A stretch of DNA of 64,000 nucleotides from assembly GCA_032117235.1 (NCBI GenBank), contig JAULZW010000003.1, positions 2,798-66,797 of the forward strand. The letters run 5' to 3'. The stretch comes from Minisyncoccota bacterium. GTDB lineage: Bacteria > Patescibacteriota > Minisyncoccia > SW-4-49-11. A model generated the notes under the pieces. It ran no database searches and was not told the DNA's origin. It saw nothing but the letters and a program-made list of their open reading frames with translations. Positions 1 to 64,000 of this stretch are shown here, piece by piece (the stretch's first letter is position 1; each line of letters starts with the position of its first letter). Made by a program: the position numbers and the translations under genes.

Positions 1-156
1 TTAACAGATAAATTCCCTATATAAAATAAGGATAACATACACATATTCTAATGTCTACGGTGGGTTTCATCTTGTAAATCTTTGACTAAATAATATAAAT
101 TGTATATTCTATACATAAAGTATGTGTAAAATTAATTTTAATATATCATAATTTAT

Positions 157-813
157 ATGTTTAATTTTTTTAAGATTAGTAAAGAACCTAAGGGACTGAT
201 TGCATTTTATTCTCTAGAGGATTTTTGGTTAAATGACTTTTCAGAAGAAGAACGAACATATATAGTAAAAACTTATCAACCGATGGAAGTGGGAGTGGGA
301 GTAGGTTTAGGATTAAAAAATCAACCTAAAAACAGCTTGGTAGAGGGAAACATTTCTTCTTCCTCAGAATCAGCTGCAACTTTTTTATCTAATATAGCAG
401 GTTGGTTTGATAACCCAAGAGATAGAGATATTGCTAGAAGATTAATTGATAAATCATTATCCTTGTTAGAAAAATCTAAAAACCTAGTTGATCTACATTA
501 TGCACTAACCTCAGCAATTACAATTTATTATAAAGATAGAGCTGATGAGTTAGTTATGGAAAAAATTATTGATCTTTGTTATAAACAAATTGAGATTTCA
601 AAAGAATTAATTCCTTACTTACGAAAAGAACTATATCTTACAAAAAACGAGTCCCTACCTATACATAAAGGATATGAGCAATTAGCTATAATCTTAAAAA
701 AGGAGGGTAAGTTTGAAGAAGTCATAAAAATTAGTAAAAAAGCTAAAAAAGAAGGTTGGGCTGGTGATTGGGATAAAAGAATTGAGTTTGCTCAGAAGAA
801 ATTAAAAAAGTAA
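157..813 (+). CDS. hypothetical protein (218 aa), K/E-rich, no recognisable motif
   Basis: Long ORF with typical local codon/AT bias; no family motif recognised by eye. Confidence 0.4.
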   Translation: MFNFFKISKEPKGLIAFYSLEDFWLNDFSEEERTYIVKTYQPMEVGVGVGLGLKNQPKNSLVEGNISSSSESAATFLSNIAGWFDNPRDRDIARRLIDKSLSLLEKSKNLVDLHYALTSAITIYYKDRADELVMEKIIDLCYKQIEISKELIPYLRKELYLTKNESLPIHKGYEQLAIILKKEGKFEEVIKISKKAKKEGWAGDWDKRIEFAQKKLKK

Positions 814-903
814 TACAATATTTTGAATTACAGTTTTGGCCATACCCCACAGAATATGGTATAATTGTTTTAAATTAAGAATAATTTTTGATAAGTAAAA
901 ATT

Positions 904-1770
904 ATGGCATTTGTAAAATATAATGAAGAAAGTGAATTTCCACTACCTAAAGAAGTAGTTTACTATGCAATATGTAAAGCTATTCCTACTATTAAAGGTA
1001 TGGAAATTAAAAATAGTGATAAGTTGCAAGGTAGAATAAGTGTGAGGGTATCTATTAGCTTATTTAGTTGGGGAGAATACATAACAATTCAATTAATTTC
1101 TATAAATGAAAAATTAACAAAGGTACAAATTAACTCTGCACCTAAGCATGGTATAGTTCTCGGTACTGCCTTAGATATGGAGAAAAATAGAAAAAATATT
1201 GAAGAAATTCTAAATAAAACCTCAAAAATTCTTTCATCTCAGACATCTATAGACTTACAGAATTACAACAAAGTTAGTAATCCAAATAATCATTCTAAAA
1301 CACAAAACTTTGATTTTATAGCAGATACCGTAAAAACTAAAAGACATTTTTATAAAAAATTATGGTTTATTATTTTATCAATAGTCGTTTTTTTAGTAAT
1401 ATTAACAAACTTTTCAAGAAACACTGGCAACCTGTCAGTAAATCAAACTAACCCAAATAAAGTTAAAGAATGGGCCATTGTTTATGAGTTTAATGGAAAT
1501 GGAATTAAAAAATCACCAGTATTCGAGTTGACTGGAAGTAATTCAAGATTAAAATACGAATATCAAAGTCCATCTGATAGTGTGGTTGGTACTTTTAATA
1601 TATATGTTGTTGATGAAGGAAAAGATATTATGAAAGAAGGTGCTTTTCCAGAAGTTATGACTTCAAAAAGTGTAAAAAGTGAAAGTTCAATTCAAAAAAC
1701 TGAAGGTAGATATTACTTAAATGTTAATGGAGTTGGTGATTGGAAAGTTATAGTAGAAGAAGAAAAATAA
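904..1770 (+). CDS. hypothetical protein with one central TM helix (288 aa)
   Basis: ORF; hydrophobic stretch WFIILSIVVFLVILTNF; no conserved motif recognised. Confidence 0.4.
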   Translation: MAFVKYNEESEFPLPKEVVYYAICKAIPTIKGMEIKNSDKLQGRISVRVSISLFSWGEYITIQLISINEKLTKVQINSAPKHGIVLGTALDMEKNRKNIEEILNKTSKILSSQTSIDLQNYNKVSNPNNHSKTQNFDFIADTVKTKRHFYKKLWFIILSIVVFLVILTNFSRNTGNLSVNQTNPNKVKEWAIVYEFNGNGIKKSPVFELTGSNSRLKYEYQSPSDSVVGTFNIYVVDEGKDIMKEGAFPEVMTSKSVKSESSIQKTEGRYYLNVNGVGDWKVIVEEEK

Positions 1771-1780
1771 AATCACCCTC

Positions 1781-2128
1781 CTACCCCCTCACCAGCAACC
1801 AAATATCTATGGCGGTGATGGTGAGGGTGGTGAGTATGGCGATGGCGACTATGCTAGAACCTATATCTTTAATCCTTTTGATTTGTATATTCCATTCTGG
1901 ATGTATAAAATCACAAATTAGTTCTATGGTAGTGTTGATGAGTTCTAGGATTATGACTAGGCTACCGAATAGTATGGTTTGTTTGATTAGATCCCAACTT
2001 TCTAGATATATTTCTAAGATTATTAGTAAGGCTATTATTATAAAGGTTTGTATAAATAAATTTCTATCTTTACTAAAGGCGTATTGTAGTCCTTCTAGCC
2101 AGAGTTTAGATTTTTGGAATAATTTCAT
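1781..2128 (-). CDS. dgkA: diacylglycerol/undecaprenol kinase family (DgkA-like) small membrane protein
   Basis: About 115 aa, 3 TM helices, ELINTTIE motif resembling the prokaryotic DgkA ELxNSAIE signature; the overlapping + strand ORF 1740..2153 is judged spurious. Confidence 0.55.
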   Translation of the reverse strand: MKLFQKSKLWLEGLQYAFSKDRNLFIQTFIIIALLIILEIYLESWDLIKQTILFGSLVIILELINTTIELICDFIHPEWNIQIKRIKDIGSSIVAIAILTTLTITAIDIWLLVRG

Positions 2129-2736
2129 AATATATCTTCTATTGCTTGCTTGAATTGGTGGTCTCGCCAGATGTCTTGATGTGGGTTGGGTAAATTGTAT
2201 AACGGGTAAAATTTAGCTTCTTGTCTTTGTGGTGGACATAGTCCGATTGGGATATATCTATTGAGTAATGTGGAGGTTATAAGGGCTGGATCCCACCAGC
2301 ACCAAAAGTTTATAAATTTTGCTTGGTTCGGTAAATTTGCCAAATCTAATTCTTCCCTACTGATATCTGCTTGGACGAATATGATTGTTTGGACTGATGG
2401 TGGTAATTTATAGTCTACTAAATAATTGACTAATAATCTAGCTCCTGAGGAATGAGCGATGATGGTTTTAGGCTTTTGGGACTCTAATTCTTGATATAAT
2501 CTTTGATGTTCTTTTGTGTCTTCTGTTTTGTATCTTTCTCTATAGTATAGTTGTATTTGGGCTATTAAATTATAGGGTGTGAGGAAGTTTCTCTGAACTG
2601 GTTCTGCCCAGATATATGGATAGGCTTGATTTTGAGTGATTTCATTGTCAAAGATATAGAATCCCCCGTTCTCGGGTATATCTGGCTCTTGTATGTCTAA
2701 GGCTTTACCATAGCCATGAATTAGAAAATATTGCAT
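2125..2736 (-). CDS. alpha/beta-hydrolase-like protein (putative esterase/lipase of unknown specificity)
   Basis: IIAHSSGARL nucleophile-elbow-like motif; size and hydrophobic pattern consistent with an a/b hydrolase fold; 4-nt overlap with the upstream gene suggests an operon. Confidence 0.4.
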   Translation of the reverse strand: MQYFLIHGYGKALDIQEPDIPENGGFYIFDNEITQNQAYPYIWAEPVQRNFLTPYNLIAQIQLYYRERYKTEDTKEHQRLYQELESQKPKTIIAHSSGARLLVNYLVDYKLPPSVQTIIFVQADISREELDLANLPNQAKFINFWCWWDPALITSTLLNRYIPIGLCPPQRQEAKFYPLYNLPNPHQDIWRDHQFKQAIEDIL

Positions 2737-2740
2737 AATT

Positions 2741-3058
2741 TCAAATTAACTCTAGTCCTGCTTTATTCCAATGCATAATCCCAACTTGGCTATTGATTAC
2801 CTTTAGTCCTTTTTGTTGCATAATAATTGAAGCCATCTGAGACCTACCTCCACTGCGACAATATACTATATATGTTTTGGAATGGTCTAAATTGACAATT
2901 TCTTGCATTATATTGGAGTGGCTAATGTCAAAATTAATAGCCCCCACTATATGCCCTTGCTGATATTCGGCTTCTGTCCTGACATCTAGTAAGACTTCAT
3001 CTAGTTTTAGATTATTGACTCTTTTTTGGAGTTCTTCGGTAGTTTGGATTGTTTGCAT
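2741..3058 (-). CDS. single-domain rhodanese-like sulfurtransferase
   Basis: 105 aa; active-site loop CRSGGRS (Cys-X-X-G-X-R) typical of rhodanese domains. Confidence 0.7.
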   Translation of the reverse strand: MQTIQTTEELQKRVNNLKLDEVLLDVRTEAEYQQGHIVGAINFDISHSNIMQEIVNLDHSKTYIVYCRSGGRSQMASIIMQQKGLKVINSQVGIMHWNKAGLELI

Positions 3059-3219
3059 AATCTATATTTAACTATTTATAGTATATTATAGATAGGAGAT
3101 TGTTTCAAATAAACTTACTATTATACCGCTTAAATATTGACTTATCTTGATTTTCTTGCTACTGTGCTAATAGGTATCCTTATCTGGGTACTGTCCTTTC
3201 ACAATCATCAGAGGCTATT

Positions 3220-4410
3220 ATGTCTTCCAGATTCAAAGTTGAACAATTTCTGGATCGAGCTGGAGTTGATAAAGGTATTTTTACTGCTCAGCCTAGCTTC
3301 TATAGTGGTTTTAATAACCTGTTTACACTAGGTTGGGGCAATAGATATATCAAAGGAGATTTTGAGATTGACGATGAAGCTTTAATTCATATGTTTACAA
3401 AAGTATTCCGAGCTTTTAGCTCTTGTATACAGGGTGATGACTATGCTGGGTTCAAAACTTTGAGATTCCATAAGCTGTATCAGCTGATGAATGCCACCCA
3501 GATTATAAATTGGCAACGCATCAGAGCTAAGTACTTTGCTGATATTCACTATGAATTGCCCCATCAACTTTATGTGGCGATGCTTGGTGAGTCTAGAGCT
3601 TATAGCTCTGGCTACTGGCCAGAAGGGGTTAAAACTCTAGATGAAGCCCAAAATGCCAAGTTTGACTTAATTGTCAGAAAACTTGGTCTCAAAGCAGGAG
3701 ATACCGTGCTGGACTTTGGGTGTGGCGCAGGATCACTAGGCAGATATGCTGGAGCTCTTGGTATTAAGGTCGTTGGCCTTAATATCTGCAAAGAGCAACT
3801 AGATTATGCTCGTAAGCATAATAATCAGGAAGTTCCAGCAATATATCTGGACTTCAATCTCGTGACCCAGAGTGTTGCCGAGCTCAGAGATATTCTCAAG
3901 CCATACAGGATTACAGAGTTTAATGCCGTGACATTTATCGGCTCGATTGAGCATGTAGGCTGGAAAAACTATGAAACATTGTTCAGGAAACTGAATGCTT
4001 TGCTTAAACCAGAAGGTAAAATTCTCTGCCACACGATTGGCTCATATCAGCCACTACCTGTGGCTGACCCGTACATAATGACCAAGATATTTCCCGATTC
4101 TCAGCTTGCTGTTCCCAGTATAATGACTAGCGAAACTGAGAAGGCTGGATTCCAGCTGACGGACTTTCATAACCTAGAGACAGATATTCACTCCTATGCC
4201 AAGACACTTAGATGCTGGCTTCACAACTTCCAAACCAACTGGGATAGTATTGAGCCCTTTATGCCTTACAAAGATAAGGAAGCATTTTACAGGGAATGGG
4301 TGTTCTACCTAACTCTCTGTATTGGAGCCTTCGAGTCGGACTTTGTCAATGTGGGACACTATATGTTCCGCAAAATTGGCAATAATAGCCCCTTTACTGT
4401 GGTTAGGTAA
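3220..4410 (+). CDS. cyclopropane-fatty-acyl-phospholipid synthase family SAM-dependent methyltransferase
   Basis: LDEAQNAKFDLIVRKLGLKAGDTVLDFGCGAGSLGRYAGALGIKVVGLNICKEQLDYA closely matches the CFA-synthase/mycolic acid MTase motif I region; GC content is noticeably higher than the neighbours. Confidence 0.7.
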   Translation: MSSRFKVEQFLDRAGVDKGIFTAQPSFYSGFNNLFTLGWGNRYIKGDFEIDDEALIHMFTKVFRAFSSCIQGDDYAGFKTLRFHKLYQLMNATQIINWQRIRAKYFADIHYELPHQLYVAMLGESRAYSSGYWPEGVKTLDEAQNAKFDLIVRKLGLKAGDTVLDFGCGAGSLGRYAGALGIKVVGLNICKEQLDYARKHNNQEVPAIYLDFNLVTQSVAELRDILKPYRITEFNAVTFIGSIEHVGWKNYETLFRKLNALLKPEGKILCHTIGSYQPLPVADPYIMTKIFPDSQLAVPSIMTSETEKAGFQLTDFHNLETDIHSYAKTLRCWLHNFQTNWDSIEPFMPYKDKEAFYREWVFYLTLCIGAFESDFVNVGHYMFRKIGNNSPFTVVR

Positions 4411-4556
4411 CTCTCCCACAATTTACACTATACCCCCAATCTTATGGGGGTTTTTATTTTTTACATTATCTGTTATATAATACTAATAATATATTGTTAT
4501 TTTACTTATAATATATTATGATAAAGCGGTCGTGAAAATAATAATATACTAAATAT

Positions 4557-4916
4557 ATGAAAAATTTGGGTATAGAGATTGTTGGAGATTTAAAAGGTAT
4601 TGATAATATTTTTTTGGTTCATTTGAAAACTGAGAAATTAAAGATACAAATTTCTGGTTTGATTAAAAAATATGGCTTTCATGAGCTTGGAAGTTATTAT
4701 CATTCTTTTGAGCCTGGTATTACTGGAGCGGTGGTATTGGCTGAATCCCATATTGCTTTTCATACTTGGCCGGAATTTGGATATGTAAGTTTGAATGTTT
4801 TTACTTGTAATTATACGAAAGATAATGATGACAATGCTAAAGCTTTATTTGATGAAATTGCCCATATATTCCAAGCTACTAAAATAGACAAACAAATTGT
4901 AATGAGAAATCATTAG
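4557..4916 (+). CDS. speH: S-adenosylmethionine decarboxylase proenzyme, small (class 1b, SpeH/SpeD-type)
   Basis: 119 aa; AESHIAFHTWPE matches the pyruvoyl self-processing site (E-S cleavage) of SpeH. Confidence 0.8.
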   Translation: MKNLGIEIVGDLKGIDNIFLVHLKTEKLKIQISGLIKKYGFHELGSYYHSFEPGITGAVVLAESHIAFHTWPEFGYVSLNVFTCNYTKDNDDNAKALFDEIAHIFQATKIDKQIVMRNH

Positions 4917-4925
4917 AAAGAAAAA

Positions 4926-5014
4926 GCCCCCGGTAAATGCGGAGACTGGGTTGAAAAATAAATTACTCACTTAAACTACGGGGGGGCTCCCTTGGATGGA
5001 GTACTCCATCCAAC
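4926..5014. repeat. GC-rich inverted-repeat element (gcccccgg ... ctacgggggggctccc) followed by a 22-bp perfect palindrome ttggatggagtactccatccaa (4993-5014)
   Basis: Seen directly; the core CTACGGGGG resembles the repeat family at 24.2, 25.0, 28.1, 28.2, 29.1 and 52.4-52.6 kb; likely also the speH terminator region. Confidence 0.5.
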
Positions 5015-5190
5015 AGTAGGATCTATACCTAACACCCCATAAACTGTACTCCCCGAGATGATGAGTACAAGAATCCAGATGAGGCTGGATTTTAGAAGTT
5101 TCATATGAATAGAATGAACCATACAATATTACATATATCAAAAACTACCTATTTTGTCAATATGTGACAAAATCGCTTTACGATTAATGC

Positions 5191-6015
5191 TTGCAGATGA
5201 GTAGCAAAAAGTCTATACTAATACTACTTTATATGAATATATTATCCCCTTTTCGCTATATTAAATGTTTATTTTACCCCCGTATAAGCCCATTGATTAC
5301 GGTACATATTGATGAGGCGGCTTTATTACATAATTTGAGAGAATATAGACAAGCCTATCCTGATATACAGTTTGCCCTGTACTCAAAAGCAATGCTTATG
5401 GGCATGGACTTATTCCTATTGCCCGCATATTGGACTCCCCTAAGATCCCCTTCCTTATTGTGGACTCTTATTATGAGGCTTTAACCCTGCGGCAAAATGC
5501 TATCAAATCCCCTATTCTCATTATTGGGTATATTCTGCCTGAAATTATCAAATAATCTCGCTCGATTAGGTTTGGGATTATATGGTATTAGTATGATTGA
5601 AAATAATAAACTCTCACTGAAACCCGCTCTCACACTTACTTCTATCATTAGTGGGATAAAAGTTGTCAAAAAAGGTGATACGGTCGGATATAATAATACT
5701 TTTATTGCTAAAAATGATAGGTTAATCGCAACTATTCCCGCCGGCTATGCTGAGGGAGTAGATCGTAGATTATCTAATACCGGACAGGTGGAGATAGCAG
5801 GAATATTATGCCCCATTATTGGGCGCATTAGTATGAATATTACTACTATTGATATTACTCATATGCCGAATATTCAAATTGGAGATATCGTGACTCTTAT
5901 CAGCAATGACAATTCCTCCCCTATTTCTGCTGCTAATATTGCCAAAACCTGCCAGACTATTCCCTATGAAATTCTAATTCATATTCCCTCCCATCTCAGG
6001 CGAGTGATTAAATAA
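5191..6015 (+). pseudogene. alr: alanine racemase pseudogene (frameshifted and internally deleted)
   Basis: Three frames each carry Alr segments. Frame A has the N-terminus (VHIDEAALLHNLREYRQ). Frame B has VLKSNAYGHGLIPIARILDSPKIPFLIVDSY, the PLP-lysine motif (VVKANAYGHG). Frame C has ARLGLGLYGIS ... IPAGYAEGVDRRLSN ... SMNITTIDIT, the C-terminal domain. The total is about 270 codons against about 360 expected, implying at least two frameshifts plus a deletion. Confidence 0.65.
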
Positions 6016-6025
6016 TATTCGTAGA

Positions 6026-6406
6026 TTATTTGGATAGATTAAGATCTAATTCTTTTAGCATCAATGGGTTTAGTAGAGATTCTTTAATACATTTTGCAAT
6101 GAATTCCCTTAATAAATTAGCTCCTCTGTTGTTGAGACTATATATTTTCCAATTTGGTCCTGAGGGGTTATGTTTGTCCTCATAAGTGACGAGACCAGAT
6201 TCATATAATTTTCTCAAAGCTCTATATAAGCTCATTCTGTCTATTTGAAAATTATTTTGACTGTAACTCGCCATAAATTCTTCTATCTCCTCTACTTTGC
6301 GGGGATTGGATTTTAGGCTAAATAATATCCAAAAGGTTGACATACTTTTCATAAATACTTGCTTCCAACCATTAAATAATTGCTGTTCTTGCTGTGACAA
6401 TTCCAT
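6026..6406 (-). CDS. PadR-family transcriptional regulator
   Basis: 126 aa; winged-helix segment SLYRALRKLYESGLVTYE matches the PadR LYPxLxRLEexGli signature. Confidence 0.7.
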   Translation of the reverse strand: MELSQQEQQLFNGWKQVFMKSMSTFWILFSLKSNPRKVEEIEEFMASYSQNNFQIDRMSLYRALRKLYESGLVTYEDKHNPSGPNWKIYSLNNRGANLLREFIAKCIKESLLNPLMLKELDLNLSK

Positions 6407-6418
6407 ATTATAGCTAAT

Positions 6419-7312
6419 TTACTTAAAAAATACTTCTGATTTTTTTGCACTTAGAGCTCTTTCTAAGAAAACTTTTTGAAACTCTGCTGGATTATTACCA
6501 TTCTTATACCAAACATATAATGATGTAGAAATTATAATATATGATAAAACTCTGTAAAATAATATAATTATAATTGACATTATAAATGATATAATAGCAA
6601 AGAGTAAATATACATCCCATAATTTAGTAGCCCAGCTTGTAACTCCACTCTCAATAATTACATTCAAATTTAATCCAGCATATATTGAAAACCCTCCTAT
6701 GAATAGAGCACAGAAAATTACTAACACCAATCCAAATACTATAAAAAAATCTTGATACAATTGAGATATAGCAGCATAACCACCTACTTTACCAAAAATA
6801 TCTTTATTTTCTTGTAAAGTTTGCTTGATAGACTTATTGGGATTATCTAAAATTGCAGATGGTATCAAAGAGGTTATGGCTGGTACCACAATTCCATAAA
6901 TACCACTAAATAATCCCGGTAAAATAGACCCGATTGTACCAATACCAAAACTAAATCCAGTATAGGCTAACACTTTTGAGAATGAAATCCCACCTTTTAC
7001 TTGATAATTCCAGTATTGTAGCAAAATTTTAGTAATTACAAATTCAAAATAAGTACTTACAATAGCACCCCAAATAATGGATATAATCAAAGCGATAATA
7101 GTAATGATGGAAAAACTTCCATTCCAATTACCAGCAAAAAATGCATCTATATCTGCACTAGAATATTGAGAAATTATCCAACCCCATAAAGCTATGATTG
7201 GGACTAACATCAGGGTAAAGAAAAATATTGCTTGTAGTATAATACGAGGATTGTCCTTGATGGTGCGCAAAGTAGCTTTACTAATCAGACGAACTTTGGT
7301 GAAGTTGTTCAT
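6419..7312 (-). CDS. polytopic membrane protein, unknown function, immediately upstream of the PadR gene (probable operon)
   Basis: 297 aa, about 6 predicted TM helices; 12-nt gap to the PadR gene. Confidence 0.45.
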   Translation of the reverse strand: MNNFTKVRLISKATLRTIKDNPRIILQAIFFFTLMLVPIIALWGWIISQYSSADIDAFFAGNWNGSFSIITIIALIISIIWGAIVSTYFEFVITKILLQYWNYQVKGGISFSKVLAYTGFSFGIGTIGSILPGLFSGIYGIVVPAITSLIPSAILDNPNKSIKQTLQENKDIFGKVGGYAAISQLYQDFFIVFGLVLVIFCALFIGGFSIYAGLNLNVIIESGVTSWATKLWDVYLLFAIISFIMSIIIILFYRVLSYIIISTSLYVWYKNGNNPAEFQKVFLERALSAKKSEVFFK

Positions 7313-7563
7313 AATAGATAAACTTAATTATTATACATATAGTATAATACATTTAGTACACTTTGTCAAGAGGTTGGTAGAAGGGTTGAGTTGAGAGTAA
7401 ATTTATGGTAATTTATACAGTAATATAATTACGATTTTCATACAGAATTTAAACTATTTTATAAAAACCCTAGCCAATGACGGGACTTTTACTTTAAATT
7501 AGACAATAGTTGATTATATATGATATATTATTTATATGTGAAATTAATAGATAATTAAATTTT

Positions 7564-8418
7564 ATGGATACAAATAAAAAAACCTCTAAGTCCAATAATT
7601 TACCTGTTGTTATGGTTTTGATTATAATTCCTATTTTGTTTGTTTTTGGGACAATGATTGTAATAGCGATGGTAATGACTAGTAATAGACCTGATATCAA
7701 ATTAACTTTATCTGAGCCGACTGGGATTACAGATAATTCTACTACCTTTAGTGTAGATATTGAGGGGGACAAAGATAAAATTCAAAAAAAAGGTTTTGTA
7801 TATAGCACATCTAGTAATCCTGAGCTTAAATCTAAAAATAATAATTCCAGTCCGTTTTATAATTTATTTAATGGCTATTATAATTACTCGGAGTTTACAG
7901 GAACTTATGTAGAGATATCTGAAGACAAAAATAATTCCACAGCTACTAATTTAATCCCTGAAACCAAATATTATGTAAGAGCTTATGCAATTACTGGGTC
8001 AGGAATTAATTACAGCAATGAATTGTCTTTTACAACTAAACAAAGAGTGTCTTCGGCAAATGATGACATAAGAAGAAGTGATGTTAACTTTATTTTGAAC
8101 GGATTAATAGATTTGAGGAGACAGAGACCAGATATTTTTAATAGTATAAATGGATTAACTAAAAACATAAGAACTAGTGGATTTGGAGATTGTTCTTCAT
8201 CTACCATCAGAGATTCTGACTCTGTATTATATTTTGAGCTAGTGAAATATATTGGGGCAGAGAAAATAGGATATTATATGCCAGAAGATCCTAATTCTAA
8301 GTCGTTAGGATGTTCAGATTATAGTATAACTGTAAGCTCTAACAATATTATTATAACCGCTCCTAATGCAGAGTTTGGACCTATATCTGCATCATCTAAT
8401 GAAAGAAATGAAAGATAA
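7564..8418 (+). CDS. membrane-anchored extracellular protein with an FN3-like beta-sandwich segment
   Basis: N-terminal TM helix; TKYYVRAYAITGSGINYSNELSFTT is typical of fibronectin-III-like repeats; N/S-rich. Confidence 0.4.
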   Translation: MDTNKKTSKSNNLPVVMVLIIIPILFVFGTMIVIAMVMTSNRPDIKLTLSEPTGITDNSTTFSVDIEGDKDKIQKKGFVYSTSSNPELKSKNNNSSPFYNLFNGYYNYSEFTGTYVEISEDKNNSTATNLIPETKYYVRAYAITGSGINYSNELSFTTKQRVSSANDDIRRSDVNFILNGLIDLRRQRPDIFNSINGLTKNIRTSGFGDCSSSTIRDSDSVLYFELVKYIGAEKIGYYMPEDPNSKSLGCSDYSITVSSNNIIITAPNAEFGPISASSNERNER

Positions 8419-8501
8419 GAAATAATTACTCATATTGACAAATAAATAAATAATACCTATACTTAAACAAGACCTGATTATAAAAAATTAATATTAAACT
8501 T

Positions 8502-9044
8502 ATGTTTGAAGAATTTAGTCCAAGATTTGAATCAGCTTTCCGTACATTTTTAATGCTATGGGTTGTGGGTTGGGCGATTATAAATGGATTTACAACACTT
8601 GCTAGTTACGCTCAGTTCAGTATATCTAGCTATTCCAATGATGCACAATTGTTGGAGTGGTGGTTCAGAATTATAGTCTCTATTATAGCTTTAACTCTAG
8701 GTATAATTTTACTATTCTGGTCATCTAATGTTCCTAATAGAATTAAAAAGCTAAGACCTATTACTAATATTTCTTTATTTGTTGGTTTGACAATAGTTTA
8801 TTATCTATTCCCTACAGTTTCTAATATCTTGGTTGATCTCTCTTTTAATACCGAAGGAGCTTCTGCCTTAAAATTATTTATATTTCAGACAGCTTGGTTA
8901 TTCCCTAGTATAATTGTATTGGTGTTTCATATGTTATATTATATGAATATTAAAAAATACAACGAAATGTTAGAGGAGTCTCAAAATCAGCCACAAAACC
9001 CAAGTCCAGTTCAAAATCAACAAAATTTCACAATAGAACAATAG
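8502..9044 (+). CDS. hypothetical membrane protein (4 TM)
   Basis: Hydrophobicity pattern only. Confidence 0.4.
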   Translation: MFEEFSPRFESAFRTFLMLWVVGWAIINGFTTLASYAQFSISSYSNDAQLLEWWFRIIVSIIALTLGIILLFWSSNVPNRIKKLRPITNISLFVGLTIVYYLFPTVSNILVDLSFNTEGASALKLFIFQTAWLFPSIIVLVFHMLYYMNIKKYNEMLEESQNQPQNPSPVQNQQNFTIEQ

Positions 9045-9064
9045 AAGAATATATTAAAATAAAT

Positions 9065-9865
9065 ATGAATAACTCAAACTCTAGTAAATTAAAGATAATA
9101 CTAGCTGTTCCTATAACTTTAATTGTACTATGGCTACTTGCCTCTCTATACTTGACTAGCCAATCTACTGCTTTAATTTTCGACAATAAGGTTAGTTGGG
9201 CTCCAATTCCTAATTTTGGATACAGGCTAGAGTTTTTGAGAGATTCTAAGAATAGGGCTATATCTGTTTGGACATTTGACAATACCCAGTCCAATAAAGT
9301 TATACTCTATTTACATGGAAACTCTGGTAGAATTAATGACTTTTTTATTGACTTGAAAAAATATGGGACAGTAGTATCTCCTGCCTATCCTGGTTACCAT
9401 GAGTCAGAGGGGTCTCCTGATACAAAGGGTGTATATGAAGCTGCTTTGTTAGCCTATGATAACTTAGTAAAGACTAAGGGTGTTGATCCTAAAAATATAG
9501 TGATTATGGGACATTCTATGGGAGGGTCTCCTGCTGTATATGTAGCTAGCCAAAGACCAGAAGCCAAAAAATTAATACTGATCAACACCTTTAGTAGTAT
9601 TAAAAGTATGTGTGAGAGACAGTATTCTATACTTTGTGGATTTACTGGAGATATTCTTCCTACTACAACTTATGCTCCTAAAGTTACTATTCCTGTAAGA
9701 CAATTTGTGTATAAAGGAGACCTTAGTGTGCCCCCAGCAGAAGGTAAAAAATTATTTGAAAACTTTACATCAAGTACTGATAAATTTATTTTAGAGTTAG
9801 ATAAATACACTCACACTTATCCTGACTTAAATGAAGTATTAGCACAAGCTGGAGAAGCTAATTAA
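9065..9865 (+). CDS. membrane-anchored alpha/beta hydrolase (serine hydrolase)
   Basis: N-terminal TM helix; oxyanion HGNSG and nucleophile elbow GHSMGG. Confidence 0.65.
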   Translation: MNNSNSSKLKIILAVPITLIVLWLLASLYLTSQSTALIFDNKVSWAPIPNFGYRLEFLRDSKNRAISVWTFDNTQSNKVILYLHGNSGRINDFFIDLKKYGTVVSPAYPGYHESEGSPDTKGVYEAALLAYDNLVKTKGVDPKNIVIMGHSMGGSPAVYVASQRPEAKKLILINTFSSIKSMCERQYSILCGFTGDILPTTTYAPKVTIPVRQFVYKGDLSVPPAEGKKLFENFTSSTDKFILELDKYTHTYPDLNEVLAQAGEAN

Positions 9866-9867
9866 AC

Positions 9868-10533
9868 CTACCTTTCTAATAATTTTTGTTCGCTGAGTTT
9901 ACGATATCCTCCTTCTGGGATATCGTTTAATTCTATATGTCCAATACGTATTCTGAGTAAATCTAACACACTATACCTCAGAGTCCTCGCCATACGCCGT
10001 ATTTGCCTGTTTTTGCCCTCAGTTAGGGTTATCTTGATAGTGTCATTGCTCATACGCTTGATACGACAAGGTTTGGTATGATAGCCGGTATCAATCTTGA
10101 CTCCTTCTCTTAATTTCTCAATGTCAGCTTGAGAAATGGGGCGATTGAGAGTTACTATATAATCTTTTTCCATTTGAACTTTGGGCTCTAGGAGCTTTTT
10201 GGTAATACGCCCATCATTAGTAAGTATTATAAGTCCTCGAGAATCTTTATCTAATCTTCCAACTGGGAATACTTCATCTCCAAAGTCCGTAATATCTTGT
10301 ATGGATTTTTCTCCTTCTTGGGGGCTATGGGATACGATTCCCACTGGCTTATGATAGGCATAATATTTGTATTGCTTCTCATATCCTATTACTTCCACCT
10401 TATCCCCTTCTTTGATATCTACACCAACTTCAGCGACAATTCCATTGACGAAAACTTTTCCCTCTTGAATTAATCGGTCTGCTTCTCGTCTTGAACAAAT
10501 ATCTTGGCTTGCTAAATACTTATTGATCCTCAT
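9868..10533 (-). CDS. rsuA: 16S rRNA pseudouridine synthase, RsuA family (S4 domain plus PseudoU_synth_2)
   Basis: N-terminal S4 motif (RINKYLASQDICSRREADRLI); catalytic motif GRLDKDSRGLIILTNDG. Confidence 0.8.
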   Translation of the reverse strand: MRINKYLASQDICSRREADRLIQEGKVFVNGIVAEVGVDIKEGDKVEVIGYEKQYKYYAYHKPVGIVSHSPQEGEKSIQDITDFGDEVFPVGRLDKDSRGLIILTNDGRITKKLLEPKVQMEKDYIVTLNRPISQADIEKLREGVKIDTGYHTKPCRIKRMSNDTIKITLTEGKNRQIRRMARTLRYSVLDLLRIRIGHIELNDIPEGGYRKLSEQKLLER

Positions 10534-10624
10534 AAAAATACTAGTTATATGCCAATACTAGCATATTTTGTAATTTATAGTAAGTGTATGATATAATATA
10601 TTAGTTATAAATAAACATAAATTT

Positions 10625-11446
10625 ATGCAGATTGAACCTGGAACTTCTCCAAAACATCGTTATGAGTTAATTAAAGCTACTCTTCTTGTAATTATTGGTG
10701 CTCTGATTACTATTACTGTAGTCTATGGCATTGACTATTTTAGCCCAAAGGCTGAACCCACTCCTGTGGATGTAGTGGAGCCTGTTGCTCAAACAGAGCC
10801 TATTGTGGAAGAAATATCTACCCCTTCTCCCGAATCTACACCTACTCCAGAGACACCTAAAGAAAAGGTTTATACTCAAGATGAACTTAATACTATCTTT
10901 GAGATGGATAAGAAGTCTAAAGACACTAAACTCTTTTATTCTCCTAAATTAGGTGTTGGGTTTACTTATAATTTGCTAGAAGGATTTTCACCTAATACAT
11001 ATGAAGTACCTGTATCTGAACAAGGAAATGGAGTTGTCATAGGCTATCCAGAAAAGAAGGGAACTCCCGCATCTGGAAGAAAAAGTCTACAAGTATTTAA
11101 TAAAGATCCCAAAGACACTCTCGAGCAAGCTATTACTAAAGAATTTTTGCAAGGAGTAGATTCCAAAAAATGTTTTGCCCAAAAATATGAAAAAGAAAAT
11201 CCTCAGTATAAATATGCTGAAATATTCTATACACCAACTCAAGGAGAAGAGGTTGGTATAAATAATGGTATAGAAAATTGTCCAGAGAAAATACATGATT
11301 ATGTCCGAACAAATGCTTCCTTATATTTCTTCGAGGATACTAGAGTTCCTTCTAAATATGTGTTTGTAATCCTTGGTCAAGAAAGTATAGCTTACTCAGG
11401 AATTGGGAGTGAAGACTGGTCAGGCTCTATTAGAATATTAAAATAA
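10625..11446 (+). CDS. hypothetical secreted/anchored protein with a Pro/Thr/Glu-rich linker
   Basis: N-terminal TM helix followed by a low-complexity PTPVDVVEPVAQTEP... linker and a globular C-terminal domain. Confidence 0.4.
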   Translation: MQIEPGTSPKHRYELIKATLLVIIGALITITVVYGIDYFSPKAEPTPVDVVEPVAQTEPIVEEISTPSPESTPTPETPKEKVYTQDELNTIFEMDKKSKDTKLFYSPKLGVGFTYNLLEGFSPNTYEVPVSEQGNGVVIGYPEKKGTPASGRKSLQVFNKDPKDTLEQAITKEFLQGVDSKKCFAQKYEKENPQYKYAEIFYTPTQGEEVGINNGIENCPEKIHDYVRTNASLYFFEDTRVPSKYVFVILGQESIAYSGIGSEDWSGSIRILK

Positions 11447-11460
11447 ATCTTAGCTACTAA

Positions 11461-11492
11461 AAAAGGGGAGCTAACACTCCCTTTTTTATTTT
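11461..11492. terminator. bidirectional rho-independent terminator between convergent genes
   Basis: aaaaaggggagctaacactcccttttttatttt: 5-bp GC stem flanked by an A-run and a T-run. Confidence 0.55.
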
Positions 11493-11512
11493 GTCTTAGA
11501 AAATATAACCCT

Positions 11513-13315
11513 CTAACTACTCCCTTCTTGATTTTGTATTAAATTAAGGGCGGAGTCAAAATTCTCGGCTGGAGTTAATATTCCCCCACTAATAAAAAAT
11601 ATTTGATCAGCTTTTTTGATAGTATTAAGTCTATGAGCGATAATAACTTTGGTAGTTGTATCTGGTAATTGAGACAATATGGATTGGAGATTTTGCTCGG
11701 TTACGGTATCTATATTGGCGGTAGCCTCATCCAGAATAAGGAGTTCGGGTTCTCTCAAAAGAGTACGAATAAAGGAGATAATTTGTTTTTGCCCAATACT
11801 AATACCATTGTTTTCGATTATGGTCTCTATACCATTATCAAAAGTATCCATCAGTTCAGTCAAATTATGAGATTTGAGTTTTTCTAATAACTCCTCATCA
11901 TTACTATTGAGTAATTCGCTATTACCATATCTCAAGTTATCTCCTATTGTACCCGTGAATAAGAATGGTTCTTGGAGAATAAATCCAATACTATTGGTTC
12001 GCTCTTCATCAGTATATGTTCTAATATCTCTATTTTTGAGTTCTATAATACCCTGTTGAGGATCATATAATCTTGCCATCAATGATGCTGTGGTGCTTTT
12101 ACCTCCTCCTGTTGGGCCTACTAAAGCATAGGTTTTTCCTTGTTCTAATGTAAAATTCATATCTTTAATAATTTCTTTTTCATCATATCCAAAACTGACA
12201 TCTTCGAATTCTAAAATATATTTGGTTTTTCTCCTCTGAACTCCTGATTTGTCATCTTCTAAAATTAAATTGTTCTCTAGACTAATAATCTCTTGCACTC
12301 TAGTCCAGGCTGCTAGGGCTCCTTGAAGACTACCCACTATTGTACCTAAAATTCTCAGTGGCTCGAAAAATTTCTGAACATAGGCAAGGAAACCTATCAG
12401 AAGTCCAATAGTAATACTGCCCGATAGAATGAAATTTACTCCTACTGATAGAAGAATAATCTGGGATAAGTTGGCTACAAAAGTATATAGTGGGGCTATA
12501 CTATCATTAAGAATATTAACTTGAATTTTAGTTTTGTATACAGCTCCACTGATTTTATCGAAATTAGCTTTATAATAATCTTGTATTTGAAAAGCTACTA
12601 TAGCATTGAAGTTTAATAAACCTTCTTGTACTTCTGAAGATAAGGAGCCTTGATTTTCTAAACCTACTTTATTCATTCCTTCTATAAATGGGGTGGCTAT
12701 TCTTGTAGTAATCAGAATTAAAGCTGTTAAGCTAAAGACTATACTAGCTAATTGCCAGTTTAGGTATACCATCATACAAGCTATTCCAATTAGAGAGAAA
12801 AAGAGGGAAGTAAATCTTAATACCCCTTCTGATAAAAATTGATTAATTTTATTAGTGTCATTGTTAATTCTTGAAATTAAATCTCCAGCTTTATTACGAT
12901 TAAAAAAGTCTATTGGTAAGCTCTGTAAAGAAGAAAAAACTTTAGCTCTCAAACGGAATAAAACTCTTTGTGAAACATACCCCATAATTCTAGCTTGTCC
13001 ATAAGCTGCAATTGCTGATATGATAAATAGTATTACCAACCCTAAAGACATTAGAGCCAGTGTCTGAATATCTTTATTAGCAATTGGTCCGTCAATGGCT
13101 CTAGTAATGATATAAGGGGTTACAACTCCTGTTCCAATATTGATTAAAACTGTAATTACAATAACGACTAGGTTTCTGGTCTCTCCTACAAAAAGTGGTA
13201 AGATAGTAGCTAGAGATTCTTCAAACGATGGTTTATTGTTATTAGATTGTGATAATTTATAGAGGTTATTCATATTAAGTTGTTTGTTGGCTTTGCCAGA
13301 TTTGGGCATATTCAA
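11513..13315 (-). CDS. ABC exporter, fused permease/ATPase (MsbA-like half-transporter, subunit 2)
   Basis: 6-TM N-terminal domain; Walker A GPTGGGKST; signature SIGQKQ; Walker B ILDEAT. A start at the Met at 13273 is more likely, because the upstream TAA then precedes the ATG by 1 nt. Confidence 0.8.
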   Translation of the reverse strand: MNMPKSGKANKQLNMNNLYKLSQSNNNKPSFEESLATILPLFVGETRNLVVIVITVLINIGTGVVTPYIITRAIDGPIANKDIQTLALMSLGLVILFIISAIAAYGQARIMGYVSQRVLFRLRAKVFSSLQSLPIDFFNRNKAGDLISRINNDTNKINQFLSEGVLRFTSLFFSLIGIACMMVYLNWQLASIVFSLTALILITTRIATPFIEGMNKVGLENQGSLSSEVQEGLLNFNAIVAFQIQDYYKANFDKISGAVYKTKIQVNILNDSIAPLYTFVANLSQIILLSVGVNFILSGSITIGLLIGFLAYVQKFFEPLRILGTIVGSLQGALAAWTRVQEIISLENNLILEDDKSGVQRRKTKYILEFEDVSFGYDEKEIIKDMNFTLEQGKTYALVGPTGGGKSTTASLMARLYDPQQGIIELKNRDIRTYTDEERTNSIGFILQEPFLFTGTIGDNLRYGNSELLNSNDEELLEKLKSHNLTELMDTFDNGIETIIENNGISIGQKQIISFIRTLLREPELLILDEATANIDTVTEQNLQSILSQLPDTTTKVIIAHRLNTIKKADQIFFISGGILTPAENFDSALNLIQNQEGSS

Positions 13316-14990
13316 TCGAGGATTGCAAAAGCTGTTTATGCTTACCCGTGGCTAATAAGTCTCCCTCCATAATTACTATGATTTGATCATAGTCTTGAAT
13401 TGGTTCAATTTTTTGAGTAATTGAGATTAAGGTTAAATTAGGATAATTGTGGGATAAGGCTGAGATAATTTCTTTTTCAGTTCTAATGTCTACTCTGGCT
13501 GTAAAATCATCTAGTAGCAGTATATTTGGGTTTCTAACTAATGCTCTAGCTAACATAATTCTTTGTTTTTGACCCCCTGAGAGATTTGTTCCTCGCTCAC
13601 TAATTTGAGTAGATAGCCCATTAGGAAAATTTTCTATAATTTCAGAAACATTAGCTGTATCTAAAGCTTTTTGTAATTCTGGCTCTGGTATTGTTTGATT
13701 AAAAATTATATTATCCGTAAGTGAAGAATTGAATAAAATACTTTCTTGAAATACTAATCCCATTGTTCTAAATATATATTTTGGCTCCCATTGATTAAGG
13801 GGGATGTCATCTATCAAAATCTGTCCTCCTGTGGGGTGAATAAGGCCTGTAAGAAGAGATAATATAAGGCTTTTTCCTGATCCCGTTGGACCTATAATAG
13901 CATTTTTAGTTTTAGGTTGAATTTCAAAAGAAACATCCTTTAACAGATCTTTACCATTAATTTCATACGACACTTTGTCAAAAGTAATTTTACCATTTAC
14001 TTCTTTTGTAATTAAGTTTTTGTTGTTAGTTTTTGTTTGTTCTGGAGCATTTAATACTTGCTGTATTCTAGATAGAGATACCATTCCTCTGGAAATAAAG
14101 TTACTTACAAATCCTAAAATAAAAATTGGAGTAATCAAAAGATTAAAGTATGAAATAAAAGCACTAAACTCTCCTAAAGTTAATCCTTCTATCATCACTT
14201 GCCTGCCTCCAAACCATATAATAGTAACAATGGCAAAGTTAGAGACTAAATTTATTGTAGGTATTAGACTAGAAAATAAGTTTATTATCTGAAACCCTAT
14301 ATCTCGTCCCTGTTGATTTACAGTTTTAAATTTTGCATTTTCATAATTTTGTGAATTCAGAACTCTAATTAACATAGCACCTAAGACACTTTCATTTATA
14401 ACTTTATTAATTTTGGACAATACCTCCTGTGAAGATCGGAATAATTTGGATATATTTTTAAATATAAAAGCAAAAACAGCTATAATAATTGGTAGAGAAA
14501 TAATAGCAATTAAAGCTAGTTTAACATTGATTGAAAATAATAAAATAACACTACCAATTAAAATAATCGATGCTGAGAATATACTTGCAAAACCTTGTGA
14601 GATTATATCTTTCACCTGCTCTACATCTGAGGTTATATTGGTAAAAAGCTCTGAGGAGTCTTGTTCATTAACAAAGCTAATGGGTTGTGATAATATCTTT
14701 TTAATTAAAGCATCTCTAAAGTCTCTAGCCACATTTTCAGCAACATATACTCCTATAATAGTTTGTACTAATGAAAATATCAGAACAAATGTTGTTATGA
14801 CTGCTAATATCCAGATATCTGGGGCTAATTTATAAACACTCCCACTTTGACTAAGATTATCAATACTATTTCCTAATATTCTAGGTATAAGTAAGTTTGC
14901 TCCATTAGATAAAAATATAAATATAATTAAAAGCACTGACCAGCCTATATATGGTTTTATAAATTTAAAGTCAATATTGGATTTCTGCAT
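13275..14990 (-). CDS. ABC exporter, fused permease/ATPase (subunit 1 of a probable heterodimer)
   Basis: Walker A GPTGSGKS; signature LSGGQKQRIMLARAL; 6-TM N-terminus. Confidence 0.8.
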   Translation of the reverse strand: MQKSNIDFKFIKPYIGWSVLLIIFIFLSNGANLLIPRILGNSIDNLSQSGSVYKLAPDIWILAVITTFVLIFSLVQTIIGVYVAENVARDFRDALIKKILSQPISFVNEQDSSELFTNITSDVEQVKDIISQGFASIFSASIILIGSVILLFSINVKLALIAIISLPIIIAVFAFIFKNISKLFRSSQEVLSKINKVINESVLGAMLIRVLNSQNYENAKFKTVNQQGRDIGFQIINLFSSLIPTINLVSNFAIVTIIWFGGRQVMIEGLTLGEFSAFISYFNLLITPIFILGFVSNFISRGMVSLSRIQQVLNAPEQTKTNNKNLITKEVNGKITFDKVSYEINGKDLLKDVSFEIQPKTKNAIIGPTGSGKSLILSLLTGLIHPTGGQILIDDIPLNQWEPKYIFRTMGLVFQESILFNSSLTDNIIFNQTIPEPELQKALDTANVSEIIENFPNGLSTQISERGTNLSGGQKQRIMLARALVRNPNILLLDDFTARVDIRTEKEIISALSHNYPNLTLISITQKIEPIQDYDQIIVIMEGDLLATGKHKQLLQSSIEYAQIWQSQQTT

Positions 14991-15018
14991 TATTGTTTTT
15001 AATTAAGAATATTAGAAA

Positions 15019-16674
15019 TTAACTTCTATCTATAAATTCTGTTCTGGAACATGGGTTAGGCTCAATAATGTTATTTGGCATTATTGACTTTAGTAAAAAC
15101 TCACTGTGTGAACCCAGTTTTGCTATTTTATAAGCTAAGTATCTATAATTAATGTGCCCTCCTGGTCTAACTCTAAGCTGGGTCATATAGCTAATTTCTT
15201 TTGGAGATGCATGGAAAAAACTTGTCAAAATATGAGCAAAAGGCAATAGTTGAATATAAATATATTGAGGAAACCATTCATATTCTGAACTCATATCAAT
15301 AAATTGTTGCAGTCTATTATAATATTGTTGTAGATCTTGTTCGAACTTTTGTCTAATTGTCTGTAAATCTGGATTCTCAGTTAAATAAAGTGGTAAAGTA
15401 TAACCTGTATATAATGTTTCTTTATATTTATTTGTACTAAAAGCTGGAATATATCTACCCCAAGCTCGATGTCTATTCAAATCTCGTAGTTCCGAATTAG
15501 AACAAGTCAATACAAAACTATGTGTGTTCACTCTAAACAAATTACCCATCTGATGATGATGATTAAAATCTTTAAATAAAATATTAGAAATTTGGATTTC
15601 TTGTTCTTGACTTAAATTAGATATAAATTCTAAAATAGATTTAATACTAGCATTAGGATACAAAGTTATTATGTTTTGTAATAAAATTTTATATCCAGCA
15701 CTGAGAGTAGTATCTAATAATTCCGCATCTAATTTATGATAAATTATAGTCTTTGAAGTTTCTAAACTTTGCTCTATTTGCAATTCATTTTGTAAATATT
15801 GTTGTAATGCCAACAGATTATTATTAGTAATTTTATCGGACTCTGTATGTCGAATCAAATCAGGTGCTTCTGGAGTATAGCCAATTTGCTTAGCTTTAAA
15901 ATCATCTGGAGCGAATAATATTTCTAATTGTTCGGCTAAACAAACAACATTATATTCATTAGAGGCCTTGAATACAGATATAATCCTTGCCCATTCGCGA
16001 GCAGAGGTAATATAAGCTAGAGAAGTTTTATTCATCAAACCTGATGGTAAAAAATATCTAATTGAGTCAAAAACTCTAGCCAATAAAGCTCCTGTTTCAG
16101 ACTTATTATCCTTATCTATCTTATAAACTTTAATATATTCGGCATTTAATTTATCTTTCCAATAGTGATATTTATCTAGAGAGTATTGTTGTAAGTCTAA
16201 TAAACCCTGATTTATTTTATCATAATTATCTAAGTTAGAATTTATTCCTAACTTATTCAAACCGAGTGGCTTAATATTACCGAAATCCTGATATCTAGTT
16301 GAACGCTGTTGCCCCCCTCCTACACTAGTTTCATTAAAGAAAATAGTAGAATAATGATCTGGAATTTGCTCAATATAGGCAAATAATTGCGCCATATCTG
16401 CCACCGAAGAATGACCGTAATTCCTAAATATATTAGCCAATTTTTCATTAGCATTACTGCCAGCTTGTCGAATCTCTTGAAATAACTCTTCGGCAGATAA
16501 AGCGGAGCGAGAAAATCTAGCTCCTGCAAAAGCCATAATAGATGCTGTTTGTTTGCCAGAATTTGGTAGCGCTGTTCTGACGGTATATCCTGTTCTATTA
16601 TCTGTAACCGAGACTATGACTAAATCTGTTTTATCAGGATCTGAAATACTAAATTGAAAATGTGATTTATCCAT
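15019..16674 (-). CDS. thyX: flavin-dependent thymidylate synthase-like protein with tandem duplicated ThyX (Thy1) domains
   Basis: Second half: HSFVLTCSNSELRDLNRHR ... LLPFAHILTSFFHASPKEISYMTQLR matches ThyX FxFxV..R..RHR and LP...TRFF......R.L.NF..LR. First half: AGARFSRS, YGHSS..., TIFFNETSVGGGQQRSTRY, a degenerate RHR->NET that keeps the S.RY motif. Adjacent to dcd. Confidence 0.55.
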   Translation of the reverse strand: MDKSHFQFSISDPDKTDLVIVSVTDNRTGYTVRTALPNSGKQTASIMAFAGARFSRSALSAEELFQEIRQAGSNANEKLANIFRNYGHSSVADMAQLFAYIEQIPDHYSTIFFNETSVGGGQQRSTRYQDFGNIKPLGLNKLGINSNLDNYDKINQGLLDLQQYSLDKYHYWKDKLNAEYIKVYKIDKDNKSETGALLARVFDSIRYFLPSGLMNKTSLAYITSAREWARIISVFKASNEYNVVCLAEQLEILFAPDDFKAKQIGYTPEAPDLIRHTESDKITNNNLLALQQYLQNELQIEQSLETSKTIIYHKLDAELLDTTLSAGYKILLQNIITLYPNASIKSILEFISNLSQEQEIQISNILFKDFNHHHQMGNLFRVNTHSFVLTCSNSELRDLNRHRAWGRYIPAFSTNKYKETLYTGYTLPLYLTENPDLQTIRQKFEQDLQQYYNRLQQFIDMSSEYEWFPQYIYIQLLPFAHILTSFFHASPKEISYMTQLRVRPGGHINYRYLAYKIAKLGSHSEFLLKSIMPNNIIEPNPCSRTEFIDRS

Positions 16675-16685
16675 AATAATATATT

Positions 16686-17264
16686 TTATTCTTCTTTAAT
16701 TTCAAAGTTTTTATGCATATCACTTGCTTGAACTCCTCTAGAATCATAGTATTTACTACCTAGAGAGGTTGAGCCATAAGAATTTTGGGCAGGAGTTTTG
16801 AGCTCATAAAAAGCAATCTGAGCGATTTTCATTTCTGGATAAAGCCGAATTGGTACAGTATTGGTGTTAACAAATTCTAAAGTAGCATTAAGCCTATTTC
16901 CTGGATCAATAAAACCTGCCGTAGTATGTACAATTAGTCCGTATCGAGCAAGAGAGCTTTTACCCATAATTTGGCAGGCATATTTCTCATTGCATCCAAA
17001 ATAATCTTTTGTTACACCAAGTACAAATTGACCTGGATGAATAACAAAATATTCATCTTTATCTTTTAATATAACTTTTTCCATAAATTCATGAACCGAT
17101 TTCTTGGGGTCAATATATTCAAATTTATGATTGTTAAATATCATAAATTCATATCCTAGCAAAACATCGTAACTGGCAGGTTGAAGACGAGCCTCATCAA
17201 AATCATTGATAATAATATCTCCTAATTCGATTCCCTTCTTTATATCGACATCAGATAATTGCAT
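16686..17264 (-). CDS. dcd: dCTP deaminase
   Basis: LQPASYDVLLG ... GKSSLARYGLIVHTTAGFIDPGNRLNATLEF ... KIAQIAF, the classic Dcd/dUTPase-fold motifs. Confidence 0.8.
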   Translation of the reverse strand: MQLSDVDIKKGIELGDIIINDFDEARLQPASYDVLLGYEFMIFNNHKFEYIDPKKSVHEFMEKVILKDKDEYFVIHPGQFVLGVTKDYFGCNEKYACQIMGKSSLARYGLIVHTTAGFIDPGNRLNATLEFVNTNTVPIRLYPEMKIAQIAFYELKTPAQNSYGSTSLGSKYYDSRGVQASDMHKNFEIKEE

Positions 17265-17276
17265 ATAAATTATAGG

Positions 17277-18206
17277 TTAAACTTTCAAATAACGATTAAT
17301 AGCGATCAAACTACTTCCTACTCCCAAAATAATTCCGACTATTAGTTGAGCACCTATTATAAAGAAAGCGTTTGTCAGCACATATTCACTTAATGGCTGT
17401 GATCCTGCTATAAACTCTCTTACACCTGATGATATTAATAGAACAACAACAAATAATATAAGAAAACTAATAAAGGTTCCAAAAACTCCAAATAATACAC
17501 CTTCCACGAAAAACGGTCCTTTAATTTGAGCATCACTAGCCCCCACTAATCTCATAATTTCAATTTCCTGTCTATATGAGTATAGTGTCAAACGAATTGT
17601 ATTATAGGTTATCAACACAGCTATTGTAGCCAAAACTATTATTACACTAATACCCACATTGCGAGTAACTTGAATTATATTATTTAATCTATCAATAATT
17701 TCTTTAGAGGTACTTTTTTGATAATCTGTTTCTTGAATAGTTGATTCATTATACTCTGACTTCATCAAAGTATCATTGATATTTTGATAAAATTTACTAT
17801 TCTCACCTTTAATAGTCAATGTTCTAGGAAGAGGATTCTCATCTAAAACCTGCAGAGACTGAATAATGGAAGGGTTGTCCTTATAGGTTTCTTTAAATTT
17901 CTCTAAAGCCATTTCTTTAGTAATTAAATTAACTTCCTTAACCCCTTCTATACCTTTTACATATTTTACAAAGTCATTAACTTTAGTTTCTTCTACTCCA
18001 TCTTTAATATAAACACTAATATCTACTCTATTTTGAATACCACTCAAAGCATCACTGCTAATCTGATTGATAACCATAAAAAACCCTAATCCAAATAAAG
18101 TTAATACCATTATGCTAGTAGTGGCAATGGACAGAAAGATATTTCTTCCAAAGTTTTGAAATCCATATTTAATACTGCGTATAATAGTAGAAAAGAATAA
18201 ATCCAT
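17277..18206 (-). CDS. ftsX: cell-division ABC transporter permease FtsX
   Basis: 309 aa; N-terminal TM, large extracytoplasmic loop, 3 C-terminal TM helices; directly downstream of ftsE. Confidence 0.7.
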   Translation of the reverse strand: MDLFFSTIIRSIKYGFQNFGRNIFLSIATTSIMVLTLFGLGFFMVINQISSDALSGIQNRVDISVYIKDGVEETKVNDFVKYVKGIEGVKEVNLITKEMALEKFKETYKDNPSIIQSLQVLDENPLPRTLTIKGENSKFYQNINDTLMKSEYNESTIQETDYQKSTSKEIIDRLNNIIQVTRNVGISVIIVLATIAVLITYNTIRLTLYSYRQEIEIMRLVGASDAQIKGPFFVEGVLFGVFGTFISFLILFVVVLLISSGVREFIAGSQPLSEYVLTNAFFIIGAQLIVGIILGVGSSLIAINRYLKV

Positions 18207-18224
18207 ATAATTAATGTTTATGTT

Positions 18225-18911
18225 TTATATAATATATTTACCATCAAGACTATCACGAATAATCTTACCTTTATCAAGACTAATAACTCTTTTATTAATA
18301 CTGTTTACAACTTCTTTATTATGAGTAGCAAAAATAATAGTAGTTTTAAGCTGTTCATTTATTTTAAGTAATAAATTTACAATATCCCAACTATTGAAGA
18401 CATCTAAATTTCCAGTTGGCTCATCTGCCAACAATACTTTAGGCTCATTAATCAAAGCTCTTGCAATAGCAATTCTTTGTCTTTCTCCTCCAGACATTTG
18501 ATTTGGAAATTTATTGGCTTTTGATCCCATACCAACAATGTTCAAAAATCTAGGTACTTTTCTACTTATTTCCAAATTGTCTTTACCTAAAATTTCCATT
18601 GCAAAGGCTATGTTTTCATAGGCGGTTTTACTAGGCAGTAATTTGAAATCTTGAAAAATAATCCCAAGAGACCTTCTGTGCTTAGGCATATCACTATACC
18701 TTAGGTCGTTCACTCTAGTTTTACCTAAAAAAACCTCCCCTTTATCTGGGTTCTGCTCTCCCGTAATTAGTTTCATCAGAGTAGATTTTCCAGCACCACT
18801 TTGCCCCACTAAAACCAAAAACTCTCCGTCCTCAATTTTTAAATTTATGTTTTCTATAGCAAAGGATTCTTCTTCACCATAAGCTTTAGTTACATTCTTA
18901 AATAAAATCAT
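18225..18911 (-). CDS. ftsE: cell-division ABC transporter ATPase FtsE
   Basis: Walker A GQSGAGKST; signature MSGGERQRIAIARAL; Walker B LLADEPT; H-loop. Confidence 0.8.
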   Translation of the reverse strand: MILFKNVTKAYGEEESFAIENINLKIEDGEFLVLVGQSGAGKSTLMKLITGEQNPDKGEVFLGKTRVNDLRYSDMPKHRRSLGIIFQDFKLLPSKTAYENIAFAMEILGKDNLEISRKVPRFLNIVGMGSKANKFPNQMSGGERQRIAIARALINEPKVLLADEPTGNLDVFNSWDIVNLLLKINEQLKTTIIFATHNKEVVNSINKRVISLDKGKIIRDSLDGKYII

Positions 18912-18919
18912 AATTATAA

Positions 18920-20002
18920 TTATTGTTTATCTTTTTTTATAAGTACAGAGGTGATAATTTCATCCAAATCTCCTGCCAAAATTTTATCTACATCAGTAGT
19001 TTCAAAACTACTCCTTTGGTCTTTTACCAATTTATATGGATTAACTACATAAGATCTAATATGATTTCCCCATGAAATTGAGACATCTTCGGTATGAGAT
19101 TGTTTCTCCTTTTTATGTTCAGATTGCCTTAATTCCCACAACTTAGATTTTAAGATATTAAGAGCTAAAGTTTTATTTTGTAACTGAGACCTTTCTGTTT
19201 GAATAGCAACTACAATTCCAGTTGGTATATGAGTTACTCTAACAGCTGAGTCTGTAGTATTAACACTTTGTCCTCCAGCACCTTGAGATCGATAAACATC
19301 GACTTTTATATCATTTGGATTGATTACAATGTCATTAGAACTAATTTCATCCATCTCTGGCAAAACCTGCACCATTACAAATGATGTATGTCGTAAGCCC
19401 GCTGAATTAAATGGAGAGACTCTTACCAAACGATGAACTCCACGCTCTTGGCGAAAAATTCCATAAGCATACTGACCTTTTATGTGTAACAAAGAACGCT
19501 TTATACCAGCCTCTTGGCCTTGTATATATTCTATCACATCTATTTCAAAATTTCGATACTTTGCATAAGAGATATACATTTTAGTAATAATTTCGGCAAA
19601 ATCTTGAGCATCCACACCTCCAGCACCAGCTTGAATAAACAGCAAAGCATTACCAGAATCATACTCTTCATTAAAGAATATTTCTTGCCAATAAGTATTT
19701 ACTTGTTTTTCTAAGTTTTGAAGATCGGCTTCCAGATCAGAGTCCTGCTCCAAAATTAAATGTTCTAAAAAATCTATATTTTCTGGAATGTTTTCTAAAT
19801 CTTGAAGTTTTTTTTGAGAATGTGATAGTTTTTTTAAAATACTTTGAGCTTGGTCTGGATTATCCCATAAATTAGGTTTTTCCGACTTCTCAAGATATAA
19901 GTTAATCTCTTTTTTTAACTCTTCTATATCAATACCAAGTTCAATTTGATTCCACTTTTCTTTAATTTCACCCAAAAGATTATAAACCTGTTCTTGAGTC
20001 AT
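18920..20002 (-). CDS. prfB: peptide chain release factor 2 (uninterrupted, no programmed frameshift)
   Basis: GGQ motif (SQGAGGQSVNTTDSAVRVTHIPTG) and the RF2-specific SPF tripeptide (RVSPFNSAG); 360 aa in one frame. Confidence 0.85.
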   Translation of the reverse strand: MTQEQVYNLLGEIKEKWNQIELGIDIEELKKEINLYLEKSEKPNLWDNPDQAQSILKKLSHSQKKLQDLENIPENIDFLEHLILEQDSDLEADLQNLEKQVNTYWQEIFFNEEYDSGNALLFIQAGAGGVDAQDFAEIITKMYISYAKYRNFEIDVIEYIQGQEAGIKRSLLHIKGQYAYGIFRQERGVHRLVRVSPFNSAGLRHTSFVMVQVLPEMDEISSNDIVINPNDIKVDVYRSQGAGGQSVNTTDSAVRVTHIPTGIVVAIQTERSQLQNKTLALNILKSKLWELRQSEHKKEKQSHTEDVSISWGNHIRSYVVNPYKLVKDQRSSFETTDVDKILAGDLDEIITSVLIKKDKQ

Positions 20003-20005
20003 TGT

Positions 20006-20260
20006 TTATTTATTTAAAACACTAGAAAGATGGGACGAAACCTGTGCTCCAAGTCGTGGATTAATCCTTCTTATATTATTAGAGATTTGACTACCATAAT
20101 TACGTAAATCATTAGGATTAAAAGACTTGTATTTTCCCCCTTCAGATGAACCTCCTACAACCTTATATATTTCTTCCTGTACAATTTTTGCGTCTTCACT
20201 AAATCCAGATATGCCAGCACTTCTTAGAACTTCCTTAGCATAATCTTCCATTGTTCTCAT
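20006..20260 (-). CDS. hypothetical small protein (84 aa)
   Basis: ORF packed tightly between prfB and the upstream gene; no motif. Confidence 0.3.
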   Translation of the reverse strand: MRTMEDYAKEVLRSAGISGFSEDAKIVQEEIYKVVGGSSEGGKYKSFNPNDLRNYGSQISNNIRRINPRLGAQVSSHLSSVLNK

Positions 20261-20265
20261 ATATT

Positions 20266-20541
20266 TTATCTTAATTCTAATTCTATAGCTTTGGACAGAA
20301 TTTCTATATCCTGCTCAGTTAATATGTCTTTTTTATTAGCTAATATATTAACTTTAATTTCTTCCCATTCCTCTTTAGTTATCAATTCTCTTGCTTGACT
20401 ATAAGTCTCAAAAGCATCATCAAAAAGAACTTTAATATACTCTTTTTTTTGTTCATTAGTAGCTCCAGATGAAAACATACTTGGACCCTTAAAATACAAT
20501 CTTTTGAGAATAATATCGAATCGTGATTTAGATATAGTCAT
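20266..20541 (-). CDS. hypothetical small protein (91 aa)
   Basis: ORF in the same operon-like array; no motif. Confidence 0.3.
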   Translation of the reverse strand: MTISKSRFDIILKRLYFKGPSMFSSGATNEQKKEYIKVLFDDAFETYSQARELITKEEWEEIKVNILANKKDILTEQDIEILSKAIELELR

Positions 20542-20596
20542 AAAATTATAATTTATTTATTTTTATTATAACATAGATTTAGAAATTATAAATTAT

Positions 20597-21664
20597 CTAC
20601 ACATTAAACTTAAAATGACAGACATCGCCGTCTTGGATAATATATGACTTTCCCTCTTGTCTTAATTTGCCATTTTGTCTTGCTCCTGCATCTCCTCCAC
20701 AATCTACAAAATCCTGATAAGAAATTATATCCGCCATTATAAATCCTCGCTCTATATCTGAGTGAATTACTCCCCCAGCTTGAGGAGCCAAAGTTCCTCT
20801 CTCTACAGTCCAAGCTCGGGTTTCCTGAGGCCCCGTAGTCAAAAATGATATCAAATTAAGCAAATCGTATCCGGCCCTAATCAATACATCAAGCCCACTC
20901 ATTTCTCGCCCCAACATTGCTAAATATTCAGCTTGCTCTTCAGCCTCCATTAAACAAATTTCTGATTCAATTTTAATAGATAAAGGAATAATATTATCAA
21001 ATTTAGCTTGCAGTTCTGGGCTTAGAGTATAAGTCTCATCAGTATTAGCTACATACATCATTGGCTTAGCCGTGAGAAAATTATAGGATTTTATAAGTTC
21101 TAGCTCTTCTGAGTTTAGTTTAGCTTCTCTAATTGGAGTTCCAGCTTCTATTAAAGGTAAAACTTTTTGTAAAATTGGTAGAATTTCTAGAGCTAATTTG
21201 TCTTTAGATTTAGCTTTTTTTTCCACCTGAGGTAGGGCTTTTAGAATTTGGTCTAAATCAGCTAATAATAATTCAGTGTTGATAATATCCGCATCCTCAA
21301 TTGGGTTAATTCTATTTTCAACATGAGTAATATCATCATTATGAAAAGCTCTAATTACATGACAAATAGCATCTACTTGCCTAATATTAGCAAGAAAAGC
21401 ATTGCCTAAGCCTTCCCCTTTAGAAGCCCCTTTCACTAAACCCGCAATATCTATAAATTCTATAGTGGTTGGGATAACTTTAGCTGATTTAGAAATTTCA
21501 GCTAAAACTTTCAATCGTTTATCTGGTACTGCTACCACACCGACATTCGGCTCAATAGTACAAAAAGGATAATTCTCAGCCGAGACTTGCTTTTTGGTCA
21601 AAGTTTGAAATAAAGTAGATTTCCCTACATTAGGGAGCCCCACTATCCCAATAGATAAAGACAT
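20597..21664 (-). CDS. ychF: ribosome-binding ATPase YchF (Obg-family GTPase with TGS domain)
   Basis: N-terminal G1 GLPNVGKST; conserved YchF C-terminal TGS region (AGGVIHSDIERGFIMADIISYQDF). Confidence 0.85.
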   Translation of the reverse strand: MSLSIGIVGLPNVGKSTLFQTLTKKQVSAENYPFCTIEPNVGVVAVPDKRLKVLAEISKSAKVIPTTIEFIDIAGLVKGASKGEGLGNAFLANIRQVDAICHVIRAFHNDDITHVENRINPIEDADIINTELLLADLDQILKALPQVEKKAKSKDKLALEILPILQKVLPLIEAGTPIREAKLNSEELELIKSYNFLTAKPMMYVANTDETYTLSPELQAKFDNIIPLSIKIESEICLMEAEEQAEYLAMLGREMSGLDVLIRAGYDLLNLISFLTTGPQETRAWTVERGTLAPQAGGVIHSDIERGFIMADIISYQDFVDCGGDAGARQNGKLRQEGKSYIIQDGDVCHFKFNV

Positions 21665-21776
21665 ATTCTAATAAATTATATAATATTTAACTTTAATTAT
21701 ACCATAAAATTAGCAGTTTTACTAGATAGTACATAGGACAAAAATTATAAATTATGAGTTATGAATGATTAATTAT

Positions 21777-21811
21777 GGGGAGGGTTAAGGCGACATAAGG
21801 TCGCCCCTACG
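21777..21811. repeat. GC-rich hairpin element ggggagggttaaggcgacataaggtcgcccctacg
   Basis: Seen directly; carries the CCCCTACG core shared with other repeat copies; sits in a divergent intergenic region. Confidence 0.4.
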
Positions 21812-21844
21812 AAAAGCACAAAAACTTTACAAAAATATATAAAT

Positions 21845-22285
21845 ATGCTGTGTTTTGAGAGTCCCACAAGCCCTCGGAGGCTTTTTGTTATGGCTCTTTC
21901 AAAAGCTAACCAAAAATTATTAGTAACTGGCAAAATAATTATAATGCCTATATTGGCTGCTTTAGTGTATTCATGTTTATTAGACTTTTATAATCTAAAA
22001 TCACCTTATATTCACCCTCAAGAGGCTAATTTAGTTAAATTATGTATAATAGCATTATTAATAGTGATAGGAAACATAATACTTCTTTTTAATGAGATGT
22101 CATTATTTTGGAGTATTATAGTGGTAGCAATTTTTATATTAGCTTTTACACCACTTTATTTTTATAGCATAAAGATTCTGTTAAGTGTCATATTATATTT
22201 TCTCTGCTTATATTCAATAGACATAATCATTTTTATGATGAGATTTCTCGAAAGGAGAATTCATCAAAATCACACCCCTCGCTGA
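21845..22285 (+). CDS. hypothetical membrane protein (4 TM)
   Basis: Hydrophobicity only; the stop codon TGA lies in the terminator loop. Confidence 0.35.
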   Translation: MLCFESPTSPRRLFVMALSKANQKLLVTGKIIIMPILAALVYSCLLDFYNLKSPYIHPQEANLVKLCIIALLIVIGNIILLFNEMSLFWSIIVVAIFILAFTPLYFYSIKILLSVILYFLCLYSIDIIIFMMRFLERRIHQNHTPR

Positions 22286-22305
22286 GCGAGGGTTTTTTCT
22301 TTTTG
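22274..22305 (+). terminator. rho-independent terminator
   Basis: cccctcgc-tga-gcgaggg stem followed by ttttttcttttt. Confidence 0.6.
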
Positions 22306-22322
22306 CATGGTTTTTACCAATT

Positions 22323-22817
22323 TTACAAATTTAAAGCTAATTTATACACTTTTAATATTTTACTATAATAAGAAGTATTTAATAATGCTTCTGGGTTTTT
22401 CTTCACTACACTAAAGACTTTACTTTTAGATGTTTTCTTGGGAAGTTTTAATGCTGACTTTAACTCATCCTCTAAATTTTTATCTTGCCAGACAATAAAA
22501 ATACCAGCTTCTTTTGCATCTAACTCTAAATTTTTTATATATAAATCATTGTTTAAGTCATTATTATTATATATTCTGTCAAGGTCGACAACACATAACA
22601 TAGCATCAAATTCTGTATTTTGTTTCCATTTTTTACACCCAACTAAGATTGTATGAGGATCCCCACCTTTACCTGAATTAAAATAAGATTGACAGTTATT
22701 TGTATGATATTTAAATTGACTTATTTCAACAAGATAGTCAATTATTTTGCTATCCTTTAATCCTTCCGTATAAACCCCTATTGTTTGTTTTTTACTTTTG
22801 GTATTAGGTTTGACCAT
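22323..22817 (-). CDS. RloB/AbiLii-like TOPRIM-type protein (partner of the upstream AAA_21 ATPase)
   Basis: 164 aa; N-terminal IGVYTEG (conserved Glu) and VVDLDR (DxD) arranged as in TOPRIM/RloB-like proteins; 5-nt spacing to the upstream ATPase gene. Confidence 0.5.
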   Translation of the reverse strand: MVKPNTKSKKQTIGVYTEGLKDSKIIDYLVEISQFKYHTNNCQSYFNSGKGGDPHTILVGCKKWKQNTEFDAMLCVVDLDRIYNNNDLNNDLYIKNLELDAKEAGIFIVWQDKNLEDELKSALKLPKKTSKSKVFSVVKKNPEALLNTSYYSKILKVYKLALNL

Positions 22818-22822
22818 ATAAG

Positions 22823-23995
22823 CTAAACTTTAATTTTTGGAAAACCTCCATATTTTCCAGACATATATTTTTTTACAAAATTTTCATCGGGACGAGAATT
22901 TTCAATATCTGATACCCTATAGACTTCACTTTCACCTTTATTATTCTTATCTACAATAAAAATTTGTTCACGATCTAATTTATTTAAGATATTGATTGAA
23001 TGGGTAGAAAAAATAAACTGACACATTATATTCTCACTCTCAGATAAAAAATAAGAGATTAGTTTTTCAACAGCCTCAGGATGTAATCCCATTTCTAATT
23101 CATCAATTACAACTAAACCCTTGTATTTCATCGCAAGAAATATTGGTCCTAATAGTTCATAAAGAGATTTAGTACCTCGAGATTCATACTTAAAATCAAG
23201 AGATTTGTTACCGTGAATACCTTTAATATCAAAACTTCCATTATCTTTCTTATCTATGTTAAAAGACTCTAAACCAATATCAAATTTAGATATAAATTCT
23301 TTCATTTCTTCAAAAACCTCAGGTATTTCGGTATATATCCAAGATGCTAGATAAATATTTTTATCATTGAGAGAACTTTCATTCATATTTACTTGCCATA
23401 ACAAACCACTGAACATATTTTTAATCTCTTCCATAATATCAATTTTGAATGAAATTTCACTAAAAAAAGCAATTACGGACACATTATTTTTTATATCAGG
23501 TAATTTTAACTCCAGAGCATTAATTTTATCAAAATATATTTCAGATAACTGTAATTTTCCATTACTATCTCTTTCAAAAATATTATGTAATCTTTTTCCC
23601 TTAGTTTTGACTTGCATTTTCTCCAATAATACTATATTTTTTTGAATTTTTAGAGTATAAAAAAATATTTTTTGATTTTTTTCTAATTCTAGCTTAATTT
23701 CACATATATTATCATTATTGAAAAAAGTTTTATAAGATAATGATGTTTCTTGAGAAATATTTTCCAGCTTATCTGTAGGTCTTTTTGTAATAAAGTCTTG
23801 TATAAATTTAAATAGACGAACTATATTAGTTTTACCAGAAGCATTTCCTCCAATAATTGTAGCAATTTTGCTAATTTGATACTTATCAACTTTTGACTGC
23901 ATATAATCAAAAGTATTTTTTTTGGAAGTTAAAAAAGACATTTCAAAAGAATCTTGAAAAGAGTAAAAATTTTTAAAAGAAATTTTACGAATCAT
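22823..23995 (-). CDS. AAA_21-family (ABC-like) ATPase, RloA/AbiLi-like abortive-infection ATPase
   Basis: Walker A IIGGNASGKTNI near the N-terminus; C-terminal VVIDELEMGLHPEAVEKL...IFSTHS (D-loop/H-loop of the AAA_21/OLD-like ATPase family). Confidence 0.65.
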   Translation of the reverse strand: MIRKISFKNFYSFQDSFEMSFLTSKKNTFDYMQSKVDKYQISKIATIIGGNASGKTNIVRLFKFIQDFITKRPTDKLENISQETSLSYKTFFNNDNICEIKLELEKNQKIFFYTLKIQKNIVLLEKMQVKTKGKRLHNIFERDSNGKLQLSEIYFDKINALELKLPDIKNNVSVIAFFSEISFKIDIMEEIKNMFSGLLWQVNMNESSLNDKNIYLASWIYTEIPEVFEEMKEFISKFDIGLESFNIDKKDNGSFDIKGIHGNKSLDFKYESRGTKSLYELLGPIFLAMKYKGLVVIDELEMGLHPEAVEKLISYFLSESENIMCQFIFSTHSINILNKLDREQIFIVDKNNKGESEVYRVSDIENSRPDENFVKKYMSGKYGGFPKIKV

Positions 23996-24118
23996 AGATT
24001 ATAAATTTATTGTACATATATATTACAATACTTAATAACAAAAGTCAACTTAATACAAAAATCTGTATTAAAAACATTTTAACTTCAATACATAATGACT
24101 TTAAGAAAAGTAAAACAA

Positions 24119-24180
24119 AAACTCGAGACATTGCTCGAGCTTTCATAATAATCACCAGAGCTAGGCTCTGGATCGGTAGG
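24119..24180. promoter_or_regulatory. two hairpins (ctcgagacattgctcgag; ccagagctaggctctgg) in the divergent AbiL-like/mod promoter region
   Basis: Perfect inverted repeats seen directly between divergently transcribed defence genes; candidate operator sites. Confidence 0.3.
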
Positions 24181-24249
24181 TAACCCCAAAAGTAAGATAA
24201 TTATAGAATAGTTTAGTGATAGTGTCAATAGTTGATGGTGAGGTTTTAT

Positions 24250-24287
24250 CCTCCTCCGACCTTACGGCCACCTCCTCCAAAGGAGGA
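24250..24287. repeat. GC-rich palindromic element copy (cctcctccgaccttacggccacctcctccaaaggagga)
   Basis: Shares the architecture cctcc..TACGG..cctccaaaggagg with 28189-28228 and relatives. Confidence 0.55.
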
Positions 24288-24438
24288 CAAGTAATTATCT
24301 TATATTCTATGCAAATCTTTAATTTATTGACTTTTTATCTCGTAATTTGTCTACGATCATCTAATCGAGTACATACTCTGTATTTTTATGGGATTACAAG
24401 GTATAATATAAGATATATAGAATAATAAATTATAATAT

Positions 24439-26208
24439 ATGCCAGGAATTAATTTTAGGTCAATTATATTATCAGTATTGGAGGCGGATGAGAGAATTTG
24501 GTTTCAAAATGAAGAGGGAGAGAAGGAATTAAATCAAACTTTGCTTTTGGATTTGGTAGAAAAGATTGATGATAAGATTATTAATTTATTATTACAAGAG
24601 GAGGCTTTGAGAGAGAAGTTTTTTGCTAAAATTAGTCCAGATACTACTGAGAAGCAGTCTACTTATGTCTTCAAGATGAATGACTTTAGATTCTTTATGG
24701 AGGAGAATAAAATAGATAATTCTTATACAGCTTATAAAAACAGAATAGGGCTGATAGATGGGAAGAAATTCCTCAAAGATAGTAATGATATAGTGCTAAA
24801 TTGGCCGTATAAAGATTGTATTTTGGAAGGTGGGCAAAGTAATGAGGAAGGCACGGATAATTATTTTGAATACTCCGAAAAGACAGAGCAGTACGAACAA
24901 AAACAAGCTAAAAGAAAAGAGATATTTTTTAATTCCGTTCTTGCTCCTGATGAAATTGATAGATTATTAGACCCCAAGGCCTTGGTGAATTGGAAAAGGT
25001 TTACAGATAATGGTGAAGTTTCTTTAACCCAAAAACACTCCACCCCGTCACCTACGGTGCCACCCCTCAAGAGGGGAATTGATGGTACTATTGCTGAGAA
25101 TATGATTATCAAAGGTAATAATCTACTAGCTATGCATAGTCTCAAGAAGCAATTTGCAGGTAAAGTGAAGCTTATCTATATTGACCCGCCTTATAATACT
25201 GGGAATGATGGGTTTAAGTATAATGATAATTTTAATCATTCCACTTGGCTGACTTTTATGAAAAATAGATTAGAAGTAGCAAGGGAATTGTTAAGAGAGG
25301 ATGGAAGTATTTGGATAAGTTTAGATGATAAAGAATTTGCTTATCTAAAAGTACTTTGTGATGATATTTTTGGGAAAAATAATTTTTTGAATGATGTCAT
25401 TTGGAACTCAACAAAATCAGTAACAAATACTGCAATCATATCTGTTTCACATACACATAATTTAGTTTACTTCAAAAACAAAGATTATTATGTAAAGAAC
25501 AGAACAGAATTTAGACTTGATGAAGATGGGGAAGGATTTTCTAATCCTGACAATGATCCTCGTGGAGTTTGGAAATCCGATCCTTTTCAAGTTGGAGGCT
25601 GGAGACCAAATCAACAATATGAAATAAAAAACCCAAATACTGGAGTCATTTATAAACCAAATGAAAATTGTAGTTGGAAAAATGATCTTAACAAATTTCA
25701 AGAATTATTAAAAGATAATAGAATTGTTTTTGGAGTGGATGGAAAAGCTGGTCCACAAAGAAAAAGGTTTTTATTTGAAGCAGAAGAAAGAGGTAAAGTT
25801 ACAAAAACAATATGGGATGATGTAGGAACAACTACTAATGGAACTCAGCACATAAAAAAGCTTTTCAATAAAGCTGTATTTGATAATCCCAAACCAGAAG
25901 AGTTTATAAAAAGAATTATTGAACTTTCAACAAATGAAAACGACATTGTCCTTGACTATCATCTCGGATCTGGCACAACTGCCGCCGTAGCTCATAAAAT
26001 GGGGCGGCAATATATTGGGATTGAGCAGATGGATTATGTGGAGACTATTGCGGTGGAGAGGCTCAAAAAAGTGATAGGACAATCCACCTCCCCCGCTAAA
26101 GCGGGTACTACTCAAAAGGAGAATTTTAGGAAATTAACAGCAAAAAAAAGGCAAAGTTTGCAAGATATTTTGGAGAAAATAAAAAATTCTAATAATAGTT
26201 TAGGGTAA
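24439..26208 (+). CDS. mod: Type III restriction-modification DNA methyltransferase (Mod), N6-adenine, beta-class
   Basis: ENMIIKGNNLLAMHSL followed by motif IV DPPYNTG, then C-terminal motif I LDYHLGSGTTAAVAHKMGRQYIGIE; the N-terminus resembles Type III Mod N-termini. Confidence 0.85.
   Translation: MPGINFRSIILSVLEADERIWFQNEEGEKELNQTLLLDLVEKIDDKIINLLLQEEALREKFFAKISPDTTEKQSTYVFKMNDFRFFMEENKIDNSYTAYKNRIGLIDGKKFLKDSNDIVLNWPYKDCILEGGQSNEEGTDNYFEYSEKTEQYEQKQAKRKEIFFNSVLAPDEIDRLLDPKALVNWKRFTDNGEVSLTQKHSTPSPTVPPLKRGIDGTIAENMIIKGNNLLAMHSLKKQFAGKVKLIYIDPPYNTGNDGFKYNDNFNHSTWLTFMKNRLEVARELLREDGSIWISLDDKEFAYLKVLCDDIFGKNNFLNDVIWNSTKSVTNTAIISVSHTHNLVYFKNKDYYVKNRTEFRLDEDGEGFSNPDNDPRGVWKSDPFQVGGWRPNQQYEIKNPNTGVIYKPNENCSWKNDLNKFQELLKDNRIVFGVDGKAGPQRKRFLFEAEERGKVTKTIWDDVGTTTNGTQHIKKLFNKAVFDNPKPEEFIKRIIELSTNENDIVLDYHLGSGTTAAVAHKMGRQYIGIEQMDYVETIAVERLKKVIGQSTSPAKAGTTQKENFRKLTAKKRQSLQDILEKIKNSNNSLG
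25036..25080. repeat. 45-nt GC-rich palindromic element inserted in frame within mod (encodes HSTPSPTVPPLKRG-like segment)
   Basis: cactccaccccgtcacctacggtgccacccctcaagaggggaatt; 19-nt core GTGGCACCGTAGGTGACGG is identical (reverse complement) to 28105-28123; flanks match 29071-29112. Confidence 0.6.
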
Positions 26209-26212
26209 AGAT

Positions 26213-27193
26213 ATGACTAAAAAAAGTAAAATCCAATACAGCTTAATACCTTTTAATGGAGATGAAATAATGGCAATTACCAAAGATGGTAAAAAGTTTG
26301 TAGTACCAAAACAGATTTGTGAGAATTTAGGGTTGTCATGGAGTGGTCAATTTGAAAAAATTAAAAGAGACAGTGTCTTAAAGGACGCAATTCGTGTCAT
26401 ACCAATACCGCAAAAAAACCCTTCAGGATCAGGGTTTATAAATCAAGAAACTCTAGCTTTACCACTGGAATATCTCAATGGTTGGTTATTTGGAATTGAT
26501 GATACGAGAGTAAAAGAAGCAATTAGGCCAAAAATAATTGATTATAAAAAGCAATGTTATATTGTTTTATATGAATATTTTAATAAAGGTGCAAGTATTG
26601 ATGTCAATAGATTAGAGGAGGATATTGAATTACAAGACTATATTTACCGCAAAGTTCGCCAAGCTAGAACTAGTGAAAGGAGTTTATGGGAGAGAGTTAA
26701 AAAAGCCTTTGAATATGGGAGTAAAGATTATGATAAAGATTCTGAATTAGCCAAAAAGTTTTATGCTTTAGCTCAAGATAAAATTCATTATGCGGTTACC
26801 AAAAATATAGCTTCTGAACTTATATATAATAGAATAAAAACAGATCCAGCAACAAATTTTGGTATGATTGCATTTGACCAATATAGAAAAATTAAGTTAA
26901 AAGATTTACAAGTAGGTAAAAATTATTTGCAAGAATTAGAGTTAAAACAGTATGAAAATATTGGAGAACAGCTTTTACTTAAAATCGAATTAAGATTATT
27001 AAGAGGTGGTAAAATAACTATGGAAGAATGGTTTTTTGAAATAAATGATTTATTAAAACAAAATGGATATGAAATTTTATTTGATTATTCTAAATCCAAG
27101 ATAGATCGTCAAACTGCTAATAGTAAAGCTAAAGAAATATGGAAAGAAAATAAGCATTTACTCAAAGAAGATGTTAAAAAACTAACTAAATAA
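26213..27193 (+). CDS. phage antirepressor-like protein (Bro-N/AntA/pRha-type N-terminal domain, uncharacterised C-terminal domain)
   Basis: N-terminus IPFNGDEIMAITKDGKKFVVPKQICENLGLSWSGQFEKIKRD and LPLEYLNGWLFGIDDTRVKEAIRPKIIDYKKQCYIVLYEYF resemble phage antirepressor/RhuM-like N-terminal regions. Confidence 0.45.
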   Translation: MTKKSKIQYSLIPFNGDEIMAITKDGKKFVVPKQICENLGLSWSGQFEKIKRDSVLKDAIRVIPIPQKNPSGSGFINQETLALPLEYLNGWLFGIDDTRVKEAIRPKIIDYKKQCYIVLYEYFNKGASIDVNRLEEDIELQDYIYRKVRQARTSERSLWERVKKAFEYGSKDYDKDSELAKKFYALAQDKIHYAVTKNIASELIYNRIKTDPATNFGMIAFDQYRKIKLKDLQVGKNYLQELELKQYENIGEQLLLKIELRLLRGGKITMEEWFFEINDLLKQNGYEILFDYSKSKIDRQTANSKAKEIWKENKHLLKEDVKKLTK

Positions 27194-27202
27194 GATTAAT
27201 TT

Positions 27203-27712
27203 ATGAAGAATAATCATCTACAATTAAGCAAATTTGAAATTCAACTTTTGGAAAGTTTAGGTTTTGACCCAAATTCACAGAATCTACAAGAGGAAATACA
27301 GGAAATGTTGGAAACTAGCAAAGTTGCATCACAACAAGATTTTGATACTGGAGGTATTAGTAAAGCCGTAAATTGGCAAGGTGGTGGTGATTTTATCTAC
27401 TTTGAACTAGCAAAATGGAATGAAGTTGCCAAAGAGAGAATTTTAGAGGCTGAGAGTTTAGAGCAATTGATTGAGTTTTTTGATGAGATGTATGAGAGAT
27501 ATTTCCTTAACTATAATCTCAAAATTCAAGAGTTTAGAGATAAGATTATACAGGAGGAGAGTTTTCAGAATCTGCCTTTAGCGGAGCAAAAACAGATTTT
27601 TATAGCTATGCTGGATAATAATCAGATGTATGTGAATGCTTCTGAAATGTCAGATGCTAAATTTGGTATTAGTGAGGAGGAGCAGGCTTTGACTGAGGAG
27701 TTTTATAATTAA
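27203..27712 (+). CDS. hypothetical acidic protein (169 aa), third member of the mod-res intervening cassette
   Basis: ORF begins 10 nt after the previous stop; no motif recognised. Confidence 0.35.
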   Translation: MKNNHLQLSKFEIQLLESLGFDPNSQNLQEEIQEMLETSKVASQQDFDTGGISKAVNWQGGGDFIYFELAKWNEVAKERILEAESLEQLIEFFDEMYERYFLNYNLKIQEFRDKIIQEESFQNLPLAEQKQIFIAMLDNNQMYVNASEMSDAKFGISEEEQALTEEFYN

Positions 27713-27728
27713 TTATAAATTGTGAATT

Positions 27729-28115
27729 ATGAATGATAAATTAAAAAAATCATCTAATCAAACAATAGAGTCTAGCTCAGGTATTAAGAAAAACTTAATA
27801 ACTTCTACTGGTGATAAAAAAGATAATTCAATTATTTTATTTAATCAAAAAGAAGTTCGCAGATACTGGGATGCGGATCAAGAGCAGTGGTACTTTTCGG
27901 TTGTGGATGTGATTGAAATTTTGACAGGCTCTAGTATTCCGAAAAGATATTGGAGTGACTTAAAAAATAAACTAAAAGAAGAAGGAAGTGAAGTGTACGA
28001 AAAAATCGTACGGTTGAAAATGAAAGCAGAAGATGGAACAGGGATTAATAATCTTATGTTTAAACTACAACATTATCCTTTTAACTGTCCTCCCTTGGGG
28101 GAGGTGGCACCGTAG
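27729..28115 (+). CDS. Bro-N domain protein (128 aa)
   Basis: ILFNQKEVRRYWDADQEQWYFSVVDVIEILTGS matches the Bro-N/ORF6N consensus (iRvv..dGepWFvakDVa..Lg); the C-terminus and stop codon lie inside a GC-rich repeat element. Confidence 0.5.
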   Translation: MNDKLKKSSNQTIESSSGIKKNLITSTGDKKDNSIILFNQKEVRRYWDADQEQWYFSVVDVIEILTGSSIPKRYWSDLKNKLKEEGSEVYEKIVRLKMKAEDGTGINNLMFKLQHYPFNCPPLGEVAP

Positions 28116-28130
28116 GTGACGGAGGAGGAC
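28087..28130. repeat. GC-rich palindromic element copy (gtcctcccttgggggaggtggcaccgtaggtgacggaggaggac)
   Basis: 5' half near-identical to 52427-52452; core identical to the in-frame copy in mod. Confidence 0.6.
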
Positions 28131-28188
28131 TATACATATTTTTAAATTTATCATCTATACTCCTAGTTAATAATTCTCATTTGCAAAT

Positions 28189-28228
28189 GTCCTCCCTCCC
28201 CCTACGGGGACTCCCTCCAAAGGGAGAC
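28189..28228. repeat. GC-rich palindromic element copy (gtcctccctccccctacggggactccctccaaagggagac)
   Basis: Same architecture as 24250-24287. Confidence 0.55.
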
Positions 28229-28352
28229 ATCATTCTCTTAACCTAATTAAAAGAGTATAAAACATTATAGACACTACAAGAATATAATATTATAATAGTA
28301 ATAAAATCAAGGTTTAATCTATTATTTCTACAATTCACAATTAATATAAACT

Positions 28353-31145
28353 ATGTCTGAGATCAAAAACTTATATGAGATAATCAACACTCAAAAGCAA
28401 GGATTAAAAAACTTTAATCCTGAAATTTTTGAAATCCCAGATTATATTTCTAATAATTTGAAATATAGTTTTTTTGATTGGCAAAGGGAGGCTTTGGAGA
28501 ACTTTTTATTTTATCAAAATCCAAAATCAAATTTAGCTAAATCCCCTACTCATCTAATGTTCAATATGGCGACTGGAACGGGGAAAACTATGCTAATGGC
28601 GGCTTCTATTTTGTATTATTATAAACAGGGTTATCGGCATTTTATCTTTTTTGTGAATCAAAATAATATTGTTAGTAAGACAGAGAATAATTTTATTGCT
28701 AATTTGCATAATAAGTATTTATTTCAAGACAAAATTGTGATTGATAATCAGACGGTGGAGATTAAAAAAGTGGAGGCTTTTAGTGATAATCCGACTGGTA
28801 TTGAGATTAAATTCACTTCGGTACAAAAATTATATAATGATATTCATTTACAAAGAGAAAACCAGACTACTTTACCGGATTTATGGAATAAAAATATTGT
28901 AATGTTGGCTGATGAGGCTCATCATCTCAATACGGATACTAAAAAAGCGAAATTACAGACCGCTTTACTTGACACTGAACTGAACAATAAATCTAGTGAA
29001 AATGTGGTTGAAAAGCTAGGCTGGGAGCATACGGTGATTGAATTGATTTTGAATAAAAATAATAAAAAATCCACCCCGCTGTCTAAAGACAGCACCCCTC
29101 AAGAGGGGAATTCTAACTGTAATGTCTTATTAGAATTTACGGCGACTATTCCAGCTACTGCCAGTGTGGCGAAGAAATATGAGGATAAAATTATTTATAA
29201 ATTTGATTTGAAGCAATTTTTGCAAGCTGGGTTTACGAAGCAGATTAATCTGATTTCTTCTAATCTGAATAAGCGGGATAGAATTTTGCAGGCTTTATTA
29301 TTTCATTGGTATCGGCATAAAGTTGCTCTGGATGCTGGTATTCCTAATTTTAAGCCGGTGATTTTATTCCGTAGCAAGACTATTGAGGAGTCTAAGTATG
29401 ATTATGAGGAGTTTTTGGATATGATTCAGAATTTGAGTTTGGATGATTTACAATTTTTGGATTATATTTTAGAGAACTTTAAGTTTGCTAATCATAGTTT
29501 GTATGAACAAGGTAAGAATAGGACAGAGCAATTAGTAGATTATATTCAAGTTAATAAAATTAAAAGAAGTGAGATTATTGACTTTTTGAAGCAGAATTTC
29601 CAAGCTAAAAATGTGATTATTACTAACTCTAAGAGTAATAAAACTAAAAAAGAAAAAACTGATGAGGAAATAGATAATTTATTGAATAATTTGGAGGACA
29701 AAAATAATCATATTCGAGCTATTTTTACAGTGGAGAGATTAACTGAAGGTTGGGATGTGCTGAATTTATATGATATTGTACGGTTATATGAGGGGCAGAA
29801 TACAGGAGGGTCTTATCAGAAAGGTAATAAACCTCCTGAATCTACCACCAAAGAAAAGCAGTTAATTGGTCGTGGAGTGAGATATTATCCTTTTGATTAT
29901 CCAGAAAAAGAGAGGCATCGGCGAAAATTTGATAATGATACTCAAAAACGAGAGCGAATTTTGGAGGAGTTATTCTTTTATAGTATCAATGAAAGTAGGT
30001 ATATCTCGGAGTTAAAAACCGAGCTCAAGAGGGATGGGTTTATTGATGAGAATCGTAATATTAGAACCTTTGAATTGAAGGATAGCTTTAAGAAAACCAA
30101 TTTCTATAAACAGGTTAAAGTTTGGCAGAATAAAAAAATCCCGAATCCAAATAGACGGAAGAATACTCTAGCCGATTTGAAGCAAGATAAAAATTATTTT
30201 ATGTCTGCTTATCAGGTGCCAACTTATAGTGTAAGAGAAGACGGAGTGGACTTTGAGAAGGAGGAAAAAGAATATAGATTGAATCAAATGGCTAATCCAA
30301 ACTCTAACTTTGAGATTCCTTTAGCTAAGATGGAGAAACATATTTTTTATAAAGCGATTCATATTTTATCTAAACAAAGCAATTCTTTATATCGTTTTGA
30401 TAATTTGAGGCAAGAATTGAATATTGATAGTATGGAGGATTTGTTGCAAGCGGAGTTTTTGGGAGATATTATGATACCTTTTAAGCTACCAGCTAAAATG
30501 ACTTATCAGGATTTGGATAATAAGCATAAATTACAGGCAGTGATGCAAGTTTTGACTGATATTGAGCGAAGATTAGCGGAGTCTATTAGTGAATATATTG
30601 GTAGTAAGGAGTTTTATCCAAAGAGTTTGGAGAGTATTTTTGGAGCTCCGAAAGCTAAGGCGATTGACACTTTGAATGAGCATACCGAGATGGCTGAACA
30701 AAATGATTGGTATGTTTTGAATAATTTTGTAGGCACAGATCAGGAGCAGTCTTTACTGGAGTTTATCAAAAGCTCTATGTCTGAGTTAGAGCAAAAATAC
30801 GGTGAGATTTATTTATTAAGAAATGAAGAGGTGTATGGGATTTATGATTTTGACAAAGGTAGAACTTTTATGCCGGACTTTTTGTTATTTTTGAAAACTA
30901 AGGATAAACACAATGTAGGAGTGTCTAAGACGGAACTATACTATCAGGTATTTATTGAGCCAAAAGGTGCTCAATTAGCAACTTTGGATGCTTGGAAAAA
31001 TGACTTTCTAGCTGAAATTCAATATAATTATAAATTGGAGAATATAATTCAAGCTGAAAACTCTAATTATAGATTGATTGGACTACCTTTCTTTAATACT
31101 AATCTAAGTGCCGAGTTTAGAGATAAATTCTCAGAATTAATTTAA
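28353..31145 (+). CDS. res: Type III restriction enzyme Res subunit (SF2 DEAH helicase plus C-terminal PD-(D/E)xK endonuclease)
   Basis: Motif I ATGTGKT, motif II LADEAHHL, helicase C motifs (QLIGRGVR), C-terminal MPDFLLF...YQVFIEPKG nuclease motif. Confidence 0.85.
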   Translation: MSEIKNLYEIINTQKQGLKNFNPEIFEIPDYISNNLKYSFFDWQREALENFLFYQNPKSNLAKSPTHLMFNMATGTGKTMLMAASILYYYKQGYRHFIFFVNQNNIVSKTENNFIANLHNKYLFQDKIVIDNQTVEIKKVEAFSDNPTGIEIKFTSVQKLYNDIHLQRENQTTLPDLWNKNIVMLADEAHHLNTDTKKAKLQTALLDTELNNKSSENVVEKLGWEHTVIELILNKNNKKSTPLSKDSTPQEGNSNCNVLLEFTATIPATASVAKKYEDKIIYKFDLKQFLQAGFTKQINLISSNLNKRDRILQALLFHWYRHKVALDAGIPNFKPVILFRSKTIEESKYDYEEFLDMIQNLSLDDLQFLDYILENFKFANHSLYEQGKNRTEQLVDYIQVNKIKRSEIIDFLKQNFQAKNVIITNSKSNKTKKEKTDEEIDNLLNNLEDKNNHIRAIFTVERLTEGWDVLNLYDIVRLYEGQNTGGSYQKGNKPPESTTKEKQLIGRGVRYYPFDYPEKERHRRKFDNDTQKRERILEELFFYSINESRYISELKTELKRDGFIDENRNIRTFELKDSFKKTNFYKQVKVWQNKKIPNPNRRKNTLADLKQDKNYFMSAYQVPTYSVREDGVDFEKEEKEYRLNQMANPNSNFEIPLAKMEKHIFYKAIHILSKQSNSLYRFDNLRQELNIDSMEDLLQAEFLGDIMIPFKLPAKMTYQDLDNKHKLQAVMQVLTDIERRLAESISEYIGSKEFYPKSLESIFGAPKAKAIDTLNEHTEMAEQNDWYVLNNFVGTDQEQSLLEFIKSSMSELEQKYGEIYLLRNEEVYGIYDFDKGRTFMPDFLLFLKTKDKHNVGVSKTELYYQVFIEPKGAQLATLDAWKNDFLAEIQYNYKLENIIQAENSNYRLIGLPFFNTNLSAEFRDKFSELI
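29071..29112. repeat. 42-nt GC-rich palindromic element inserted in frame within res (encodes STPLSKDSTPQEGN-like segment)
   Basis: ccaccccgctgtctaaagacagcacccctcaagaggggaatt; flanks identical to the mod copy (ccaccccg ... cacccctcaagaggggaatt), with a different internal palindrome gctgtctaaagacagc. Confidence 0.6.
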
Positions 31146-31155
31146 GGTTTAATCT

Positions 31156-32145
31156 ATGGCTGAACTATTCGCTTTTATATTCTTAATATCACTAGTTTGT
31201 TTGGTGTTGGGTTTGATTCGGCCAGCAATATTTACTAAGTTATTTCGTGATAAGCCTAAGAGGAAACAAACTGGAGTGCTTTTTGGGGTTTTGATTTTTA
31301 TTTCTATTGTTGTAATAGGGGCTAGTCCTGCTCCTGAGGTATCTCAAGATATAAAACCTGAACCAGTAGCGAAGACGGTGGAAACTACAGATGTCGCGCC
31401 TGCGGAGGACAATACTACTACTCCTGAGCCTGAGAGTGTGTCTGTGGTGCCTGTTTTACCAGCTCTAAGCCCTACTGAAGAGCAGTCTAGTATTCCACAG
31501 CCCGAGGTAAAGCAAGAGTCAAATTCTGCCCAAAATCCGACTAGAGATTTATTCAAAGTAACTGAAGTTGTAGATGGAGATACGATTAAAGTTAGTACGA
31601 TTGGGACATTGAGATTAATTGGTATAGATACTCCTGAAACAAGAGATCCTCGTAAACCAGTACAATGTTTTGGTAAGGAGGCTAGTAATAAGGCTAAGGA
31701 ATTATTAAGTGGTAAAAAGATATATCTAGAATATGACCCTGCCAACAAAATAGATAAATATGGAAGAACTTTAGCTTATGTTTATCGTGAAGATGGATTA
31801 TTCTATAATGCTGAGATGATTAAACAGGGGTATGCTCATTCTTATGTACAATTCCCCCACCCTAGATTAGATGAATTCAATACTTATCAGCAAGAGGCTA
31901 GAGAGAATAATAGAGGTTTTTGGGCGACTAATACTTGTAATGGAGATACTATTCAAGCCGTTTCGGTGAGTTCTAAAACTGCCATTCCCCTACCGATTAG
32001 CCATGAGATAAATAAAGATGGGTTTATCAAAGGTAGTTGTGCGAGTTTGATAAAATTAGGTTTAGGTAATTTTGAAAGAGGAGACCCTAATTATACTGAA
32101 TCCAGAGACCGCGATGAGGATGGTATTGCTTGTGAAATGAATTGA
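31156..32145 (+). CDS. membrane-anchored thermonuclease (SNase-like) with C-terminal Excalibur calcium-binding domain
   Basis: N-terminal TM helix, Pro/Glu-rich linker, SNase core (VVDGDTIKV...LRLIGIDTPET...YGRTLAYVY), C-terminal DRDEDGIACE Excalibur motif; begins 11 nt after res. Confidence 0.7.
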   Translation: MAELFAFIFLISLVCLVLGLIRPAIFTKLFRDKPKRKQTGVLFGVLIFISIVVIGASPAPEVSQDIKPEPVAKTVETTDVAPAEDNTTTPEPESVSVVPVLPALSPTEEQSSIPQPEVKQESNSAQNPTRDLFKVTEVVDGDTIKVSTIGTLRLIGIDTPETRDPRKPVQCFGKEASNKAKELLSGKKIYLEYDPANKIDKYGRTLAYVYREDGLFYNAEMIKQGYAHSYVQFPHPRLDEFNTYQQEARENNRGFWATNTCNGDTIQAVSVSSKTAIPLPISHEINKDGFIKGSCASLIKLGLGNFERGDPNYTESRDRDEDGIACEMN

Positions 32146-32282
32146 GAATTTATATAACCTTGCAAAAAAGCTAATTCTATGCTATTATCAATTTAATCTT
32201 TCGCCTAGTCCTTGATTGACCTAAGTTTCTAAATCTGAGTATCTACAGATTTAATGTCCATTTATTATTATTGTATAGAATA

Positions 32283-32708
32283 ATGTTATACGAAATCACT
32301 TATATCCTAAAGCCCGAGTTAACCAATGAAGAGCAGTCTAGTATTAACTCTAAAGTTGCTGATTTAATTCAGTCCCTGGAAGGAAGCACCAATACTACCG
32401 AAAGGACTTTTTCAGTAGAGAGGGGTGGGACTGATGAAAATAATCTTCGTAAATTTGCTTATCCAATTAAGCATTATAGACAAGGTTATTATTATACCAG
32501 TACTTTTGAATTAGAACCTACTAGGTTAAAAGAGTTAAACTCAACATTAGAAAGAGAAGCTAATATTCTAAGGTTTTTGATAGTAAAAGAATTTATCAAC
32601 CTCAGTGAGATACCTGTAGAGGAAAAGAAGGATGTTTCTAAAGAAGAAAAACCTTTAAAATTTGAAGGTAAATCTTATAAAGATAAGCAGTCAATCAAAA
32701 AAGATTAA
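32283..32708 (+). CDS. rpsF: 30S ribosomal protein S6 with K/E-rich C-terminal extension
   Basis: MLYEITYILKPE...LRKFAYPI...NILRFLIV matches the S6 core; the track ORF starts at an upstream TTG, but the ATG at 32283 is the more likely start; canonical rpsF-ssb-rpsR order. Confidence 0.75.
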   Translation: MLYEITYILKPELTNEEQSSINSKVADLIQSLEGSTNTTERTFSVERGGTDENNLRKFAYPIKHYRQGYYYTSTFELEPTRLKELNSTLEREANILRFLIVKEFINLSEIPVEEKKDVSKEEKPLKFEGKSYKDKQSIKKD

Positions 32709-32726
32709 TTATTAACACCAAATTAT

Positions 32727-33203
32727 ATGTATCTTAACAAAGTCTATCTTATCGGTAATCTAACTCAAGATCCTGAGTTCAAAGCTTTACCTAGTGGTTC
32801 ATCAGTTGCTAACTTTAGTTTAGCCACTAATAGAACTTGGACTGACAAGCAAGGACAGAGACAAGAAACTGCAGAATATCACAATATTGTGTCTTATGGA
32901 AAGCAAGCTGAAACCATGAGTCAGTATTTAAAAAAAGGATCTCTCTTGTTTGTGGAAGGAAGAATACAAACAAGATCTTGGGAAGCTCAGGATGGACAAA
33001 AAAAGTATAGAACTGAAATTATAGTAGATACATTTCAATTTGGACCGAAAGGATCAGGTGCAGGGAATACATCTAGTCAACCAAGGTCAGCAAATACAAA
33101 TAATTCAAGCTCTAAACCATCTCAAGTCAGCAATCAACAGGAGGATTTACCAACTGTTAACCTAGATGAAGATGAAATTGACTTAGAAGAAATTCCATTT
33201 TAA
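32727..33203 (+). CDS. ssb: single-stranded DNA-binding protein
   Basis: OB-fold N-terminus (NKVYLIGNLTQDPE...TAEYHNIVSYGKQAE...LLFVEGRIQTRSWE) and acidic tail DEDEIDLEEIPF. Confidence 0.85.
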   Translation: MYLNKVYLIGNLTQDPEFKALPSGSSVANFSLATNRTWTDKQGQRQETAEYHNIVSYGKQAETMSQYLKKGSLLFVEGRIQTRSWEAQDGQKKYRTEIIVDTFQFGPKGSGAGNTSSQPRSANTNNSSSKPSQVSNQQEDLPTVNLDEDEIDLEEIPF

Positions 33204-33221
33204 TTAATTAACTATATACTT

Positions 33222-33443
33222 ATGCGAAATAACAAGAAGAAAGTTCCTAAAGTATGCTATTTTAGCACTAATAATGTAGATATAGACTACAAGGATGCAA
33301 TTACCTTAAAAATGTTTATAACTCCTCAAGCTAAAATAGTATCATCACGAAGAACTGGTACTAGAGCTGGACACCAGAGAAATCTATCTAAAGCTATGAA
33401 AAGAGCTCGATTTTTATCAATTATCCCTTATGTAACCAGATAA
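33222..33443 (+). CDS. rpsR: 30S ribosomal protein S18
   Basis: [38 protein letters not shown] is a canonical S18. Confidence 0.85.
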
Positions 33444-33447
33444 ATCT

Positions 33448-33717
33448 ATGCCTATTACAAAATCCGCTATCAAAGCACATCGACAATCACTTAAAAAGAA
33501 TGCCGAGAATAATATAGTCAAAAAAAGACTAAGATCTACTGTTAAAGAATTTGTAGGTTATTTATCTACAGATGCTGATAAGGCTAAAGAGTTAATTCCT
33601 AAACTTTATAAAGCAATTGATAAGACTACTAAAAGAGGGATCTTGAAGAAAAACTCCGCTGCCCGTAAGAAATCTCGACTCACAGCAAAGCTTAATCAAG
33701 CATTAGCTGAGAAATAA
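33448..33717 (+). CDS. rpsT: 30S ribosomal protein S20
   Basis: MPITKSAIKAHRQSLKKNAENN...; basic alpha-helical 89-aa protein. Confidence 0.8.
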   Translation: MPITKSAIKAHRQSLKKNAENNIVKKRLRSTVKEFVGYLSTDADKAKELIPKLYKAIDKTTKRGILKKNSAARKKSRLTAKLNQALAEK

Positions 33718-33730
33718 GCCCCTCATTTAA

Positions 33731-33762
33731 AAAGCTCTCATTATAATCTGGGAGCTTTTTAG
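33731..33762. terminator. bidirectional terminator between rpsT and holA
   Basis: agctctc-attataatct-gggagct hairpin followed by ttttt. Confidence 0.4.
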
Positions 33763-34784
33763 GTTACATACCCTATCCCCAACTCTTTTAGCTTATCATA
33801 GGGATTCTTACCTTCAAATTTGATAGTATAATCTCCTTCGATGAGGTCTAGATATATTTTTTTTAAGTCTTGAGACTTCCAATTACGGATATTTTGGGCG
33901 GTTATTTGTAAAATATATGGATTGCCTTTAACATAATCAGTATATTGATGTCCTTTTTCTTGAGCTAATTTTATAATCAAAGCTGTTTTAATTTGGCTTA
34001 TAAATAATCCATACAAAGCTATTCCTTCTATGCCCATTTGTTCTAAATTTTTCAAAGCAACTAAATACTCTCCGTAATGCTGTCTATATATGTGATCCGC
34101 TAATGAAAAAACACTATCTGTACTTTCTTGTAGTAGTATAGATTGTATCATTGAGATTGTTATATTTTGTGTCTCTCCATAATAGTTATAGAGTTGATTA
34201 AATATAAACTCTATTTTATAAAAATCTATTCTAAACATAGATTTTTGTGATTTAGATTTATTGCCAATTTTTTCTAAATAGCTTTTATGTTCCTGCTTCT
34301 GATAGTTTAATAAATACATAATAGCCTCTCTTGAAATATCTATTCTTTGATCCAAACTCATTTGATGAATATAAGCTATTGCTTTTGACTCTGGTAAATA
34401 CTCGTATTGAGTTATTTTGGCTTTAAGATCTATTAAAACTTTTGTTAATGGATGAGTTTTTGGTATGTTATCTGTATCATAAAATAGCACAATGATATCT
34501 GGACTATCCTTACAATGTTGTAATGTTTTCTTAACTTTAGTGTGTAAAGTCTTAGGTAAAGCGATTAAGTCTTTAATAATAATCAGTCTTTTGTCTACAA
34601 ATAAAGAGCTTGTATTAAAACTTTGCTTTAATCTAGCCAATAGAGTCTCTTCGGTATCTGGCAATTCAATATCGTTAAAAGAAAATATTTCTTGTTTAGC
34701 TTGTTTTTGCAGACCAAGTTTTTGAATAGATTTTAGTTTCTCCCTAGAGCGATAAGTATCTGGTCCTGAAATAGATATAATCAT
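33759..34784 (-). CDS. holA: DNA polymerase III delta subunit
   Basis: 341 aa with N-terminal MIISISGPDTY and alpha-helical architecture typical of HolA; conserved synteny next to rpsT. Confidence 0.5.
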   Translation of the reverse strand: MIISISGPDTYRSREKLKSIQKLGLQKQAKQEIFSFNDIELPDTEETLLARLKQSFNTSSLFVDKRLIIIKDLIALPKTLHTKVKKTLQHCKDSPDIIVLFYDTDNIPKTHPLTKVLIDLKAKITQYEYLPESKAIAYIHQMSLDQRIDISREAIMYLLNYQKQEHKSYLEKIGNKSKSQKSMFRIDFYKIEFIFNQLYNYYGETQNITISMIQSILLQESTDSVFSLADHIYRQHYGEYLVALKNLEQMGIEGIALYGLFISQIKTALIIKLAQEKGHQYTDYVKGNPYILQITAQNIRNWKSQDLKKIYLDLIEGDYTIKFEGKNPYDKLKELGIGYVT

Positions 34785-34814
34785 AAATACTTAGTTCTAT
34801 ATAAATGTTAGGCT

Positions 34815-35954
34815 TTAATTTAACTCCCATTTTAAACTTTGGTTTGGCTCAATTACTTGTATAAAAGTCTGTCCTGGTACTAATAACATCTCTTGTCCGT
34901 CTTCTGTCCCATAAAATCTCAAAGTATCTTTAAACCCTTCTTTTTTCCAGGTTATATTTTTCTCTTGTCCATTGTGATAAATTTTACCTTCTCCTGCACC
35001 ATAAATTGAAACTTCATTGTACTGGCCTTCGATCTGTTTAGAAGAAGCTCTCATTACCACAATATTTTTAGACTTAATCTCAGAGTCTTTATTACCTCTA
35101 TCTAAATCTTTTTGTCCAGACCAATATCTGGTGTAGGTATTGTCATCTTTATTGTATTCCCAGCTAGTAGCAAATATGCCTCCAAATCCAACATATAGCT
35201 TGCCATTTTTAGCATTAGATTTTTGATCTTCAATAGATTTTTTATTCAAGAATTTATATCCTTCCAAATTAGATTCCAGAGCATACCCCCTATCTTTAGC
35301 TAATTCAATAACTTTTGGCAAGGAAACAAAGCCATTATGTGGAGCTGGGATGGTACTTTTTCTGAAAAATGGGCCGCTTGAAGACAAAGCGTCAATGTCT
35401 GCAATTTTACCTAAATCTTCTCCAGTATATCTTTTACCAGTCTTAAGCTCATCTAGTGCAAAATGTGATCCTCCCCAATGAATATACATAGCATCCCAAC
35501 CTCTAACTAAACTAATATAATCATGTCTAGCACTACGAATTGAACCTACTTCATCTGGTAGATTACAGACAAAAACCCCCATCAATCTAGTTACACTACC
35601 CGTAATTACAGGCATCTCAACCACAATTTCAGCTTGACTTAATCCTGATAATGGCCTAGCTACTGCATCTCCTGCCATCATCACAGCCACTGGTCTTTGT
35701 TTATAATTATCACATTGTACCCCGGTTAAAGGACTAGTATTGCTTAATTTTTCTTCACTAGGTTCCAAAACATTGTCTAAGGAGCTTACTTCTTGTGTTT
35801 GTTTTGAATCAATCTGAACTTGATCCTTGTTATTAATTCCGCTAAAAGCATACACTACCAATCCAATAATGCTAAATCCTATAAAAAACGCACCGACAAC
35901 TATGTATTTTTCTTTTTTGGTTAATGTATCCCATCTTTTTAAGAATGTCTTCAT
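34815..35954 (-). CDS. DUF3048-family (YerB-like) membrane-anchored protein
   Basis: N-terminal TM helix; QRPVAVMMAGDAVARPLSGLSQAEIVVEMPV..TRLMGVF...IRSARHDYISL...AMYIHWGGS matches the DUF3048 core. Confidence 0.55.
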   Translation of the reverse strand: MKTFLKRWDTLTKKEKYIVVGAFFIGFSIIGLVVYAFSGINNKDQVQIDSKQTQEVSSLDNVLEPSEEKLSNTSPLTGVQCDNYKQRPVAVMMAGDAVARPLSGLSQAEIVVEMPVITGSVTRLMGVFVCNLPDEVGSIRSARHDYISLVRGWDAMYIHWGGSHFALDELKTGKRYTGEDLGKIADIDALSSSGPFFRKSTIPAPHNGFVSLPKVIELAKDRGYALESNLEGYKFLNKKSIEDQKSNAKNGKLYVGFGGIFATSWEYNKDDNTYTRYWSGQKDLDRGNKDSEIKSKNIVVMRASSKQIEGQYNEVSIYGAGEGKIYHNGQEKNITWKKEGFKDTLRFYGTEDGQEMLLVPGQTFIQVIEPNQSLKWELN

Positions 35955-35958
35955 ATCT

Positions 35959-36342
35959 TTATGGAATTAATTTATTAATTTTAGAGACTATTTCAGTAGG
36001 AGAGTAGTGCGATTTAACAATATAATCTACAGCCCCTAGTTTGAGACATTCCATAATTTTATCTTGTTCACTTAAATTACTCATAATAATAATTTTAGGA
36101 CTGTAACTATCTGTTTTTTTCTCATTAAATTCAGATAATATTTCTAGACCTGTTTTGTTTGGTATCATTAAATCTAATAAGATGATGTTATATTTTTCTG
36201 ATAAAAGTTTATTCAGACCATCTTGTCCGTCTGAAGATTCTGTAACCTTATACTTAGACTCTCTAAGCTTTATACTCACCAATTCTCGGACAAATATATC
36301 ATCCTCTATAATTAGCAATGATTTTTTATTTTGTTCTGGCAT
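35959..36342 (-). CDS. single-domain response regulator (CheY-like receiver)
   Basis: LLIIEDD...LLDLMIP...K receiver motifs with Asp pocket; 127 aa, no output domain. Confidence 0.7.
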   Translation of the reverse strand: MPEQNKKSLLIIEDDIFVRELVSIKLRESKYKVTESSDGQDGLNKLLSEKYNIILLDLMIPNKTGLEILSEFNEKKTDSYSPKIIIMSNLSEQDKIMECLKLGAVDYIVKSHYSPTEIVSKINKLIP

Positions 36343-36463
36343 ATTATGTTAATTTATTATTAATTTGATTATAACATATTTTATAAAAATACAATAGTTT
36401 ACATTATCAATGTATTTATTTTAATAATTGTAATCCCCAAATTTAATGATATAATAGTAATAT

Positions 36464-38497
36464 ATGAATTTTAAAATCTCATCTCACTATACACCTAAAG
36501 GAGATCAACCTCAAGCTATTGACAAGCTAAGTAACGGATTGTCTCAAGGGAGAGTTCATCAAACCTTACTAGGAGTGACAGGATCCGGAAAAACCTTTAC
36601 CATGGCTAATTTGATTGAAAAATATCAAAAACCCACCCTTATTATTTCCCATAATAAAACTTTAGCGGCTCAATTATATCAGGAGTTTCGTGATTTTTTT
36701 CCAGAAAACAATGTACATTATTTTGTTTCTTACTACGATTATTACCAGCCGGAGAGTTATTTACCTTCATCTGATACTTATATTGAGAAAGAGTCAATGA
36801 CTAATGCTCAGGTAGAGAGATTACGGCATGCGGCTACCCAAAGTTTATTGTCAAACCAAGACACAATCATAATTTCATCTGTATCTTGTATTTATGGTAT
36901 TGGGTCTCCAGAAGATTATGGTAATTTATCTTTAATAATAGAGGTTGGCCAAAAAATTCTAAGGGATGACTTTATACGAAGTTTGATTGCTATTCAATAT
37001 AGTCGTAATGATATTGATTTTAAACCAGGATGTTTTCGAATTAAAGGAGATGTTGTAGAAATTCATGAACCTGGAGAAAAAAGGTTGGTTAAAGTTAGTT
37101 TTTGGGGAGATACTATTGAGACTATTTCTTATAATGAATATCAGGATTCAATTTTAGAACAACTACCTGCAAAATATATAGATGGATACAGGGTTTTTCC
37201 AGCTACTCATTGGATTTCTACAAGGAGCAAGGTTGATAATATGATTCCTTTGATTAAAGATGAAATGTTACAGAGAGTAGATTTTTTTAAAAAACATAAT
37301 AAATTAATAGAAGCTCAAAGAATTGAAGAAAGAGTAAATTATGATGTTGAAATGTTATCTGAAGTAGGTTTTACAAAAGGTATTGAGAATTATTCTAGAT
37401 ATTTGACTGGACGAGCTCCAGGAGAGCCTCCCTACACTCTAATTGATTATTTTCTAGAAGCTGATACTAATTTTCTAACTTTAGTTGATGAATCTCATAT
37501 TACTTTACCTCAAATTAGAGGTATGCATAATGGGGATGCGGCACGGAAAAAGAATTTGATTGACTTTGGTTTTAGATTGCCATCAGCCGCTGATAATAGA
37601 CCATTAAAATTTTATGAGTTTGAGTCTAAAATCCCCCATATAGTCTATGTTTCTGCCACTCCTGGAGAATATGAATTAACTCATTCTACGGATAGTTTAA
37701 TTCACTCAATTCCTGAGTTACAAAATTTTAAAGAATTGCCCGAAGGGATTGCCGAGCAAATTATTAGACCTACTGGACTCTTAGAGCCTAGTATTGAAAT
37801 TCGTCCTACCGATAATCAGATTCAAGATGTGATTGATGAAATTGGTAATGTTATTATCAAAGATGAGCGAGTTTTAATCCTAACTTTAACCAAAAGAATG
37901 GCTGAGGATGTTGCGGACTTTCTGAAAGAAAAGAATATTAAAACTGAATATTTACACTCAGATATTGACACCTTAGACAGACCTGAAATTTTGACCAAAT
38001 TAAGACAAGGTGAATTTGATGTTTTAGTTGGAATTAATTTGTTACGAGAAGGTTTGGATTTACCAGAAGTATCTCTGGTGGCAATTCTAGATGCAGATAA
38101 AGAAGGTTTCTTGAGAAATGAAACTTCTCTGATTCAGACTATTGGTAGAGCGGCCAGACATAAAAATGGAAAGGTTATTCTTTATGCAAATAAAATTACA
38201 AAGTCTATTGACCGAGCTATTGCTGAGACAGATCGTAGGCGAGCTATTCAAATGAATTATAATGCTAAACATAATATTGTACCTGAGGGGATTAAAAAAG
38301 ATATAAGATCAAGTATTGTAAAGGATAAGAAAAAAGAACTGCAAGAACAAAAGGTTGCAGCTCTAGATATATCTGAGCGAGAATTTATGATAGAAGAATT
38401 AACTAAACAAATGAATCAATCAGCTAAAGAATTGGATTTTGAGAGGGCAAAAGATTTAAGAGATGAAATTACTTTGATTAAAAACCTAGAGAAATAA
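36464..38497 (+). CDS. uvrB: excinuclease ABC subunit B
   Basis: Walker A GVTGSGKT, helicase motifs, beta-hairpin region and C-terminal UVR domain (ERAKDLRDEITLIKN). Confidence 0.9.
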   Translation: MNFKISSHYTPKGDQPQAIDKLSNGLSQGRVHQTLLGVTGSGKTFTMANLIEKYQKPTLIISHNKTLAAQLYQEFRDFFPENNVHYFVSYYDYYQPESYLPSSDTYIEKESMTNAQVERLRHAATQSLLSNQDTIIISSVSCIYGIGSPEDYGNLSLIIEVGQKILRDDFIRSLIAIQYSRNDIDFKPGCFRIKGDVVEIHEPGEKRLVKVSFWGDTIETISYNEYQDSILEQLPAKYIDGYRVFPATHWISTRSKVDNMIPLIKDEMLQRVDFFKKHNKLIEAQRIEERVNYDVEMLSEVGFTKGIENYSRYLTGRAPGEPPYTLIDYFLEADTNFLTLVDESHITLPQIRGMHNGDAARKKNLIDFGFRLPSAADNRPLKFYEFESKIPHIVYVSATPGEYELTHSTDSLIHSIPELQNFKELPEGIAEQIIRPTGLLEPSIEIRPTDNQIQDVIDEIGNVIIKDERVLILTLTKRMAEDVADFLKEKNIKTEYLHSDIDTLDRPEILTKLRQGEFDVLVGINLLREGLDLPEVSLVAILDADKEGFLRNETSLIQTIGRAARHKNGKVILYANKITKSIDRAIAETDRRRAIQMNYNAKHNIVPEGIKKDIRSSIVKDKKKELQEQKVAALDISEREFMIEELTKQMNQSAKELDFERAKDLRDEITLIKNLEK

Positions 38498-38536
38498 AAT
38501 TAATAAACAATATTTTATACTTTGTGTTATAAAAGA

Positions 38537-39205
38537 TTATTCAATATAACAGTATGTTTTTAAGTTTTTATGTGAGTATAAGTATTCTAGTGGCCAGTTT
38601 TGAAATTCAATTACATTTTTTAGATTGTTTTGTAGCTGTGTATACTTCTCTTTGCCTTTGATTAAAATTATAATTTGTTCTGAATTGTATATGTATTCTG
38701 GACTTAAACTTAGTCTATCTCTAGTCGGGTAATTTTCTGGAGCTTGGGTAATAATGGCTTTGTCTAAATTCTGTTTCTGCCAGTACTCTCCTCCTGCAAA
38801 AAGTGAGGCAAAATGACCATCTATGCCCATACCGAGTATAGTGATGCCGAGTTTTGGTGGGAGTTGGGATTTTGTTTTAGCTAATGAATCTTGAATTTGG
38901 TCTGAATATTCAAATCTAATAATTTCTCTAAAACCTACATTATCAAAACTATTGGATATACTTTGCCAATTTGACTCTGGATCAGTTTCGGATACATATC
39001 GCTCATCCACTTGGATTAAGTTAATTTTTGAGAAATCTAAACTTTGCTGAGCTAATTCCTTATAAATCATAAAAGGGGTCGCGCCACCTGATACAGCTAA
39101 ATTAGTCGTACCTATAGACTTAATTTGCTCATATAGACTTTTAGCTATAACTTCAGTGCTAGATTGTATCCAATCTTGTTCTTGAGTAAAAGTGTGTATA
39201 TTCAT
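38537..39205 (-). CDS. pgl: 6-phosphogluconolactonase (NagB/Pgl family)
   Basis: LAVSGGATP...IQVDERYV...ILGMGIDGHFASLF is the 6PGL signature. Confidence 0.65.
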   Translation of the reverse strand: MNIHTFTQEQDWIQSSTEVIAKSLYEQIKSIGTTNLAVSGGATPFMIYKELAQQSLDFSKINLIQVDERYVSETDPESNWQSISNSFDNVGFREIIRFEYSDQIQDSLAKTKSQLPPKLGITILGMGIDGHFASLFAGGEYWQKQNLDKAIITQAPENYPTRDRLSLSPEYIYNSEQIIILIKGKEKYTQLQNNLKNVIEFQNWPLEYLYSHKNLKTYCYIE

Positions 39206-39266
39206 ATTTAATATTATAACACATTCTGAATATGCTATAATATTAAAAAGGAAATATTTATTTTAT

Positions 39267-42200
39267 ATGCAAGAATTTGTTCATCTCAACACTCGTTCTC
39301 ATTACAGTATCTTAGAGGCTATCGGTTCTATTGGTGATATTATTAATAAAGCTCAAGAGTTTGGGTTTAAGGAAATTGCTCTTACTGATGTCAATAATAT
39401 GTTTGGGGCGATTGAATTTTATGAAAAAGCGACTAAAGCAAACCTAAAACCAATTTTGGGTGTCAATTTATCTGTGACTAGTCTAGACGGAGATATTTCT
39501 AAGCCTTATAGTTTAACTTTATTAGCTAAATCTTATCAGGGCTATACTAATTTGATTGAATTAGTATCATTAGTACGGATTAACTCTAATCAACCAGTTT
39601 CTATAGAGAATTTGACCAAATATAGTCAGGATTTAATTTGTTTGTCAGGGAATTATCAGTCTGAAATATCAGATTATCTTTTACATAATCCCAATCTAGT
39701 CCAAAATTGGTTGGATATTTATAGTAAAATTTTTCAAAATAATTTATATTTGGAACTTCTGCCACTCGTGAATACTCCAGATCAAGTTAAAGTCAATAGC
39801 CTTATAATTGATCTGGGTAAAAAACACAGTATACCAATAGTTCTGACAGCTCAGAGTATGTATCTTGAGCCAAATCAAAGGACTGCCCATGATATTATGC
39901 TGGCCATTAAAAATAAAACTAATATTCAAAATCTGGATAGAGTCACTTTTGTGGGAGAGGATTATTCTCTCAAGTCAGTTGATGAAATGCAAAGACTGGC
40001 TAAAGAGCTAAAGATACCAGAAGAAGCCCTAACTAATACTAGTCTAATTGCTGATAAATGTAATGTGGAAATTCCATTATACCAAATTCAGTTACCAAAA
40101 TTTGACGTACCTCCTTTAGAAAATGGAGAAATTTTAGACAATGAAAAATATCTCAAATTTTTATGTGAAAAAGGTATTCAAAAAAGATATGTTTCACAAG
40201 ATAAAAAAGAAATTTTGGAAAGGCTAGACTATGAATTTGGAGTTATTAAAAATGCTGGATATATTGACTATTTTTTAATTGTTTCAGATTTTATTACTTG
40301 GGCAAAAAATAATAATATTTTAGTTGGACCGGGTAGAGGTTCTGCTGCTGGTAGCTTAGTAGCATATCTGCTCGAGATTACAGATATTGACCCTTTAGCC
40401 TATCAATTATTGTTTGAAAGATTTCTTAATCCTGCTCGTGTTTCTATGCCCGATATAGATATTGATTTTCAAGATAATAAAAGAGAATTAGTATTAAATT
40501 ATGTAGCTCAAAAATATGGACAAGATCATGTAGCCCAAATTTGTACCTTTGGAACTATGGCTGCTAAAGCTGCAATTCGAGATACTGGTAGAGCCTTAGG
40601 GTATTCTTATGGTTTATGTGATTCTATTGCTAAATTAATTGAGCAGAAAACTATAGCCAAATCCTTAGCAAATTCTAGAGAATTAAGAGGTCGTTATGAA
40701 CAGGAAGAAAAAGTAACAACCCTTATAAATACCGCCCAACAATTAGAAGGTTCCATCCGGCACACCTCCACTCATGCTTGTGCTGTAGTGATTTCTCCTA
40801 AAAAACTAACACATTATACTCCCTTACAAACCTCTGAGTCGGGAGGAAAAACCTCTATAACTACTCAATACGAAATGCATGCTATTGAAGATTTAGGTTT
40901 ACTTAAAATGGACTTTTTAGGACTATCTAACCTCTCTACTATTGAAACAACCCTTAACTTAATTCAATCTCAAACTGGAACAAACATAGATATTAACAAT
41001 TTAGACACTACCGACAAATTAACCTACAAATTATTCCAAAAAGGTCAAACTACTGGAGTCTTTCAATTTGAGTCCCAAGGTATGAAAAAAGCTCTAATTG
41101 GACTAAAGCCATCTGAATTTAATGACCTAATTGCTATGGTCTCTCTATATAGACCAGGACCTATGGAGCTTATACCAACCTACATTGCTCGTAAACACAA
41201 AAAAGAAGAGGTGACTTATTTACATCCAAATTTAGAATCTATTTTGAAGCCAACTTACGGTATTATGATTTATCAGGAGCAATTGATGCAAGCCTCTCAA
41301 GCCGTGGCTGGATTTTCTTTACCAGAAGCCGATACTTTGAGAAAAGCTGTCGGAAAAAAGATTAAAGAATTGATGGAAGAACAAAAAATTAATATTATTG
41401 AGGGTGCTGTAAAACAAGGTATATCAAGAGAAATAGGAGAAAAACTCTGGGAATTAATCGAACCTTTTGGAGATTATGGATTTAATAAATCTCATGCAGC
41501 TTGTTATGCTATGATAGCTTATCAGACGGCTTATCTCAAAGCTCATTATCCCCTACAATTTATGGTGGCTCTACTCAATAGTGATGCTAAGGATATGACA
41601 AGAATCGCTATTGACATCACAGAGGCAAGACAATTAGGACTTATAATTAAGCCTCCTAGTGTGAATGTTAGCCAAGCTAACTTTACAGGTAGTGATAATA
41701 CTATATTCTATGGGCTTGGAAGTATCAAGAATATGAGTAGTAATTTAGCTGAATATATTGAGCAGGAAAGAAATAAAAATGGACAGTTTCAGTCTCTGGA
41801 GGATTTTATTAACCGAATTCCAGCTAAAGAATTAAATAAAAAGAATCTGGAAGCTCTTGTCAAAGCCGGAGCTTTAGATGAATTTGAGCCTAGACATATT
41901 CTAATTCATAATTTAGATAATATTTTAAGTTTTATAAAAACCTTAGCCAATCAAAATACTGATAATATACCCCAAAACTCTCTATTCGGATCTACTGTAA
42001 TAACAACTCCAAAATTAGAATTAGAGAATATAAAAACAAATCAAACCGAGAACTTAAATCAAATTCTAGAGCTAGAAAATATATATTTAGGGCTTTGGAT
42101 ATCTACTCACCCAATTAATGAATACAAAAACATACTAGAAGAGTTAAAATTACTCAATATAAAAGAAATTAAAGAAGCTAAAAGAAAATCTAATCTAATC

Positions 42201-42791
42201 TTAACTGGAGTAATTAAGGATATTAAGATTATCAATACTAAAAGTGGGGCTAAGATGGCCTTTCTCAATCTAGAAGATATCTCAGATAATATAGAGGTAA
42301 TCATTTTCCCTAGTATATACCGAACTCTTGGGGAGGAACTCAATACAGGAGCTGGTTTTGCAATAAAAGGAAAGAGGCAAGATAAAGACGGAGTGTCTCA
42401 ATTTATAGCCTCAGAGGCCAAAGTTTTAAAAGCTGAAGACATTCAAAAATGGACTACTTCCAAATCTTCAACATCCCTCAGTAATTCTGTAGAGGAGATT
42501 GGTTTTGATACTCCAGAGTATACAGAACAAGATTCTCAAGACAATATCCCCACCACCCAAGACGGAGCTGAAATAGTCGGGATAAACATAATCATACCCC
42601 CATACGCCACACCAGAAGCTTTACAAAAAGTTAAAGATATATTAACTCGTGAAGCTCGTGGCAAATGCCCAGTCTACCTCATCGCCAATTATAATACCCC
42701 AAAAATGCAAGTCAAAGCCACTAATTTCTCAGTCCATTATTCCGATGAATTAGTTGCTAGAATTAGATATATTTTGAATAATCCGGAGTGA
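39267..42791 (+). CDS. dnaE: DNA polymerase III alpha subunit (DnaE-type, PHP plus polymerase core plus OB fold)
   Basis: N-terminal PHP motif FVHLNTRSHYSILEA, polymerase core GRGSAAGSLVAYLLEITDIDP and FERFLNPARVSMPDIDIDF; start chosen at MQEFVHL rather than the track ORF's upstream ATG. Confidence 0.9.
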   Translation: MQEFVHLNTRSHYSILEAIGSIGDIINKAQEFGFKEIALTDVNNMFGAIEFYEKATKANLKPILGVNLSVTSLDGDISKPYSLTLLAKSYQGYTNLIELVSLVRINSNQPVSIENLTKYSQDLICLSGNYQSEISDYLLHNPNLVQNWLDIYSKIFQNNLYLELLPLVNTPDQVKVNSLIIDLGKKHSIPIVLTAQSMYLEPNQRTAHDIMLAIKNKTNIQNLDRVTFVGEDYSLKSVDEMQRLAKELKIPEEALTNTSLIADKCNVEIPLYQIQLPKFDVPPLENGEILDNEKYLKFLCEKGIQKRYVSQDKKEILERLDYEFGVIKNAGYIDYFLIVSDFITWAKNNNILVGPGRGSAAGSLVAYLLEITDIDPLAYQLLFERFLNPARVSMPDIDIDFQDNKRELVLNYVAQKYGQDHVAQICTFGTMAAKAAIRDTGRALGYSYGLCDSIAKLIEQKTIAKSLANSRELRGRYEQEEKVTTLINTAQQLEGSIRHTSTHACAVVISPKKLTHYTPLQTSESGGKTSITTQYEMHAIEDLGLLKMDFLGLSNLSTIETTLNLIQSQTGTNIDINNLDTTDKLTYKLFQKGQTTGVFQFESQGMKKALIGLKPSEFNDLIAMVSLYRPGPMELIPTYIARKHKKEEVTYLHPNLESILKPTYGIMIYQEQLMQASQAVAGFSLPEADTLRKAVGKKIKELMEEQKINIIEGAVKQGISREIGEKLWELIEPFGDYGFNKSHAACYAMIAYQTAYLKAHYPLQFMVALLNSDAKDMTRIAIDITEARQLGLIIKPPSVNVSQANFTGSDNTIFYGLGSIKNMSSNLAEYIEQERNKNGQFQSLEDFINRIPAKELNKKNLEALVKAGALDEFEPRHILIHNLDNILSFIKTLANQNTDNIPQNSLFGSTVITTPKLELENIKTNQTENLNQILELENIYLGLWISTHPINEYKNILEELKLLNIKEIKEAKRKSNLILTGVIKDIKIINTKSGAKMAFLNLEDISDNIEVIIFPSIYRTLGEELNTGAGFAIKGKRQDKDGVSQFIASEAKVLKAEDIQKWTTSKSSTSLSNSVEEIGFDTPEYTEQDSQDNIPTTQDGAEIVGINIIIPPYATPEALQKVKDILTREARGKCPVYLIANYNTPKMQVKATNFSVHYSDELVARIRYILNNPE

Positions 42792-43568
42792 TTACTCCTC
42801 CAACTCAGCTTTACCAGCCTTCAAATCTCTATAATATTGAGAAATTTCTAATAGTTCTGACTCGGTGTAAAATTTTAACTCTGGATAAGATGAGATTAGT
42901 GAGGTGTCTAATATTCCCACAGCTTGGTCTAGAGTTTTGAGTCTATGAGCTACTACAAAAGTAATAGAAGATTGGGATAATTCATCTATCATTTGGGTAA
43001 TTGCTTTTTCACTAATTTCGTCCAGAGATGAGGTTGGCTCATCAATCAAGATTAAACTTGGTTTATAATGTTTAGCTCTTAAATATAATCCAGCAAAATT
43101 CAATCTTTGTCTTTGGCCTCCAGATAAATTTACTCCGCCCTCTCCTATTAAGGTCTCAAGACCCTCTTTATTCTCAAAAAGACTCCATAAACCTACTCGC
43201 CTCAAGACATCAATCAAATACTCATCCTTATTTAAAACCTCATCTTCTTGAATTCCAAAAACTAAATTCTCGCGTAAAGTTCCTCTCAGAGCAGTAGCTG
43301 TTTGCATTTGTACAGCTATGATATTTCGTCGCTCTTTATCCCCCACTTTATATATATTAACTTTATCTACTAAAACTTGACCCTTTTTAGGGTTTAATTG
43401 TCCTCCTAATATAGATAATAATGTAGTTTTACCTGTTCCAGAGGGTCCAATGATTCCATATAATTTATTCTTTTGACTTTGAGCCACTTCTAAAACAAGA
43501 GCATTATTTTGAAATACTTTTGTCTTCTCATAGGAATAATATAATTTTTTTACGTGAATTGAATGCAT
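42792..43568 (-). CDS. ABC transporter ATP-binding protein (exporter-type NBD, stand-alone)
   Basis: Walker A GPSGTGKTT, signature LSGGQRQRL, Walker B ILIDEPTSSLD. Confidence 0.8.
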   Translation of the reverse strand: MHSIHVKKLYYSYEKTKVFQNNALVLEVAQSQKNKLYGIIGPSGTGKTTLLSILGGQLNPKKGQVLVDKVNIYKVGDKERRNIIAVQMQTATALRGTLRENLVFGIQEDEVLNKDEYLIDVLRRVGLWSLFENKEGLETLIGEGGVNLSGGQRQRLNFAGLYLRAKHYKPSLILIDEPTSSLDEISEKAITQMIDELSQSSITFVVAHRLKTLDQAVGILDTSLISSYPELKFYTESELLEISQYYRDLKAGKAELEE

Positions 43569-43577
43569 ATTTTTATC

Positions 43578-44597
43578 TTAAACTGGATAACTAGAATCTC
43601 CATATTCTCGAATATAGGTGTATAGGTTTTTGATTTTTTCTATATTAGAAACTAACCTTTCAACATCTCTACCCGCCAATACAATACTATAAGTTGAGAT
43701 ATACATAGTAATTAAAGCAATTGCTGTAATTACATCTAAGTCTCCTATCTTAACCAGATTTAAAATAAGTAAAGCTATGCCCATAAAGAATATCCCGTAT
43801 AAAACTCTTGGGATAAAAGCTGTTGAGATAAAACTCATCCAAACTGTTGTTTGTACTTCTCCGGTTCTAATATTAGTTTTTTTAATTTTCTTAATATGTT
43901 CTGGAGTAGCAAAGCTAGACCTAATCAGAGCAACTTGTTGCAAACTCTCCACCTCAACTTGAGATTGTATATCTGCTTGATCATTGTCTTTAGGGGTTAC
44001 CTTTTTAGCTATAAAAATCTGGCTTATTGTAGATATAGTTAACATTATTATTAAACTACCAGCAGCTATAATACCTATTGTGAAGTCATAGTATATAAAT
44101 GAGACTAGAATTACACTAATTTGAATTATAAATCGTAGTAAATTAAATGTTAGGATATCAGTGGTGTTTTCATAAGCACCTACGGCTCTATTAATTTTGG
44201 AAATAATTTTACCAGACTCTCTAGTACTGTGGTGAATTGGGTCAACTTTGACAAAGAATATATAAGCTGAATTTGAGACGCTTCCCATAATACCAGCCTC
44301 GGCCAAAACATAGCTTCTCATATGTGTCTGAACTATTATAGATAACATTATAAAAATAATTCCCAAAGATACCACTAAGGTTATGTCCTGAGTTTTAATC
44401 GCATAATTTATAATCAAAGGTAGGGTAGTAAAAAACACCCATACTATAACTTCCGCCATTAAAGAAATTCCCAATCTCACCCAATATCTCTTATAAACAT
44501 TATACCAAGGTAAATTAAAGTCTACTGGATGAATTCTGATATTCCCCACCATTCCAAATAATTTCTCTAGAAAGTTATAGACTTTCAAATTTTGCAT
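43578..44597 (-). CDS. ABC exporter transmembrane-domain protein (stand-alone 6-TM TMD partner of the downstream NBD)
   Basis: 339 aa, 6 TM with exporter-type long helices; 9 nt upstream of the NBD gene. Confidence 0.55.
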   Translation of the reverse strand: MQNLKVYNFLEKLFGMVGNIRIHPVDFNLPWYNVYKRYWVRLGISLMAEVIVWVFFTTLPLIINYAIKTQDITLVVSLGIIFIMLSIIVQTHMRSYVLAEAGIMGSVSNSAYIFFVKVDPIHHSTRESGKIISKINRAVGAYENTTDILTFNLLRFIIQISVILVSFIYYDFTIGIIAAGSLIIMLTISTISQIFIAKKVTPKDNDQADIQSQVEVESLQQVALIRSSFATPEHIKKIKKTNIRTGEVQTTVWMSFISTAFIPRVLYGIFFMGIALLILNLVKIGDLDVITAIALITMYISTYSIVLAGRDVERLVSNIEKIKNLYTYIREYGDSSYPV

Positions 44598-44757
44598 AGC
44601 CTAAAATATATTATATATAAGCCTATTATAAATTATATTTAGATTTTTGTAAAATTTTATTTGCAAAAAATTTAATTTTAGTTTATAATACGATTTAGTC
44701 TTAAATTAGACCTTATTTGTTATTGTTAACTATAAACCCTGCCTTATTTTTTGTTTT

Positions 44758-45780
44758 ATGTCAAGAAATGTTTATATAAGTTCAGTCATTAATCTAACGT
44801 CTAAAATTTTATCCACCAAAGAGAAAAATGATTCTCATAGTTCTTGTGATTCTTATCGTAATATAGAGTGGTCAAAATATTCTCAGACTTATCATAATTT
44901 ACTTTATAGCAATCCTGTATCTGAAGTATTGGGAGTGAAAAATTTTTTACATCTTGATGGAACAAAATATAAGTCAGAATATAAATATAAATTAAATTTA
45001 GATAAAATTCTAAAGGATAGTCTAGTTAAGAGACCTAAGATGATTTGGCTACCTTGTATTGATGAGAGAATACAGTATTTGACCGCTTCTCACCATGCTT
45101 TATCACTTGGAATTCCTGGTTGTGAATGTTTAATGTCAGTTGAGGAAAAATTACAAATGGCAGATAATATAATCGCTGTGTGTGAAGATAATCCAACTAT
45201 TGAGGAAATTGTAGTCTCATCTCACTCCAAATGTGGAGCTGTAGCTCATACTCTAGCTAAAAAAAGTTCTAAGCCAGTTTTGAGTAAAATTTTAGATAAA
45301 TTCCAAAATCAAGATAAAGTCCTAGATTCAGCCAGTGAGCGATATGCTTCTGGCTTTGCTAGTATTCTAACTACTAGACTACAAGAGCAAAATTCTCAAG
45401 TCTCTGTCCGAACCCATCACTTCAATTTTCAAGAATTACATTCCAAACATTTACATCATGCTTTTGGAGCAATTGTAAACTTCAACCCCCTACTCAACGG
45501 AGCTGAATTGGAAGAAAATTTAGAAGTTCCGATGTTTAACATTTATGCCGGTGGGCAAGACGCTAAACAGATTATGCAAAATATAGAATTAGCAATAGAC
45601 ATAGCTTCTAGCTCTGAAGGATTTAGTTGCGAGTATATCAATCAAGACAATCCTTTTATACTGTTGTTCGCTATCACTAAAAAAGATAAGTTATCTATGT
45701 CTAAAATTCAATCTGTATTAACACAAATTAAAGACAAAAATTATCCTTTAGAATTAGTTTATACAATTTTAGAAGGCTAG
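44758..45780 (+). CDS. hypothetical protein with a beta-carbonic-anhydrase-like zinc-site motif pair
   Basis: LPCIDERI (CxDxR) and VVSSHSKCGAV (HxxCG) spaced about 55 aa apart as in beta-class carbonic anhydrases, embedded in a 340-aa protein. Confidence 0.35.
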   Translation: MSRNVYISSVINLTSKILSTKEKNDSHSSCDSYRNIEWSKYSQTYHNLLYSNPVSEVLGVKNFLHLDGTKYKSEYKYKLNLDKILKDSLVKRPKMIWLPCIDERIQYLTASHHALSLGIPGCECLMSVEEKLQMADNIIAVCEDNPTIEEIVVSSHSKCGAVAHTLAKKSSKPVLSKILDKFQNQDKVLDSASERYASGFASILTTRLQEQNSQVSVRTHHFNFQELHSKHLHHAFGAIVNFNPLLNGAELEENLEVPMFNIYAGGQDAKQIMQNIELAIDIASSSEGFSCEYINQDNPFILLFAITKKDKLSMSKIQSVLTQIKDKNYPLELVYTILEG

Positions 45781-46020
45781 AAACTATAGTTTTAAATTTT
45801 ATAAAAATTATCATAGTGTCAAAAAAAGACAAGAGATCTCCTTACAAACTGGGCGAAGTGCCTTCATTTTTCACACATCAATTGCCTATAAAGTAAATTT
45901 ATAGAATAATATAAAATTCACAGCCCATACTGTAGATAGAACATTTCAAATAGTTTAATTCATAATTTTCATATTTCTATGCTAAAATATAATTAGTTAT
46001 AAATTTATAAAATTAAAAAT

Positions 46021-47211
46021 ATGTCTAAATATAAATCAAAAACTAAAAAATATATTATAATATCAATTATTGTACTTATTGTAATAACTTTAGCAATTTT
46101 TCTGATTAACTATACCGCTATACTTAAGACTCCTCAAATTAAAACTGGATCTAAACTAGAAGTAGATAGTAGTACTATTTCCAAAAGCATAGATTATAAA
46201 TACACATCCATAGCTTCCAATCTATATGTGCCTTGGAGTATTGTCTTCCCGACTGAGAATAGTATGTATATTGCTCAGAGATCGGGCGAGATATTATATT
46301 ACAAAAACTCTCAACCTCAACCTAATTTTTATAAATTTTCTGAGATTAGCGCGACCAATGAAGAAGGTTTGATGGGTATGGTTTTGGATCCTGACTATCC
46401 AAATTCTCCTTATATTTATACTTCTCTTGCCTATGAAGAGAATAATCAGATGTTTGTAAAAATAGTAAGATTAACAGATACAAATAATCAAGCTAAAGAG
46501 GTTAAAATACTCCTAGACAAAATTCCAGCTGCCAAATTTCACGCTGGATCCAGACTTAGATTTGGACCAGACAAAAAACTATATGTAACCACTGGAGATG
46601 CCACTAAAAAAGAAATTGCTCAAGATCTTAATTCACTAGGTGGTAAAATTCTAAGGATGAATAAAGATGGGAGTATACCAGAGGATAATCCTTTTAGCAA
46701 TTCTTATATTTATTCTTATGGGCATCGCAATCCTCAGGGTATAGATTTTGATCCTATTTCTGGAGTTTTATTCTCTACCGAGCATGGACCTTCATTATTT
46801 GACGGAGCAGCTGGAGGAGATGAGTTTAATAGAATTTTACCTGGTAAAGACTATGGTTGGCCAAAAGTCTCTCATACCGAGTCTACTCCTGAGGCTATTG
46901 ATCCCCTTCTAGTCTTCACTCCTGCCGTAGCTCCAGCTTCTGGAGTATTTTATACTGGAGATAAATATCCTGAGCTCAAAAATACTTTCTTATTTGGCGG
47001 TCTTAGAGGCGAGGGTATATTTGTAATTTATCTAGATGAATCAAGACAAGAGGTAAAGTCTTATGAGAAATTAACTATAGCCGAAGGTAGGATACGAGAT
47101 ATAGCCGTCTCACCTGATGGATATATTTATTTTTCCACCTCCAATCAAGATGGAAGAGGTAATCCAACCGATAAAAGTGATCAGATTTTCCGAATAGAGC
47201 CAGTGGATTAA
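46021..47211 (+). CDS. membrane-anchored PQQ-type soluble sugar (glucose/sorbosone) dehydrogenase family beta-propeller
   Basis: N-terminal TM helix; EEGLMGMVLDPDY, RLRFGPDKKLYVTTGDA, YSYGHRNPQGIDFDP, GGDEFNRILPGKDYGWP match the GSDH/YliI family. Confidence 0.7.
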   Translation: MSKYKSKTKKYIIISIIVLIVITLAIFLINYTAILKTPQIKTGSKLEVDSSTISKSIDYKYTSIASNLYVPWSIVFPTENSMYIAQRSGEILYYKNSQPQPNFYKFSEISATNEEGLMGMVLDPDYPNSPYIYTSLAYEENNQMFVKIVRLTDTNNQAKEVKILLDKIPAAKFHAGSRLRFGPDKKLYVTTGDATKKEIAQDLNSLGGKILRMNKDGSIPEDNPFSNSYIYSYGHRNPQGIDFDPISGVLFSTEHGPSLFDGAAGGDEFNRILPGKDYGWPKVSHTESTPEAIDPLLVFTPAVAPASGVFYTGDKYPELKNTFLFGGLRGEGIFVIYLDESRQEVKSYEKLTIAEGRIRDIAVSPDGYIYFSTSNQDGRGNPTDKSDQIFRIEPVD

Positions 47212-47213
47212 AA

Positions 47214-47250
47214 GAAAAAAGCCCGAGCCTAGTGGCGCGGGCTTAAGAAA
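47214..47250. terminator. bidirectional GC-hairpin terminator between convergent genes
   Basis: aaaaaagcccg..gcgcgggctt; A-run before, T-run after on the minus strand. Confidence 0.5.
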
Positions 47251-47273
47251 GGAAACTATTTTTTATTAACTAT

Positions 47274-47555
47274 TTACACTGGAATAGCATCAATTAAGTT
47301 TATTCCCTGAGTAGTGATTACTTGAGGTCCTCTACTTTCATCTACAAAAAGTACAGTATACTCTGTGTTTGGTTCAGGTAATGGAGTAGCTGACTGAAAG
47401 ACCACTTTTTTTCCTTCTAACATCGCAGCAAGGTTGTAATGTAGTAATTCTGGTCTTTGATTTAAGATAGACCTTCCTAAAACTTGTATCTCTTCATAAT
47501 TTTTAATATGCAATTTTGAGTATGAGGTGGAAACTAATTGTGTGGTCGATGTCAT
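47274..47555 (-). CDS. hypothetical protein (93 aa)
   Basis: ORF with a strong terminator; no motif. Confidence 0.3.
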   Translation of the reverse strand: MTSTTQLVSTSYSKLHIKNYEEIQVLGRSILNQRPELLHYNLAAMLEGKKVVFQSATPLPEPNTEYTVLFVDESRGPQVITTQGINLIDAIPV

Positions 47556-47654
47556 TGAATGGGCTGAAAAAACCTTAAATACAATACACTAATTCACACA
47601 GTTTGTAAAGTCTTTAATACTTTGTTAAAATATAAATAATTAAAACTACATACT

Positions 47655-47930
47655 ATGACTAAATTAAATTCTACCGAAATTATATCCCAAATCAACTCTA
47701 ATTGGCAATTATCCGAGAATCAAGATTTATTATCTCGTCGTTTTGAACTCAATACTTTTTCAGAGGCTTTAGATTTAGTGAATAAAATTGGAAAAATTGC
47801 AGAAGAACAAGTGCATCACCCAGATATTAATCTTGGTTGGGGTTATGTAGAAGTTTATCTTAGCACTCATGATATTGGAGGTATTTCTGAGAAAGATATT
47901 ATCTTAGCTAAGGCTATTGATAAGTTATAA
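47655..47930 (+). CDS. phhB: pterin-4-alpha-carbinolamine dehydratase
   Basis: 91 aa; LSRRFELNTFSEALDLVNKIGKIAEEQVHHPDINLGWGYVEV, the PCD signature including HHPD. Confidence 0.75.
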   Translation: MTKLNSTEIISQINSNWQLSENQDLLSRRFELNTFSEALDLVNKIGKIAEEQVHHPDINLGWGYVEVYLSTHDIGGISEKDIILAKAIDKL

Positions 47931-48276
47931 AATACTATTATTTTTGCTACTAAGTTTTGTCAAAAGTATATAATTTAGTTTGTTTTAATTATTTTGAAAA
48001 AGATAAACTTAATATAAAGTTATATTGATTAGCTTTAGCTATTAAGATTGAGATTTGAGCATTCATAAATTATCTTAAATCCTGTCAAGTTATACACATA
48101 TTTTCTTATCTATATATATAATCCCTGTAAAACATTATTTGTAAGCCATTTATTGGTGTTTTTATTGACAAATTTTTATAGATAGTATATAATAATTTCG
48201 AATCTAAAATCATTAGACAAGGTTGATTTTGAGTCAAGACTTATGTCTGTTTGTTCCGTTTTGAAGTTCGAATTCC

Positions 48277-49407
48277 TTGTATTTAGTTAAGAATCCTATT
48301 AGTACCGTTGTTTTTAAATTATCCAAAAACCAGGTGACTCGATTCATAAAAAGTGCTACTAAGCACACACAAGATAGAATTAGTTGGATTATTCTTACTG
48401 CTGTGGTAGGTATAGTTGTTTTCAGTAATATGGCCTATGCTGGCAAACTTCCAATTAGCTCTACTCTTATAAATAACAGTAATTTAGGAGGTCCATTAGA
48501 TGCATCTTTAGCTTCTGTAGGAGTTTTACAGGCTAATGGAATTTTGGGCTTGCCTAGTGATGAAAGTTTGAATTCTAATATACCAACTACAGATTCTAAT
48601 ATTATTAATGTAGTTAATGCTCCTCAAGGTTATACGGAACAGGGTTCTAATCCAATAATTAGAGAGTATATTGTACAGGAAGGTGATACCTTAGAAAGTA
48701 TTTCTAAGAAATTTAGTATCTCAATTGAGACTATCGCTATTGCAAATGGATTAAAAGATTTAAAACAAAATCCAGCAGTAAATACTACCCTTGCTATTTT
48801 ACCTAAAGATGGAATTGAAATTGGTATTAATGAATCTCAATCATTAAATCAAATTGCTAATAGATATGGGGTTTCTGAACAAGTTATTAGAGATTATAAT
48901 AATTTGCAAGGAAATATAGCTATGGGTACTAATGTTATTGTTCCTGATGCACAGGTTCCAAATAAAGAGAAACCATTCCCTACTGATCCTGTAGAAGAGC
49001 CTAAACCTAGAATATTACCTAGAAAAACTAATGTAGCTCGAGCTAGTAATTTACCTACCAATGATGGTTACTTTGCTTACCCTACTACTGGTAATAATTA
49101 TGGTAGGATTCACTCTAATAATGGGGTAGATATTAGTAACTCTTGTGGAACTCCTATTTATGCTTCTGCAGATGGTGTAGTTACAACTTCTCAAAATGGT
49201 TGGAATGGTGGTTATGGTAACTATATCAAAATAACTCATCCAAATGGAGTTGTAACACTTTATGCTCACCTTAGTTCTAGAGAATTACAAGCTGGAACTA
49301 ATGTAGCTAAAGGTCAATATATTGGAGCTATGGGAACTACAGGAAACTCTACTGGATGTCATTTACACTTTGAAGTTAGAGGAGCTAGAAACCCTTTAGC
49401 TAGGTAA
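48277..49407 (+). CDS. LysM-domain M23 metallopeptidase (peptidoglycan hydrolase)
   Basis: LysM (EYIVQEGDTLESISKKFSISIETIAIANGL) plus a second LysM-like repeat, C-terminal M23 motifs HSNNGVD ... HLHFEV. Confidence 0.8.
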   Translation: MYLVKNPISTVVFKLSKNQVTRFIKSATKHTQDRISWIILTAVVGIVVFSNMAYAGKLPISSTLINNSNLGGPLDASLASVGVLQANGILGLPSDESLNSNIPTTDSNIINVVNAPQGYTEQGSNPIIREYIVQEGDTLESISKKFSISIETIAIANGLKDLKQNPAVNTTLAILPKDGIEIGINESQSLNQIANRYGVSEQVIRDYNNLQGNIAMGTNVIVPDAQVPNKEKPFPTDPVEEPKPRILPRKTNVARASNLPTNDGYFAYPTTGNNYGRIHSNNGVDISNSCGTPIYASADGVVTTSQNGWNGGYGNYIKITHPNGVVTLYAHLSSRELQAGTNVAKGQYIGAMGTTGNSTGCHLHFEVRGARNPLAR

Positions 49408-49415
49408 ATAAAGTT

Positions 49416-49452
49416 ATAAAAAAGAAGTCTATTATAAACTTCTTTTTTTATT
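49416..49452. terminator. bidirectional rho-independent terminator
   Basis: aaaaagaagt-ctattataa-acttcttttttt. Confidence 0.55.
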
Positions 49453-50976
49453 TTAAGCAGTCTTTTCTCTGTACTGTAAAGCTTCAGCAATATGATTAAT
49501 TTTAATATCTTTAGAATTAGATAAATCAGCAATAGTTCTAGAAATTTTCAGAATTCTATTATAAGCTCTAGCAGATAAATTCATTTTACTGACAGCTTGA
49601 GATAAAAGTTGCTGAGATGCTTTATCCAAAATGCAAATCTCTTGAATTTGTTTTATATTCATTGCACTATTAGTTTTTATATCTAAATCTTGAAATCTCT
49701 GCCTTTGAATTTCTCTTGCATTTTCAACTCTTTGTCTAATTACTTCTGATGATTCTTCTAGTACTTCAGATGGTTGAATTAATTCTTCAGTTTTAACTTT
49801 TTCTATATTTATAATCATATCTATTCTATCCAAAAGTGGTCCTGATATTTTTTGCTGATATCTTACAATTTGAGCTTGGGAACAGATACACTCTCTATCA
49901 TTATCCGTAAGATATCCACAAGGACAAGGATTTTGGCTAGCAATAAGCATAAAGTCAGCAGGAAAAGTTAGCGATCCTTGGGCTCTAGAAATAGTTATAA
50001 TTCTATCTTCTAATGGTTGGCGTAAACTTTCTAAGACTAATCGCGGAAACTCTGGAAATTCGTCCATATAGAGTACTCCACGATGAGCAAGACTAATTTC
50101 TCCCGGTTTAGGAAAACTCCCGCCTCCGATTAAAGAAATAGATGATGCGGTATGGTGTGGTGCTCTAAATGGACGATTAAGAATTAATGGTTGCTCACTA
50201 TTTAAACTCCCTGCAATACTATAAAGCTGTGATACTTCTAAAACTTCATCCCTATCCATCATTGGTAAAATTGTAGGGATTGTCCTAGATAATAAAGTTT
50301 TGCCAGCTCCTGGTGGGCCAGTCATAAGGACATTGTGAGCTCCAGCAGCCGATATTTCTAAGGCTCTTTTAGCTAATTTTTGTCCCCTAATATAGGCCAT
50401 ATCTATATCACTCGTATGAAAAGTTGGCACAAAATCATACGAAGCGGTTGGTGTAATTGTGTTTGAAACTTTAGTATCAAAATGGTCTAAAACTTCTTGA
50501 ATGTGATTGATGGCAAGAATATTAATCCCTTCAACTAAAGAAGCCTCCTTAGCATTACTTGCTGGAATAATTAAATTTGGTATACCTTGCTCTTTAGAAT
50601 AAACTGTAATAGGCAAAATTCCCTGCACTGCTCTTATACTACCGTCTAAACCTAATTCTCCCAGAATTACATAATCTTTTTCTGGAAATTGAATTAACTC
50701 TAAAGCCTTCAAAATTGCAATTGCCATGGGTAAATCATAAGCAGTTCCGATTTTTTTGACTTCCGCTGGTGCTAGATTTAAGACAAATCTCTTTTGGGGA
50801 AGAACAATGCCACTATTTTTTAACCCCAATCTAATTCTTTCTTTAGCTTCATTGATAGCTGTATCTGGTAACCCAACAATAGTGATTCCAGGTAAACCCT
50901 GAGTCATATCTACTTCAATCTCTATTTTTTTACCATTAAGTCCAAGAGTTGAAGCTGATTGTACTCTAGATAACAT
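49453..50976 (-). CDS. comM: Mg-chelatase-like AAA+ ATPase YifB/ComM
   Basis: N-terminal Lon-SSD-like domain, Walker A GPPGAGKT, Walker B LYMDEFPEF, C-terminal ChlI region. Confidence 0.85.
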   Translation of the reverse strand: MLSRVQSASTLGLNGKKIEIEVDMTQGLPGITIVGLPDTAINEAKERIRLGLKNSGIVLPQKRFVLNLAPAEVKKIGTAYDLPMAIAILKALELIQFPEKDYVILGELGLDGSIRAVQGILPITVYSKEQGIPNLIIPASNAKEASLVEGINILAINHIQEVLDHFDTKVSNTITPTASYDFVPTFHTSDIDMAYIRGQKLAKRALEISAAGAHNVLMTGPPGAGKTLLSRTIPTILPMMDRDEVLEVSQLYSIAGSLNSEQPLILNRPFRAPHHTASSISLIGGGSFPKPGEISLAHRGVLYMDEFPEFPRLVLESLRQPLEDRIITISRAQGSLTFPADFMLIASQNPCPCGYLTDNDRECICSQAQIVRYQQKISGPLLDRIDMIINIEKVKTEELIQPSEVLEESSEVIRQRVENAREIQRQRFQDLDIKTNSAMNIKQIQEICILDKASQQLLSQAVSKMNLSARAYNRILKISRTIADLSNSKDIKINHIAEALQYREKTA

Positions 50977-50980
50977 AAAT

Positions 50981-52090
50981 TTAATCTCGAATAGGCATTA
51001 TTAGATAGTAAAAGTCTGGAGTGTCATCACTTTTCAAAATTACGGGAGAATCCGTATCGTTGAGATGAAATTGAATTGAACCTTCTTTGAATAATTGTAT
51101 TCCATCTAAAAGATAGTTATAATTAAAAGTAATTGTAATACCAGTATCTCCATTTATATGAACTGGTATTTTAGTTTTATTAGAACCAGTTTGAGAATCT
51201 GAGGAACTAACATTCAAGTTTTTATCATCTTGTAAATTTAATTTTACATCATTTACTGCATTTTGAGAAAATACAGAAGCTAATTTAATAGCTTGTACTA
51301 ATTCTTGACTATCACAATCAAAATTAGTTTTAAAGTTTTGAGGAATCAACCCTTCATATTGAGGAAAATTACCATCAATTAATTTAGAAACTATTTCAAC
51401 TGTATCAGCAACTAATTTAATTTGAGAAGCTCCAAATTGAATATTAACATTAGTTTCCTCTACTGCATCCAAAACTCGAATAATCTCAGCTACGGTTTTA
51501 CTAGGAATAATCACAGAAAAATTATCTCCTTCCAAATTATTTAGATTAACTTTTTTCTCACTTAATCTAAAACCGTCTGTACCTACAAAAATTAATTGAT
51601 TATCTTTTTTAGCTAAATAAACACCGGCAATTTCTGGACGGAATTCATTTTTAGGCAAAGACCCATAAACTGATTTAAAACCTTGTTTCAAATCAGTGCT
51701 AGTAATACTGATTTGATTTTCTAATTCTATTTCTGGTAAATTAGGAAAATCTTCAGCAATAATTCCCTTGAATTGAGCTTGAATATCTTGTCCTTGTTCA
51801 ATTGTCAATTCATCATTTTCTACACTCAAATTCAATTTATCCTGTGGTAGGTTTCTAATATAAGCAAGTAAAGTATCTTGAGGGATACAAATTGCCCCTT
51901 CAGAGTCCTCTTTACCACGAATATGAACTCTTATTCCAATTTCAAGATTAGTTGAGCTTATTGTAAGCGATCCTTGCTTACCTTGTAATAAAAAAGTTTG
52001 TAAAACTGGTAAGGTTGTAGCTCGTGAAGAACTCTGACGAGCTATATTCAAACCTTTTAGTAAATTTTCTTGCAAACAGGTAAATTTCAT
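50981..52090 (-). CDS. dnaN: DNA polymerase III beta sliding clamp
   Basis: 369 aa with a three-domain clamp pattern; N-terminus MKFTCLQENLLKGL typical of DnaN; adjacent to dnaA. Confidence 0.85.
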   Translation of the reverse strand: MKFTCLQENLLKGLNIARQSSSRATTLPVLQTFLLQGKQGSLTISSTNLEIGIRVHIRGKEDSEGAICIPQDTLLAYIRNLPQDKLNLSVENDELTIEQGQDIQAQFKGIIAEDFPNLPEIELENQISITSTDLKQGFKSVYGSLPKNEFRPEIAGVYLAKKDNQLIFVGTDGFRLSEKKVNLNNLEGDNFSVIIPSKTVAEIIRVLDAVEETNVNIQFGASQIKLVADTVEIVSKLIDGNFPQYEGLIPQNFKTNFDCDSQELVQAIKLASVFSQNAVNDVKLNLQDDKNLNVSSSDSQTGSNKTKIPVHINGDTGITITFNYNYLLDGIQLFKEGSIQFHLNDTDSPVILKSDDTPDFYYLIMPIRD

Positions 52091-52201
52091 ATCTTATCTA
52101 TCTTAAACTATACTTTAATTATACCCTGAATAATTTGTTTTTACTAGATTTGTATTTTTTGTTCTTTATTTATTATATATATAATAGTAGATAGTAGTAT
52201 C

Positions 52202-52397
52202 TGTGGAAAAGCTTAAAACTGGTTTTTACCCGCATAAATAGTGTATGTCAAGTGGGGATATCATTTGGGATAAGTATCTGTAAACTTTGGGGATAAGATT
52301 ATATGTAGAAAATCTCTGTGGATTAAGTTCTATTTATACACAATATTATTCACAGAAATAGAGGGATTCTGTATAAGTTATACACAGGTTATACACA
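52202..52397. promoter_or_regulatory. DnaA-box cluster in the dnaA-dnaN spacer (putative oriC core)
   Basis: Perfect TTATNCACA boxes at 52334-52342, 52346-52354, 52378-52386 and 52389-52397 (same orientation); imperfect inverted boxes TGTGGAAAA at 52202-52210 and TGTGGATTA at 52307-52315. Confidence 0.6.
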
Positions 52398-52426
52398 ATG
52401 GTAAAATATAATGTAAATAAACGATT

Positions 52427-52466
52427 GTCCTCCTTAGGAGGAGGTGGCACGAAGTGCCGGAGGTGG
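52427..52466. repeat. GC-rich palindromic element copy inside the oriC region
   Basis: gtcctccttaggaggaggtggcacgaagtgccggaggtgg; 5' half matches 28087-28112. Confidence 0.55.
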
Positions 52467-52530
52467 ATAGAGATAAAAGTTATTTATATTTTCTAATAAT
52501 ATTAAATTTTAGAATATGGACTTACTTTTA

Positions 52531-52590
52531 CCCACCCCCGCCTTTCAGGCTTCCCCCCTCCCTGCCTACCGCAGGCAGGCAAAGGGGGAC
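52531..52590. repeat. C-rich/G-rich palindromic element (cccacccccgcctttcaggcttcccccctccctgcctaccgcaggcaggcaaagggggac)
   Basis: Same cctcc...stem-loop...caaaggggg architecture; lies between the DnaA boxes and the AT-rich DUE-like tract. Confidence 0.5.
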
Positions 52591-52595
52591 AAAAA

Positions 52596-52703
52596 CATAA
52601 TGTCACAACTATAAAAAATATAAAATCATAACAAAATATAATAATAAATTAATTAATAATGCTATAGACAATAGTAAATGTTAAAAATAAATAACAACAA
52701 CTA
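52596..52703. promoter_or_regulatory. AT-rich tract, candidate DNA-unwinding element of oriC
   Basis: About 90% A+T over about 100 nt immediately adjacent to the DnaA-box cluster. Confidence 0.4.
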
Positions 52704-52732
52704 TTGACGAAATTAGGAAAATGTGGTATATA
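52704..52732 (+). promoter_or_regulatory. sigma70-like promoter TTGACG-N17-TGgTATATA
   Basis: Near-consensus -35 and extended -10 with 17-nt spacer, immediately upstream of a GC-elevated segment. Confidence 0.4.
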
Positions 52733-52740
52733 TAGTTTTG

Positions 52741-53050
52741 TAAACATCGCCGATTTTTCCATGGACGAATCAACCGAAACTGAATTTCTTTCACTGACCA
52801 GCCATGACGGGCCTGTCTACATTCGACCAGATCTGATAGTGGCTGTTTCAGAATAATATGTCGGCGGTTCGAACAACAGGACCAGGATAGATTTAAGCAC
52901 AGGGTCATCTGTTTTGGTAACACAACCAGGCGAGTCTATAATGAGAGCAATAAATGCAAAAATTGTTGAGGTATAAACAATTCATTCATTTAAATCCATA
53001 TTTTAAACTCTCCCTACACTCCTTCCATCTTGGTCGGAGTGTTTTTTGTT
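52741..53050 (+). other. GC-elevated transcription unit of uncertain nature: structured ncRNA candidate, or interrupted small CDS (71 codons with an in-frame TAA)
   Basis: GC well above the flanks, promoter upstream, hairpin plus T-run terminator at 53015-53050. The + frame reads MDESTETEFLSLTSHDGPVYIRPDLIVAVSE*YVGGSNNRTRIDLSTGSSVLVTQPGESIMRAINAKIVEV. Confidence 0.3.
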
Positions 53051-53101
53051 TAATATATTAAGTCAATTAGTAGTTTTATGTAAGTATAACGCTACTAATC
53101 C

Positions 53102-54541
53102 CTAAGAATTTACCGGATTTTCTTCATTATAGAGTTTATTTTTAATCATAGTAATATCCTGCTCCAAAGTATAGTTGGAAATTAATTCTTTTTTGATCTT
53201 ATTCCAAGCATGCATAACCGTACTATGATCTTTACCACCTAAAGCCTCACCAATATTAGGAAAGGTTAATTTCAACTCTTCACGGATTAAATACATAGCA
53301 ATTTGGCGTGGTACAGCAATATCTTTTTTACGGCTTTTAGATAATATATCCTCTTTTTTAATATTAAAGTGCCCAGAAACAATTTCCAAAATCATATCTA
53401 TATTTACAATTCTTTGAGAGTGAATTTGACCACCTTCAATCAGTTTATCTACCAATTCAGGAGTAATTTTAGTATTAAGTAACTGTACTCTAGCAATAAT
53501 TTTATTTAAAGCACCTTCTAACTCTCGCACATTGCTTTTGATTCTCTCAGCAATAACATAAATAATCTCGTCATCTAAATCAAAATGTTTTTGAATACAT
53601 TTGCTTTTCAAAATAGCCACTCTAGTTTCAAATTCAGGAATAGCTACATCCACAATCATTCCACCTTCAAAGCGAGATTTTAATCTATCATTAAGGGTTT
53701 TAATAGCACTAGGTGGTCTATCGCTAGTAAAAACAATTTGTTTATTATGAGCATATAATTCATTAAAAGTATTAAAAACCTCATATTGAGTGGCCTCTTT
53801 CCCTCCAATAAATTGAATATCGTCAATTATTAGCAAGTCCACCGCTCTATGCCTAGCTTTAAAGTCATCCATTTTCCCATTTTTGAGAGAATTCATCAAA
53901 TCTGAGATAAAAACATCCGAAGTTACATACAGAATATTTTTATTATTCTTCACCAATTTATTAGCAATAGCTTGAATCAAATGAGTTTTACCAAGTCCCA
54001 CACCACCATAAATAAATAAAGGATTATATCTAGTACCAGGCTCATTTGCTACCGATTGAGCAGCAGCATGAGCGAGTTCATTAGATGAACCTACAATAAA
54101 GTTTTCAAAAGTATAATTGTCTTTTAATAAAGAAATTCCAGTTGATTTTGTGACTTTTACAAAATTATTATTAGTCTCAGAAGTAAAGCTACCATTAGCT
54201 ATATTGACTTCAGACAGAGCTTCTCTCTGAGATTGAAGCTCCTGATCCTTTAGATTAATAACTGATTTAATAGATTTAGAGTTTGTTTTTTGGTTATTTT
54301 TAACTACATATCTAACTTTTTTTACCGAACCAGTAATTTTTTGAATAGAATTAAGAATAGTAAGGTTGAATTTATTTTCTAGCCAATTACGAGTAAAAGC
54401 ACTAGGAACACAAATTACAATCTCACTTTCATCCATACTAATAGGATAAGTGTTTTTAATCCAGGTATTAAATTGAGGTTTACTAATATTAAGTTCTATT
54501 TCACCTAATACAGAATTCCAAACTCTTTGTTTCTCGTCCAT
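53102..54541 (-). CDS. dnaA: chromosomal replication initiator DnaA
   Basis: AAA+ Walker A GGVGLGKTHL, Walker B LLIIDDIQF, sensor motifs, C-terminal DNA-binding domain IAMYLIREELKLTFPNIGEALGGKDHSTV. Confidence 0.9.
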   Translation of the reverse strand: MDEKQRVWNSVLGEIELNISKPQFNTWIKNTYPISMDESEIVICVPSAFTRNWLENKFNLTILNSIQKITGSVKKVRYVVKNNQKTNSKSIKSVINLKDQELQSQREALSEVNIANGSFTSETNNNFVKVTKSTGISLLKDNYTFENFIVGSSNELAHAAAQSVANEPGTRYNPLFIYGGVGLGKTHLIQAIANKLVKNNKNILYVTSDVFISDLMNSLKNGKMDDFKARHRAVDLLIIDDIQFIGGKEATQYEVFNTFNELYAHNKQIVFTSDRPPSAIKTLNDRLKSRFEGGMIVDVAIPEFETRVAILKSKCIQKHFDLDDEIIYVIAERIKSNVRELEGALNKIIARVQLLNTKITPELVDKLIEGGQIHSQRIVNIDMILEIVSGHFNIKKEDILSKSRKKDIAVPRQIAMYLIREELKLTFPNIGEALGGKDHSTVMHAWNKIKKELISNYTLEQDITMIKNKLYNEENPVNS

Positions 54542-54573
54542 TGCAATCGTCTAATTGATGATGTTTATAAACT

Positions 54574-54582
54574 GTGGATAAG
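54574..54582. promoter_or_regulatory. perfect DnaA box TGTGGATAA 33 nt upstream of the dnaA start (autoregulatory box)
   Basis: Exact consensus seen directly. Confidence 0.5.
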
Positions 54583-54715
54583 TTGATTTCATTATACTCT
54601 ATTAGAGAATTTTTGCAAAGATACCCCTATTAAAGATTGAGTATTAGCTATAGTTCACTTTTATTTCACTTTTGAGATTAAAGAAAAAAATCCTAGCATT
54701 TCACTAGGATTTTAA

Positions 54716-54856
54716 TTAGGGATATCGTTCTTTTAAGATGCTATCTAGATTGTGTGTAAGTTCTTTTTTATACTTTTCTTCAAAATCAGGGTGCCTAGAT
54801 TCAGGCATTCCTTCTTTAAGATGCAAATCATTTTCTTCTAACAAAGGATTTAACAT
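54716..54856 (-). CDS. small ORF (46 aa) with its own terminator, upstream of dnaA
   Basis: ATG..TAA ORF MLNPLLEENDLHLKEGMPESRHPDFEEKYKKELTHNLDSILKERYP, followed on the minus strand by hairpin aaatcctag..ctaggattt plus T7 (54682-54712). Confidence 0.25.
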   Translation of the reverse strand: MLNPLLEENDLHLKEGMPESRHPDFEEKYKKELTHNLDSILKERYP

Positions 54857-55094
54857 GTATGCATTTTGTTAAATTTTCAAAATAACAATAACATAAAAAT
54901 ATAATTTTAGCAAGTAGATGCTTCTCTTAAGAGTTACAATATAGTTAATTGTATTTTATATAAATCATATTAGATGACTTTTCCGTGTCCCATACTATAT
55001 ATCTATATAAAACAAATACTTCATACTTGTTACCAAACCTTGACTTTATGATTAAGATAGTTTATAATACTCTTTAATTATGTATTTATAAATT

Positions 55095-55229
55095 ATGATA
55101 AAGGGAGCAGCAAGTAAGAATCGTAAAAGAAATCGCCGTCACGGATTTTTGTCTCGTATGGCTACCAAAGCGGGAAGAGCTGTAATTAATCGACGAAGAG
55201 CTAGAGGAAGATCTAAGCTTTCTGTTTAA
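55095..55229 (+). CDS. rpmH: 50S ribosomal protein L34
   Basis: [44 protein letters not shown], 44 aa, canonical L34; not in the ORF track because it is under 60 aa. Confidence 0.85.
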
Positions 55230-55260
55230 TTTTTTATACAAATAAAATAAATCTTTTTTA

Positions 55261-55581
55261 ATGCAAAGGCTTCATCAGGAATCAGATATAGCCACTATGT
55301 TTGCTCAGGTAAAACCTCAATATCTGGACAAATTTCAGATATATTGCAATCCTAACAACCTATCTGACCATAGATTAGGAGTAATTATTGCAAAAAAAAA
55401 TATTCCTCTAGCAGTGAAGCGTAATCGTCTCAAAAGACAAGTTAGAGAATTATGTCGCAGAAGTCTTATTACAAAAAACAACAAATATGATATACTTGTA
55501 CTAGTGCGGACTAAAATCACTGATCAAAATAAAGCTGATTTTTTACATCAACTGCATAATTATATTAATAATTTAAATTAA
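55261..55581 (+). CDS. rnpA: ribonuclease P protein component
   Basis: 106 aa basic protein with the RNR-motif region AVKRNRLKRQVRE; rpmH-rnpA-yidC synteny. Confidence 0.8.
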   Translation: MQRLHQESDIATMFAQVKPQYLDKFQIYCNPNNLSDHRLGVIIAKKNIPLAVKRNRLKRQVRELCRRSLITKNNKYDILVLVRTKITDQNKADFLHQLHNYINNLN

Positions 55582-55590
55582 CAATCTGCT

Positions 55591-56349
55591 ATGGGATGGC
55601 TATTCAATGAAGTATTATATCGACCTTTGTTTAATTCTATGGTGTTTTTCTATAACACTATTCCGGGAGCTAATATTGGTTTAGCGATTATACTTACTAC
55701 CCTTTTGGTTCGAATTTTAATGATACCATTATATCGAGCTAGTATCAAAAGTCAGCGAGAAATTACTATTATACAGCCTATAATTAAAGAGCTACAGGTA
55801 AAATATAAAGATGATAAACAAAAGCTCTCCGAGGAGTTAATGAAAGCCTATAAAGAGCATAATGTAAATCCATTTGCGGGAATAGTATTATTATTAGTGC
55901 AACTCCCTGTACTTATTGCTATTTATCAGGTCTCTCTTAATTTATTTAAATCAGAAACCTATCCCGCCCTTTATTCTTTTGTCACTTTACCAGAAAATGG
56001 GTTTAGTACCTTAATATTTGGTGTTTTGAATATAGCTGATACAAAGAATATTATATTGGCTCTTCTCGTTGGTATATCTCAATATTATCAGATTAAGCTG
56101 ATTATGAAGCGAACTCAACCCAAAAAAGTTGAAAATAAGAAAAAGAAAAAATCTGACAAACCAGAAGAGCCAGATTTTGCAACTATACTCAATAAACAAA
56201 TGTTATTCTTAATGCCGGTACTCGTAACAGTATTTGCTTATTCACTCCCAGCATCTATGAGTCTATATTGGATTACTACAACCGTATTCACAATAGTACA
56301 AGAATTTTTCCTTATAAAAAAAGTTGACAAAGCAGAGGGGGTAAAATAA
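55591..56349 (+). CDS. yidC: membrane protein insertase YidC (short Gram-positive/CPR-type)
   Basis: 252 aa, 5 TM; the conserved TM2-TM3 region QPIIKELQVKYKDDKQKLSEELMKAYKEHNVNPFAGIVLLLVQLPVLIAIYQV. Confidence 0.8.
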   Translation: MGWLFNEVLYRPLFNSMVFFYNTIPGANIGLAIILTTLLVRILMIPLYRASIKSQREITIIQPIIKELQVKYKDDKQKLSEELMKAYKEHNVNPFAGIVLLLVQLPVLIAIYQVSLNLFKSETYPALYSFVTLPENGFSTLIFGVLNIADTKNIILALLVGISQYYQIKLIMKRTQPKKVENKKKKKSDKPEEPDFATILNKQMLFLMPVLVTVFAYSLPASMSLYWITTTVFTIVQEFFLIKKVDKAEGVK

Positions 56350-56358
56350 TACTCATCT

Positions 56359-57789
56359 ATGACATTAAATAAGAAATTAGCCCTGAATAGTATTATCCAA
56401 ATTTTAGGTAAATTTGTGATGATAGTGGTTGGGTTTATTTCTATACGAATACTCACCACTACATTGGGAGTAGAAGGATTTGGAGCTTATATTACTATTA
56501 CGAGTTATCTCATTATCGCTAGCGTAATCGCTGAATATGGATTTAATGCACTTCTTACCACCGAAATCGCAGGCAAAGATGAGAAAGAAGCCGGACATAT
56601 TGTCAATAATTTATTCACCGCCCGCCTCGTAATGGCAATATCCATAATTGGGATATTTGCCTCTTTAGCAGTATGGCTTATCCCATCCTATTCTACTGAA
56701 GTGAAATGGCTAGTGGCTCTCGGGTCAATAGGAACAATAGGATCATCATTATCGCAGGTTTTGGTAGGAGTATTTCAGACCAAACTCCGTACAGACAAAA
56801 TTACCATAGGAGATTTTATTTCTCGAATAACATTAACAGTAGGAGTTATTCTCCTCGCTTTACTTGGTACGGTGAATTTATTCTGGGTAATGGTGATATA
56901 TAGCATAGCAGGAATAGCTCAGGCTATTTTTGTTATCACCGCTACCTACAAATATTATCCTCTCAAACTCGCTATAGATTGGCCTTATTGGAAATACATA
57001 TTCAAAAAAGCCTTTCCCCTTTTTATTATTATTACCTTTAATCTTATTTATTATCGAATAGATACTATAATGCTATCTGTGATGAAGGATCAAACAGCCG
57101 TAGGACTATATGGGGCTTCATATAAAGTTTTAGAAATATCAATAGCCATCCCAGGAATGTTTATGGGATTATTACTCCCCCTCTTTGCTAAATATTATAA
57201 ACAGGACAAAGAGAGATTTAAACATATATTCCAGCAAGCCTTTAATATACTTATCACCATCGCCATACCATTAAGTATAGGAGGGATATTATTATCTAGT
57301 AATATGTTAAGCCTTATCGCAGGATCAGAATTCCTCCCAGCTACCACCACATTACAAGTATTATTTGTGGGAATAGGTTTTATATTCCTTGGTAACCTTA
57401 TGGGACATATTCTGATAGGAGCCCAGTTCCAGAATAAAAGTATGTATATTGCAATAATTGGAGCATTCTTTAATGTGGGACTTAATCTTTATCTTATTCC
57501 TAAATATTCTTATCTTGGAGCCGCTATTGCCACCGCTATCACAGAAGGATTGGTACTCATTAGCTATATGTATCTGGTGAGGCGATATATACAATGGTTC
57601 CCACGATTTCAACTAGTACATATACTGGTTATCATCGCCACCACAATGATGGGTGTCGTATTATACTTTATCAGAGACTGGAATATTTTCTTCCAAAGCA
57701 TAATAGCAGTATTAGTATTTGGGTTTACTTTTCTTCACCTTGGAATTAATCGAATAAAACAGTATTATGTCATCAATATTCAAGAATAA
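56359..57789 (+). CDS. polysaccharide/oligosaccharide flippase (Wzx/MOP superfamily)
   Basis: 476 aa with about 14 TM helices; organisation typical of Polysacc_synt-family flippases; followed by a glycosyltransferase. Confidence 0.55.
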   Translation: MTLNKKLALNSIIQILGKFVMIVVGFISIRILTTTLGVEGFGAYITITSYLIIASVIAEYGFNALLTTEIAGKDEKEAGHIVNNLFTARLVMAISIIGIFASLAVWLIPSYSTEVKWLVALGSIGTIGSSLSQVLVGVFQTKLRTDKITIGDFISRITLTVGVILLALLGTVNLFWVMVIYSIAGIAQAIFVITATYKYYPLKLAIDWPYWKYIFKKAFPLFIIITFNLIYYRIDTIMLSVMKDQTAVGLYGASYKVLEISIAIPGMFMGLLLPLFAKYYKQDKERFKHIFQQAFNILITIAIPLSIGGILLSSNMLSLIAGSEFLPATTTLQVLFVGIGFIFLGNLMGHILIGAQFQNKSMYIAIIGAFFNVGLNLYLIPKYSYLGAAIATAITEGLVLISYMYLVRRYIQWFPRFQLVHILVIIATTMMGVVLYFIRDWNIFFQSIIAVLVFGFTFLHLGINRIKQYYVINIQE

Positions 57790-58579
57790 AACCATATCCT
57801 TCATAATAGTCTCATATAAGACTAAGCATTATCTTGAAGACTGTATAAAAGCTATAATCTCATCTACCACAGAAGAATATGAGATAATACTTGTCGAGAA
57901 TAATTCGGGAGAAAATCTCGATATCCTCCGAGACTTATCCACAAAAAGAATACATATTGTGTATTCTGATAAAAATGCTGGATTTGGTGCTGGAGTGAAT
58001 ATAGGCGCGACTAAAGCTATAGGAGATTGGCTGTGTTTTATTAACCCAGATACCAAGATACAAGGAGATATCCACATGATATCCACAATAAGTGAAAATA
58101 CAGGAATAATTGGACTCGCTCTCGTGGATAACAATACAAGAATACAAGCTTATCAGTATGGCAATTTCCCCACACCACAAAGTATAATCACCAATTCAGC
58201 TAAAAAGACCTGGCAAACACCTACAGAACAGACTATAAACACCGACTGGGTAAGTGGAGGCTCACTCTGTATAGAGACTGCCTTATTCCGTAAACTTGGA
58301 GGCTTTGATGAGCAATTCTTTATGTATTATGAAGATATAGATTTATGCCACCGAGCTAAACAAATAGGCAGAGATGTGCAGTGGACTCAACAAATCACCG
58401 TCTGGCATCAAGAAGGAGGATCAGAGAGCAATATTAAGAGAACCAAGGAGAGATATTATACCGCTCAGAGAAAATATATCGCCAAATGGTATGGCAGGTT
58501 TTGGAATCTTCTCCTTATGCCTATACATTTGGGGTTATTGTTGGGGGTAAGTAATATAAAACCTAATATAGATAAATAA
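57767..58579 (+). CDS. family-2 glycosyltransferase
   Basis: N-terminal ISFIIVSYKTKHYLEDCI (GT-A fold start), FINPDTKI, YYEDIDLCHRA (GT2 ED motif). Confidence 0.65.
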   Translation: MSSIFKNKTISFIIVSYKTKHYLEDCIKAIISSTTEEYEIILVENNSGENLDILRDLSTKRIHIVYSDKNAGFGAGVNIGATKAIGDWLCFINPDTKIQGDIHMISTISENTGIIGLALVDNNTRIQAYQYGNFPTPQSIITNSAKKTWQTPTEQTINTDWVSGGSLCIETALFRKLGGFDEQFFMYYEDIDLCHRAKQIGRDVQWTQQITVWHQEGGSESNIKRTKERYYTAQRKYIAKWYGRFWNLLLMPIHLGLLLGVSNIKPNIDK

Positions 58580-58652
58580 GCTGAAATAATGTATAATATA
58601 TCTACTTATATACTTAATTAAAGTTAATATAATCAAAAATAAGTATAATATT

Positions 58653-59348
58653 ATGAGTAAATCTATGAAATCACAACCATATTTAGAAAGTATTCAATAT
58701 GGAATATTCTTCAGTAAACCCTTAGATAGATTAGATAAACTAATAACTCCAATCACTGATAAATATAGTGATGTTTTTGATACTCAACCCACTATTTTTC
58801 CATTTATAGAAGGATTAGATGAAGTTGTGACTGCTCAAGCAGGATCCACTAATACTCAATGGCAGTTAAATATATCAAGAAAGAGAGCTGATATCATATA
58901 TACTCCTTTAAAAGATAAACAATATAGATATGAGAATTTAACTAGTGAAAACAATAAGATACAAGAAATGATTCTTGCTATGGCGGATATAGTTAGAGAC
59001 TTAGAAGATCATATAATAAAAATTTCTCGTATCACTAATATTAGTACATTTATTTTTGAATGTGATAATCCTGAACAACAAATCAGTACACTATTTCTAG
59101 AAGATAAGAATAATACATATAAAGATTTAATAATTCGATTTAATAACCCCATTGAAGAGAATAGTATTAAATATAATAACTTAAAATATTATGAAGGGGT
59201 GATAGATCCTAGTACTGACATAAGGGCTTTAAGAATTCAAAACGATTTTAATACAGATATTTCTAAAAACACTCTTACTAATGAGGAGATTAAAGAGTTT
59301 TGGAATATTACTCAAAAATATTCTCACCATATCCCAGAGCTAGAATAG
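58653..59348 (+). CDS. hypothetical protein (231 aa)
   Basis: ORF; no motif. Confidence 0.35.
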   Translation: MSKSMKSQPYLESIQYGIFFSKPLDRLDKLITPITDKYSDVFDTQPTIFPFIEGLDEVVTAQAGSTNTQWQLNISRKRADIIYTPLKDKQYRYENLTSENNKIQEMILAMADIVRDLEDHIIKISRITNISTFIFECDNPEQQISTLFLEDKNNTYKDLIIRFNNPIEENSIKYNNLKYYEGVIDPSTDIRALRIQNDFNTDISKNTLTNEEIKEFWNITQKYSHHIPELE

Positions 59349-59358
59349 ATGTATTTTT

Positions 59359-60024
59359 ATGGGAAGTAATAATTGGAATGAAAAGTCATCAACAGTTCAG
59401 AATAACAGATCTTCACAATTAAGATTTAAAGCTGATTCAGAGCCTGAAACAAGTACTGAACCAGAAAGTAAAAATTTGACTTTTCAACAGCTTGATACAA
59501 TCTTTAAACAAAATATAGATAAATATACTCGAAAATATAATAAAAAGTTTGTAGATCTAAGTTATGAGTTTGATAAAAAGTTTATAAATCTAAATGAAGA
59601 ACTAACAAAGCTAACTAATGATTTGGATCCAAATAAAAAAGGTAGTGTTAGCGAAAAATTAACAAGTGATCTTGATCAAAAAATTCAAAACTCTAGTTCA
59701 CAATCAATTGCTCTATTAGCAATATTTACTACAGTATTTATATTTATTTCTGTTAATATAACTATTTTTCAAAAAGTTAAAACTGGAGTAGAGGCTGTTT
59801 TTTTTATGACAATTATTGCACTATTATGCGCAATAATTGTTTCCGTACCAATTCTTATACTACAAGCAGTTAATGGAAGTAAGATTAATTGGAAGCCAAT
59901 TATTAGTATTTTTTTATCTGGACTTTTAGGATTAATACTTATAGCCTGGATAGCACTATGGTCAAATTTCGAATTAACTACTTGTGAAGATAAACAAAAA
60001 AATTTAATTATACCTCTTCCTTAA
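59359..60024 (+). CDS. hypothetical coiled-coil protein with a C-terminal 3-TM anchor
   Basis: N-terminal charged/coiled region, then three hydrophobic helices. Confidence 0.35.
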   Translation: MGSNNWNEKSSTVQNNRSSQLRFKADSEPETSTEPESKNLTFQQLDTIFKQNIDKYTRKYNKKFVDLSYEFDKKFINLNEELTKLTNDLDPNKKGSVSEKLTSDLDQKIQNSSSQSIALLAIFTTVFIFISVNITIFQKVKTGVEAVFFMTIIALLCAIIVSVPILILQAVNGSKINWKPIISIFLSGLLGLILIAWIALWSNFELTTCEDKQKNLIIPLP

Positions 60025-60039
60025 TAATTACCAGTCAGT

Positions 60040-60282
60040 ATGACAAAAGATGAGGTGATACGTAAATTAAAGAATAAAATAGCTGAGCTTCAGCTTGAGC
60101 CCGATACATTGATTGAAAGCACAACTGATAATACCGATATATTATCTTTGGTAGATAAATATAATCTTATGGTACATATGATGAATAAAGCTGTTGATAC
60201 TCAATTAGAATATATCCCTTATGAGCCTACTATACAGGAAATAGAGGATATAATATCTAGGAATAATACTCAGAGTAATTAA
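60040..60282 (+). CDS. hypothetical small acidic protein (80 aa)
   Basis: ORF followed by a GC hairpin. Confidence 0.35.
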   Translation: MTKDEVIRKLKNKIAELQLEPDTLIESTTDNTDILSLVDKYNLMVHMMNKAVDTQLEYIPYEPTIQEIEDIISRNNTQSN

Positions 60283-60290
60283 AAACAAAA

Positions 60291-60313
60291 AAGCCCCGCG
60301 ATGTGCGGGGTTG
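60291..60313 (+). terminator. GC hairpin terminator (ccccgcg-atgt-gcgggg)
   Basis: Stem seen directly; the T-run is weak (tt). Confidence 0.4.
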
Positions 60314-60511
60314 GGTATGTTGTGAGGGCTGGGATTAACCGTCTGATTCTCCGTAACCTTCTTCAAGCTCTTCTTCCTCACAACAATTTTCGGGGTCTAT
60401 TCTCCTCACCGCTGTGATTACAATACCCACATAATTGGCACTAGAGTTAAGGTTTGGTAAGGGGGAAAAGTAAATGACATATAATAAGTTATAAAAATAA
60501 GATAATCGCTA

Positions 60512-60540
60512 TTGACAAAAATGAGAAAATATGCTATAGT
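60512..60540 (+). promoter_or_regulatory. near-consensus sigma70 promoter TTGACA-N17-TGcTATAGT
   Basis: Consensus -35, 17-nt spacer, extended -10; followed by 5'UTR hairpin taatgagc..gctcatta, RBS aaggagg and a GTG start at 60592. Confidence 0.5.
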
Positions 60541-60591
60541 CTTTGCGTAATGAGCAATTCCGCTCATTAGAACTTTTACAAGGAGGTTCCA

Positions 60592-60981
60592 GTGCATCAA
60601 TCTCAACCAGCTCAAAACCAAGAGGATAAGAATGTTAAATGGTATGAATCAGAAACATTTGAGGGAGGTATAGCAATCTTGGTATCTGGGTTAATACTCC
60701 TATTAATTTTTACCTTTCCGGAAACCTCCAAAACAATCATTTTATGGTTGTTGGTATTGTGTGGGGTTGGAGCCGGAGTTATATTTTTGCTAGAAAACCC
60801 ACCATTTCTGGCATTGACAGTAGTAATTATAATTGTAATTCTAGGATACTTTTTTACAAAGGCTGTTATAGGAACACTTTTTGTAGTACTAGGGATAATA
60901 TTTTTATTAGGCCGACCCTACTGGGTTGGTTTGGTACTCGCAATAGCGGGTGCTATAATCCTTTTTCATAAAAGCTGTTGA
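60592..60981 (+). CDS. small 4-TM membrane protein (GTG start)
   Basis: Strong promoter and RBS context; hydrophobicity. Confidence 0.45.
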   Translation: MHQSQPAQNQEDKNVKWYESETFEGGIAILVSGLILLLIFTFPETSKTIILWLLVLCGVGAGVIFLLENPPFLALTVVIIIVILGYFFTKAVIGTLFVVLGIIFLLGRPYWVGLVLAIAGAIILFHKSC

Positions 60982-61016
60982 GAGCTCGTACATAGTGCGA
61001 GCTCTTTTTCTTTTTA
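60981..61016 (+). terminator. rho-independent terminator (agagctcg-tacatagtg-cgagctct plus T-run)
   Basis: 8-bp stem followed by tttttcttttt. Confidence 0.6.
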
Positions 61017-61064
61017 CTGACCTCAGCTAGTAAGGGATCACAATAATTAAAGATATTTCTACTC

Positions 61065-61394
61065 TTACTCCTGCTCTTGTTCGGAACTTTCTCCTTCTCC
61101 TCCGATGGTGAAAGTTGAGATAATTTGTTCTCTTAAGGCGGCAATATTGGCTTGGATAATCTCCGAGACTATGTTCCCAGCTTCTTGTTGTCCTTGTTCT
61201 ATTCCTTCCTGTACAATTTTCTCACCTTCAGCTACTATTGGTTGAGAGATTTCAGCTACTGGTTGTGTGACTGTGGCTAAATTGGGTTTGATAAAACTGT
61301 TGAACACAATAACACCTCCAACAATTGATAGTACTAGAAAAACTCCAATTCCTGCAATGATGAAAGTGAAGATTTTGGGCATCATTTTAGGCAT
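61065..61394 (-). CDS. hypothetical membrane-anchored protein with acidic tail (109 aa)
   Basis: N-terminal TM helix, E/Q-rich C-terminus. Confidence 0.4.
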   Translation of the reverse strand: MPKMMPKIFTFIIAGIGVFLVLSIVGGVIVFNSFIKPNLATVTQPVAEISQPIVAEGEKIVQEGIEQGQQEAGNIVSEIIQANIAALREQIISTFTIGGEGESSEQEQE

Positions 61395-61482
61395 ATAATT
61401 ATTATTTATTGATACCTTTTTATTATAATATAGATTATTTATTTAGAAAAGAGTATAATAATGATATAAATTTTCATTTGAT

Positions 61483-62661
61483 ATGCTTGGATATTGGGTT
61501 TTGATTATTAGTGTTATCACTGGGCAAATTACTCGTATTGGGAATTTGGGGGTTTTGACGGATTTACTAATTCCTTTTTATTTGGGATATTGGCTTTTGA
61601 CTAGAGATAAAAAAAGACCACTCCCTTTTTCTAAGTCTATTTTATTAGTAGTAGTTTGGTTGTTTTATCTTTTGGGCAATCTTTTGATTAATCTTAACTT
61701 TATACCAGCGGTCGGTGGTGAGATTGGAGCTATTCTTTATTGGGTGAGACTGGCGTCTTATATGTCTCTATTGCTTCCTTTGATAGATTATAGATCTCAA
61801 AATCCAGAGCGAGTTGACAATCAGCTATGGTATATGGTTTTTGTATCTAGTGTCATATTATCTATACTTGGATTTGCTCAATTAGTTTTATTTCCAGACT
61901 TCTCTTTTATGGCTCAATATGGTTGGGATCCGCATCAAGGCAGATTACTGTCTACTTGGTATGACCCAAATTTCTTAGGAGGATTTTTGGGACTTGCATC
62001 AGTTATTATTTTGAGTCGAGTTTTAGTTTTTTTGAAAGAAAATAAATCTTGGCAAAAGCAAAACATAATTTTATTATCTGCTTGGATAATTGGGTTAGGA
62101 GTAGTGTTAGGAGCTTTGATACTAACTTATTCTAGGAGTGCTCTACTAGCTTTTTTAATCGGTGTGACTATTGTTACGATTTTGATTTCAAGAAGAACTT
62201 TTGTGTTGGTGCTTATAATTTTGTCTATTATTGTTATCTCTAATCCTAGATTACAAACTCGTATTCAGGGCGCAATTCAGGTAGATGTGACAGCTTCTCT
62301 TAGAATTCAGTCTTGGCGGGAGACTTTGGATGATATAGATAAAAATCCAATTTGGGGTATTGGATATAATACGATTAAATATCAGACAATTGTACCTTCA
62401 GAATTAAATTCAGCTTCTGGAAGGGACAGTAGTTTACTCACTCTTTGGTTGACAGGTGGGATTATTGGACTTGGGATATTTATAATAATTATTTTTAATT
62501 CTATCATTAAATCTTGGCAAAAGTTGTCTAAATCAGGTCTGGAGCGAGTTTGGGGAGTGGCTATTATTGCTGGTTGGGCTTTGATTCTGGTGCATTCGAT
62601 GTTTGTGAATAGTATTTTCTTTCCGCATATTCTTATATTTATTTTATTTTTCTTATTATGA
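61483..62661 (+). CDS. O-antigen ligase/polymerase-like (Wzy_C family) membrane protein
   Basis: About 10 TM helices, conserved ILTYSRSALLAFLIG motif and large extracytoplasmic loop. Confidence 0.6.
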   Translation: MLGYWVLIISVITGQITRIGNLGVLTDLLIPFYLGYWLLTRDKKRPLPFSKSILLVVVWLFYLLGNLLINLNFIPAVGGEIGAILYWVRLASYMSLLLPLIDYRSQNPERVDNQLWYMVFVSSVILSILGFAQLVLFPDFSFMAQYGWDPHQGRLLSTWYDPNFLGGFLGLASVIILSRVLVFLKENKSWQKQNIILLSAWIIGLGVVLGALILTYSRSALLAFLIGVTIVTILISRRTFVLVLIILSIIVISNPRLQTRIQGAIQVDVTASLRIQSWRETLDDIDKNPIWGIGYNTIKYQTIVPSELNSASGRDSSLLTLWLTGGIIGLGIFIIIIFNSIIKSWQKLSKSGLERVWGVAIIAGWALILVHSMFVNSIFFPHILIFILFFLL

Positions 62662-63893
62662 GTAGACTGTTTTTTGGATTAGGCTTGATTATACCTTTAT
62701 ATGTAATTAGATTTAAAATTTTTGGTATCCCGACTAATATTTTGGAAATTGCTATTGTGTTTATATTTATAATCTTTTTATTCAAATTTAGGGATTATAA
62801 AAGCCTATTCAAACCAGATAATTGTTGGCATAGAAAGAGTTTAGTTTTTGGAAGTTTACTAGTACTGGCTAGCCTAGGAGTTTTGGTGAGTGAGGAATTA
62901 CGATCAAGTCTGGGAATTTGGAAGGCTTATTTTGTACTGCCAATTCTGCTGATATGTATATTGTCTAAAATTAAATCAAAATATTATCTATCACTAATAA
63001 GAGGAATTATTGGTAGTGGAGTCGGAGTGTCTATTATCACCATTGCTCAGGTAGTGGTATTAGGTTTGGATGGTAGTTTTAGACCGACAGCTTTATATGC
63101 TTTAGGCTTAGACAAGGCAGTCTCTCAGGGAGGTTTTGCCAATTATATTGCAATGTATTTGGTGCCAATTTTTACCCTAAGTCTGTCTCGGCGAAATGTA
63201 CCTTTAGAGTTAAGATGGTTTGTGATAGTAGTGTTATTTAGCGGTATCATAACAACTCAATCCTATGCAGGCATTTTTGCCCTTTTAGGGGTGTTTATAA
63301 TCTGGATATTAACTAGAATATTGATTAGCCGTAAAAATAAACAAGAACTAATTACTGCCCCAGTTCTAAGAAAATATTTGATACCAATTAGCATGGCTTT
63401 GATTATAGGAGTTAGTTTGTTCGGATTTTGGCAAATTAATACTCCGAAATTCCAGAGCCTACTGAATATGGATAATAGGAATTCTATTACAACCAGAATA
63501 CAAATTTGGGATACCGCGACTACTATGATAGCTCAAGCACCTATTCTTGGTATTGGGCTTGCTGATTTTCAGCGAGTATATACCGAGACAATTCCTCAGA
63601 AATACTTCCCCCCTTATGAATGGCTAGTTCCTGAACCCCATAATCTCTATTTTGCCTTTTGGTTACATCTGGGTATTGGAGGGATTATTTGGCTTATTGC
63701 AATGTTGAGATTTACTATATCCAGGCTTATTGGTGCAATTCGCGATGGTAAATGGGAGTTGTATTGGCTAAGCCTCAGCCTTATCTCTATATTCTTGTAT
63801 GGGCTATTGGATACGCCTTTTTGGAAAAATGATTTGGCTCTATTATTCCTCGTGATTTTGTATGGAGTTGTGGGGAAAAAGAAAAAGTCGTAG
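62658..63893 (+). CDS. second O-antigen ligase/polymerase-like membrane protein
   Basis: Wzy_C-like GIGLADFQRVYTE ... EPHNLYFAFWLHLGIGG; 4-nt overlap with the previous gene. Confidence 0.6.
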   Translation: MSRLFFGLGLIIPLYVIRFKIFGIPTNILEIAIVFIFIIFLFKFRDYKSLFKPDNCWHRKSLVFGSLLVLASLGVLVSEELRSSLGIWKAYFVLPILLICILSKIKSKYYLSLIRGIIGSGVGVSIITIAQVVVLGLDGSFRPTALYALGLDKAVSQGGFANYIAMYLVPIFTLSLSRRNVPLELRWFVIVVLFSGIITTQSYAGIFALLGVFIIWILTRILISRKNKQELITAPVLRKYLIPISMALIIGVSLFGFWQINTPKFQSLLNMDNRNSITTRIQIWDTATTMIAQAPILGIGLADFQRVYTETIPQKYFPPYEWLVPEPHNLYFAFWLHLGIGGIIWLIAMLRFTISRLIGAIRDGKWELYWLSLSLISIFLYGLLDTPFWKNDLALLFLVILYGVVGKKKKS

Positions 63894-63912
63894 TATTACT
63901 ACGACTTTGGAG
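63888..63912 (+). terminator. perfect 9-bp hairpin gtcgtagta-t-tactacgac after the ligase gene
   Basis: Seen directly; followed by ttt. Confidence 0.4.
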
Positions 63913-64000
63913 TTTGAGCTAAGTCTAGCTCATAGGGGATCTGGGGTGTGAAAAAGATCCCATAATAGGTTGATATATTCTCTCATATCGGACTGATTTT

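Follow-up and report, generated by a model that had tools for sequence, protein, structure and literature searches.

An in-frame insert in a Patescibacteria type III methylase gene belongs to a palindromic repeat family found in several phyla

Alignment of orthologues identifies a GC-rich block in mod, the type III restriction-modification methylase gene of a 64,000-nt stretch of Minisyncoccota DNA (the window; contig JAULZW010000003.1), as an insertion of a repeated element and not ancestral Mod sequence. By sequence searches the element belongs to a large repeat family spread across several phyla; the family is barely described, occurs in many phyla and in CPR lies often inside housekeeping genes. 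On balance, the mod block is probably a copy of a non-autonomous, REP/BIME-like mosaic palindromic element that is tolerated in the Mod linker.

An initial sequence-only reading had singled out 25036–25080 as a GC-rich, palindromic block in frame with the ORF 24439–26208, and the frame holds because (25036 − 24439) mod 3 = 0. The block encodes HSTPSPTVPPLKRGI, directly N-terminal to the methylase core; within the bounds set by a covariance model (25038–25081), the encoded peptide is (H)STPSPTVPPLKRGI. The features of this copy are as follows.

24439–26208, plus strand: mod, host gene, type III restriction-modification methylase of 589 aa (PF12564 and PF01555)
25038–25081, plus strand: type 1 element in the Mod linker (covariance model 61.1 bits, E ~1e-15)
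25039–25046: left arm of this element, TCCACCCC, followed by G at 25047
25047–25060: its inner hairpin, hp1, with stem CACC/GGTG and loop TAC
25063–25076: its outer hairpin, P2, CCCCT-CAAG-AGGGG
25077–25080: its tail, AATT

The element is 44 nt long, with a GC content of 62% (lower than the ~70% first estimated) vs 33.5% for the mod gene. It is palindromic only weakly: it folds as two short hairpins of 4 and 5 bp, but its folding energy is unexceptional (DNA z = −1.7; RNA z = −0.1, exactly −0.06), and a 7-nt direct repeat, CCACCCC, brackets the inner hairpin of this type 1 copy, not the whole element. Within the window, the 19-nt core GTGGCACCGTAGGTGACGG has just two exact occurrences, 25045–25063 (minus strand) and 28104–28122 (plus strand). 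The second occurrence had been placed at 28105–28123 and called intergenic, which is partly correct, but it overlaps the last codons of ORF 27729–28115, a truncated Bro-N gene. A flank common to mod and res was also borne out, the 20-mer CACCCCTCAAGAGGGGAATT being present at 25061–25080 in mod and at 29093–29112 inside res. Neither the core nor the 20-mer found a match in shuffled sequence (0/100 shuffles each).

The linker element stands immediately before the part of Mod that can be aligned to solved Mod structures (6K0W and 4ZCF), where the alignment begins at residue 220. In an AlphaFold model of moderate quality (mean pLDDT 65), residues 197–207 are coil with pLDDT <50, hinting weakly that the element-encoded segment may form a disordered loop.

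Orthologues agree with the earlier suggestion that the 15 residues are inserted. The segment is missing from outgroup Mods at ≤72% identity. Near-identical alleles sharing the N-terminus have the linker empty (L002), filled with this copy or filled with a reverse-orientation copy (L003 and L005); the linker varies in length and sequence across all Mods compared. The 917-aa res alleles lack the element found in res and have GNLIDNT in its place. A clean 45-nt insertion is not what these comparisons show, however: on balance mod has gained 27 nt and res 39 nt, with adjoining linker codons replaced, and neither a target-site duplication nor a clean junction was seen in filled/empty comparisons of mod, res and one intergenic site.

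Seven further elements lie in the window; they are listed here with the host gene res.

26082–26125, plus strand: decayed third in-frame copy at the mod C-terminus, ATCCACCTCCCCCGCTAAAGCGGGTACtactcaaaaggagaatt, encoding (Q)STSPAKAGTTQKENF
28353–31145, plus strand: res, host gene, type III restriction subunit of 930 aa (PF04851)
29069–29113, plus strand: type 1 copy in frame inside res, encoding (K)STPLSKDSTPQEGN (model 60.9 bits)
28085–28130, minus strand: CCTCC-arm relative, GTCCTCC-T-CCGTCACCTACGGTGCCA-CCTCCCCCAAGGGAGGAC (Rfam Whalefall-1, 17.2 bits)
28189–28230, plus strand: CCTCC-arm relative, GTCCTCCCTCC-CCCTACGGGG-A-CTCCCTCCAAAGGGAG-ACA (Rfam Whalefall-1, 25.4 bits, E 0.002)
24249–24289, plus strand: CCTCC-arm relative, TCCTCCTCC-GACCTTACGGCC-A-CCTCCTCCAAAGGAGGACA, 150 nt upstream of mod
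52426–52467, minus strand: CCTCC-arm relative in the dnaN–dnaA spacer (weak model match, 11.8 bits)
52530–52592, plus strand: relative in the dnaN–dnaA spacer whose P2 loop contains an additional nested hairpin, CTGCCTACCGCAGGCAGG

The C-terminal mod copy, which in the window scores under the covariance-model threshold, is undecayed in L002, L003 and L005 (...TACTCCTCAAGAGGAGAATT, 39.7 bits); it falls in low-confidence coil (residues 548–570, pLDDT <50), and the C-terminus of outgroup Mods differs from that of the window Mod. The res and mod copies are translated in different frames; the res copy has CTGTC-TAAA-GACAG as its hp1 and folds well (z = −3.6). The five CCTCC-arm relatives are placed between genes, the one at 28085–28130 overlapping the end of the Bro-N remnant, and have 7-nt termini, GTCCTCC...GGAGGAC, whereas the type 1 mod copy has CCCC/GGGG alone. 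Their sequence resembles the 3' end of 16S rRNA (the 3' strand of helix 45 plus the anti-SD), which may be chance in C-rich sequence. The relative at 28085–28130 has the same hp1 core as the mod copy and is 100% identical to L049:2279–2327; the nested hairpin of the 52530–52592 element is absent from the L003 version and present in the L005 version.

Allele comparison revealed exchange of parts within elements. The 28085–28130 element has a different hp1 hairpin in the otherwise almost identical L005, and the 24249–24289 element differs in left arm and hp1 in L002 and L005, with right half and flanks unchanged. In mod alleles, elements are found where modules meet: after AKIS, after YFE, at the C-terminus and in the linker that precedes the methylase core. 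The restriction-modification (R-M) island, which holds six of the eight window elements, is 94–98% identical between genomes whose housekeeping genes are 77–87% identical, and occupies a different genomic place in the window than in the compared genomes; ~50 kb of housekeeping sequence in the window holds just two copies, both in the dnaN–dnaA spacer.

The search for further copies beyond the window succeeded: hundreds exist, many of them in frame in other proteins. Type 1 copies follow the plan TCCACCCC-G, then a variable hairpin, then CACCCCTCAAGAGGGGAAT, and the 5' strand of P2 repeats the left arm. Type 1 copies escaped a generic structural scan because their left arm has a final G at the position of a T in P2; copies in the window were scored with the covariance model instead. 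A triplex or mirror-repeat relation between left arm and P2 is conceivable and may again be chance in C-rich sequence. The family set was seeded with an exact constant 19-mer. Among the species-representative genomes of GTDB, at least 119 stretches contain it, all with the same plan, against ~4 chance occurrences estimated from database size. Its carriers include CPR, Bacteroidota, Ignavibacteriota, Thermotogota, Bacillota and others, that is, at least five phyla, with cultured Bacteroidota (Pedobacter, Flavobacterium and Parasediminibacterium) among them, and the inner hairpin also occurs in contigs of 58–69% GC. The element is not peculiar to this kind of low-GC lineage, for which the sequence-only reading knew of no documented case. 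Related genomes carry arrays of copies with short linkers between them, some have a terminator-like T-run after P2, and head-to-head dimers have halves that differ by changes that would yield G-U pairs on one strand.

Across the family the constant parts (~30 nt) are near-identical from CPR to Bacteroidota, Thermotogota and Bacillota, and hp1 varies freely, with 109 distinct sequences among 147 copies and pairing retained. Its covariation score of 0.273 exceeds those of shuffles (0.067; 0/500 reach it) and of slid controls (0.03–0.06), indicating that the hairpin is conserved. G-U cells number only ~6, and column 11/31 is a T–C mismatch in 65/116 copies. A single hp1 sequence is found with at least seven arm types. 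It is the flanks that define the family, and hp1 is the swappable inner hairpin; the 19-nt core, previously taken for the heart of the element, is indeed shared sequence but swappable.

Copies often lie in frame in CPR genes, as ORF inspection indicates. Long ORFs contain 27 of 149 copies, with an intragenic share of 22% among CPR copies vs 5% elsewhere. Among the hosts are Mod (two copies), res, KsgA, PurD, PheT, Tgt, TatD, RNase R, arginase, PIF1 helicase and an FAD oxidase. Twenty copies are sense and seven antisense to the host gene; intergenic copies show all four arrangements to flanking ORFs without orientation bias. The constant part is open in five of six reading frames as read from the sequence, and every intragenic copy found has an open frame continuous with the host ORF, three different frames being used without stops, in a screen able to detect frame-preserving cases only and therefore biased in its open-frame evidence. 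Peptides encoded by the family include STP...TPQEGN, PPLKRG and IPLLRG. At orthologous sites of KsgA, PheT and PurD, the arms are nucleotide-identical in flanks that are only 53–77% identical. Passive selfish DNA should decay, and conversion, re-insertion or selection is therefore needed. The earlier term 'selfish' is something we infer; simple decaying junk DNA would not keep its arms identical where host genes have diverged this far.

No transposase gene was found next to copies. Pfam detected no transposase or integrase domain among 19 window ORFs, small unknown ones included, and all-against-all clustering of 868 ORFs from 119 loci gave no recurrent protein family beside the copies beyond local synteny. 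Phage as a vector was rejected, since IMG/VR gives only one match for the 19-mer, as was a tRNA-derived origin after a negative tRNA/tmRNA search.

In the REP/BIME-like reading favoured here, an element made of a C-rich left arm, a freely variable hp1 and a constant P2 would have been written into the variable linker between the Mod N-terminal domain and the methylase core, replacing a few linker codons and keeping the reading frame. Its translation would give the enzyme a Pro/Thr/Gly-rich loop, probably disordered, which is tolerated and would have no role in Mod function. Spread and maintenance would take place at the DNA level, with an enzyme in trans working on the folded hairpin, following what has been proposed for REPs and HUH/Y1 (RAYT-type) transposases. 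Copies would be homogenised and hp1 cassettes exchanged by conversion between copies, and the surviving positions and frames would be those that selection permits. Counterpoints are that the mod, res and intergenic comparisons gave no target-site duplication and no clean junction, that no candidate enzyme was found, that the arms at orthologous sites have not decayed, and that REPs, as a rule confined to one lineage, do not usually stay near-identical over ~30 nt from phylum to phylum.

A possibility that we advance tentatively is a new class of modular DNA element common to many phyla, with a constant frame (arm plus P2) and a library of inner hairpin cassettes, each conserved and actively recombined or regenerated by a dedicated enzyme or by an uptake/conversion drive, and colonising housekeeping genes in CPR. 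On this view, continuing site-specific rewriting and not descent would account for the identical arms at orthologous sites, and in-frame colonisation of CPR housekeeping genes would match in scale what only Rickettsia RPEs have so far shown.

It is unlikely that the element is a functional structured RNA, part of a wider Whalefall-1-like class acting in cis on stability, processing, termination or ribosome pausing. SD-like and anti-SD-like P2 strands could engage ribosomes, conservation then being selection on RNA. The intergenic copies do match RF01762 (25.4 and 17.2 bits), whose authors rate it as certainly an RNA from covariation (PMC2864571); the strong hp1 covariation, arms and P2 that stay identical despite diverged host genes, the terminator-like P2 and T-run of some genomes and the one-strand G-U changes between dimer halves point the same way. 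Yet copies sit in genes in both orientations and between genes in all four arrangements, hp1 is almost devoid of G-U pairs, and host genes are unrelated. Almost identical alleles can differ in nothing but having or lacking an element, and the mod copy folds no better than shuffles (z = −0.06) and matches no Rfam family.

We also regard as improbable that the element is a DNA signal of the cell or of the mobile island (a binding, uptake or recombination site), homogenised by drive and promoting exchange of R-M cassettes. USS/DUS uptake sequences and the gyrase and IHF sites of REPs form the comparison set. Consistent with such a signal are the concentration of window elements in the R-M island, the high identity of that island at a different genomic place, the elements at module borders of mod alleles and the exchange of hp1 as a cassette; copies are also orientation-independent, identical in sequence and intragenic with a preferred frame, as uptake sequences are. 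Against it, density is low and patchy, with two copies in the ~50 kb of housekeeping sequence, and an uptake-sequence-like density was considered and rejected, the density in the window being too low; a host-specific signal is hard to square with many unrelated phyla, and no cognate protein was found.

There is very little chance that the element goes untranslated, through ribosome hopping as with yeast mitochondrial 'byp' or through removal from the mRNA, which would make the frame irrelevant: its ~44-nt size, its GC-rich hairpins in an AT-rich genome and its location in essential genes resemble byps, but all intragenic copies are frame-continuous in three stop-free frames (in a screen biased to frame-preserving cases) and no ribozyme family matched. 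Chance resemblance of an ordinary odd-composition linker of the Mod lineage, for which only the variable length and sequence of Mod linkers speak, is refuted by the exact 19- and 20-mers found elsewhere in the window and in 0/100 shuffles, by the model E-value of ~1e-15 and by hundreds of copies elsewhere.

A 2024 MITE review (PMC10969869) still presents the in-frame colonisation of protein genes by palindromic repeats as peculiar to Rickettsia. The same in-frame behaviour is now seen in CPR/Patescibacteria, essential genes such as those for KsgA, PheT, PurD, Tgt and RNase R included, where inserts give CPR proteins Pro/Thr/Gly-rich loops and could mislead annotation, alignment and binning. 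Elements also break assemblies; one Logan contig terminates at an element copy. The family raises three questions: what preserves ~30 nt unchanged between phyla and, at orthologous sites, between diverged genes; what swaps the inner hairpin as a cassette; and whether the orphan Rfam motif Whalefall-1 is an RNA or instead the trace left by a DNA element. Experiments are feasible because cultured Pedobacter, Flavobacterium and Parasediminibacterium carry copies.

A literature search with the literal P2 sequence found no paper, and literature on palindromic, intragenic, GC-rich hairpin and in-frame inserts in CPR held nothing specific to the element. Several known systems nevertheless share parts of its design. 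REP/BIME and REPIN repeats, served by RAYT (HUH/Y1) transposases, belong to Proteobacteria, and classical REPs are extragenic and lineage-specific. The element resembles them in its non-autonomous, mosaic hairpin arrays with both orientations and short linkers, and in conserving hairpin structure rather than sequence, which makes recognition of folded single-stranded DNA plausible. The alignment has no GTAG tag of the GTAG REP/REPIN kind, and RAYT/Y1 transposases appeared neither in the scanned window ORFs nor among genes recurring beside copies. Where MITEs have target-site duplications, adjacent sequence is replaced here instead. In yeast mitochondrial DNA, GC clusters and 'byp' elements (GC-rich byp inserts in mitochondrial genes were reportedly described by Lang et al. 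in 2014) are likewise short, mobile GC-rich hairpins of an AT-rich genome that invade protein-coding genes. They are organellar, however, and byps are skipped by the ribosome and need no frame, whereas all detected copies of the element are in frame and it also occurs in GC-rich bacteria.

RPE-1 and other Rickettsia palindromic elements (Ogata et al. 2000, 2002) are regarded as selfish, their insertion being tolerated in surface loops (PMC10969869). As in RPEs, palindromic multi-copy repeats of a small AT-rich genome lie in frame in many unrelated protein genes, housekeeping genes included. RPEs are, by contrast, ~100–150 bp long and confined to Rickettsia, and cassette swapping of an inner hairpin is not reported for them; the element is 40–50 nt (~80 nt as a dimer) and spans many phyla, and the mod copy is set apart from the RPE families by its 44-nt length, its CPR, Paceibacteria-relative host and peptides unlike those of RPE-4/6. 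The RPE analogy drawn from the sequence was nonetheless apt, as RPE-4 and RPE-6 belong, with Neisseria dRS3, to the superfamily of CGTC-tagged REPs (Di Nocera, De Gregorio & Rocco 2013, PMC3733652), whose tag most copies carry. Members of that superfamily, RPE-4 and RPE-6 among them, are found inside genes and have no dedicated transposase, and CPR bacteria were outside the survey (PMC3733652). The element shares with them a short GC-rich hairpin whose 5' foot carries the unpaired tetranucleotide CGTC, for which TGTC or CCTC may stand in that superfamily (CCCC-GTC-ACC... in the mod copy; GTC after CCCCG in 92/147 copies) and a 3' tail close to the consensus CCA: (C)CAC follows the hairpin in all copies, partly forced by the search pattern, and CCTCC-arm relatives too have a CCA-like tail (GCCACC). 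It also shares head-to-head dimers, frame-keeping intragenic copies, the lack of a dedicated transposase (within 119 loci and 19 window ORFs) and overlapping taxa (Thermotogae, Sulfurovum and Bacteroidetes/Chlorobi). It differs in its stem, which is mostly 3–6 bp (4 bp with a 3-nt loop in mod) rather than 8–9 bp with an A-T start and a 4–5-nt loop, in a hairpin sequence that is free here and family-specific there, in the constant left arm and constant second hairpin that always enclose the hairpin, and in constant parts near-identical across phyla. Membership in CGTC-1 to CGTC-4 was ruled out by stem length and encoded peptides (PMC3733652 Additional file).

Relatives of the element are already catalogued as Whalefall-1 (Rfam RF01762), a motif from 16 whale-fall metagenome sequences that is regarded as a non-coding RNA and has never been connected with mobility, with repeats or with coding regions (Weinberg et al. 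2010, PMC2864571). Rfam gave no match at gathering threshold over the whole window: the scores of 25.4 bits (28189–28230) and 17.2 bits (28085–28130) lie below the Whalefall-1 gathering score of 37 bits. With E up to 10, nothing was found for the mod and res copies, which have CACCCC arms, and no ribozyme, riboswitch or terminator family appeared. The likeness lies on the opposite strand, where Whalefall-1 has a constant hairpin, a variable hairpin and a purine-rich tail in which the 3' strand of the constant hairpin recurs; in reverse complement, every copy of the element shows this architecture, with the P2 hairpin, the hp1 hairpin and then (C)GGGGTGGA or GGAGGAGGAC.

The GC-rich block at 25036–25080 lies in frame within a type III mod gene, encodes HSTPSPTVPPLKRGI and belongs to a repeat element spanning 25038–25081. 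Its GC content of 62%, below the ~70% of the sequence-only reading, compares with 33.5% for mod; the whole window has 32%. The 19-nt core of the block occurs exactly twice in the window, at 25045–25063 (minus strand) and 28104–28122 (plus strand). The second copy announced near 28105 is thus real, though placed one position off, and it is not purely intergenic, as it overlaps the end of an ORF. The flank said to recur in frame within res was also found, as the 20-mer CACCCCTCAAGAGGGGAATT at 25061–25080 and 29093–29112. Neither core nor 20-mer was reproduced in any shuffled sequence. Given the exact repeats, the in-frame coding and the absence of shuffle matches, the in-frame GC-rich block is confirmed with small corrections. 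Its palindromic nature held for the res copy, which folds well (z = -3.6), and less so for the mod copy, whose folding is weak (DNA z = -1.7, RNA z = -0.1). Five further window elements follow the same plan with CCTCC-type arms.

24249–24289, CCTCC-type arm element
24439–26208, plus strand, ORF of type III Mod (PF12564 and PF01555)
28085–28130, CCTCC-type arm element
28189–28230, CCTCC-type arm element
28353–31145, ORF of Res, partner of Mod (PF04851)
52426–52467, CCTCC-type arm element
52530–52592, CCTCC-type arm element

The element is ordered as (A/T)TCCACCCC, G, a variable hairpin (hp1), CACCCCTCAAGAGGGG and AAT(T). In every subtype the left arm (CCACCCC, CCTCC, CCTCCTCC or CTCCCTCC) repeats the 5′ strand of the constant second hairpin (P2), and the CCTCC types carry additional 7-nt inverted termini, GTCCTCC...GGAGGAC; in one human-gut subtype the left arm mirrors P2 instead of directly repeating it. 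A covariance model gave 61.1 bits for the mod copy and 60.9 bits for the res copy, and detected no other strong copy over the window. Six of the eight window elements lie in the restriction-modification (R-M) island and two in the dnaN–dnaA spacer (52091–53101), a likely origin region. The CCTCC-arm elements (e.g., 24249–24289 and 28085–28130) loosely resemble the 16S rRNA 3′ end (CCGT..CCTRCGGT..CACCTCC), possibly by chance in C-rich sequence, and their anti-SD-like strand pairs with SD-like GGAGG in P2. An AT-rich 33-nt direct repeat, AATTATAAATTRTGARTTATGAATGATWAATTA (91% identical; 21743–21775 and 27711–27743), may be another mosaic module, since strings like GAATTATGAATT directly precede elements at many GTDB and metagenome loci.

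Elsewhere in the window, the GC-rich stretch 1773–1834 (TCACCCTCCTACCCCCTCACCAGCAACC ... GGCGGTGATGGTGAGGGTGGTGAG) forms an inverted C-rich/G-rich pair inside overlapping ORFs 1740–2153 (plus strand; no Pfam match) and 1781–2128 (minus strand). The ORF-poor region 4917–5190, after the AdoMet decarboxylase gene, has GC-rich patches at 4926–4950 and 4975–5004, with no fit to the element plan and no Rfam, tRNA or tmRNA match. The adjoining alanine racemase gene (5191–6015) appears broken into three overlapping frames (5191–5484, 5430–5555 and 5497–6015), only the last matching PF00842; either the gene is a pseudogene or the assembly contains two frameshift errors.

Searches with Mod recovered the exact protein and thousands of homologues. 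In the Mod alignment, outgroups at ≤72% identity read ...GEENVKE-VKKDKDGTI... and lack the Pro/Thr segment, while close alleles are empty or filled, bearing out the view that the block is an insertion. Close relatives have a common N-terminus, MPGINFRSIILSVLEADERIW, and three linker states: HSTPSPTVPP (proteins P0001, P0005, P0024), IPLLRGGDKVDGVDA (P0007, P0008, P0056) and empty (P0013, P0015, P0017, P0023). Among related DNA loci, L002 has an empty mod linker, and L003 to L006 carry AATTCCCCTCTTGAGGGGTG-GCGACAAAGTCGAC-GGGGTGGA, the same element reversed with a different inner hairpin. The mod junctions are unclean: the filled window allele has 27 nt more than the empty one, and adjacent linker codons differ. 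The res junctions are unclean too: the 917-aa alleles have GNLIDNT at the position of NKKSTPLSKDSTPQEGNSNC in the 930-aa ones (net +39 nt for the latter), with no target duplication in this comparison. Other mod alleles hold copies after AKIS and after YFE, and a C-terminal copy (QSTSPAKAGT...) occurs in every member of this mod lineage, that of the window (26082–26125) being decayed.

Alignment to the solved Mod structures 6K0W and 4ZCF begins at residue 220 (ENMIIKGNNL), so the insert (residues 200–214) falls just short of the conserved core. An AlphaFold model of moderate quality (mean pLDDT 65) shows the element-encoded residues 197–207 and 548–570 as coil with pLDDT below 50. Between alleles, the central target-recognition regions (25300–25900, residues ~290–480) are unrelated and the N- and C-termini common, as is usual for type III mod genes with their allelic shuffling.

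In-frame occurrences extend to other genes: 27 of 149 copies lie deep within ORFs of ≥200 codons, hosts including an arginase-family enzyme, PurD, PheT, TatD, Tgt, RNase R, a PIF1-like helicase, an FAD oxidase and KsgA. The intragenic share is 22% in CPR (Patescibacteria) versus 5% in other phyla (Fisher p = 0.005). The usual intragenic form in CPR is a head-to-head dimer encoding SPLEEYPLGGGG..STP..ATPQEGN, found at the same codon position in orthologues of different species (KsgA in L025, L069 and L081; PheT in L037 and L098; PurD in L030 and L031). All three KsgA genes have an identical 37-nt block (TTCTCCTCTTGAGGAGTACCCTTTAGGGGGAGGTGGA) and right half, within flanking gene sequence only 53–77% identical, and differ in hp1. 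Decayed copies exist as well, such as the left half in L030 PurD and the C-terminal copy in the window's Mod.

Element content also varies between related loci. At 28104–28122 the window and L003 have GGCACCGTAGGTGAC and L005 has GGTCACTCCCATACTTTAGTTTGGGAGTGGAC within otherwise ~99% identical sequence; upstream of mod, the window shares the right half and flanks with L002/L005 but has a different left arm and hp1. Element 52530–52592 contains an extra hairpin nested in the P2 loop that L003 lacks, and a spacer that is element-free in the window holds an array of three or four elements in a related genome. No recurrent protein family adjoins the copies, and no transposase domain was found among 19 window ORFs scanned.

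The R-M island itself (21800–32150; AAA_21 ATPase, mod, RhuM/P22_AR_N gene, 169-aa ORF, Bro-N remnant, res, SNase) is 94–98% identical to L002, L003, L005 and L126, and housekeeping genes (dnaN, dnaA, yidC and others) of genomes sharing it are only 77–87% identical. It lies ~30 kb from the dnaA–yidC–glycosyltransferase block, which it adjoins in other genomes; these comparisons suggest that it was exchanged horizontally and relocated. ORF 27729–28115 (128 aa) corresponds to the first (5′) third of a Bro-N domain gene that is intact in L126 (2081–2998; 305 aa); as it ends inside element 28085–28130, the remainder of the gene is replaced by the two elements at this site. The independently assembled Logan contig L001 (SRR22423862_69923) ends exactly at the element cluster near 28115, suggesting that element repeats break short-read assemblies. 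A PF11266 (aldehyde decarbonylase-like) gene of 55–60% GC adjoins the island in ~33% GC genomes (L002 19150–19830; L003 17610–18290; L005 17660–18360, split into two ORFs) and is foreign by composition.

Across 147 copies, hp1 takes 109 distinct sequences, with stems clearly longer than in shuffles. In a 116-sequence alignment its covariation score was 0.273, compared with 0.067 in shuffles (0/500 reaching the observed value) and 0.03–0.06 for slid partners, and 207 cells were changed on both sides versus 79±10 in shuffles. Copies within one Thermotogaceae MAG display compensated double changes (aacc/ggtt, aatc/gatt, agtc/gact). With pairing of Watson–Crick type alone but for about six G-U cells, and no orientation bias relative to flanking ORFs, hp1 points to constraint at the DNA level rather than on a single RNA strand. 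We lean towards DNA-level, hairpin-dependent mobilisation in trans, which would be accompanied by conversion between element copies. That the element is a cis-acting RNA seems unlikely, and we consider it just as doubtful that it is a DNA signal under molecular drive. Translational bypass is very improbable. By direct reading, the constant part is open in 5/6 frames, and the three in-frame copies use three readings (mod PPLKRGI, res TPQEGN, reversed L003 copy IPLLRG).

Beyond the window, the constant 19-mer CACCCCTCAAGAGGGGAAT has at least 119 carrier stretches among GTDB species-representative genomes; by our own estimate ~4 would be expected over both strands of 596 Gb, leaving chance practically negligible. 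Every instance listed follows the same plan. Carriers include CPR (Paceibacteria, Nomurabacteria, Saccharibacteria, Gracilibacteria, Peribacteria), Bacteroidota (isolates Pedobacter mendelii, Parasediminibacterium sp. and Flavobacterium sp.; complete chromosomes), Kapabacteria/Ignavibacteria chromosomes, the Thermotogaceae MAG (25–27% GC; ~12 contigs), a termite-gut Bacillota MAG (10 contigs) and MAGs of Nitrospirota, Desulfobulbaceae, Sulfurovum, Simkania, Bdellovibrionales, Hyphomicrobiales and Limisphaerales. Some lone small carrier contigs in MAGs may be mis-binned; the case for at least five phyla is robust, given the isolates, the chromosomes and those MAGs that have many carrier contigs. 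The 19-nt hp1 core was found in 112 metagenome stretches, including human gut and soil, on contigs of 31–69% GC and within at least seven arm/P2 types; thus each module is conserved in its own right, and the two recombine freely. A single match came from phage contigs. The host is a CPR Paceibacteria relative, as the region at 44.5–52 kb in the window is 82–90% identical to MAG L027 and 72–76% to the Lake Mendota Candidatus Paceibacteria MAG L017. Three features fit no standard model: sequence identity across phyla, arms that are identical at orthologous sites, and the exchange of hairpins like cassettes.

Among the papers searched, none contained the P2 sequence. Whalefall-1 (RF01762), a motif built on 16 whale-fall sequences and presumed to be a non-coding RNA of unknown function (PMC2864571), shows this architecture when read on the opposite strand, with two hairpins and a purine-rich tail, and its model matches two intergenic window copies below threshold. 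CGTC-tagged REPs, which include Rickettsia RPE-4 and RPE-6, resemble the element in their CGTC foot, CCA tail, head-to-head dimers, intragenic copies, lack of a transposase and several common host taxa, but have stems of 8–9 bp and encode different peptides (PMC3733652). A 2024 review describes frequent in-frame insertion as peculiar to Rickettsia, with no mention of CPR (PMC10969869). The likening to RPEs largely holds for the effect on the gene; the block itself represents a single copy of a mosaic, REP/BIME-like element that is widespread and, here, tolerated in a probably disordered linker.

What the first reader, a model, noticed from the sequence alone, without database searches (positions are those of the whole stretch)
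26213..28115. Phage-like three-gene cassette (antirepressor-like, unknown, Bro-N) wedged between mod and res of a Type III R-M system
Type III mod and res are normally adjacent and co-transcribed. Here they are separated by about 2.1 kb on the same strand carrying three tightly packed ORFs. Two have N-terminal domains resembling phage Bro-N/AntA/pRha DNA-binding modules (VVPKQICENLGLSW...; EVRRYWDADQEQWYFSVVDVIEILTG). The third, 169 aa and acidic, is unknown. The cassette might be an integrated mobile fragment using the R-M system as a safe harbour, a regulatory or antirestriction module, or an added sensor/effector layer (Bro-N-type DNA binders coupled to a restriction helicase-nuclease). I do not recognise this arrangement as a described system.
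Basis: partly seen in the sequence, partly recalled or inferred. Interest (0 to 1): 0.7.

Follow-up and report, generated by a model that had tools for sequence, protein, structure and literature searches.

The report
Restriction methylase gene split by passenger
The "three-gene cassette" is one real passenger gene (a RhuM-family candidate phage-defence gene) sitting inside a Type III methylase gene, followed by the methylase's own detached C-terminal domain and a truncated second passenger; the same split-gene layout recurs in other bacteria with different passengers, and I found no description of it.

Summary
The ORFs exist as described, but they are not a three-gene cassette. ORF2 (27203-27712), called "unknown, acidic", is the C-terminal domain of Mod: residues 47-168 match the last 123 positions of a Type III methylase profile (E 4e-44), and in 72 of 80 related genomes this region is fused to Mod. 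ORF1 (26213-27193) is a P22_AR_N + RhuM protein (PADLOC candidate PDC-S05) that splits mod at the methyltransferase/C-terminal-domain linker. In EcoP15I that C-terminal domain docks Res. ORF3 (27729-28115) is a 3'-truncated Bro-N/PDC-S13 gene; relatives carry the intact 305-aa form.

The split recurs in at least 15 loci. All share a conserved Mod-N "tail" and Mod-C "head", but the passengers differ: RhuM, PemK, KilA-N, Bro-N, NADAR and ATPases. Mod-C is under purifying selection (dN/dS 0.01-0.10), and at least 10 alleles with different recognition domains keep the split, so the two-piece Mod is probably functional. One close relative has re-fused the gene in frame.

Accessory genes inside R-M operons are known; a split Mod with a passenger slot was not found in the literature searched. 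Verdict: new variant of a known kind, moderately interesting.

The parts
24439..26208 (+). mod-N: Type III Mod N-terminal domain, methyltransferase core and target-recognition domain (589 aa), ending in a 42-aa tail
   Evidence: PF12564 and PF01555. PADLOC MTase_III PDLC03635, E 2e-154. DPPY and LGSGTT motifs are readable in the translation. AF2 model with Foldseek best hits 6k0w, 4zcf and 7dsu, all Type III Mods. The central region 25393-25890 has no DNA match to the closest relative, i.e. a variable recognition domain.
26128..26205 (+). Conserved part of the Mod-N tail (RKLTAKKRQSLQDILEKIKNSNNSLG), absent from unsplit Mods
   Evidence: Homologous tails are present in every split locus regardless of passenger. 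The AF2 helix at residues 568-586 has pLDDT about 86. This is the left breakpoint against L006.
26213..27193 (+). ORF1, the passenger gene in slot A: P22_AR_N DNA-binding domain plus RhuM helical domain (326 aa)
27203..27712 (+). mod-C: detached C-terminal domain of Mod (169 aa), made of a 46-aa head plus the core
   Evidence: Residues 47-168 match positions 578-700 of the 708-position PDLC03635 profile, E 3.9e-44. This region is contiguous with Mod in 72 of 80 genome loci. dN/dS 0.01-0.10. AF2 gives an alpha/beta core at residues 653-757 of the concatenated model.
27203..27340 (+). Mod-C head (MKNNHLQLSKFEIQLLESLGFDPNSQNLQEEIQEMLETSKVASQQD), specific to split alleles
   Evidence: Conserved in 13 clusters at 90% identity and in 3 representatives at 50% identity. 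AF2 helices at 599-607 and 617-632 have pLDDT about 85. This is the right breakpoint against L006, at 27338/27339.
27729..28115 (+). ORF3: 3'-truncated Bro-N/PDC-S13 gene in slot B (128 aa; only codons 1-104 are homologous)
   Evidence: PDC-S13 positions 3-76 of 286, E 5e-29. Full-length 305-aa homologues occur in L086 and L006. DNA homology to L006 stops at 28038. The same truncated allele is present in L098 and L099.
28039..28348 (.). 310-bp replacement segment holding two GC-rich double-hairpin mini-elements (28084-28130, 28186-28228) and a promoter-like site (28268-28296, + strand) upstream of res
   Evidence: blastn against L006; GC-rich patch scan; promoter scan, 11 of 12 matches; hairpin folds; sub-threshold Rfam whalefall-1 match.
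28353..31145 (+). res: Type III restriction subunit (930 aa)
   Evidence: PF04851 E 1e-23. PADLOC REase_III E 4e-112. dN/dS 0.03-0.08.
22323..23995 (-). Context: AbiL-like pair (AAA_21 ATPase plus an RloB-like protein) immediately upstream, forming a small defence islet with the R-M locus
   Evidence: AbiLi E 1.5e-65. PF13304, and PF13707 weakly. The same pair lies next to mod in L096, L098 and L099.

Best explanation
This is a Type III R-M operon, probably from a Saccharibacteria genome, whose mod gene exists in two pieces.

- **Where the split lies.** An accessory gene (ORF1) sits inside mod, in the linker between the methyltransferase core and the C-terminal domain.
- **Mod-N.** It keeps everything that EcoP15I Mod needs to dimerise, recognise its site and methylate: N-terminal domain, methyltransferase core and recognition domain.
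- **Mod-C.** By position it corresponds to the domain through which EcoP15I ModA contacts Res.
- **Tail and head.** Both pieces carry extensions not found in unsplit Mods: a mostly basic helical tail on Mod-N and an acidic two-helix head on Mod-C. I infer that these hold the two pieces together so that Res can still be recruited.
- **ORF1.** It is an independent passenger: a RhuM-family candidate defence protein with a phage-antirepressor-type DNA-binding domain. It is probably co-transcribed with mod and adds a second defence layer, as proposed for RhuM genes in Type I loci.
- **ORF3.** It is the decayed remnant of a second passenger, in the more common slot between mod and res.
- **The slot is general.** The same tail/head frame holds unrelated passengers in other lineages. 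Passengers are presumably exchanged by recombination in the conserved mod flanks, and the split can be reversed by an in-frame deletion.

Shown here: the identities of the parts, the recurrence of the layout, purifying selection, and the re-fusion in one relative. Inferred: tail-head association (about 0.5), the Res-docking role of Mod-C (about 0.6), a defence role for ORF1 (about 0.6), and a single transcript.
For: **ORF2 is the Mod C-terminal domain.** PADLOC profile match, E 3.9e-44. In 72 of 80 genome loci the region is contiguous with Mod, and none of the 80 has a gene at this position.

**The split site is the methyltransferase/C-terminal-domain boundary.** The AF2 model places the last methyltransferase helix at 532-549, then tail and head helices, then an alpha/beta core. 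Foldseek's best hits are Type III Mods, including EcoP15I. In EcoP15I the C-terminal domain (aa 539-644) of ModA makes extensive contacts with Res, and Mod2 dimerises through its N-terminal and methyltransferase domains and can act as a standalone methylase (PMC4490356).

**The layout recurs with different passengers.**
- PemK (L001); Bro-N plus KilA-N (L002); KilA-N (L003, L088); Bro-N/PDC-S13 (L087).
- NADAR (L091), with mod-N present upstream.
- AAA_15/21 ATPase (L089) and HATPase_c_4 protein (L093): these lie immediately upstream of a head-bearing Mod-C, but no mod-N lies on the contig.
- P22_AR_N-RhuM (window, L086, L096-L099, L101).
- Sources.

**Tail and head are conserved whatever the passenger**.

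**The two-piece Mod looks functional.** Mod-C dN/dS is 0.01-0.10, compared with 0.03-0.08 for Res. At least 10 Mod-N clusters have different recognition domains but the same tail.

**Reversibility.** L006 is nested among split alleles: its Res dS to L096 is 0.063, the lowest of the pairs. It carries an in-frame re-fusion that keeps the tail-side STSPAKAGT element and the head-side FDTGGISK motif, and its junction equals a deletion between two ATTTT repeats.

**The junction module moves independently of the Mod core.** Head identity is discordant with core identity: L001 vs L091 is 72% head and 45% core; window vs L001 is 60% head and 79% core. Split alleles fall into at least 4 clusters of the core tree.

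**Passengers are defence candidates.** They match PDC-S05, PDC-S13 and PDC-S22. One PDC-S05 RhuM gene reduced plating of T7 and T5 about 1000-fold and of T4 about 10-fold. RhuM genes in R-M operons have been proposed as toxins (PMC3710099).

**Operon structure.** Gaps between the genes from mod-N to ORF3 are 4-16 nt, and no + strand terminator-like site lies between mod and res.
Against: - There is no experimental or methylome evidence that the two-piece Mod works.
- The tail-head contact could not be checked.
- Equivalence of Mod-C to the EcoP15I C-terminal domain rests on position and gross alpha/beta content only. No sequence similarity was found.
- A PDC-S04 gene, a family whose N-terminal domain resembles that of ORF3, showed no defence activity in its native host.
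- The split type is rare: 3 of 1160 representative hits, and none among the 80 best species-representative genomes.
- The NJ tree is built from about 125 residues and has no support values.
- A strong promoter-like site lies upstream of res, so res may be transcribed separately.
- The tail-basic/head-acidic charge pattern is not universal; the L001 tail has net charge -1.
Confidence: 0.7

Rival explanations
1. Decaying locus: ORF1 inserted into mod and inactivated it. ORF2 would then be a dead gene fragment, and the R-M system would be non-functional or reduced to an orphan methylase.
For: ORF3 next door is clearly a truncated remnant. GC-rich mini-elements litter the locus. Type III mod genes are often disrupted: simple frameshift or stop splits without passengers were seen in L008, L009, L056, L059 and L030.
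Against: Mod-C dN/dS is 0.01-0.10, as low as for Res. Head-bearing Mod-C ORFs remain intact across 47-94% identity. The tail and head extensions are conserved. At least 10 recognition-domain alleles are maintained on the split frame. Gene spacing is tight.
Confidence: 0.1
2. Mobile three-gene phage-derived cassette: ORF1-ORF3 arrived together as an integrated phage or mobile fragment that uses the R-M locus as a safe harbour.
For: The N-domains are of phage type: phrog_524 Ant and Bro-N. Distant P22_AR_N-RhuM proteins occur in predicted viral contigs with no R-M genes nearby. Embedding in an addictive R-M operon could protect a passenger from deletion.
Against: ORF2 is part of Mod. ORF1 and ORF3 occupy separate slots that vary independently: slot B is empty in L101, holds a 101-aa ORF in L096, and holds the full 305-aa gene in L086 and in the unsplit L006. 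No recombinase domain was found in ORF1-3, and no long terminal repeats were seen. Viral relatives are at most 40% identical. There is no GC discontinuity.
Confidence: 0.03
3. Regulatory module: the passenger proteins, which carry DNA-binding N-domains, act like C-proteins. They would control the timing or level of res or mod-C expression rather than act as defence effectors.
For: P22_AR_N, Bro-N and KilA-N are DNA-binding domains. The best structural match of ORF1 is the DNA-binding protein DdrC, and no enzyme fold was found. A promoter-like site lies upstream of res.
Against: Other passengers in the same slot are PemK toxins, NADAR/PRTase-like proteins and AAA ATPases. About 75% of related operons have no passenger. 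A PDC-S05 gene on its own gave phage resistance.
Confidence: 0.12
4. Guard model: the passenger is held inactive by the assembled Mod-N/Mod-C/Res complex and fires when a phage anti-restriction factor disrupts that complex, as PrrC does with EcoprrI.
For: The passenger sits at the joint between the methylation module and the Res-docking domain. The slot accepts toxin-like passengers such as PemK without an adjacent antitoxin. There is a Type I precedent (PMC3710099).
Against: No interaction evidence exists. The same passenger families also sit between unsplit mod and res and in viral contigs without any R-M system. The position may simply be a permissive linker.
Confidence: 0.12

Closest known systems
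Accessory or toxin genes embedded in R-M operons (prrC in EcoprrI, rloC, RhuM, Fic/DOC; Anantharaman et al. 2013, PMC3710099; RhuM between Type I core genes, PMC9881135)
   Same: A RhuM-family gene lies co-oriented inside an R-M operon. The passenger families are the same ones seen in Type I loci. A multi-layer defence role has been proposed.
   Different: The host here is a Type III system, and the passenger lies inside the mod coding sequence rather than between genes. It splits Mod into two ORFs that carry dedicated extensions. ORF1 has no HEPN or ABC-ATPase domain.
EcoP15I Mod (PDB 4zcf; NTD-MTase-TRD-CTD, PMC4490356)
   Same: Same overall domain order. Foldseek E 1e-21. The split coincides with the MTase-CTD linker.
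   Different: EcoP15I Mod is a single polypeptide. The C-terminal domains share no detectable sequence similarity. The window protein has an added tail and head.
PADLOC phage-defence candidates PDC-S05 (RhuM), PDC-S13 (Bro-N) and PDC-S22 (KilA-N)
   Same: ORF1, ORF3 and the passengers at other loci match these profiles strongly. One PDC-S05 gene is experimentally protective.
   Different: ORF1 replaces the usual RhuM N-terminus with a P22_AR_N domain; the profile match begins at about residue 110. ORF3 keeps only the first 76 profile positions.
Genes-in-pieces created by an inserted free-standing gene (for example phage Aeh1 nrdA split by the mobE homing endonuclease; recalled from memory, not checked here)
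   Same: A host gene is split into two ORFs by an inserted ORF, with both halves retained.
   Different: The inserted genes here have no homing-endonuclease domains. The slot holds many unrelated passengers. The host is an R-M methylase in cellular genomes.
Phage P22 Ant antirepressor
   Same: N-terminal P22_AR_N domain (111.8 bits; phrog_524).
   Different: The C-terminal half is a RhuM domain rather than the Ant C-terminal domain. The gene is in an R-M operon, not a phage immunity region.

Membership tests
Type III restriction-modification system | Mod of the beta-class amino-methyltransferase type (motif IV DPPY before motif I FxGxG, with the recognition domain between them) plus a Type III N-terminal domain | tested here: met
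   PF01555 169 bits and PF12564 46.5 bits. IDPPYNTG lies upstream of LGSGTT in the translation. PADLOC MTase_III E 2e-154. Foldseek best hits are Type III Mods.
Type III restriction-modification system | Res subunit with an SF2 helicase-like ATPase, encoded downstream on the same strand | tested here: met
   PF04851 84 bits. PADLOC REase_III E 4e-112 over residues 256-928. The nuclease motif was not examined separately.
Type III restriction-modification system | Mod as a single polypeptide that includes the Res-contacting C-terminal domain | tested here: not met
   The C-terminal domain is a separate ORF, 994 nt downstream of the mod-N stop.
Type III restriction-modification system | Motif-specific hemimethylation and ATP-dependent two-site cleavage | not testable with these tools
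   Requires methylome data and biochemistry.
RhuM family / PADLOC PDC-S05 (ORF1) | Match to PF13310 above the gathering score and to PDC-S05 profiles | tested here: met
   122.8 bits against a cut-off of 33.7. PDC-S05 E 9e-39.
RhuM family / PADLOC PDC-S05 (ORF1) | Anti-phage activity | not testable with these tools
   Only one unrelated PDC-S05 representative has been tested.
RhuM as a Fic/DOC-like enzymatic toxin | A recognisable catalytic fold or motif | tested here: inconclusive
P22 Ant-type antirepressor (ORF1) | P22_AR_N domain together with the Ant C-terminal domain, in a phage immunity region | tested here: not met
   Only the N-domain matches. The C-terminal half is RhuM. Phage hits are at most 34% identical and mostly cover only part of the query.
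Bro-N / PDC-S13 (ORF3) | Full-length Bro-N domain plus the family's C-terminal domain (about 280-305 aa) | tested here: not met
   The window ORF3 has no Pfam hit and covers only PDC-S13 positions 3-76 of 286. Intact homologues in L086 and L006 meet the criterion.
PrrC/EcoprrI-type R-M-guarding anticodon nuclease | ABC-ATPase plus HEPN nuclease domains | tested here: not met
   No such domains in ORF1-3.
PrrC/EcoprrI-type R-M-guarding anticodon nuclease | Embedded in an R-M operon and silenced by binding the R-M complex | tested here: inconclusive
   Embedding is met. Binding cannot be tested here.
Integrated mobile element or prophage fragment | A recombinase or transposase, terminal repeats or att sites, and a compositional break | tested here: not met
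   No recombinase domain in ORF1-3. Only a 5-bp ATTTT repeat at the breakpoints. GC content is continuous.
Homing-endonuclease genes-in-pieces | The inserted ORF encodes an HNH, GIY-YIG or LAGLIDADG endonuclease | tested here: not met
   Pfam and PADLOC scans of all passengers examined found none.

The most novel reading that the evidence does not exclude
The tail-passenger-head unit is an exchangeable cassette frame that has spread among Type III mod genes of several phyla. By supplying the Res-docking domain in trans, it makes restriction, but not protective methylation, depend on a non-covalent joint. The embedded passenger protein senses or controls that joint. This would be a Type III analogue of the PrrC guard principle, built into the architecture of Mod itself.
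Probability: 0.15. Interest if true: 0.8.

Novelty: new variant of a known kind. Interest (0 to 1): 0.55.

Why it matters
If the two-piece Mod is active, the Res-docking domain of a Type III methylase can work as a separate subunit held by short helical handles. That would be a natural experiment on how Mod recruits Res, and a possible point at which restriction could be regulated without risking loss of methylation.

It would also define a second, intragenic hotspot where candidate defence genes (RhuM, Bro-N, KilA-N, PemK, NADAR, ATPases) are parked and swapped. Such a hotspot is useful for discovering new defence genes and for annotation. Current pipelines label the detached piece as "hypothetical" or as a partial methylase, and may score such R-M systems as broken.

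Tried and rejected
- **Head as a diverged duplicate of the methyltransferase helix that precedes GGISK.** hhalign probability 0.3%; rejected.
- **PDB sequence searches.** Mod-C and ORF3 gave only chance hits. The ORF1 profile gave none.
- **Generic repeat search of the window.** It found nothing relevant, so the GC-rich mini-elements had to be found with a custom scan.
- **Metagenome scan with a head-only alignment.** It returned only 3 loci, so the breadth estimate rests mainly on protein-database hits.
- **Look-up of the window's own Mod (P0121).** It failed, so the organism is inferred from L006 (Saccharibacteria, 93% nt identity over res).
- **Shared passenger C-termini.** KKLTK, SKLTK and KKLTNK occur in three unrelated passengers and might mark a cassette boundary, but other passengers lack them and RhuM proteins end similarly. 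Left unexplained.
- **Other apparent Mod-C fragments of 180-290 aa with PF01555.** Where checked (L030) these are plain frameshift or stop splits with no inserted gene, not a second slot.
- **Rfam.** Only one sub-threshold hit.
- **Insertion or deletion at the L006/window breakpoint.** The junction alone is ambiguous. Deletion in L006 is preferred because L006 is nested among split alleles.
Full report
**Observation.** Gaps between the genes from mod to ORF3 are 4-16 nt; a 237-nt spacer precedes res. mod hits PF01555 and PF12564, and res hits PF04851. PADLOC identifies both as Type III components (E 2e-154 and 4e-112). GC content is continuous across the region. Flanking genes are chromosomal core genes (prfB, ychF, rpsF, ssb, rpsR, rpsT). 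An AbiL-like pair lies just upstream on the other strand.

**What the three ORFs are.**
- ORF1 has a P22_AR_N domain (residues 12-127, 111.8 bits) and a RhuM domain (110-313, 122.8 bits). It matches the PADLOC candidate PDC-S05 (E 9e-39). Its N-terminal half matches phage Ant proteins (phrog_524).
- ORF2 is not an unknown protein. Residues 47-168 match positions 578-700 of the 708-position Type III methylase profile PDLC03635 (E 3.9e-44), the same profile that mod matches over its N-terminal part.
- ORF3 matches only the first 76 of 286 positions of PDC-S13 and has no Pfam hit.

**ORF2 is the detached C-terminal domain of Mod.** A survey of species-representative genomes with an ORF2 alignment returned 80 loci. 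In 72 of them the ORF2-like sequence is the C-terminus of a 600-740-aa Mod in a single ORF. The rest are contig ends or simple frameshifts, and none has a gene at this position. Canonical unsplit Mods read ...VERLKKVIEGEQGGISKxVNWQGGG.... In the window the protein stops 42 residues after VERLKKVIG, and ORF2 resumes 46 residues before GGISK.

**Where the split lies.** I modelled the concatenated Mod-N plus Mod-C with AF2 (pLDDT 78.7). The model gives, in order:
- the last methyltransferase helix (532-549);
- a low-confidence stretch;
- tail helices (558-564 and 568-586, pLDDT about 86);
- the junction;
- head helices (599-607 and 617-632, pLDDT about 85);
- an alpha/beta C-terminal core (653-757).

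Foldseek's best PDB matches are Type III Mods: 6k0w, EcoP15I 4zcf and 7dsu. The EcoP15I paper defines an NTD, an MTase domain, a TRD and a CTD (aa 539-644). It reports that Mod2 dimerises through the NTD and MTase domains and can act as a standalone methylase, and that the CTD of ModA makes extensive contacts with Res (PMC4490356). By position, the split therefore separates the methylation module from the Res-docking domain. This equivalence is inferred, because the C-terminal domains share no detectable sequence similarity.

**The split is a recurrent architecture.** ORF2 homologues in the protein database include 13 clusters of about 165-172 aa with a conserved N-terminal head (M..N..LtKqEIqLLesLGldpNS.NLq.eIq..L...DFDtGGISK). 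Their genomic contexts are as follows.

| Locus | Gene(s) between Mod-N and Mod-C (slot A) | Gene between Mod-C and Res (slot B) |
|---|---|---|
| window, L098, L099 | P22_AR_N-RhuM (ORF1) | truncated Bro-N/PDC-S13, 128 aa |
| L086 | P22_AR_N-RhuM | full Bro-N/PDC-S13, 305 aa |
| L096 | P22_AR_N-RhuM | unannotated 101-aa ORF |
| L097 | P22_AR_N-RhuM | about 100-aa ORF, contig ends |
| L101 | P22_AR_N-RhuM | empty |
| L001 | PemK | RhuM |
| L002 | Bro-N/PDC-S13 plus KilA-N/PDC-S22 | 23S_rRNA_IVP |
| L003 | KilA-N | empty |
| L088 | KilA-N | contig ends |
| L087 | Bro-N/PDC-S13 | AlbA_2/HATPase_c_4 |
| L091 | NADAR/PRTase-like, 597 aa | not resolved |
| L089 (needs genetic code 25) | AAA_15/21 ATPase upstream; no Mod-N on the contig | RhuM |
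| L093 | HATPase_c_4 protein upstream (cut); no Mod-N on the contig | empty |

All Mod-N proteins in these loci end with a homologous tail (K..KRK.s.eEK..Lq.ILeKl...n.sL*), whatever the passenger. Tails are mostly net basic and heads net acidic.

**The two-piece Mod looks functional.**
- Mod-C dN/dS is 0.01-0.10, comparable to Res at 0.03-0.08. ORF1 is at 0.04-0.35.
- In the Saccharibacteria group at least 10 Mod-N clusters share near-identical N- and C-terminal parts and the same tail, but have different central recognition domains. The window's own recognition domain has no DNA match to its closest relative. Diversifying specificity is hard to reconcile with a dead methylase.
- The locus occurs in two different chromosomal neighbourhoods.

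**Evolution of the split.** The closest genome, L006 (a Saccharibacteria MAG), is 90-98% identical in DNA across the locus but has an unsplit 692-aa mod. Window positions 26128-27338 (the conserved tail, ORF1 and the head) are replaced in L006 by 43 bp. That 43 bp corresponds to a 41-nt GC-rich mini-element flanked by a 7-bp repeat. Without it, the L006 junction equals the window sequence after a deletion between two ATTTT repeats. L006 keeps the tail-side STSPAKAGT element and the head-side FDTGGISK motif. Its Res is closest to that of the split locus L096 (dS 0.063). I therefore read L006 as a secondary in-frame re-fusion.

Across lineages, head and tail identities are discordant with core identities. 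L001 vs L091 is 72% in the head and 45% in the core, whereas window vs L001 is 60% and 79%. Split alleles fall into at least 4 clusters interleaved with unsplit ones in an NJ tree of the core (short alignment, no support values). The junction module has therefore probably spread by recombination between mod genes.

A search of 1.84 billion cluster representatives found 1160 hits, only 3 of which start with the head, so the split type is rare. Some unsplit Mods carry a short linker (VIGKANSKGKLKETIEKYDDGGISK) that resembles the outer ends of the tail and head. This may be the ancestral linker. The idea that the head is a duplicate of the preceding helix was rejected.

**The passengers.** Among the unsplit relatives with res found downstream, 18 of 71 have a gene between mod and res. 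Of 20 such slot-B genes scanned (19 from those genome loci plus L001's), 9 are RhuM/PDC-S05 and 4 are Bro-N/PDC-S13. The others include SduA_C, DUF1828, HATPase_c_3, Abi_2 and a metallo-beta-lactamase fold. RhuM genes inside R-M operons have been described and proposed to be toxins acting in multi-layer defence (PMC3710099). They are also noted between Type I core genes (PMC9881135). One PDC-S05 RhuM gene gave 10- to 1000-fold protection against T4, T5 and T7 (bioRxiv 10.1101/2024.09.26.614923). A PDC-S04 gene showed no activity in its native host.

No close relatives of ORF1 occur in phage genomes or viral contigs. Identity is at most 40%, and most hits cover only the N-domain. Three distant full-length homologues lie in viral contigs without R-M genes.

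**ORF3.** L086 and L006 carry a full-length 305-aa gene (Bro-N plus a C-domain; PDC-S13 E 1e-130; weak DinD-like signal) in the same place. In the window, homology ends at 28038. The remaining 310 bp contain two GC-rich double-hairpin mini-elements and a promoter-like site upstream of res. The same truncated allele is present in L098 and L099, so it is not an assembly artefact. It is most simply a decaying second passenger.

**Most likely mechanism.**
- Shown: mod is in two pieces separated by a passenger gene. The arrangement is conserved, under selection and reversible. The passengers belong to candidate defence families.
- Inferred: Mod-N dimers methylate on their own. Mod-C re-associates through the tail and head helices and recruits Res. 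ORF1 is co-transcribed and acts as an additional, independent defence factor. Passengers are exchanged by recombination in the conserved mod flanks.
- Rivals: a dead locus, a phage cassette, a regulatory protein, and a PrrC-like guard. They are scored separately in the rival explanations.

**Novelty.** Full-text searches found papers on RhuM in R-M loci but none on a split Type III Mod or on passenger genes inside mod. The finding is therefore a new variant of a known theme (accessory genes embedded in R-M operons), not a new kind of system. It is moderately interesting because it exposes the Mod C-terminal domain as a separable subunit and defines an intragenic passenger slot.

Noticed in passing
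window 22269-22294, 24249-24288, 25036-25078, 26082-26108, 28084-28130, 28186-28228, 29070-29112; also 1773-1834, 52436-52467, 52530-52592: A family of GC-rich mini-elements (about 26-63 nt, mostly about 40-47 nt) in a 32% GC genome, concentrated around the R-M locus. Those folded form one or two short hairpins, and several have GTCCTCC...GGAGGAC termini. Three sit in frame inside mod and res, encoding stretches such as STPSPTVPPLKRG, STSPAKAGT and STPLSKDSTPQEGN. Copies also occur in L006 and inside other Mod alleles (P0125, P0143, P0144, P0176, P0103). One has a sub-threshold Rfam whalefall-1 match (25.4 bits against a threshold of 37). This is reminiscent of Rickettsia palindromic elements that insert into coding regions.
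   Followed up: partly
window 22323-23995 (- strand): An AbiL-like pair (390-aa AAA_21 ATPase, AbiLi E 1.5e-65, plus a 164-aa weakly RloB-like protein) lies directly upstream of mod. The same pair accompanies the R-M locus in L096, L098 and L099 but not in L100 or L101.
   Followed up: partly
L096, L100, L101 compared with window, L098, L099: The same split-mod R-M locus lies in two different chromosomal neighbourhoods in related Saccharibacteria: next to dnaA/rpmH/rnpA/yidC, or next to prfB/ychF. This implies island mobility or genome rearrangement.
   Followed up: no
window 25393-25890; proteins P0125-P0176: The target-recognition region of mod is hypervariable among otherwise near-identical alleles. 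At least 10 recognition-domain types share the same split frame. The window's own recognition domain is shared at about 70% identity with Mods from other phyla.
   Followed up: partly
L095:2789-3283: A head-bearing Mod-C gene lies next to ERF and SSB recombination genes on a 3.6-kb contig, with no Mod-N or Res detectable. It may be a phage-borne copy of unknown role.
   Followed up: partly
L089:2177-2695: This split locus translates correctly only with UGA read as Gly (GWISK/NWSWWW becomes GGISK/NWQGGG). That indicates a code-25 lineage (Gracilibacteria/Absconditabacteria) and extends the architecture beyond Saccharibacteria.
   Followed up: partly
window 26191-26208 and homologous positions in L001, L087, L091, L096: The 3' end of mod-N (AATAGTTTRRTSTAA, encoding NSL[GVMI] then stop) is conserved at the DNA level across loci with unrelated passengers. 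Three unrelated passengers also end in KKLTK, SKLTK or KKLTNK. These could be cassette boundary signals or chance in AT-rich DNA.
   Followed up: partly
window 28268-28296 (+ strand): A strong sigma-70-like promoter match (TAGACA, 17-nt spacer, TATAAT; 11 of 12) lies about 55 nt upstream of res, inside the segment that replaced the 3' part of ORF3. res may have gained its own promoter.
   Followed up: no
window 31156-32145 (+ strand): A protein with a hydrophobic N-terminus and SNase plus Excalibur domains lies immediately after res. It is conserved next to res in L006, L086, L096, L098 and L099, but is separated from it in L101.
   Followed up: no
P0399 and P0147 (both recorded on a 36909-bp contig): An ORF1-like passenger (80% identity) appears to sit with a Mod-N from a different lineage and tail type (L087-like). 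That would suggest the same passenger family has been placed in different split frames. Co-location is inferred only from the matching contig length.
   Followed up: no

Follow-up and report, generated by a model that had tools for sequence, protein, structure and literature searches.

A segment of a type III restriction gene in a Paceibacteria genome is probably a copy of a dispersed double-hairpin DNA repeat

The palindromic elements of Rickettsia (RPEs), credited to Ogata et al. (2000/2002), are reportedly selfish palindromes lying in frame inside the genes of a reduced, AT-rich genome; they are said to be tolerated in surface regions and to be polymorphic among relatives, and RPE-1 is said to measure 100–150 bp and to occur in Rickettsia only. 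The cyanobacterial small dispersed repeats SDR1-8 are reportedly proposed, in work credited to Elhai et al. (2008), to move through RNA. REPIN/RAYT systems include a cognate Y1 (HUH) RAYT transposase gene, usually flanked by the repeats, and MITEs are defined by terminal inverted repeats, a target-site duplication and a related autonomous insertion sequence (IS). REPINs are lineage-specific and extragenic (Bertels & Rainey 2011, PMC3116915). The CGTC-tagged REP superfamily consists of small palindromic repeats with stems of 8–9 bp, loops of 4–5 nt, an unpaired CGTC (or TGTC/CCTC) head and a 3-nt CCA tail, arranged mostly as head-to-head dimers, and RPE-4 and RPE-6 have been equated with these REPs (Di Nocera et al. 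2013, PMC3733652). The whalefall-1 RNA motif (RF01762) was reported from whale-fall metagenomes only and interpreted as an sRNA, and its authors rated it "certainly RNA" from covariation and tetraloops (Weinberg et al. 2010, PMC2864571). Whalefall-1, the CGTC-tagged REPs and the RPEs are the closest known relatives of the repeat family described here.

At least eight copies of this family are present in the window, the 64,000-nucleotide stretch of an AT-rich Paceibacteria genome (32% GC) that was analysed, and six of them lie within a 5-kb restriction-modification (R-M) locus. The host was placed in Paceibacteria by UvrB relatives at 93–94% identity that are named Parcubacteria/Paceibacterota; a cyanobacterial origin, suggested by an aldehyde-decarbonylase gene in L125, was rejected on these grounds. 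The copy under study is inside res, which has the marks of a type III restriction gene: its ResIII helicase domain contains motif I, motif II (DEAH, residues 187–190) and motif III (TAT, residues 263–265), and it adjoins a type III mod gene. The host genes and the parts of the res copy are:

28353..31145, plus strand: Res, type III restriction subunit, 930 aa (Pfam ResIII, 1.2e-23)
24439..26208, plus strand: Mod, type III methyltransferase, 589 aa, host of two copies
29070..29112, plus strand: res copy, a small GC-rich two-hairpin repeat within the type III res gene
29070-29078, plus strand: 5' arm of the res copy, TCCACCCCG, first part of the repeat
29078-29093, plus strand: hairpin 1 of the res copy, GCTGTC-TAAA-GACAGC, with the perfect internal palindrome GCTGTC/GACAGC
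29093-29112, plus strand: 3' arm of the res copy, CACCCCTCAAGAGGGGAATT, including hairpin 2 CCCCT-CAAG-AGGGG

The first-pass annotation had described a 42-nt element in frame in res at 29071-29112, and the sequence is present there. Its count of 14 codons stood as far as the in-frame translation is concerned (STPLSKDSTPQEGN, inside the open reading frame 28353-31145), but the codons span 29070-29111, because the T at 29070, common to the res and mod copies, belongs to the element, and the net gain over empty alleles is 39 nt (13 codons). Hairpin 1 has a 6-bp stem and a 4-nt loop; the two-hairpin fold, computed as RNA, has a minimum free energy of -16.8 kcal/mol (z -4.0), and the copy scores 53.8 bits (E 4e-11) against the covariance model R1. 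As had been claimed, the flanks are identical to those of the mod copy (25039-25080), with which the res copy shares 9 + 20 arm bases, TCCACCCCG standing before CACCCCTCAAGAGGGGAATT in both, and the perfect palindrome differs, being GCTGTC/GACAGC in res and CACC-TAC-GGTG in mod. Two exact matches to the 20-mer CACCCCTCAAGAGGGGAATT are present in the window, each on the plus strand (25061 and 29093), a duplication that none of 100 shuffles reproduced. The other copies in the window are:

25039..25080, plus strand: mod copy, same arms as the res copy, hairpin 1 CACC-TAC-GGTG (R1, 58.6 bits)
26082..26127, plus strand: second-subfamily copy near the mod 3' end, TCCACCTCC-CCCGC TAAA GCGGG-TACTCCTCAAGAGGAGAAT (R1, 22.7 bits)
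24249..24287, plus strand: CCTCC-type sibling copy, TCCTCCTCCG-ACCTTACGG-CCACCTCCTCC AAA GGAGGA, 150 nt upstream of mod
28087..28130, minus strand: CCTCC-type sibling copy, left half of a head-to-head pair, with the hairpin 1 of the mod copy
28190..28228, plus strand: CCTCC-type sibling copy, right half of the same pair, 125 nt upstream of res
52428..52467, minus strand: sibling copy, TCCACCTCCG-GCAC TTCG GTGC-CACCTCCTCC TAA GGAGGA, left half of a second head-to-head pair
52531..52589, plus strand: larger sibling copy, apparently nested, right half of the second pair

The mod copy at 25039..25080 is read in another frame than the res copy, giving STPSPTVPPLKRGI, and the copy at 26082..26127, whose hairpin 2 carries two substitutions, encodes STSPAKAGTTQKEN; the subfamily of the latter also occurs in loci L004, L006, L007, L067 and L104. 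The sibling at 24249..24287 is kept in strains L001 and L127, that at 28087..28130 overlaps the end of a truncated Bro-N-like ORF, and the second head-to-head pair lies downstream of dnaA, its right half matching R1 weakly (7.1 bits). That both subunits of one R-M system are hit had been called striking; mod and res do both carry copies, but the whole R-M locus is a hotspot. Related strains have mod genes with additional copies at other sites, and Cloacimonadota relatives of Mod and Res carry copies at the same two sites as here. Mod is without about 100 C-terminal residues that its relatives have.

At least 119 genome stretches, spanning more than 10 phyla, contain the exact 20-mer CACCCCTCAAGAGGGGAATT, its carriers including Patescibacteria, Bacteroidota, Ignavibacteria/Kapabacteria, Thermotogaceae, Bacillota, Verrucomicrobiota, Nitrospirota, Chlamydiota, Desulfobulbaceae, Sulfurovum, Bdellovibrionales and Cloacimonadota, and the family is also present in the genomes of isolates (Pedobacter, Flavobacterium and Parasediminibacterium). 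Among 153 copies with a 3' arm, drawn from the window and loci L001-L124, the 5' arm CCACCCCG, which lies outside the 20-mer query, was kept within one mismatch in ~93%. The middle hairpin was represented by 108 distinct sequences of 9–30 nt, with one outlier of 48 nt; its stems are 4–7 bp and its loops mostly 3 nt. Covariation in hairpin 1 amounted to 42 double-change cells against 12.9 in shuffles, a value reached by none of 500 shuffles, and the signal collapsed once the partner columns were slid. Hairpin 2 also varies in a compensatory manner across subfamilies (CCCCTC/GAGGGG, CTCCTC/GAGGAG, CCTCC/GGAGG). The kept 5' arm and the 108 covarying middle hairpins strongly support the earlier proposal of a modular element whose arms are conserved and whose hairpin varies. 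The family layout is 5'-(T)TCCACCCCG, a hairpin of free sequence, and CACCCC-TCAAGA-GGGG-AATT-3'. R1 gave 157 matches in 736 kb; ~20% of copies fall within ORFs, on either strand, and most sit between unrelated genes in many genomes. Pairs and nested insertions occur, and pairs no more than 150 nt apart are head-to-head in 10 cases, tail-to-tail in 8 and tandem in 6, both window pairs being head-to-head. A search of the literature with the element sequence matched no paper. A longer MITE in a Thermotogaceae MAG was considered and rejected: only ~12 + 20 nt of extra flank are conserved there, beside neighbouring unrelated modules, and these flanks showed no terminal inverted repeats and no target-site duplication.

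Conservation of the segment at the protein level across Res orthologues, or loss of its frame in a corrected assembly, had been named beforehand as evidence against the proposal, and neither was found. The segment is absent from 118 of 120 Res homologues and from three 917-aa alleles from other metagenomes that are 96–98% identical, and independent assemblies preserve the frame. Filled and empty res alleles differ by the net 39 nt, with the flanks replaced too, and not by a clean 42-nt insertion; at the res site, mod site 1 and mod site 3 alike the difference is a 20–60-nt patch replacement that takes in the flanks, and no clean insertion event was seen among the alleles compared at these three sites. 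This patch replacement resembles allelic recombination more than it does a new transposition event. The mod copy at 25039..25080 is likewise missing from an allele at least 90% identical (P0153/L127). Homologues of UvrB longer by 14 aa were also considered as insertions and rejected, being alternative start-codon calls.

The segment lies between helicase motifs II and III, which fits the linker position claimed for it, and in an AlphaFold model of Res residues 238–257 are predicted to form a coil (pLDDT <50) between helix 224–237 and strand 258–263, the latter holding motif III. The model is poor overall (mean pLDDT 64.9, pTM 0.37), and the low pLDDT at the insert is partly due to its absence from the alignment. 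A sequence search of solved structures returned none that matches Res. These results demonstrated a dispersed repeat family with conserved arms and a covarying hairpin, whose res copy is absent from orthologues and near-identical alleles and sits in a modelled coil.

When read on the opposite strand, the whalefall-1 seeds have the same three-part layout as the family, namely an arm rich in pyrimidines (GUCCUCCCUCU), a variable hairpin that covaries and a conserved C-rich/G-rich hairpin (UCUCCCC-loop-GGGGAGA), and they match the window copies in reverse complement. The whalefall-1 architecture of two hairpins, the second variable, with a conserved purine-rich tail is also that of the family, and the CCTCC-type window copies are its best sub-threshold matches. 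However, the arm sequence differs, no copy reaches the gathering score, and the family, unlike whalefall-1 as reported, is a repeat dispersed in both orientations and also inside genes. With the CGTC-tagged REPs the family shares head-to-head dimers, in-frame intragenic copies, a range over several phyla including Thermotogae, and the fact that no associated transposase gene was found. In most family copies hairpin 1 reads ...C-CGTC-stem-loop-stem-(G)CCA..., with what resembles a CGTC head and with a CCA tail; most copies read CCCCG-TC... with T and C unpaired, a position that is base-paired in the res copy (GCTGTC/GACAGC), which therefore lacks the head, and (C)CAC... follows hairpin 1 in most copies, the res copy having CAC/ACC. 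The family differs from those REPs in stem and loop size (4–7 bp and mostly 3 nt against 8–9 bp and 4–5 nt), in having a second hairpin, conserved and always required, together with conserved arms of ~29 nt, and in its peptides. Like the RPEs, it is a palindromic repeat in frame within ORFs of a reduced, AT-rich genome and absent from orthologues, polymorphic among relatives and apparently tolerated in surface regions, but it measures ~45 nt, crosses phyla and is hosted here by Paceibacteria instead of Rickettsia; its sequence appears unrelated, its peptides, the only basis on which homology was judged, being different from those of RPE-4/6 in PMC3733652. REPINs resemble it in being short GC-rich hairpins that often form inverted pairs flanking a spacer and are proposed to act as hairpins of single-stranded DNA, whereas the family has no RAYT that we found in the genome fragments searched, arms common to many phyla, and ~20% of copies in ORFs. 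Of the features of a MITE, the family shows only a short, imperfect terminal inverted repeat (TTCCaCCC / GGGGAA), with no target-site duplication beyond T/TT at its copies and no IS found. The repeats SDR1-8 are likewise tens of nucleotides long and dispersed, with compensatory changes in hairpins and nested insertions, but have other sequences and another host range.

We consider it probable that the res segment belongs to a family of dispersed GC-rich double-hairpin repeats of ~40–50 nt, which are non-autonomous and behave as selfish DNA of the REP/MITE type, and that it is tolerated in Res. The family might instead be a structured RNA motif similar to whalefall-1, an sRNA or cis-acting module whose genic copies serve as mRNA structures, for example in stabilising or pausing, which we judge decidedly unlikely. 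Sibling copies match whalefall-1 at 25.4 bits (28190..28228), 17.2 bits (28087..28130) and, in another case, 25.0 bits, the opposite strand of its seeds has the same architecture under an authors' rating of "certainly RNA" (PMC2864571), the res copy folds cleanly as RNA, and some loci have head-to-head pairs flanking AT-rich, promoter-like spacers. Yet all these scores are below the gathering threshold of 37. A scan of the window at Rfam gathering thresholds matched no family, permissive E-values added only the sub-threshold whalefall-1 matches to sibling copies, and the res and mod copies had no Rfam match at E<=10; a gathering scan of 18 loci returned tRNAs, Flavo-1 and S4 leader only, none overlapping an element. 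The mod copy folds no better than shuffled sequences (z +0.26). Covariation fits RNA and DNA hairpins alike, and G-U pairs are nearly absent, too rare to indicate an active strand. The loops of hairpin 1, mostly of 3 nt, are poor for RNA and strongly asymmetric, with 48 C-TNC-G against 6 C-GAA-G; the former are C-GNA-G on the G-rich strand, reportedly a very stable DNA mini-hairpin loop according to Hirao and Yoshizawa. Copies showed no orientation bias relative to genes: of those between co-directional genes, 25 run with the genes and 35 against them, ORFs contain 17 sense and 15 antisense copies, and intragenic copies are translated in three sense and two antisense frames. The 20-mer CACCCCTCAAGAGGGGAATT had no match in 2.9 million viral contigs. 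This random orientation, together with the family being essentially missing from phage contigs, speaks for selfish DNA similar to REPs and MITEs and against a strand-specific RNA. A looser arm pattern gave 72 viral matches, all but L194 being chance occurrences in GC-rich phage DNA with no hairpin, and phages were rejected as carriers.

That the res copy arrived by homologous recombination, gene conversion or transfer of a cassette instead of transposition, the elements being old passengers of the Mod/Res family, is in our view unlikely, although the patch replacement with diverged flanks fits it. The same Res loop is filled in the Cloacimonetes homologue P0103, the same Mod site is filled in L095 (Cloacimonadota) and, in opposite orientation, in L004, and the target-recognition regions of Mod are mosaic between strains. 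Nevertheless, the predominance of copies between unrelated genes in many genomes indicates that the family disperses independently of R-M genes, the orientation in L004 favours independent insertion over inheritance, and the Cloacimonadota cassette has identical arms at the same Mod and Res sites in proteins only 54–58% identical, which simple inheritance does not explain; the shared sites, which also weigh against the selfish-repeat reading, would need either site preference, repeated conversion or in-situ selection. A native or adaptive Res linker under protein-level selection is effectively refuted: the frame is preserved and the segment is kept in 12 of the 15 cluster members listed (missing in 3), but it is lacking from nearly all homologues and the three close alleles, the element's DNA has a different reading frame in mod and is translated in five frames at other sites, and the segment lies in what is modelled as a low-confidence coil. 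An assembly or chimera artefact has a negligible probability, given an identical copy in independent ENA, JGI and Logan assemblies (L001-L003) and the family's presence in the isolate genomes.

On the preferred reading, that of a selfish repeat, the res copy keeps the frame without a stop codon and so would simply be translated as ~14 extra residues in a variable coil of Res and tolerated; the effect of the insertion on the R-M system is probably neutral. The two C-rich arms would be the constrained part, presumably recognised by trans-acting machinery, and hairpin 1 would be free in sequence with base pairing as the sole demand, so that many lineages with identical arms and different hairpins could coexist. 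The repeat may propagate as DNA, probably by way of hairpins that the G-rich strand forms when single-stranded, with the aid of a putative mobilising enzyme, and filled sites may be spread further by recombination between alleles and by horizontal transfer of the R-M cassette. A tblastn search of 989 kb of element-bearing genome fragments, in which IS608 TnpA and E. coli RAYT served as queries, gave no IS200/RAYT gene, no match being better than E=3.6. All-against-all clustering of 1,353 ORFs from element-bearing loci gave no candidate enzyme among recurrent neighbours, the only clusters being ABC transporters and a loose one seeded by the L095 Mod gene, in which the true Mod relatives are L004 and L095 only. 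With no transposase in the fragments searched, and with patch replacement as the difference between filled and empty alleles, the mechanism of mobilisation remains inferred.

If the res segment is such a repeat copy, the Candidate Phyla Radiation (Patescibacteria) and many low-GC bacteria would share an extremely small hairpin-repeat family that may lodge in genes and add peptide loops, as the RPEs do, and whose ~29 nt of arm sequence is conserved across phyla, where ordinary REPs are lineage-specific. The arms would offer a concrete sequence handle for finding the mobilising enzyme, odd peptides that recur in MAG proteomes (TPQEGN, PPLKRGI, IPLLRGG, NSPLEGW) would be accounted for, at least one Rfam "sRNA" family may be a DNA repeat, and the copies would mark polymorphic sites usable in strain typing. 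It is conceivable, if doubtful, that the arms TCCACCCCG ... CACCCCTCAAGAGGGGAATT and their CCTCC-type variants are recognition sites of a putative widespread single-stranded-DNA-hairpin machinery that mobilises ~45-nt elements in at least 10 phyla with no RAYT or IS nearby. The elements would then be among the smallest mobile DNAs known, the whalefall-1 "sRNA" would be a member of a mobile-repeat superfamily, and the recurrent Mod and Res sites would reflect a target preference for sequences like the 3' arm, such as GGGAATT where res is empty and AAGAG..G where mod is empty.

There is good support for the segment within res being one copy of a dispersed double-hairpin repeat, translated as part of a tolerated loop. 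Direct reading of the window confirmed the sequence that the first-pass annotation had quoted at 29071–29112; counting the shared T at 29070, the copy is 43 nt long, and its codons, translated as STPLSKDSTPQEGN, span 29070–29111 within the ORF at 28353–31145. This ORF encodes a type III restriction subunit (Pfam ResIII, 1.2e-23) whose thousands of homologues are annotated as type III restriction enzymes, and the copy lies between the invariant DEAH (residues 187–190) and TAT (263–265), in agreement with its earlier placement after helicase motif II. The cognate Mod is encoded at 24439–26208 (Pfam N6_N4_Mtase and TypeIII_RM_meth). In the window, there are exactly two occurrences of the 20-mer CACCCCTCAAGAGGGGAATT, one in mod (25061) and one in res (29093), against none in 100 shuffles, and TCCACCCCG lies 5′ of both copies. 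Between the arms, the internal perfect palindromes differ as had been claimed (GCTGTC-TAAA-GACAGC in res versus CACC-TAC-GGTG in mod), and the reading frame is not the same in the two copies.

Conservation of the segment across Res orthologues, which the annotation had set against its own reading, was not found at the protein level. In an alignment with 60 Res homologues, the region reads ...ILNKNGKK-ED-NKNVLLEFTAT, and extra residues are present only in P0001, a 99% identical protein. Three members of the P0001 90% cluster (917 aa, 96–98% identical) read ILNKN-GNLIDNT-NVLLEF, whereas the filled form reads ILNKN-NKK[STPLSKDSTPQEGN]SNC-NVLLEF. At the DNA level, comparison with loci L125 and L126 gave AAAAAT-GGGAATTTGATAGATAACACT-AATGTC for the empty allele and AAAAAT-AATAAAAAATCCACC...GGGGAATTCTAACTGT-AATGTC for the filled allele, a net difference of 39 nt with ∼20 nt of flank changed too; GGGAATT, the 3′ end of the element, is already present in the empty site. 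The res copy is unchanged among three independent assemblies, from ENA, JGI, and Logan, even though synonymous differences occur nearby, and is therefore not an artefact. By these alignments, it is not native Res sequence. In an AlphaFold2 model of Res from 51 sequences, mediocre overall (pLDDT 64.9, pTM 0.37), residues 238–257 form a coil (pLDDT <50 at 236–254) between helix 224–237 and the motif III strand 258–263. This predicted coil fits a tolerated loop insertion and is not proof of surface exposure; no solved structure is close enough to Res by sequence to serve as a check.

Scanning the 32%-GC window for GC-rich islands and reading the sequence revealed sibling copies of the same plan, five with CCTCC-type arms and one of a second subfamily.

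Sibling copies in the window
24249–24287, plus strand: CCTCC-type, upstream of mod
26082–26127: second subfamily, 3′ end of mod, TCCACCTCC-CCCGCTAAAGCGGG-TACTCCTCAAGAGGAGAAT
28087–28130, minus strand: CCTCC-type, left of a head-to-head pair between the truncated Bro-N-like ORF and res
28190–28228, plus strand: CCTCC-type, right of the same pair
52428–52467, minus strand: CCTCC-type, left of a second head-to-head pair
52531–52589, plus strand: CCTCC-type, right of the second pair

The second subfamily was also found in L004, L006, L007, L067, and L104. Six of the eight window copies fall within 5 kb (24.2–29.2 kb; p ∼5e-6 by our own binomial estimate), which makes the R-M locus a local hotspot. 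Each variant has a 5′ arm similar to the 5′ strand of its hairpin 2 (CCACCCC/CACCCCTC; CCTCCTCC/CCACCTCCTCC; CCTCCCTCC/ACTCCCTCC), so that a direct repeat of a C-rich motif flanks hairpin 1.

With each GTDB species represented by one genome, an exact search found the 20-mer in at least 119 genome stretches. Among the matches listed were Patescibacteria (Paceibacteria/Parcubacteria, Saccharibacteria, Gracilibacteria, and Peribacteria), Bacteroidota, including isolates of Pedobacter, Flavobacterium, and Parasediminibacterium, as well as Ignavibacteria, Kapabacteria, a Thermotogaceae MAG, termite-gut Bacillota MAGs, Limisphaerales, Nitrospirota, Simkania, Desulfobulbaceae, Sulfurovum, Bdellovibrionales, Hyphomicrobiales, and Cloacimonadota. 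The 5′ arm CCACCCCG (≤1 mismatch) is present in 143 of 153 copies, 9–30 nt from the 3′ arm except for one copy at 48 nt, and the sequence between the arms forms a hairpin in every case, with 108 different sequences. Across 31 gap-free copies, hairpin 1 showed double changes at five of six pairs, with 42 double-change cells versus 12.9 in shuffles (0 of 500 as high), and its covariation score was 0.326 versus ≤0.06 with partner columns slid. Hairpin types differ by lineage (CAAYC/GRTTG in the Thermotogaceae MAG, GCC/GGC in Bacteroidota, and CATGC/GCATG in Kapabacteria), and only the arms are common between phyla. These data support the proposal of a modular element with conserved arms and a variable hairpin, a combination across phyla that is unusual and worth pursuit. 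A covariance model built from family copies gave 157 matches in 736 kb, including variants with altered hairpin 2 loops. At L092 1000–1091 (minus strand), a family copy holds a 43-nt insert in its 3′ arm containing the hairpin GTTCGGG-AAA-CCCGAAC; this is one small element nested inside another. The UvrB of the window is 93–94% identical to proteins named Candidatus Parcubacteria/Paceibacterota, and the host is a freshwater Paceibacteria. A GC-rich hairpin module distinct from the family, GGGG..GGCGAC-loop-GTCGCCCC, lies at 21777–21807 of the window, L065 3010–3030, and L015 5250–5262, and recurs beside double-hairpin elements in several Paceibacteria loci; these genomes appear to hold several tiny hairpin-repeat families in mosaics.

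Element sites in Mod form a mosaic, filled in some sequences and empty in others.

Element sites in Mod
Site 1 (∼aa 68): filled in L001 (a strain whose Res is 99% identical) and L004 (81% for Res); an unrelated 27-nt patch instead in the window and P0153
Site 2: filled in L004 only, empty in all others
Site 3 (the mod copy, 25039–25080, plus strand): filled in the window and L001, in L004 in opposite orientation, and, in the same frame, in the Cloacimonadota Mod of L095 (PPLKRGIDGTI); empty or different in P0153/L127 (ELKRREDGTI)

A Cloacimonetes Res (P0103, 58% identity) reads ...TTQQFRGTPQEGNF... at the loop where the res copy lies. The flanks differ too in every filled/empty comparison, and no clean insertion with target duplication was seen among them; allelic recombination and cassette transfer may therefore spread the filled or empty status of these Mod and Res sites. 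The opposite orientation in L004 and the perfect arms in 54–58% identical cassettes suggest repeated independent insertions or conversion at preferred sites. The locus itself is rearranged in the window: the Bro-N-like gene is truncated at the head-to-head pair, and Mod (589 aa) ends soon after the second-subfamily element (26076–26208), missing ∼100 C-terminal residues (GGISKAVNWQGGGDF...) that P0153 (661 aa) and L004 (721 aa) have. Mod also varies in its central target-recognition region among otherwise near-identical strains (window/P0153 versus L001). Between mod and res (26213–28115), the window carries a RhuM/P22 antirepressor-like gene (26213–27193), a 169-aa ORF, and the truncated Bro-N-like ORF (27729–28115); L127 has mod, an intact Bro-N gene of 305 aa directly after it, and res next, and L126 has rhuM, the 169-aa ORF, and an intact Bro-N, so the cargo of the R-M operon is variable. 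In the Cloacimonadota MAG, the type III Mod homologue (L095 6544–7935) contains four or more element copies, with both orientations represented, and, where the mod copy lies in the window, an inserted domain with a putatively Vsr/DUF559-like sequence. One strain (L125 3943–4650) holds, between the SNase gene and rpsF, an aldehyde-decarbonylase-like gene (PF11266, usually cyanobacterial) that is absent from the window. At 23996–24438, a 443-nt AT-rich intergenic region, gene orientation changes from minus to plus and GC skew changes sign too; it could be a replication origin or just an operon boundary. dnaA lies at 53102–54541 (minus strand).

No Rfam family covers the element at gathering thresholds. 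The sole related entry, whalefall-1 (RF01762), matched sibling copies at 25.4, 25.0, and 17.2 bits, short of its threshold of 37, and did so on the reverse of the strand used here; the seed sequences of whalefall-1 have the same three-part architecture. The motif was published as an sRNA, with whale-fall metagenomes its only known source (PMC2864571). The likely kinship with an Rfam "sRNA" is unusual and worth pursuit. Among 150 matches examined, copies between co-directional genes were 25 in the same and 35 in the opposite orientation, copies inside ORFs were 17 sense and 15 antisense, and 15 and 10 lay between convergent and divergent genes, respectively. The element is translated in three sense frames (STP..TPQEGN, HP..PPLKRGI, and PPR..HPSRGE) and two antisense frames (IPLLRGG and NSPLEGW), G-U pairs are nearly absent from its hairpins, and hairpin 1 loops are mainly 3 nt and strongly asymmetric (48 C-TNC-G versus 6 C-GAA-G). 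The random orientation, five frames, rare G-U pairs, and short asymmetric loops argue against a strand-specific RNA role. On the G-rich strand, the C-TNC-G loops read C-GNA-G, which Hirao and Yoshizawa reportedly described as the loop of exceptionally stable DNA mini-hairpins; by this analogy, they may point to activity as single-stranded DNA. In Flavobacterium paronense (L102 2577–2743), an element copy lies ∼35 nt downstream of a Flavo-1 sRNA (70.9 bits).

A literature search for the element's sequence found nothing, and the best-fitting published class is that of small palindromic repeats. CGTC-tagged REPs form head-to-head dimers, have copies inside genes (Rickettsia RPE-4/6), occur in Thermotogae, and have no dedicated transposase (PMC3733652). 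Hairpin 1 of most element copies has what may be a CGTC head (CCCCG-TC, with T and C unpaired) and a CCA tail. Pairs lean only mildly to head-to-head (10, versus 8 tail-to-tail and 6 tandem). The sizes of stem and loop, however, depart from those of CGTC-tagged REPs, the element has an additional second conserved hairpin and long arms, its peptides are unlike the CGTC peptides listed (PMC3733652), and the unpaired head is missing in the res copy. In concept, the res copy is for Patescibacteria what a palindromic element within a protein loop is for Rickettsia. With IS608 TnpA and E. coli RAYT sequences as queries, tblastn found no homologue of IS200/IS605 TnpA or RAYT in 989 kb of genome fragments, and no protein family recurs beside the elements across phyla in the element-bearing loci; that no transposase is identifiable is likewise unusual and worth pursuit. 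Beyond the element, the Thermotogaceae copies have only ∼30 nt of flank in common and lack terminal repeats, and phage contigs are essentially without the family in 20-mer and looser arm-pattern scans. In our preferred reading, the element would be REP-like selfish DNA that works via DNA hairpins, and it would be redistributed by recombination and by the R-M cassette moving horizontally. Elsewhere in the window, GC-rich stem-loops follow A-runs at 47213–47252 (AAAAAAGCCCG...CGGGCTT) and 60286–60334 (AAAAAAGCCCCGCG...CGGGGTT); they resemble ordinary terminators, possibly bidirectional ones, and have no relation to the element family.
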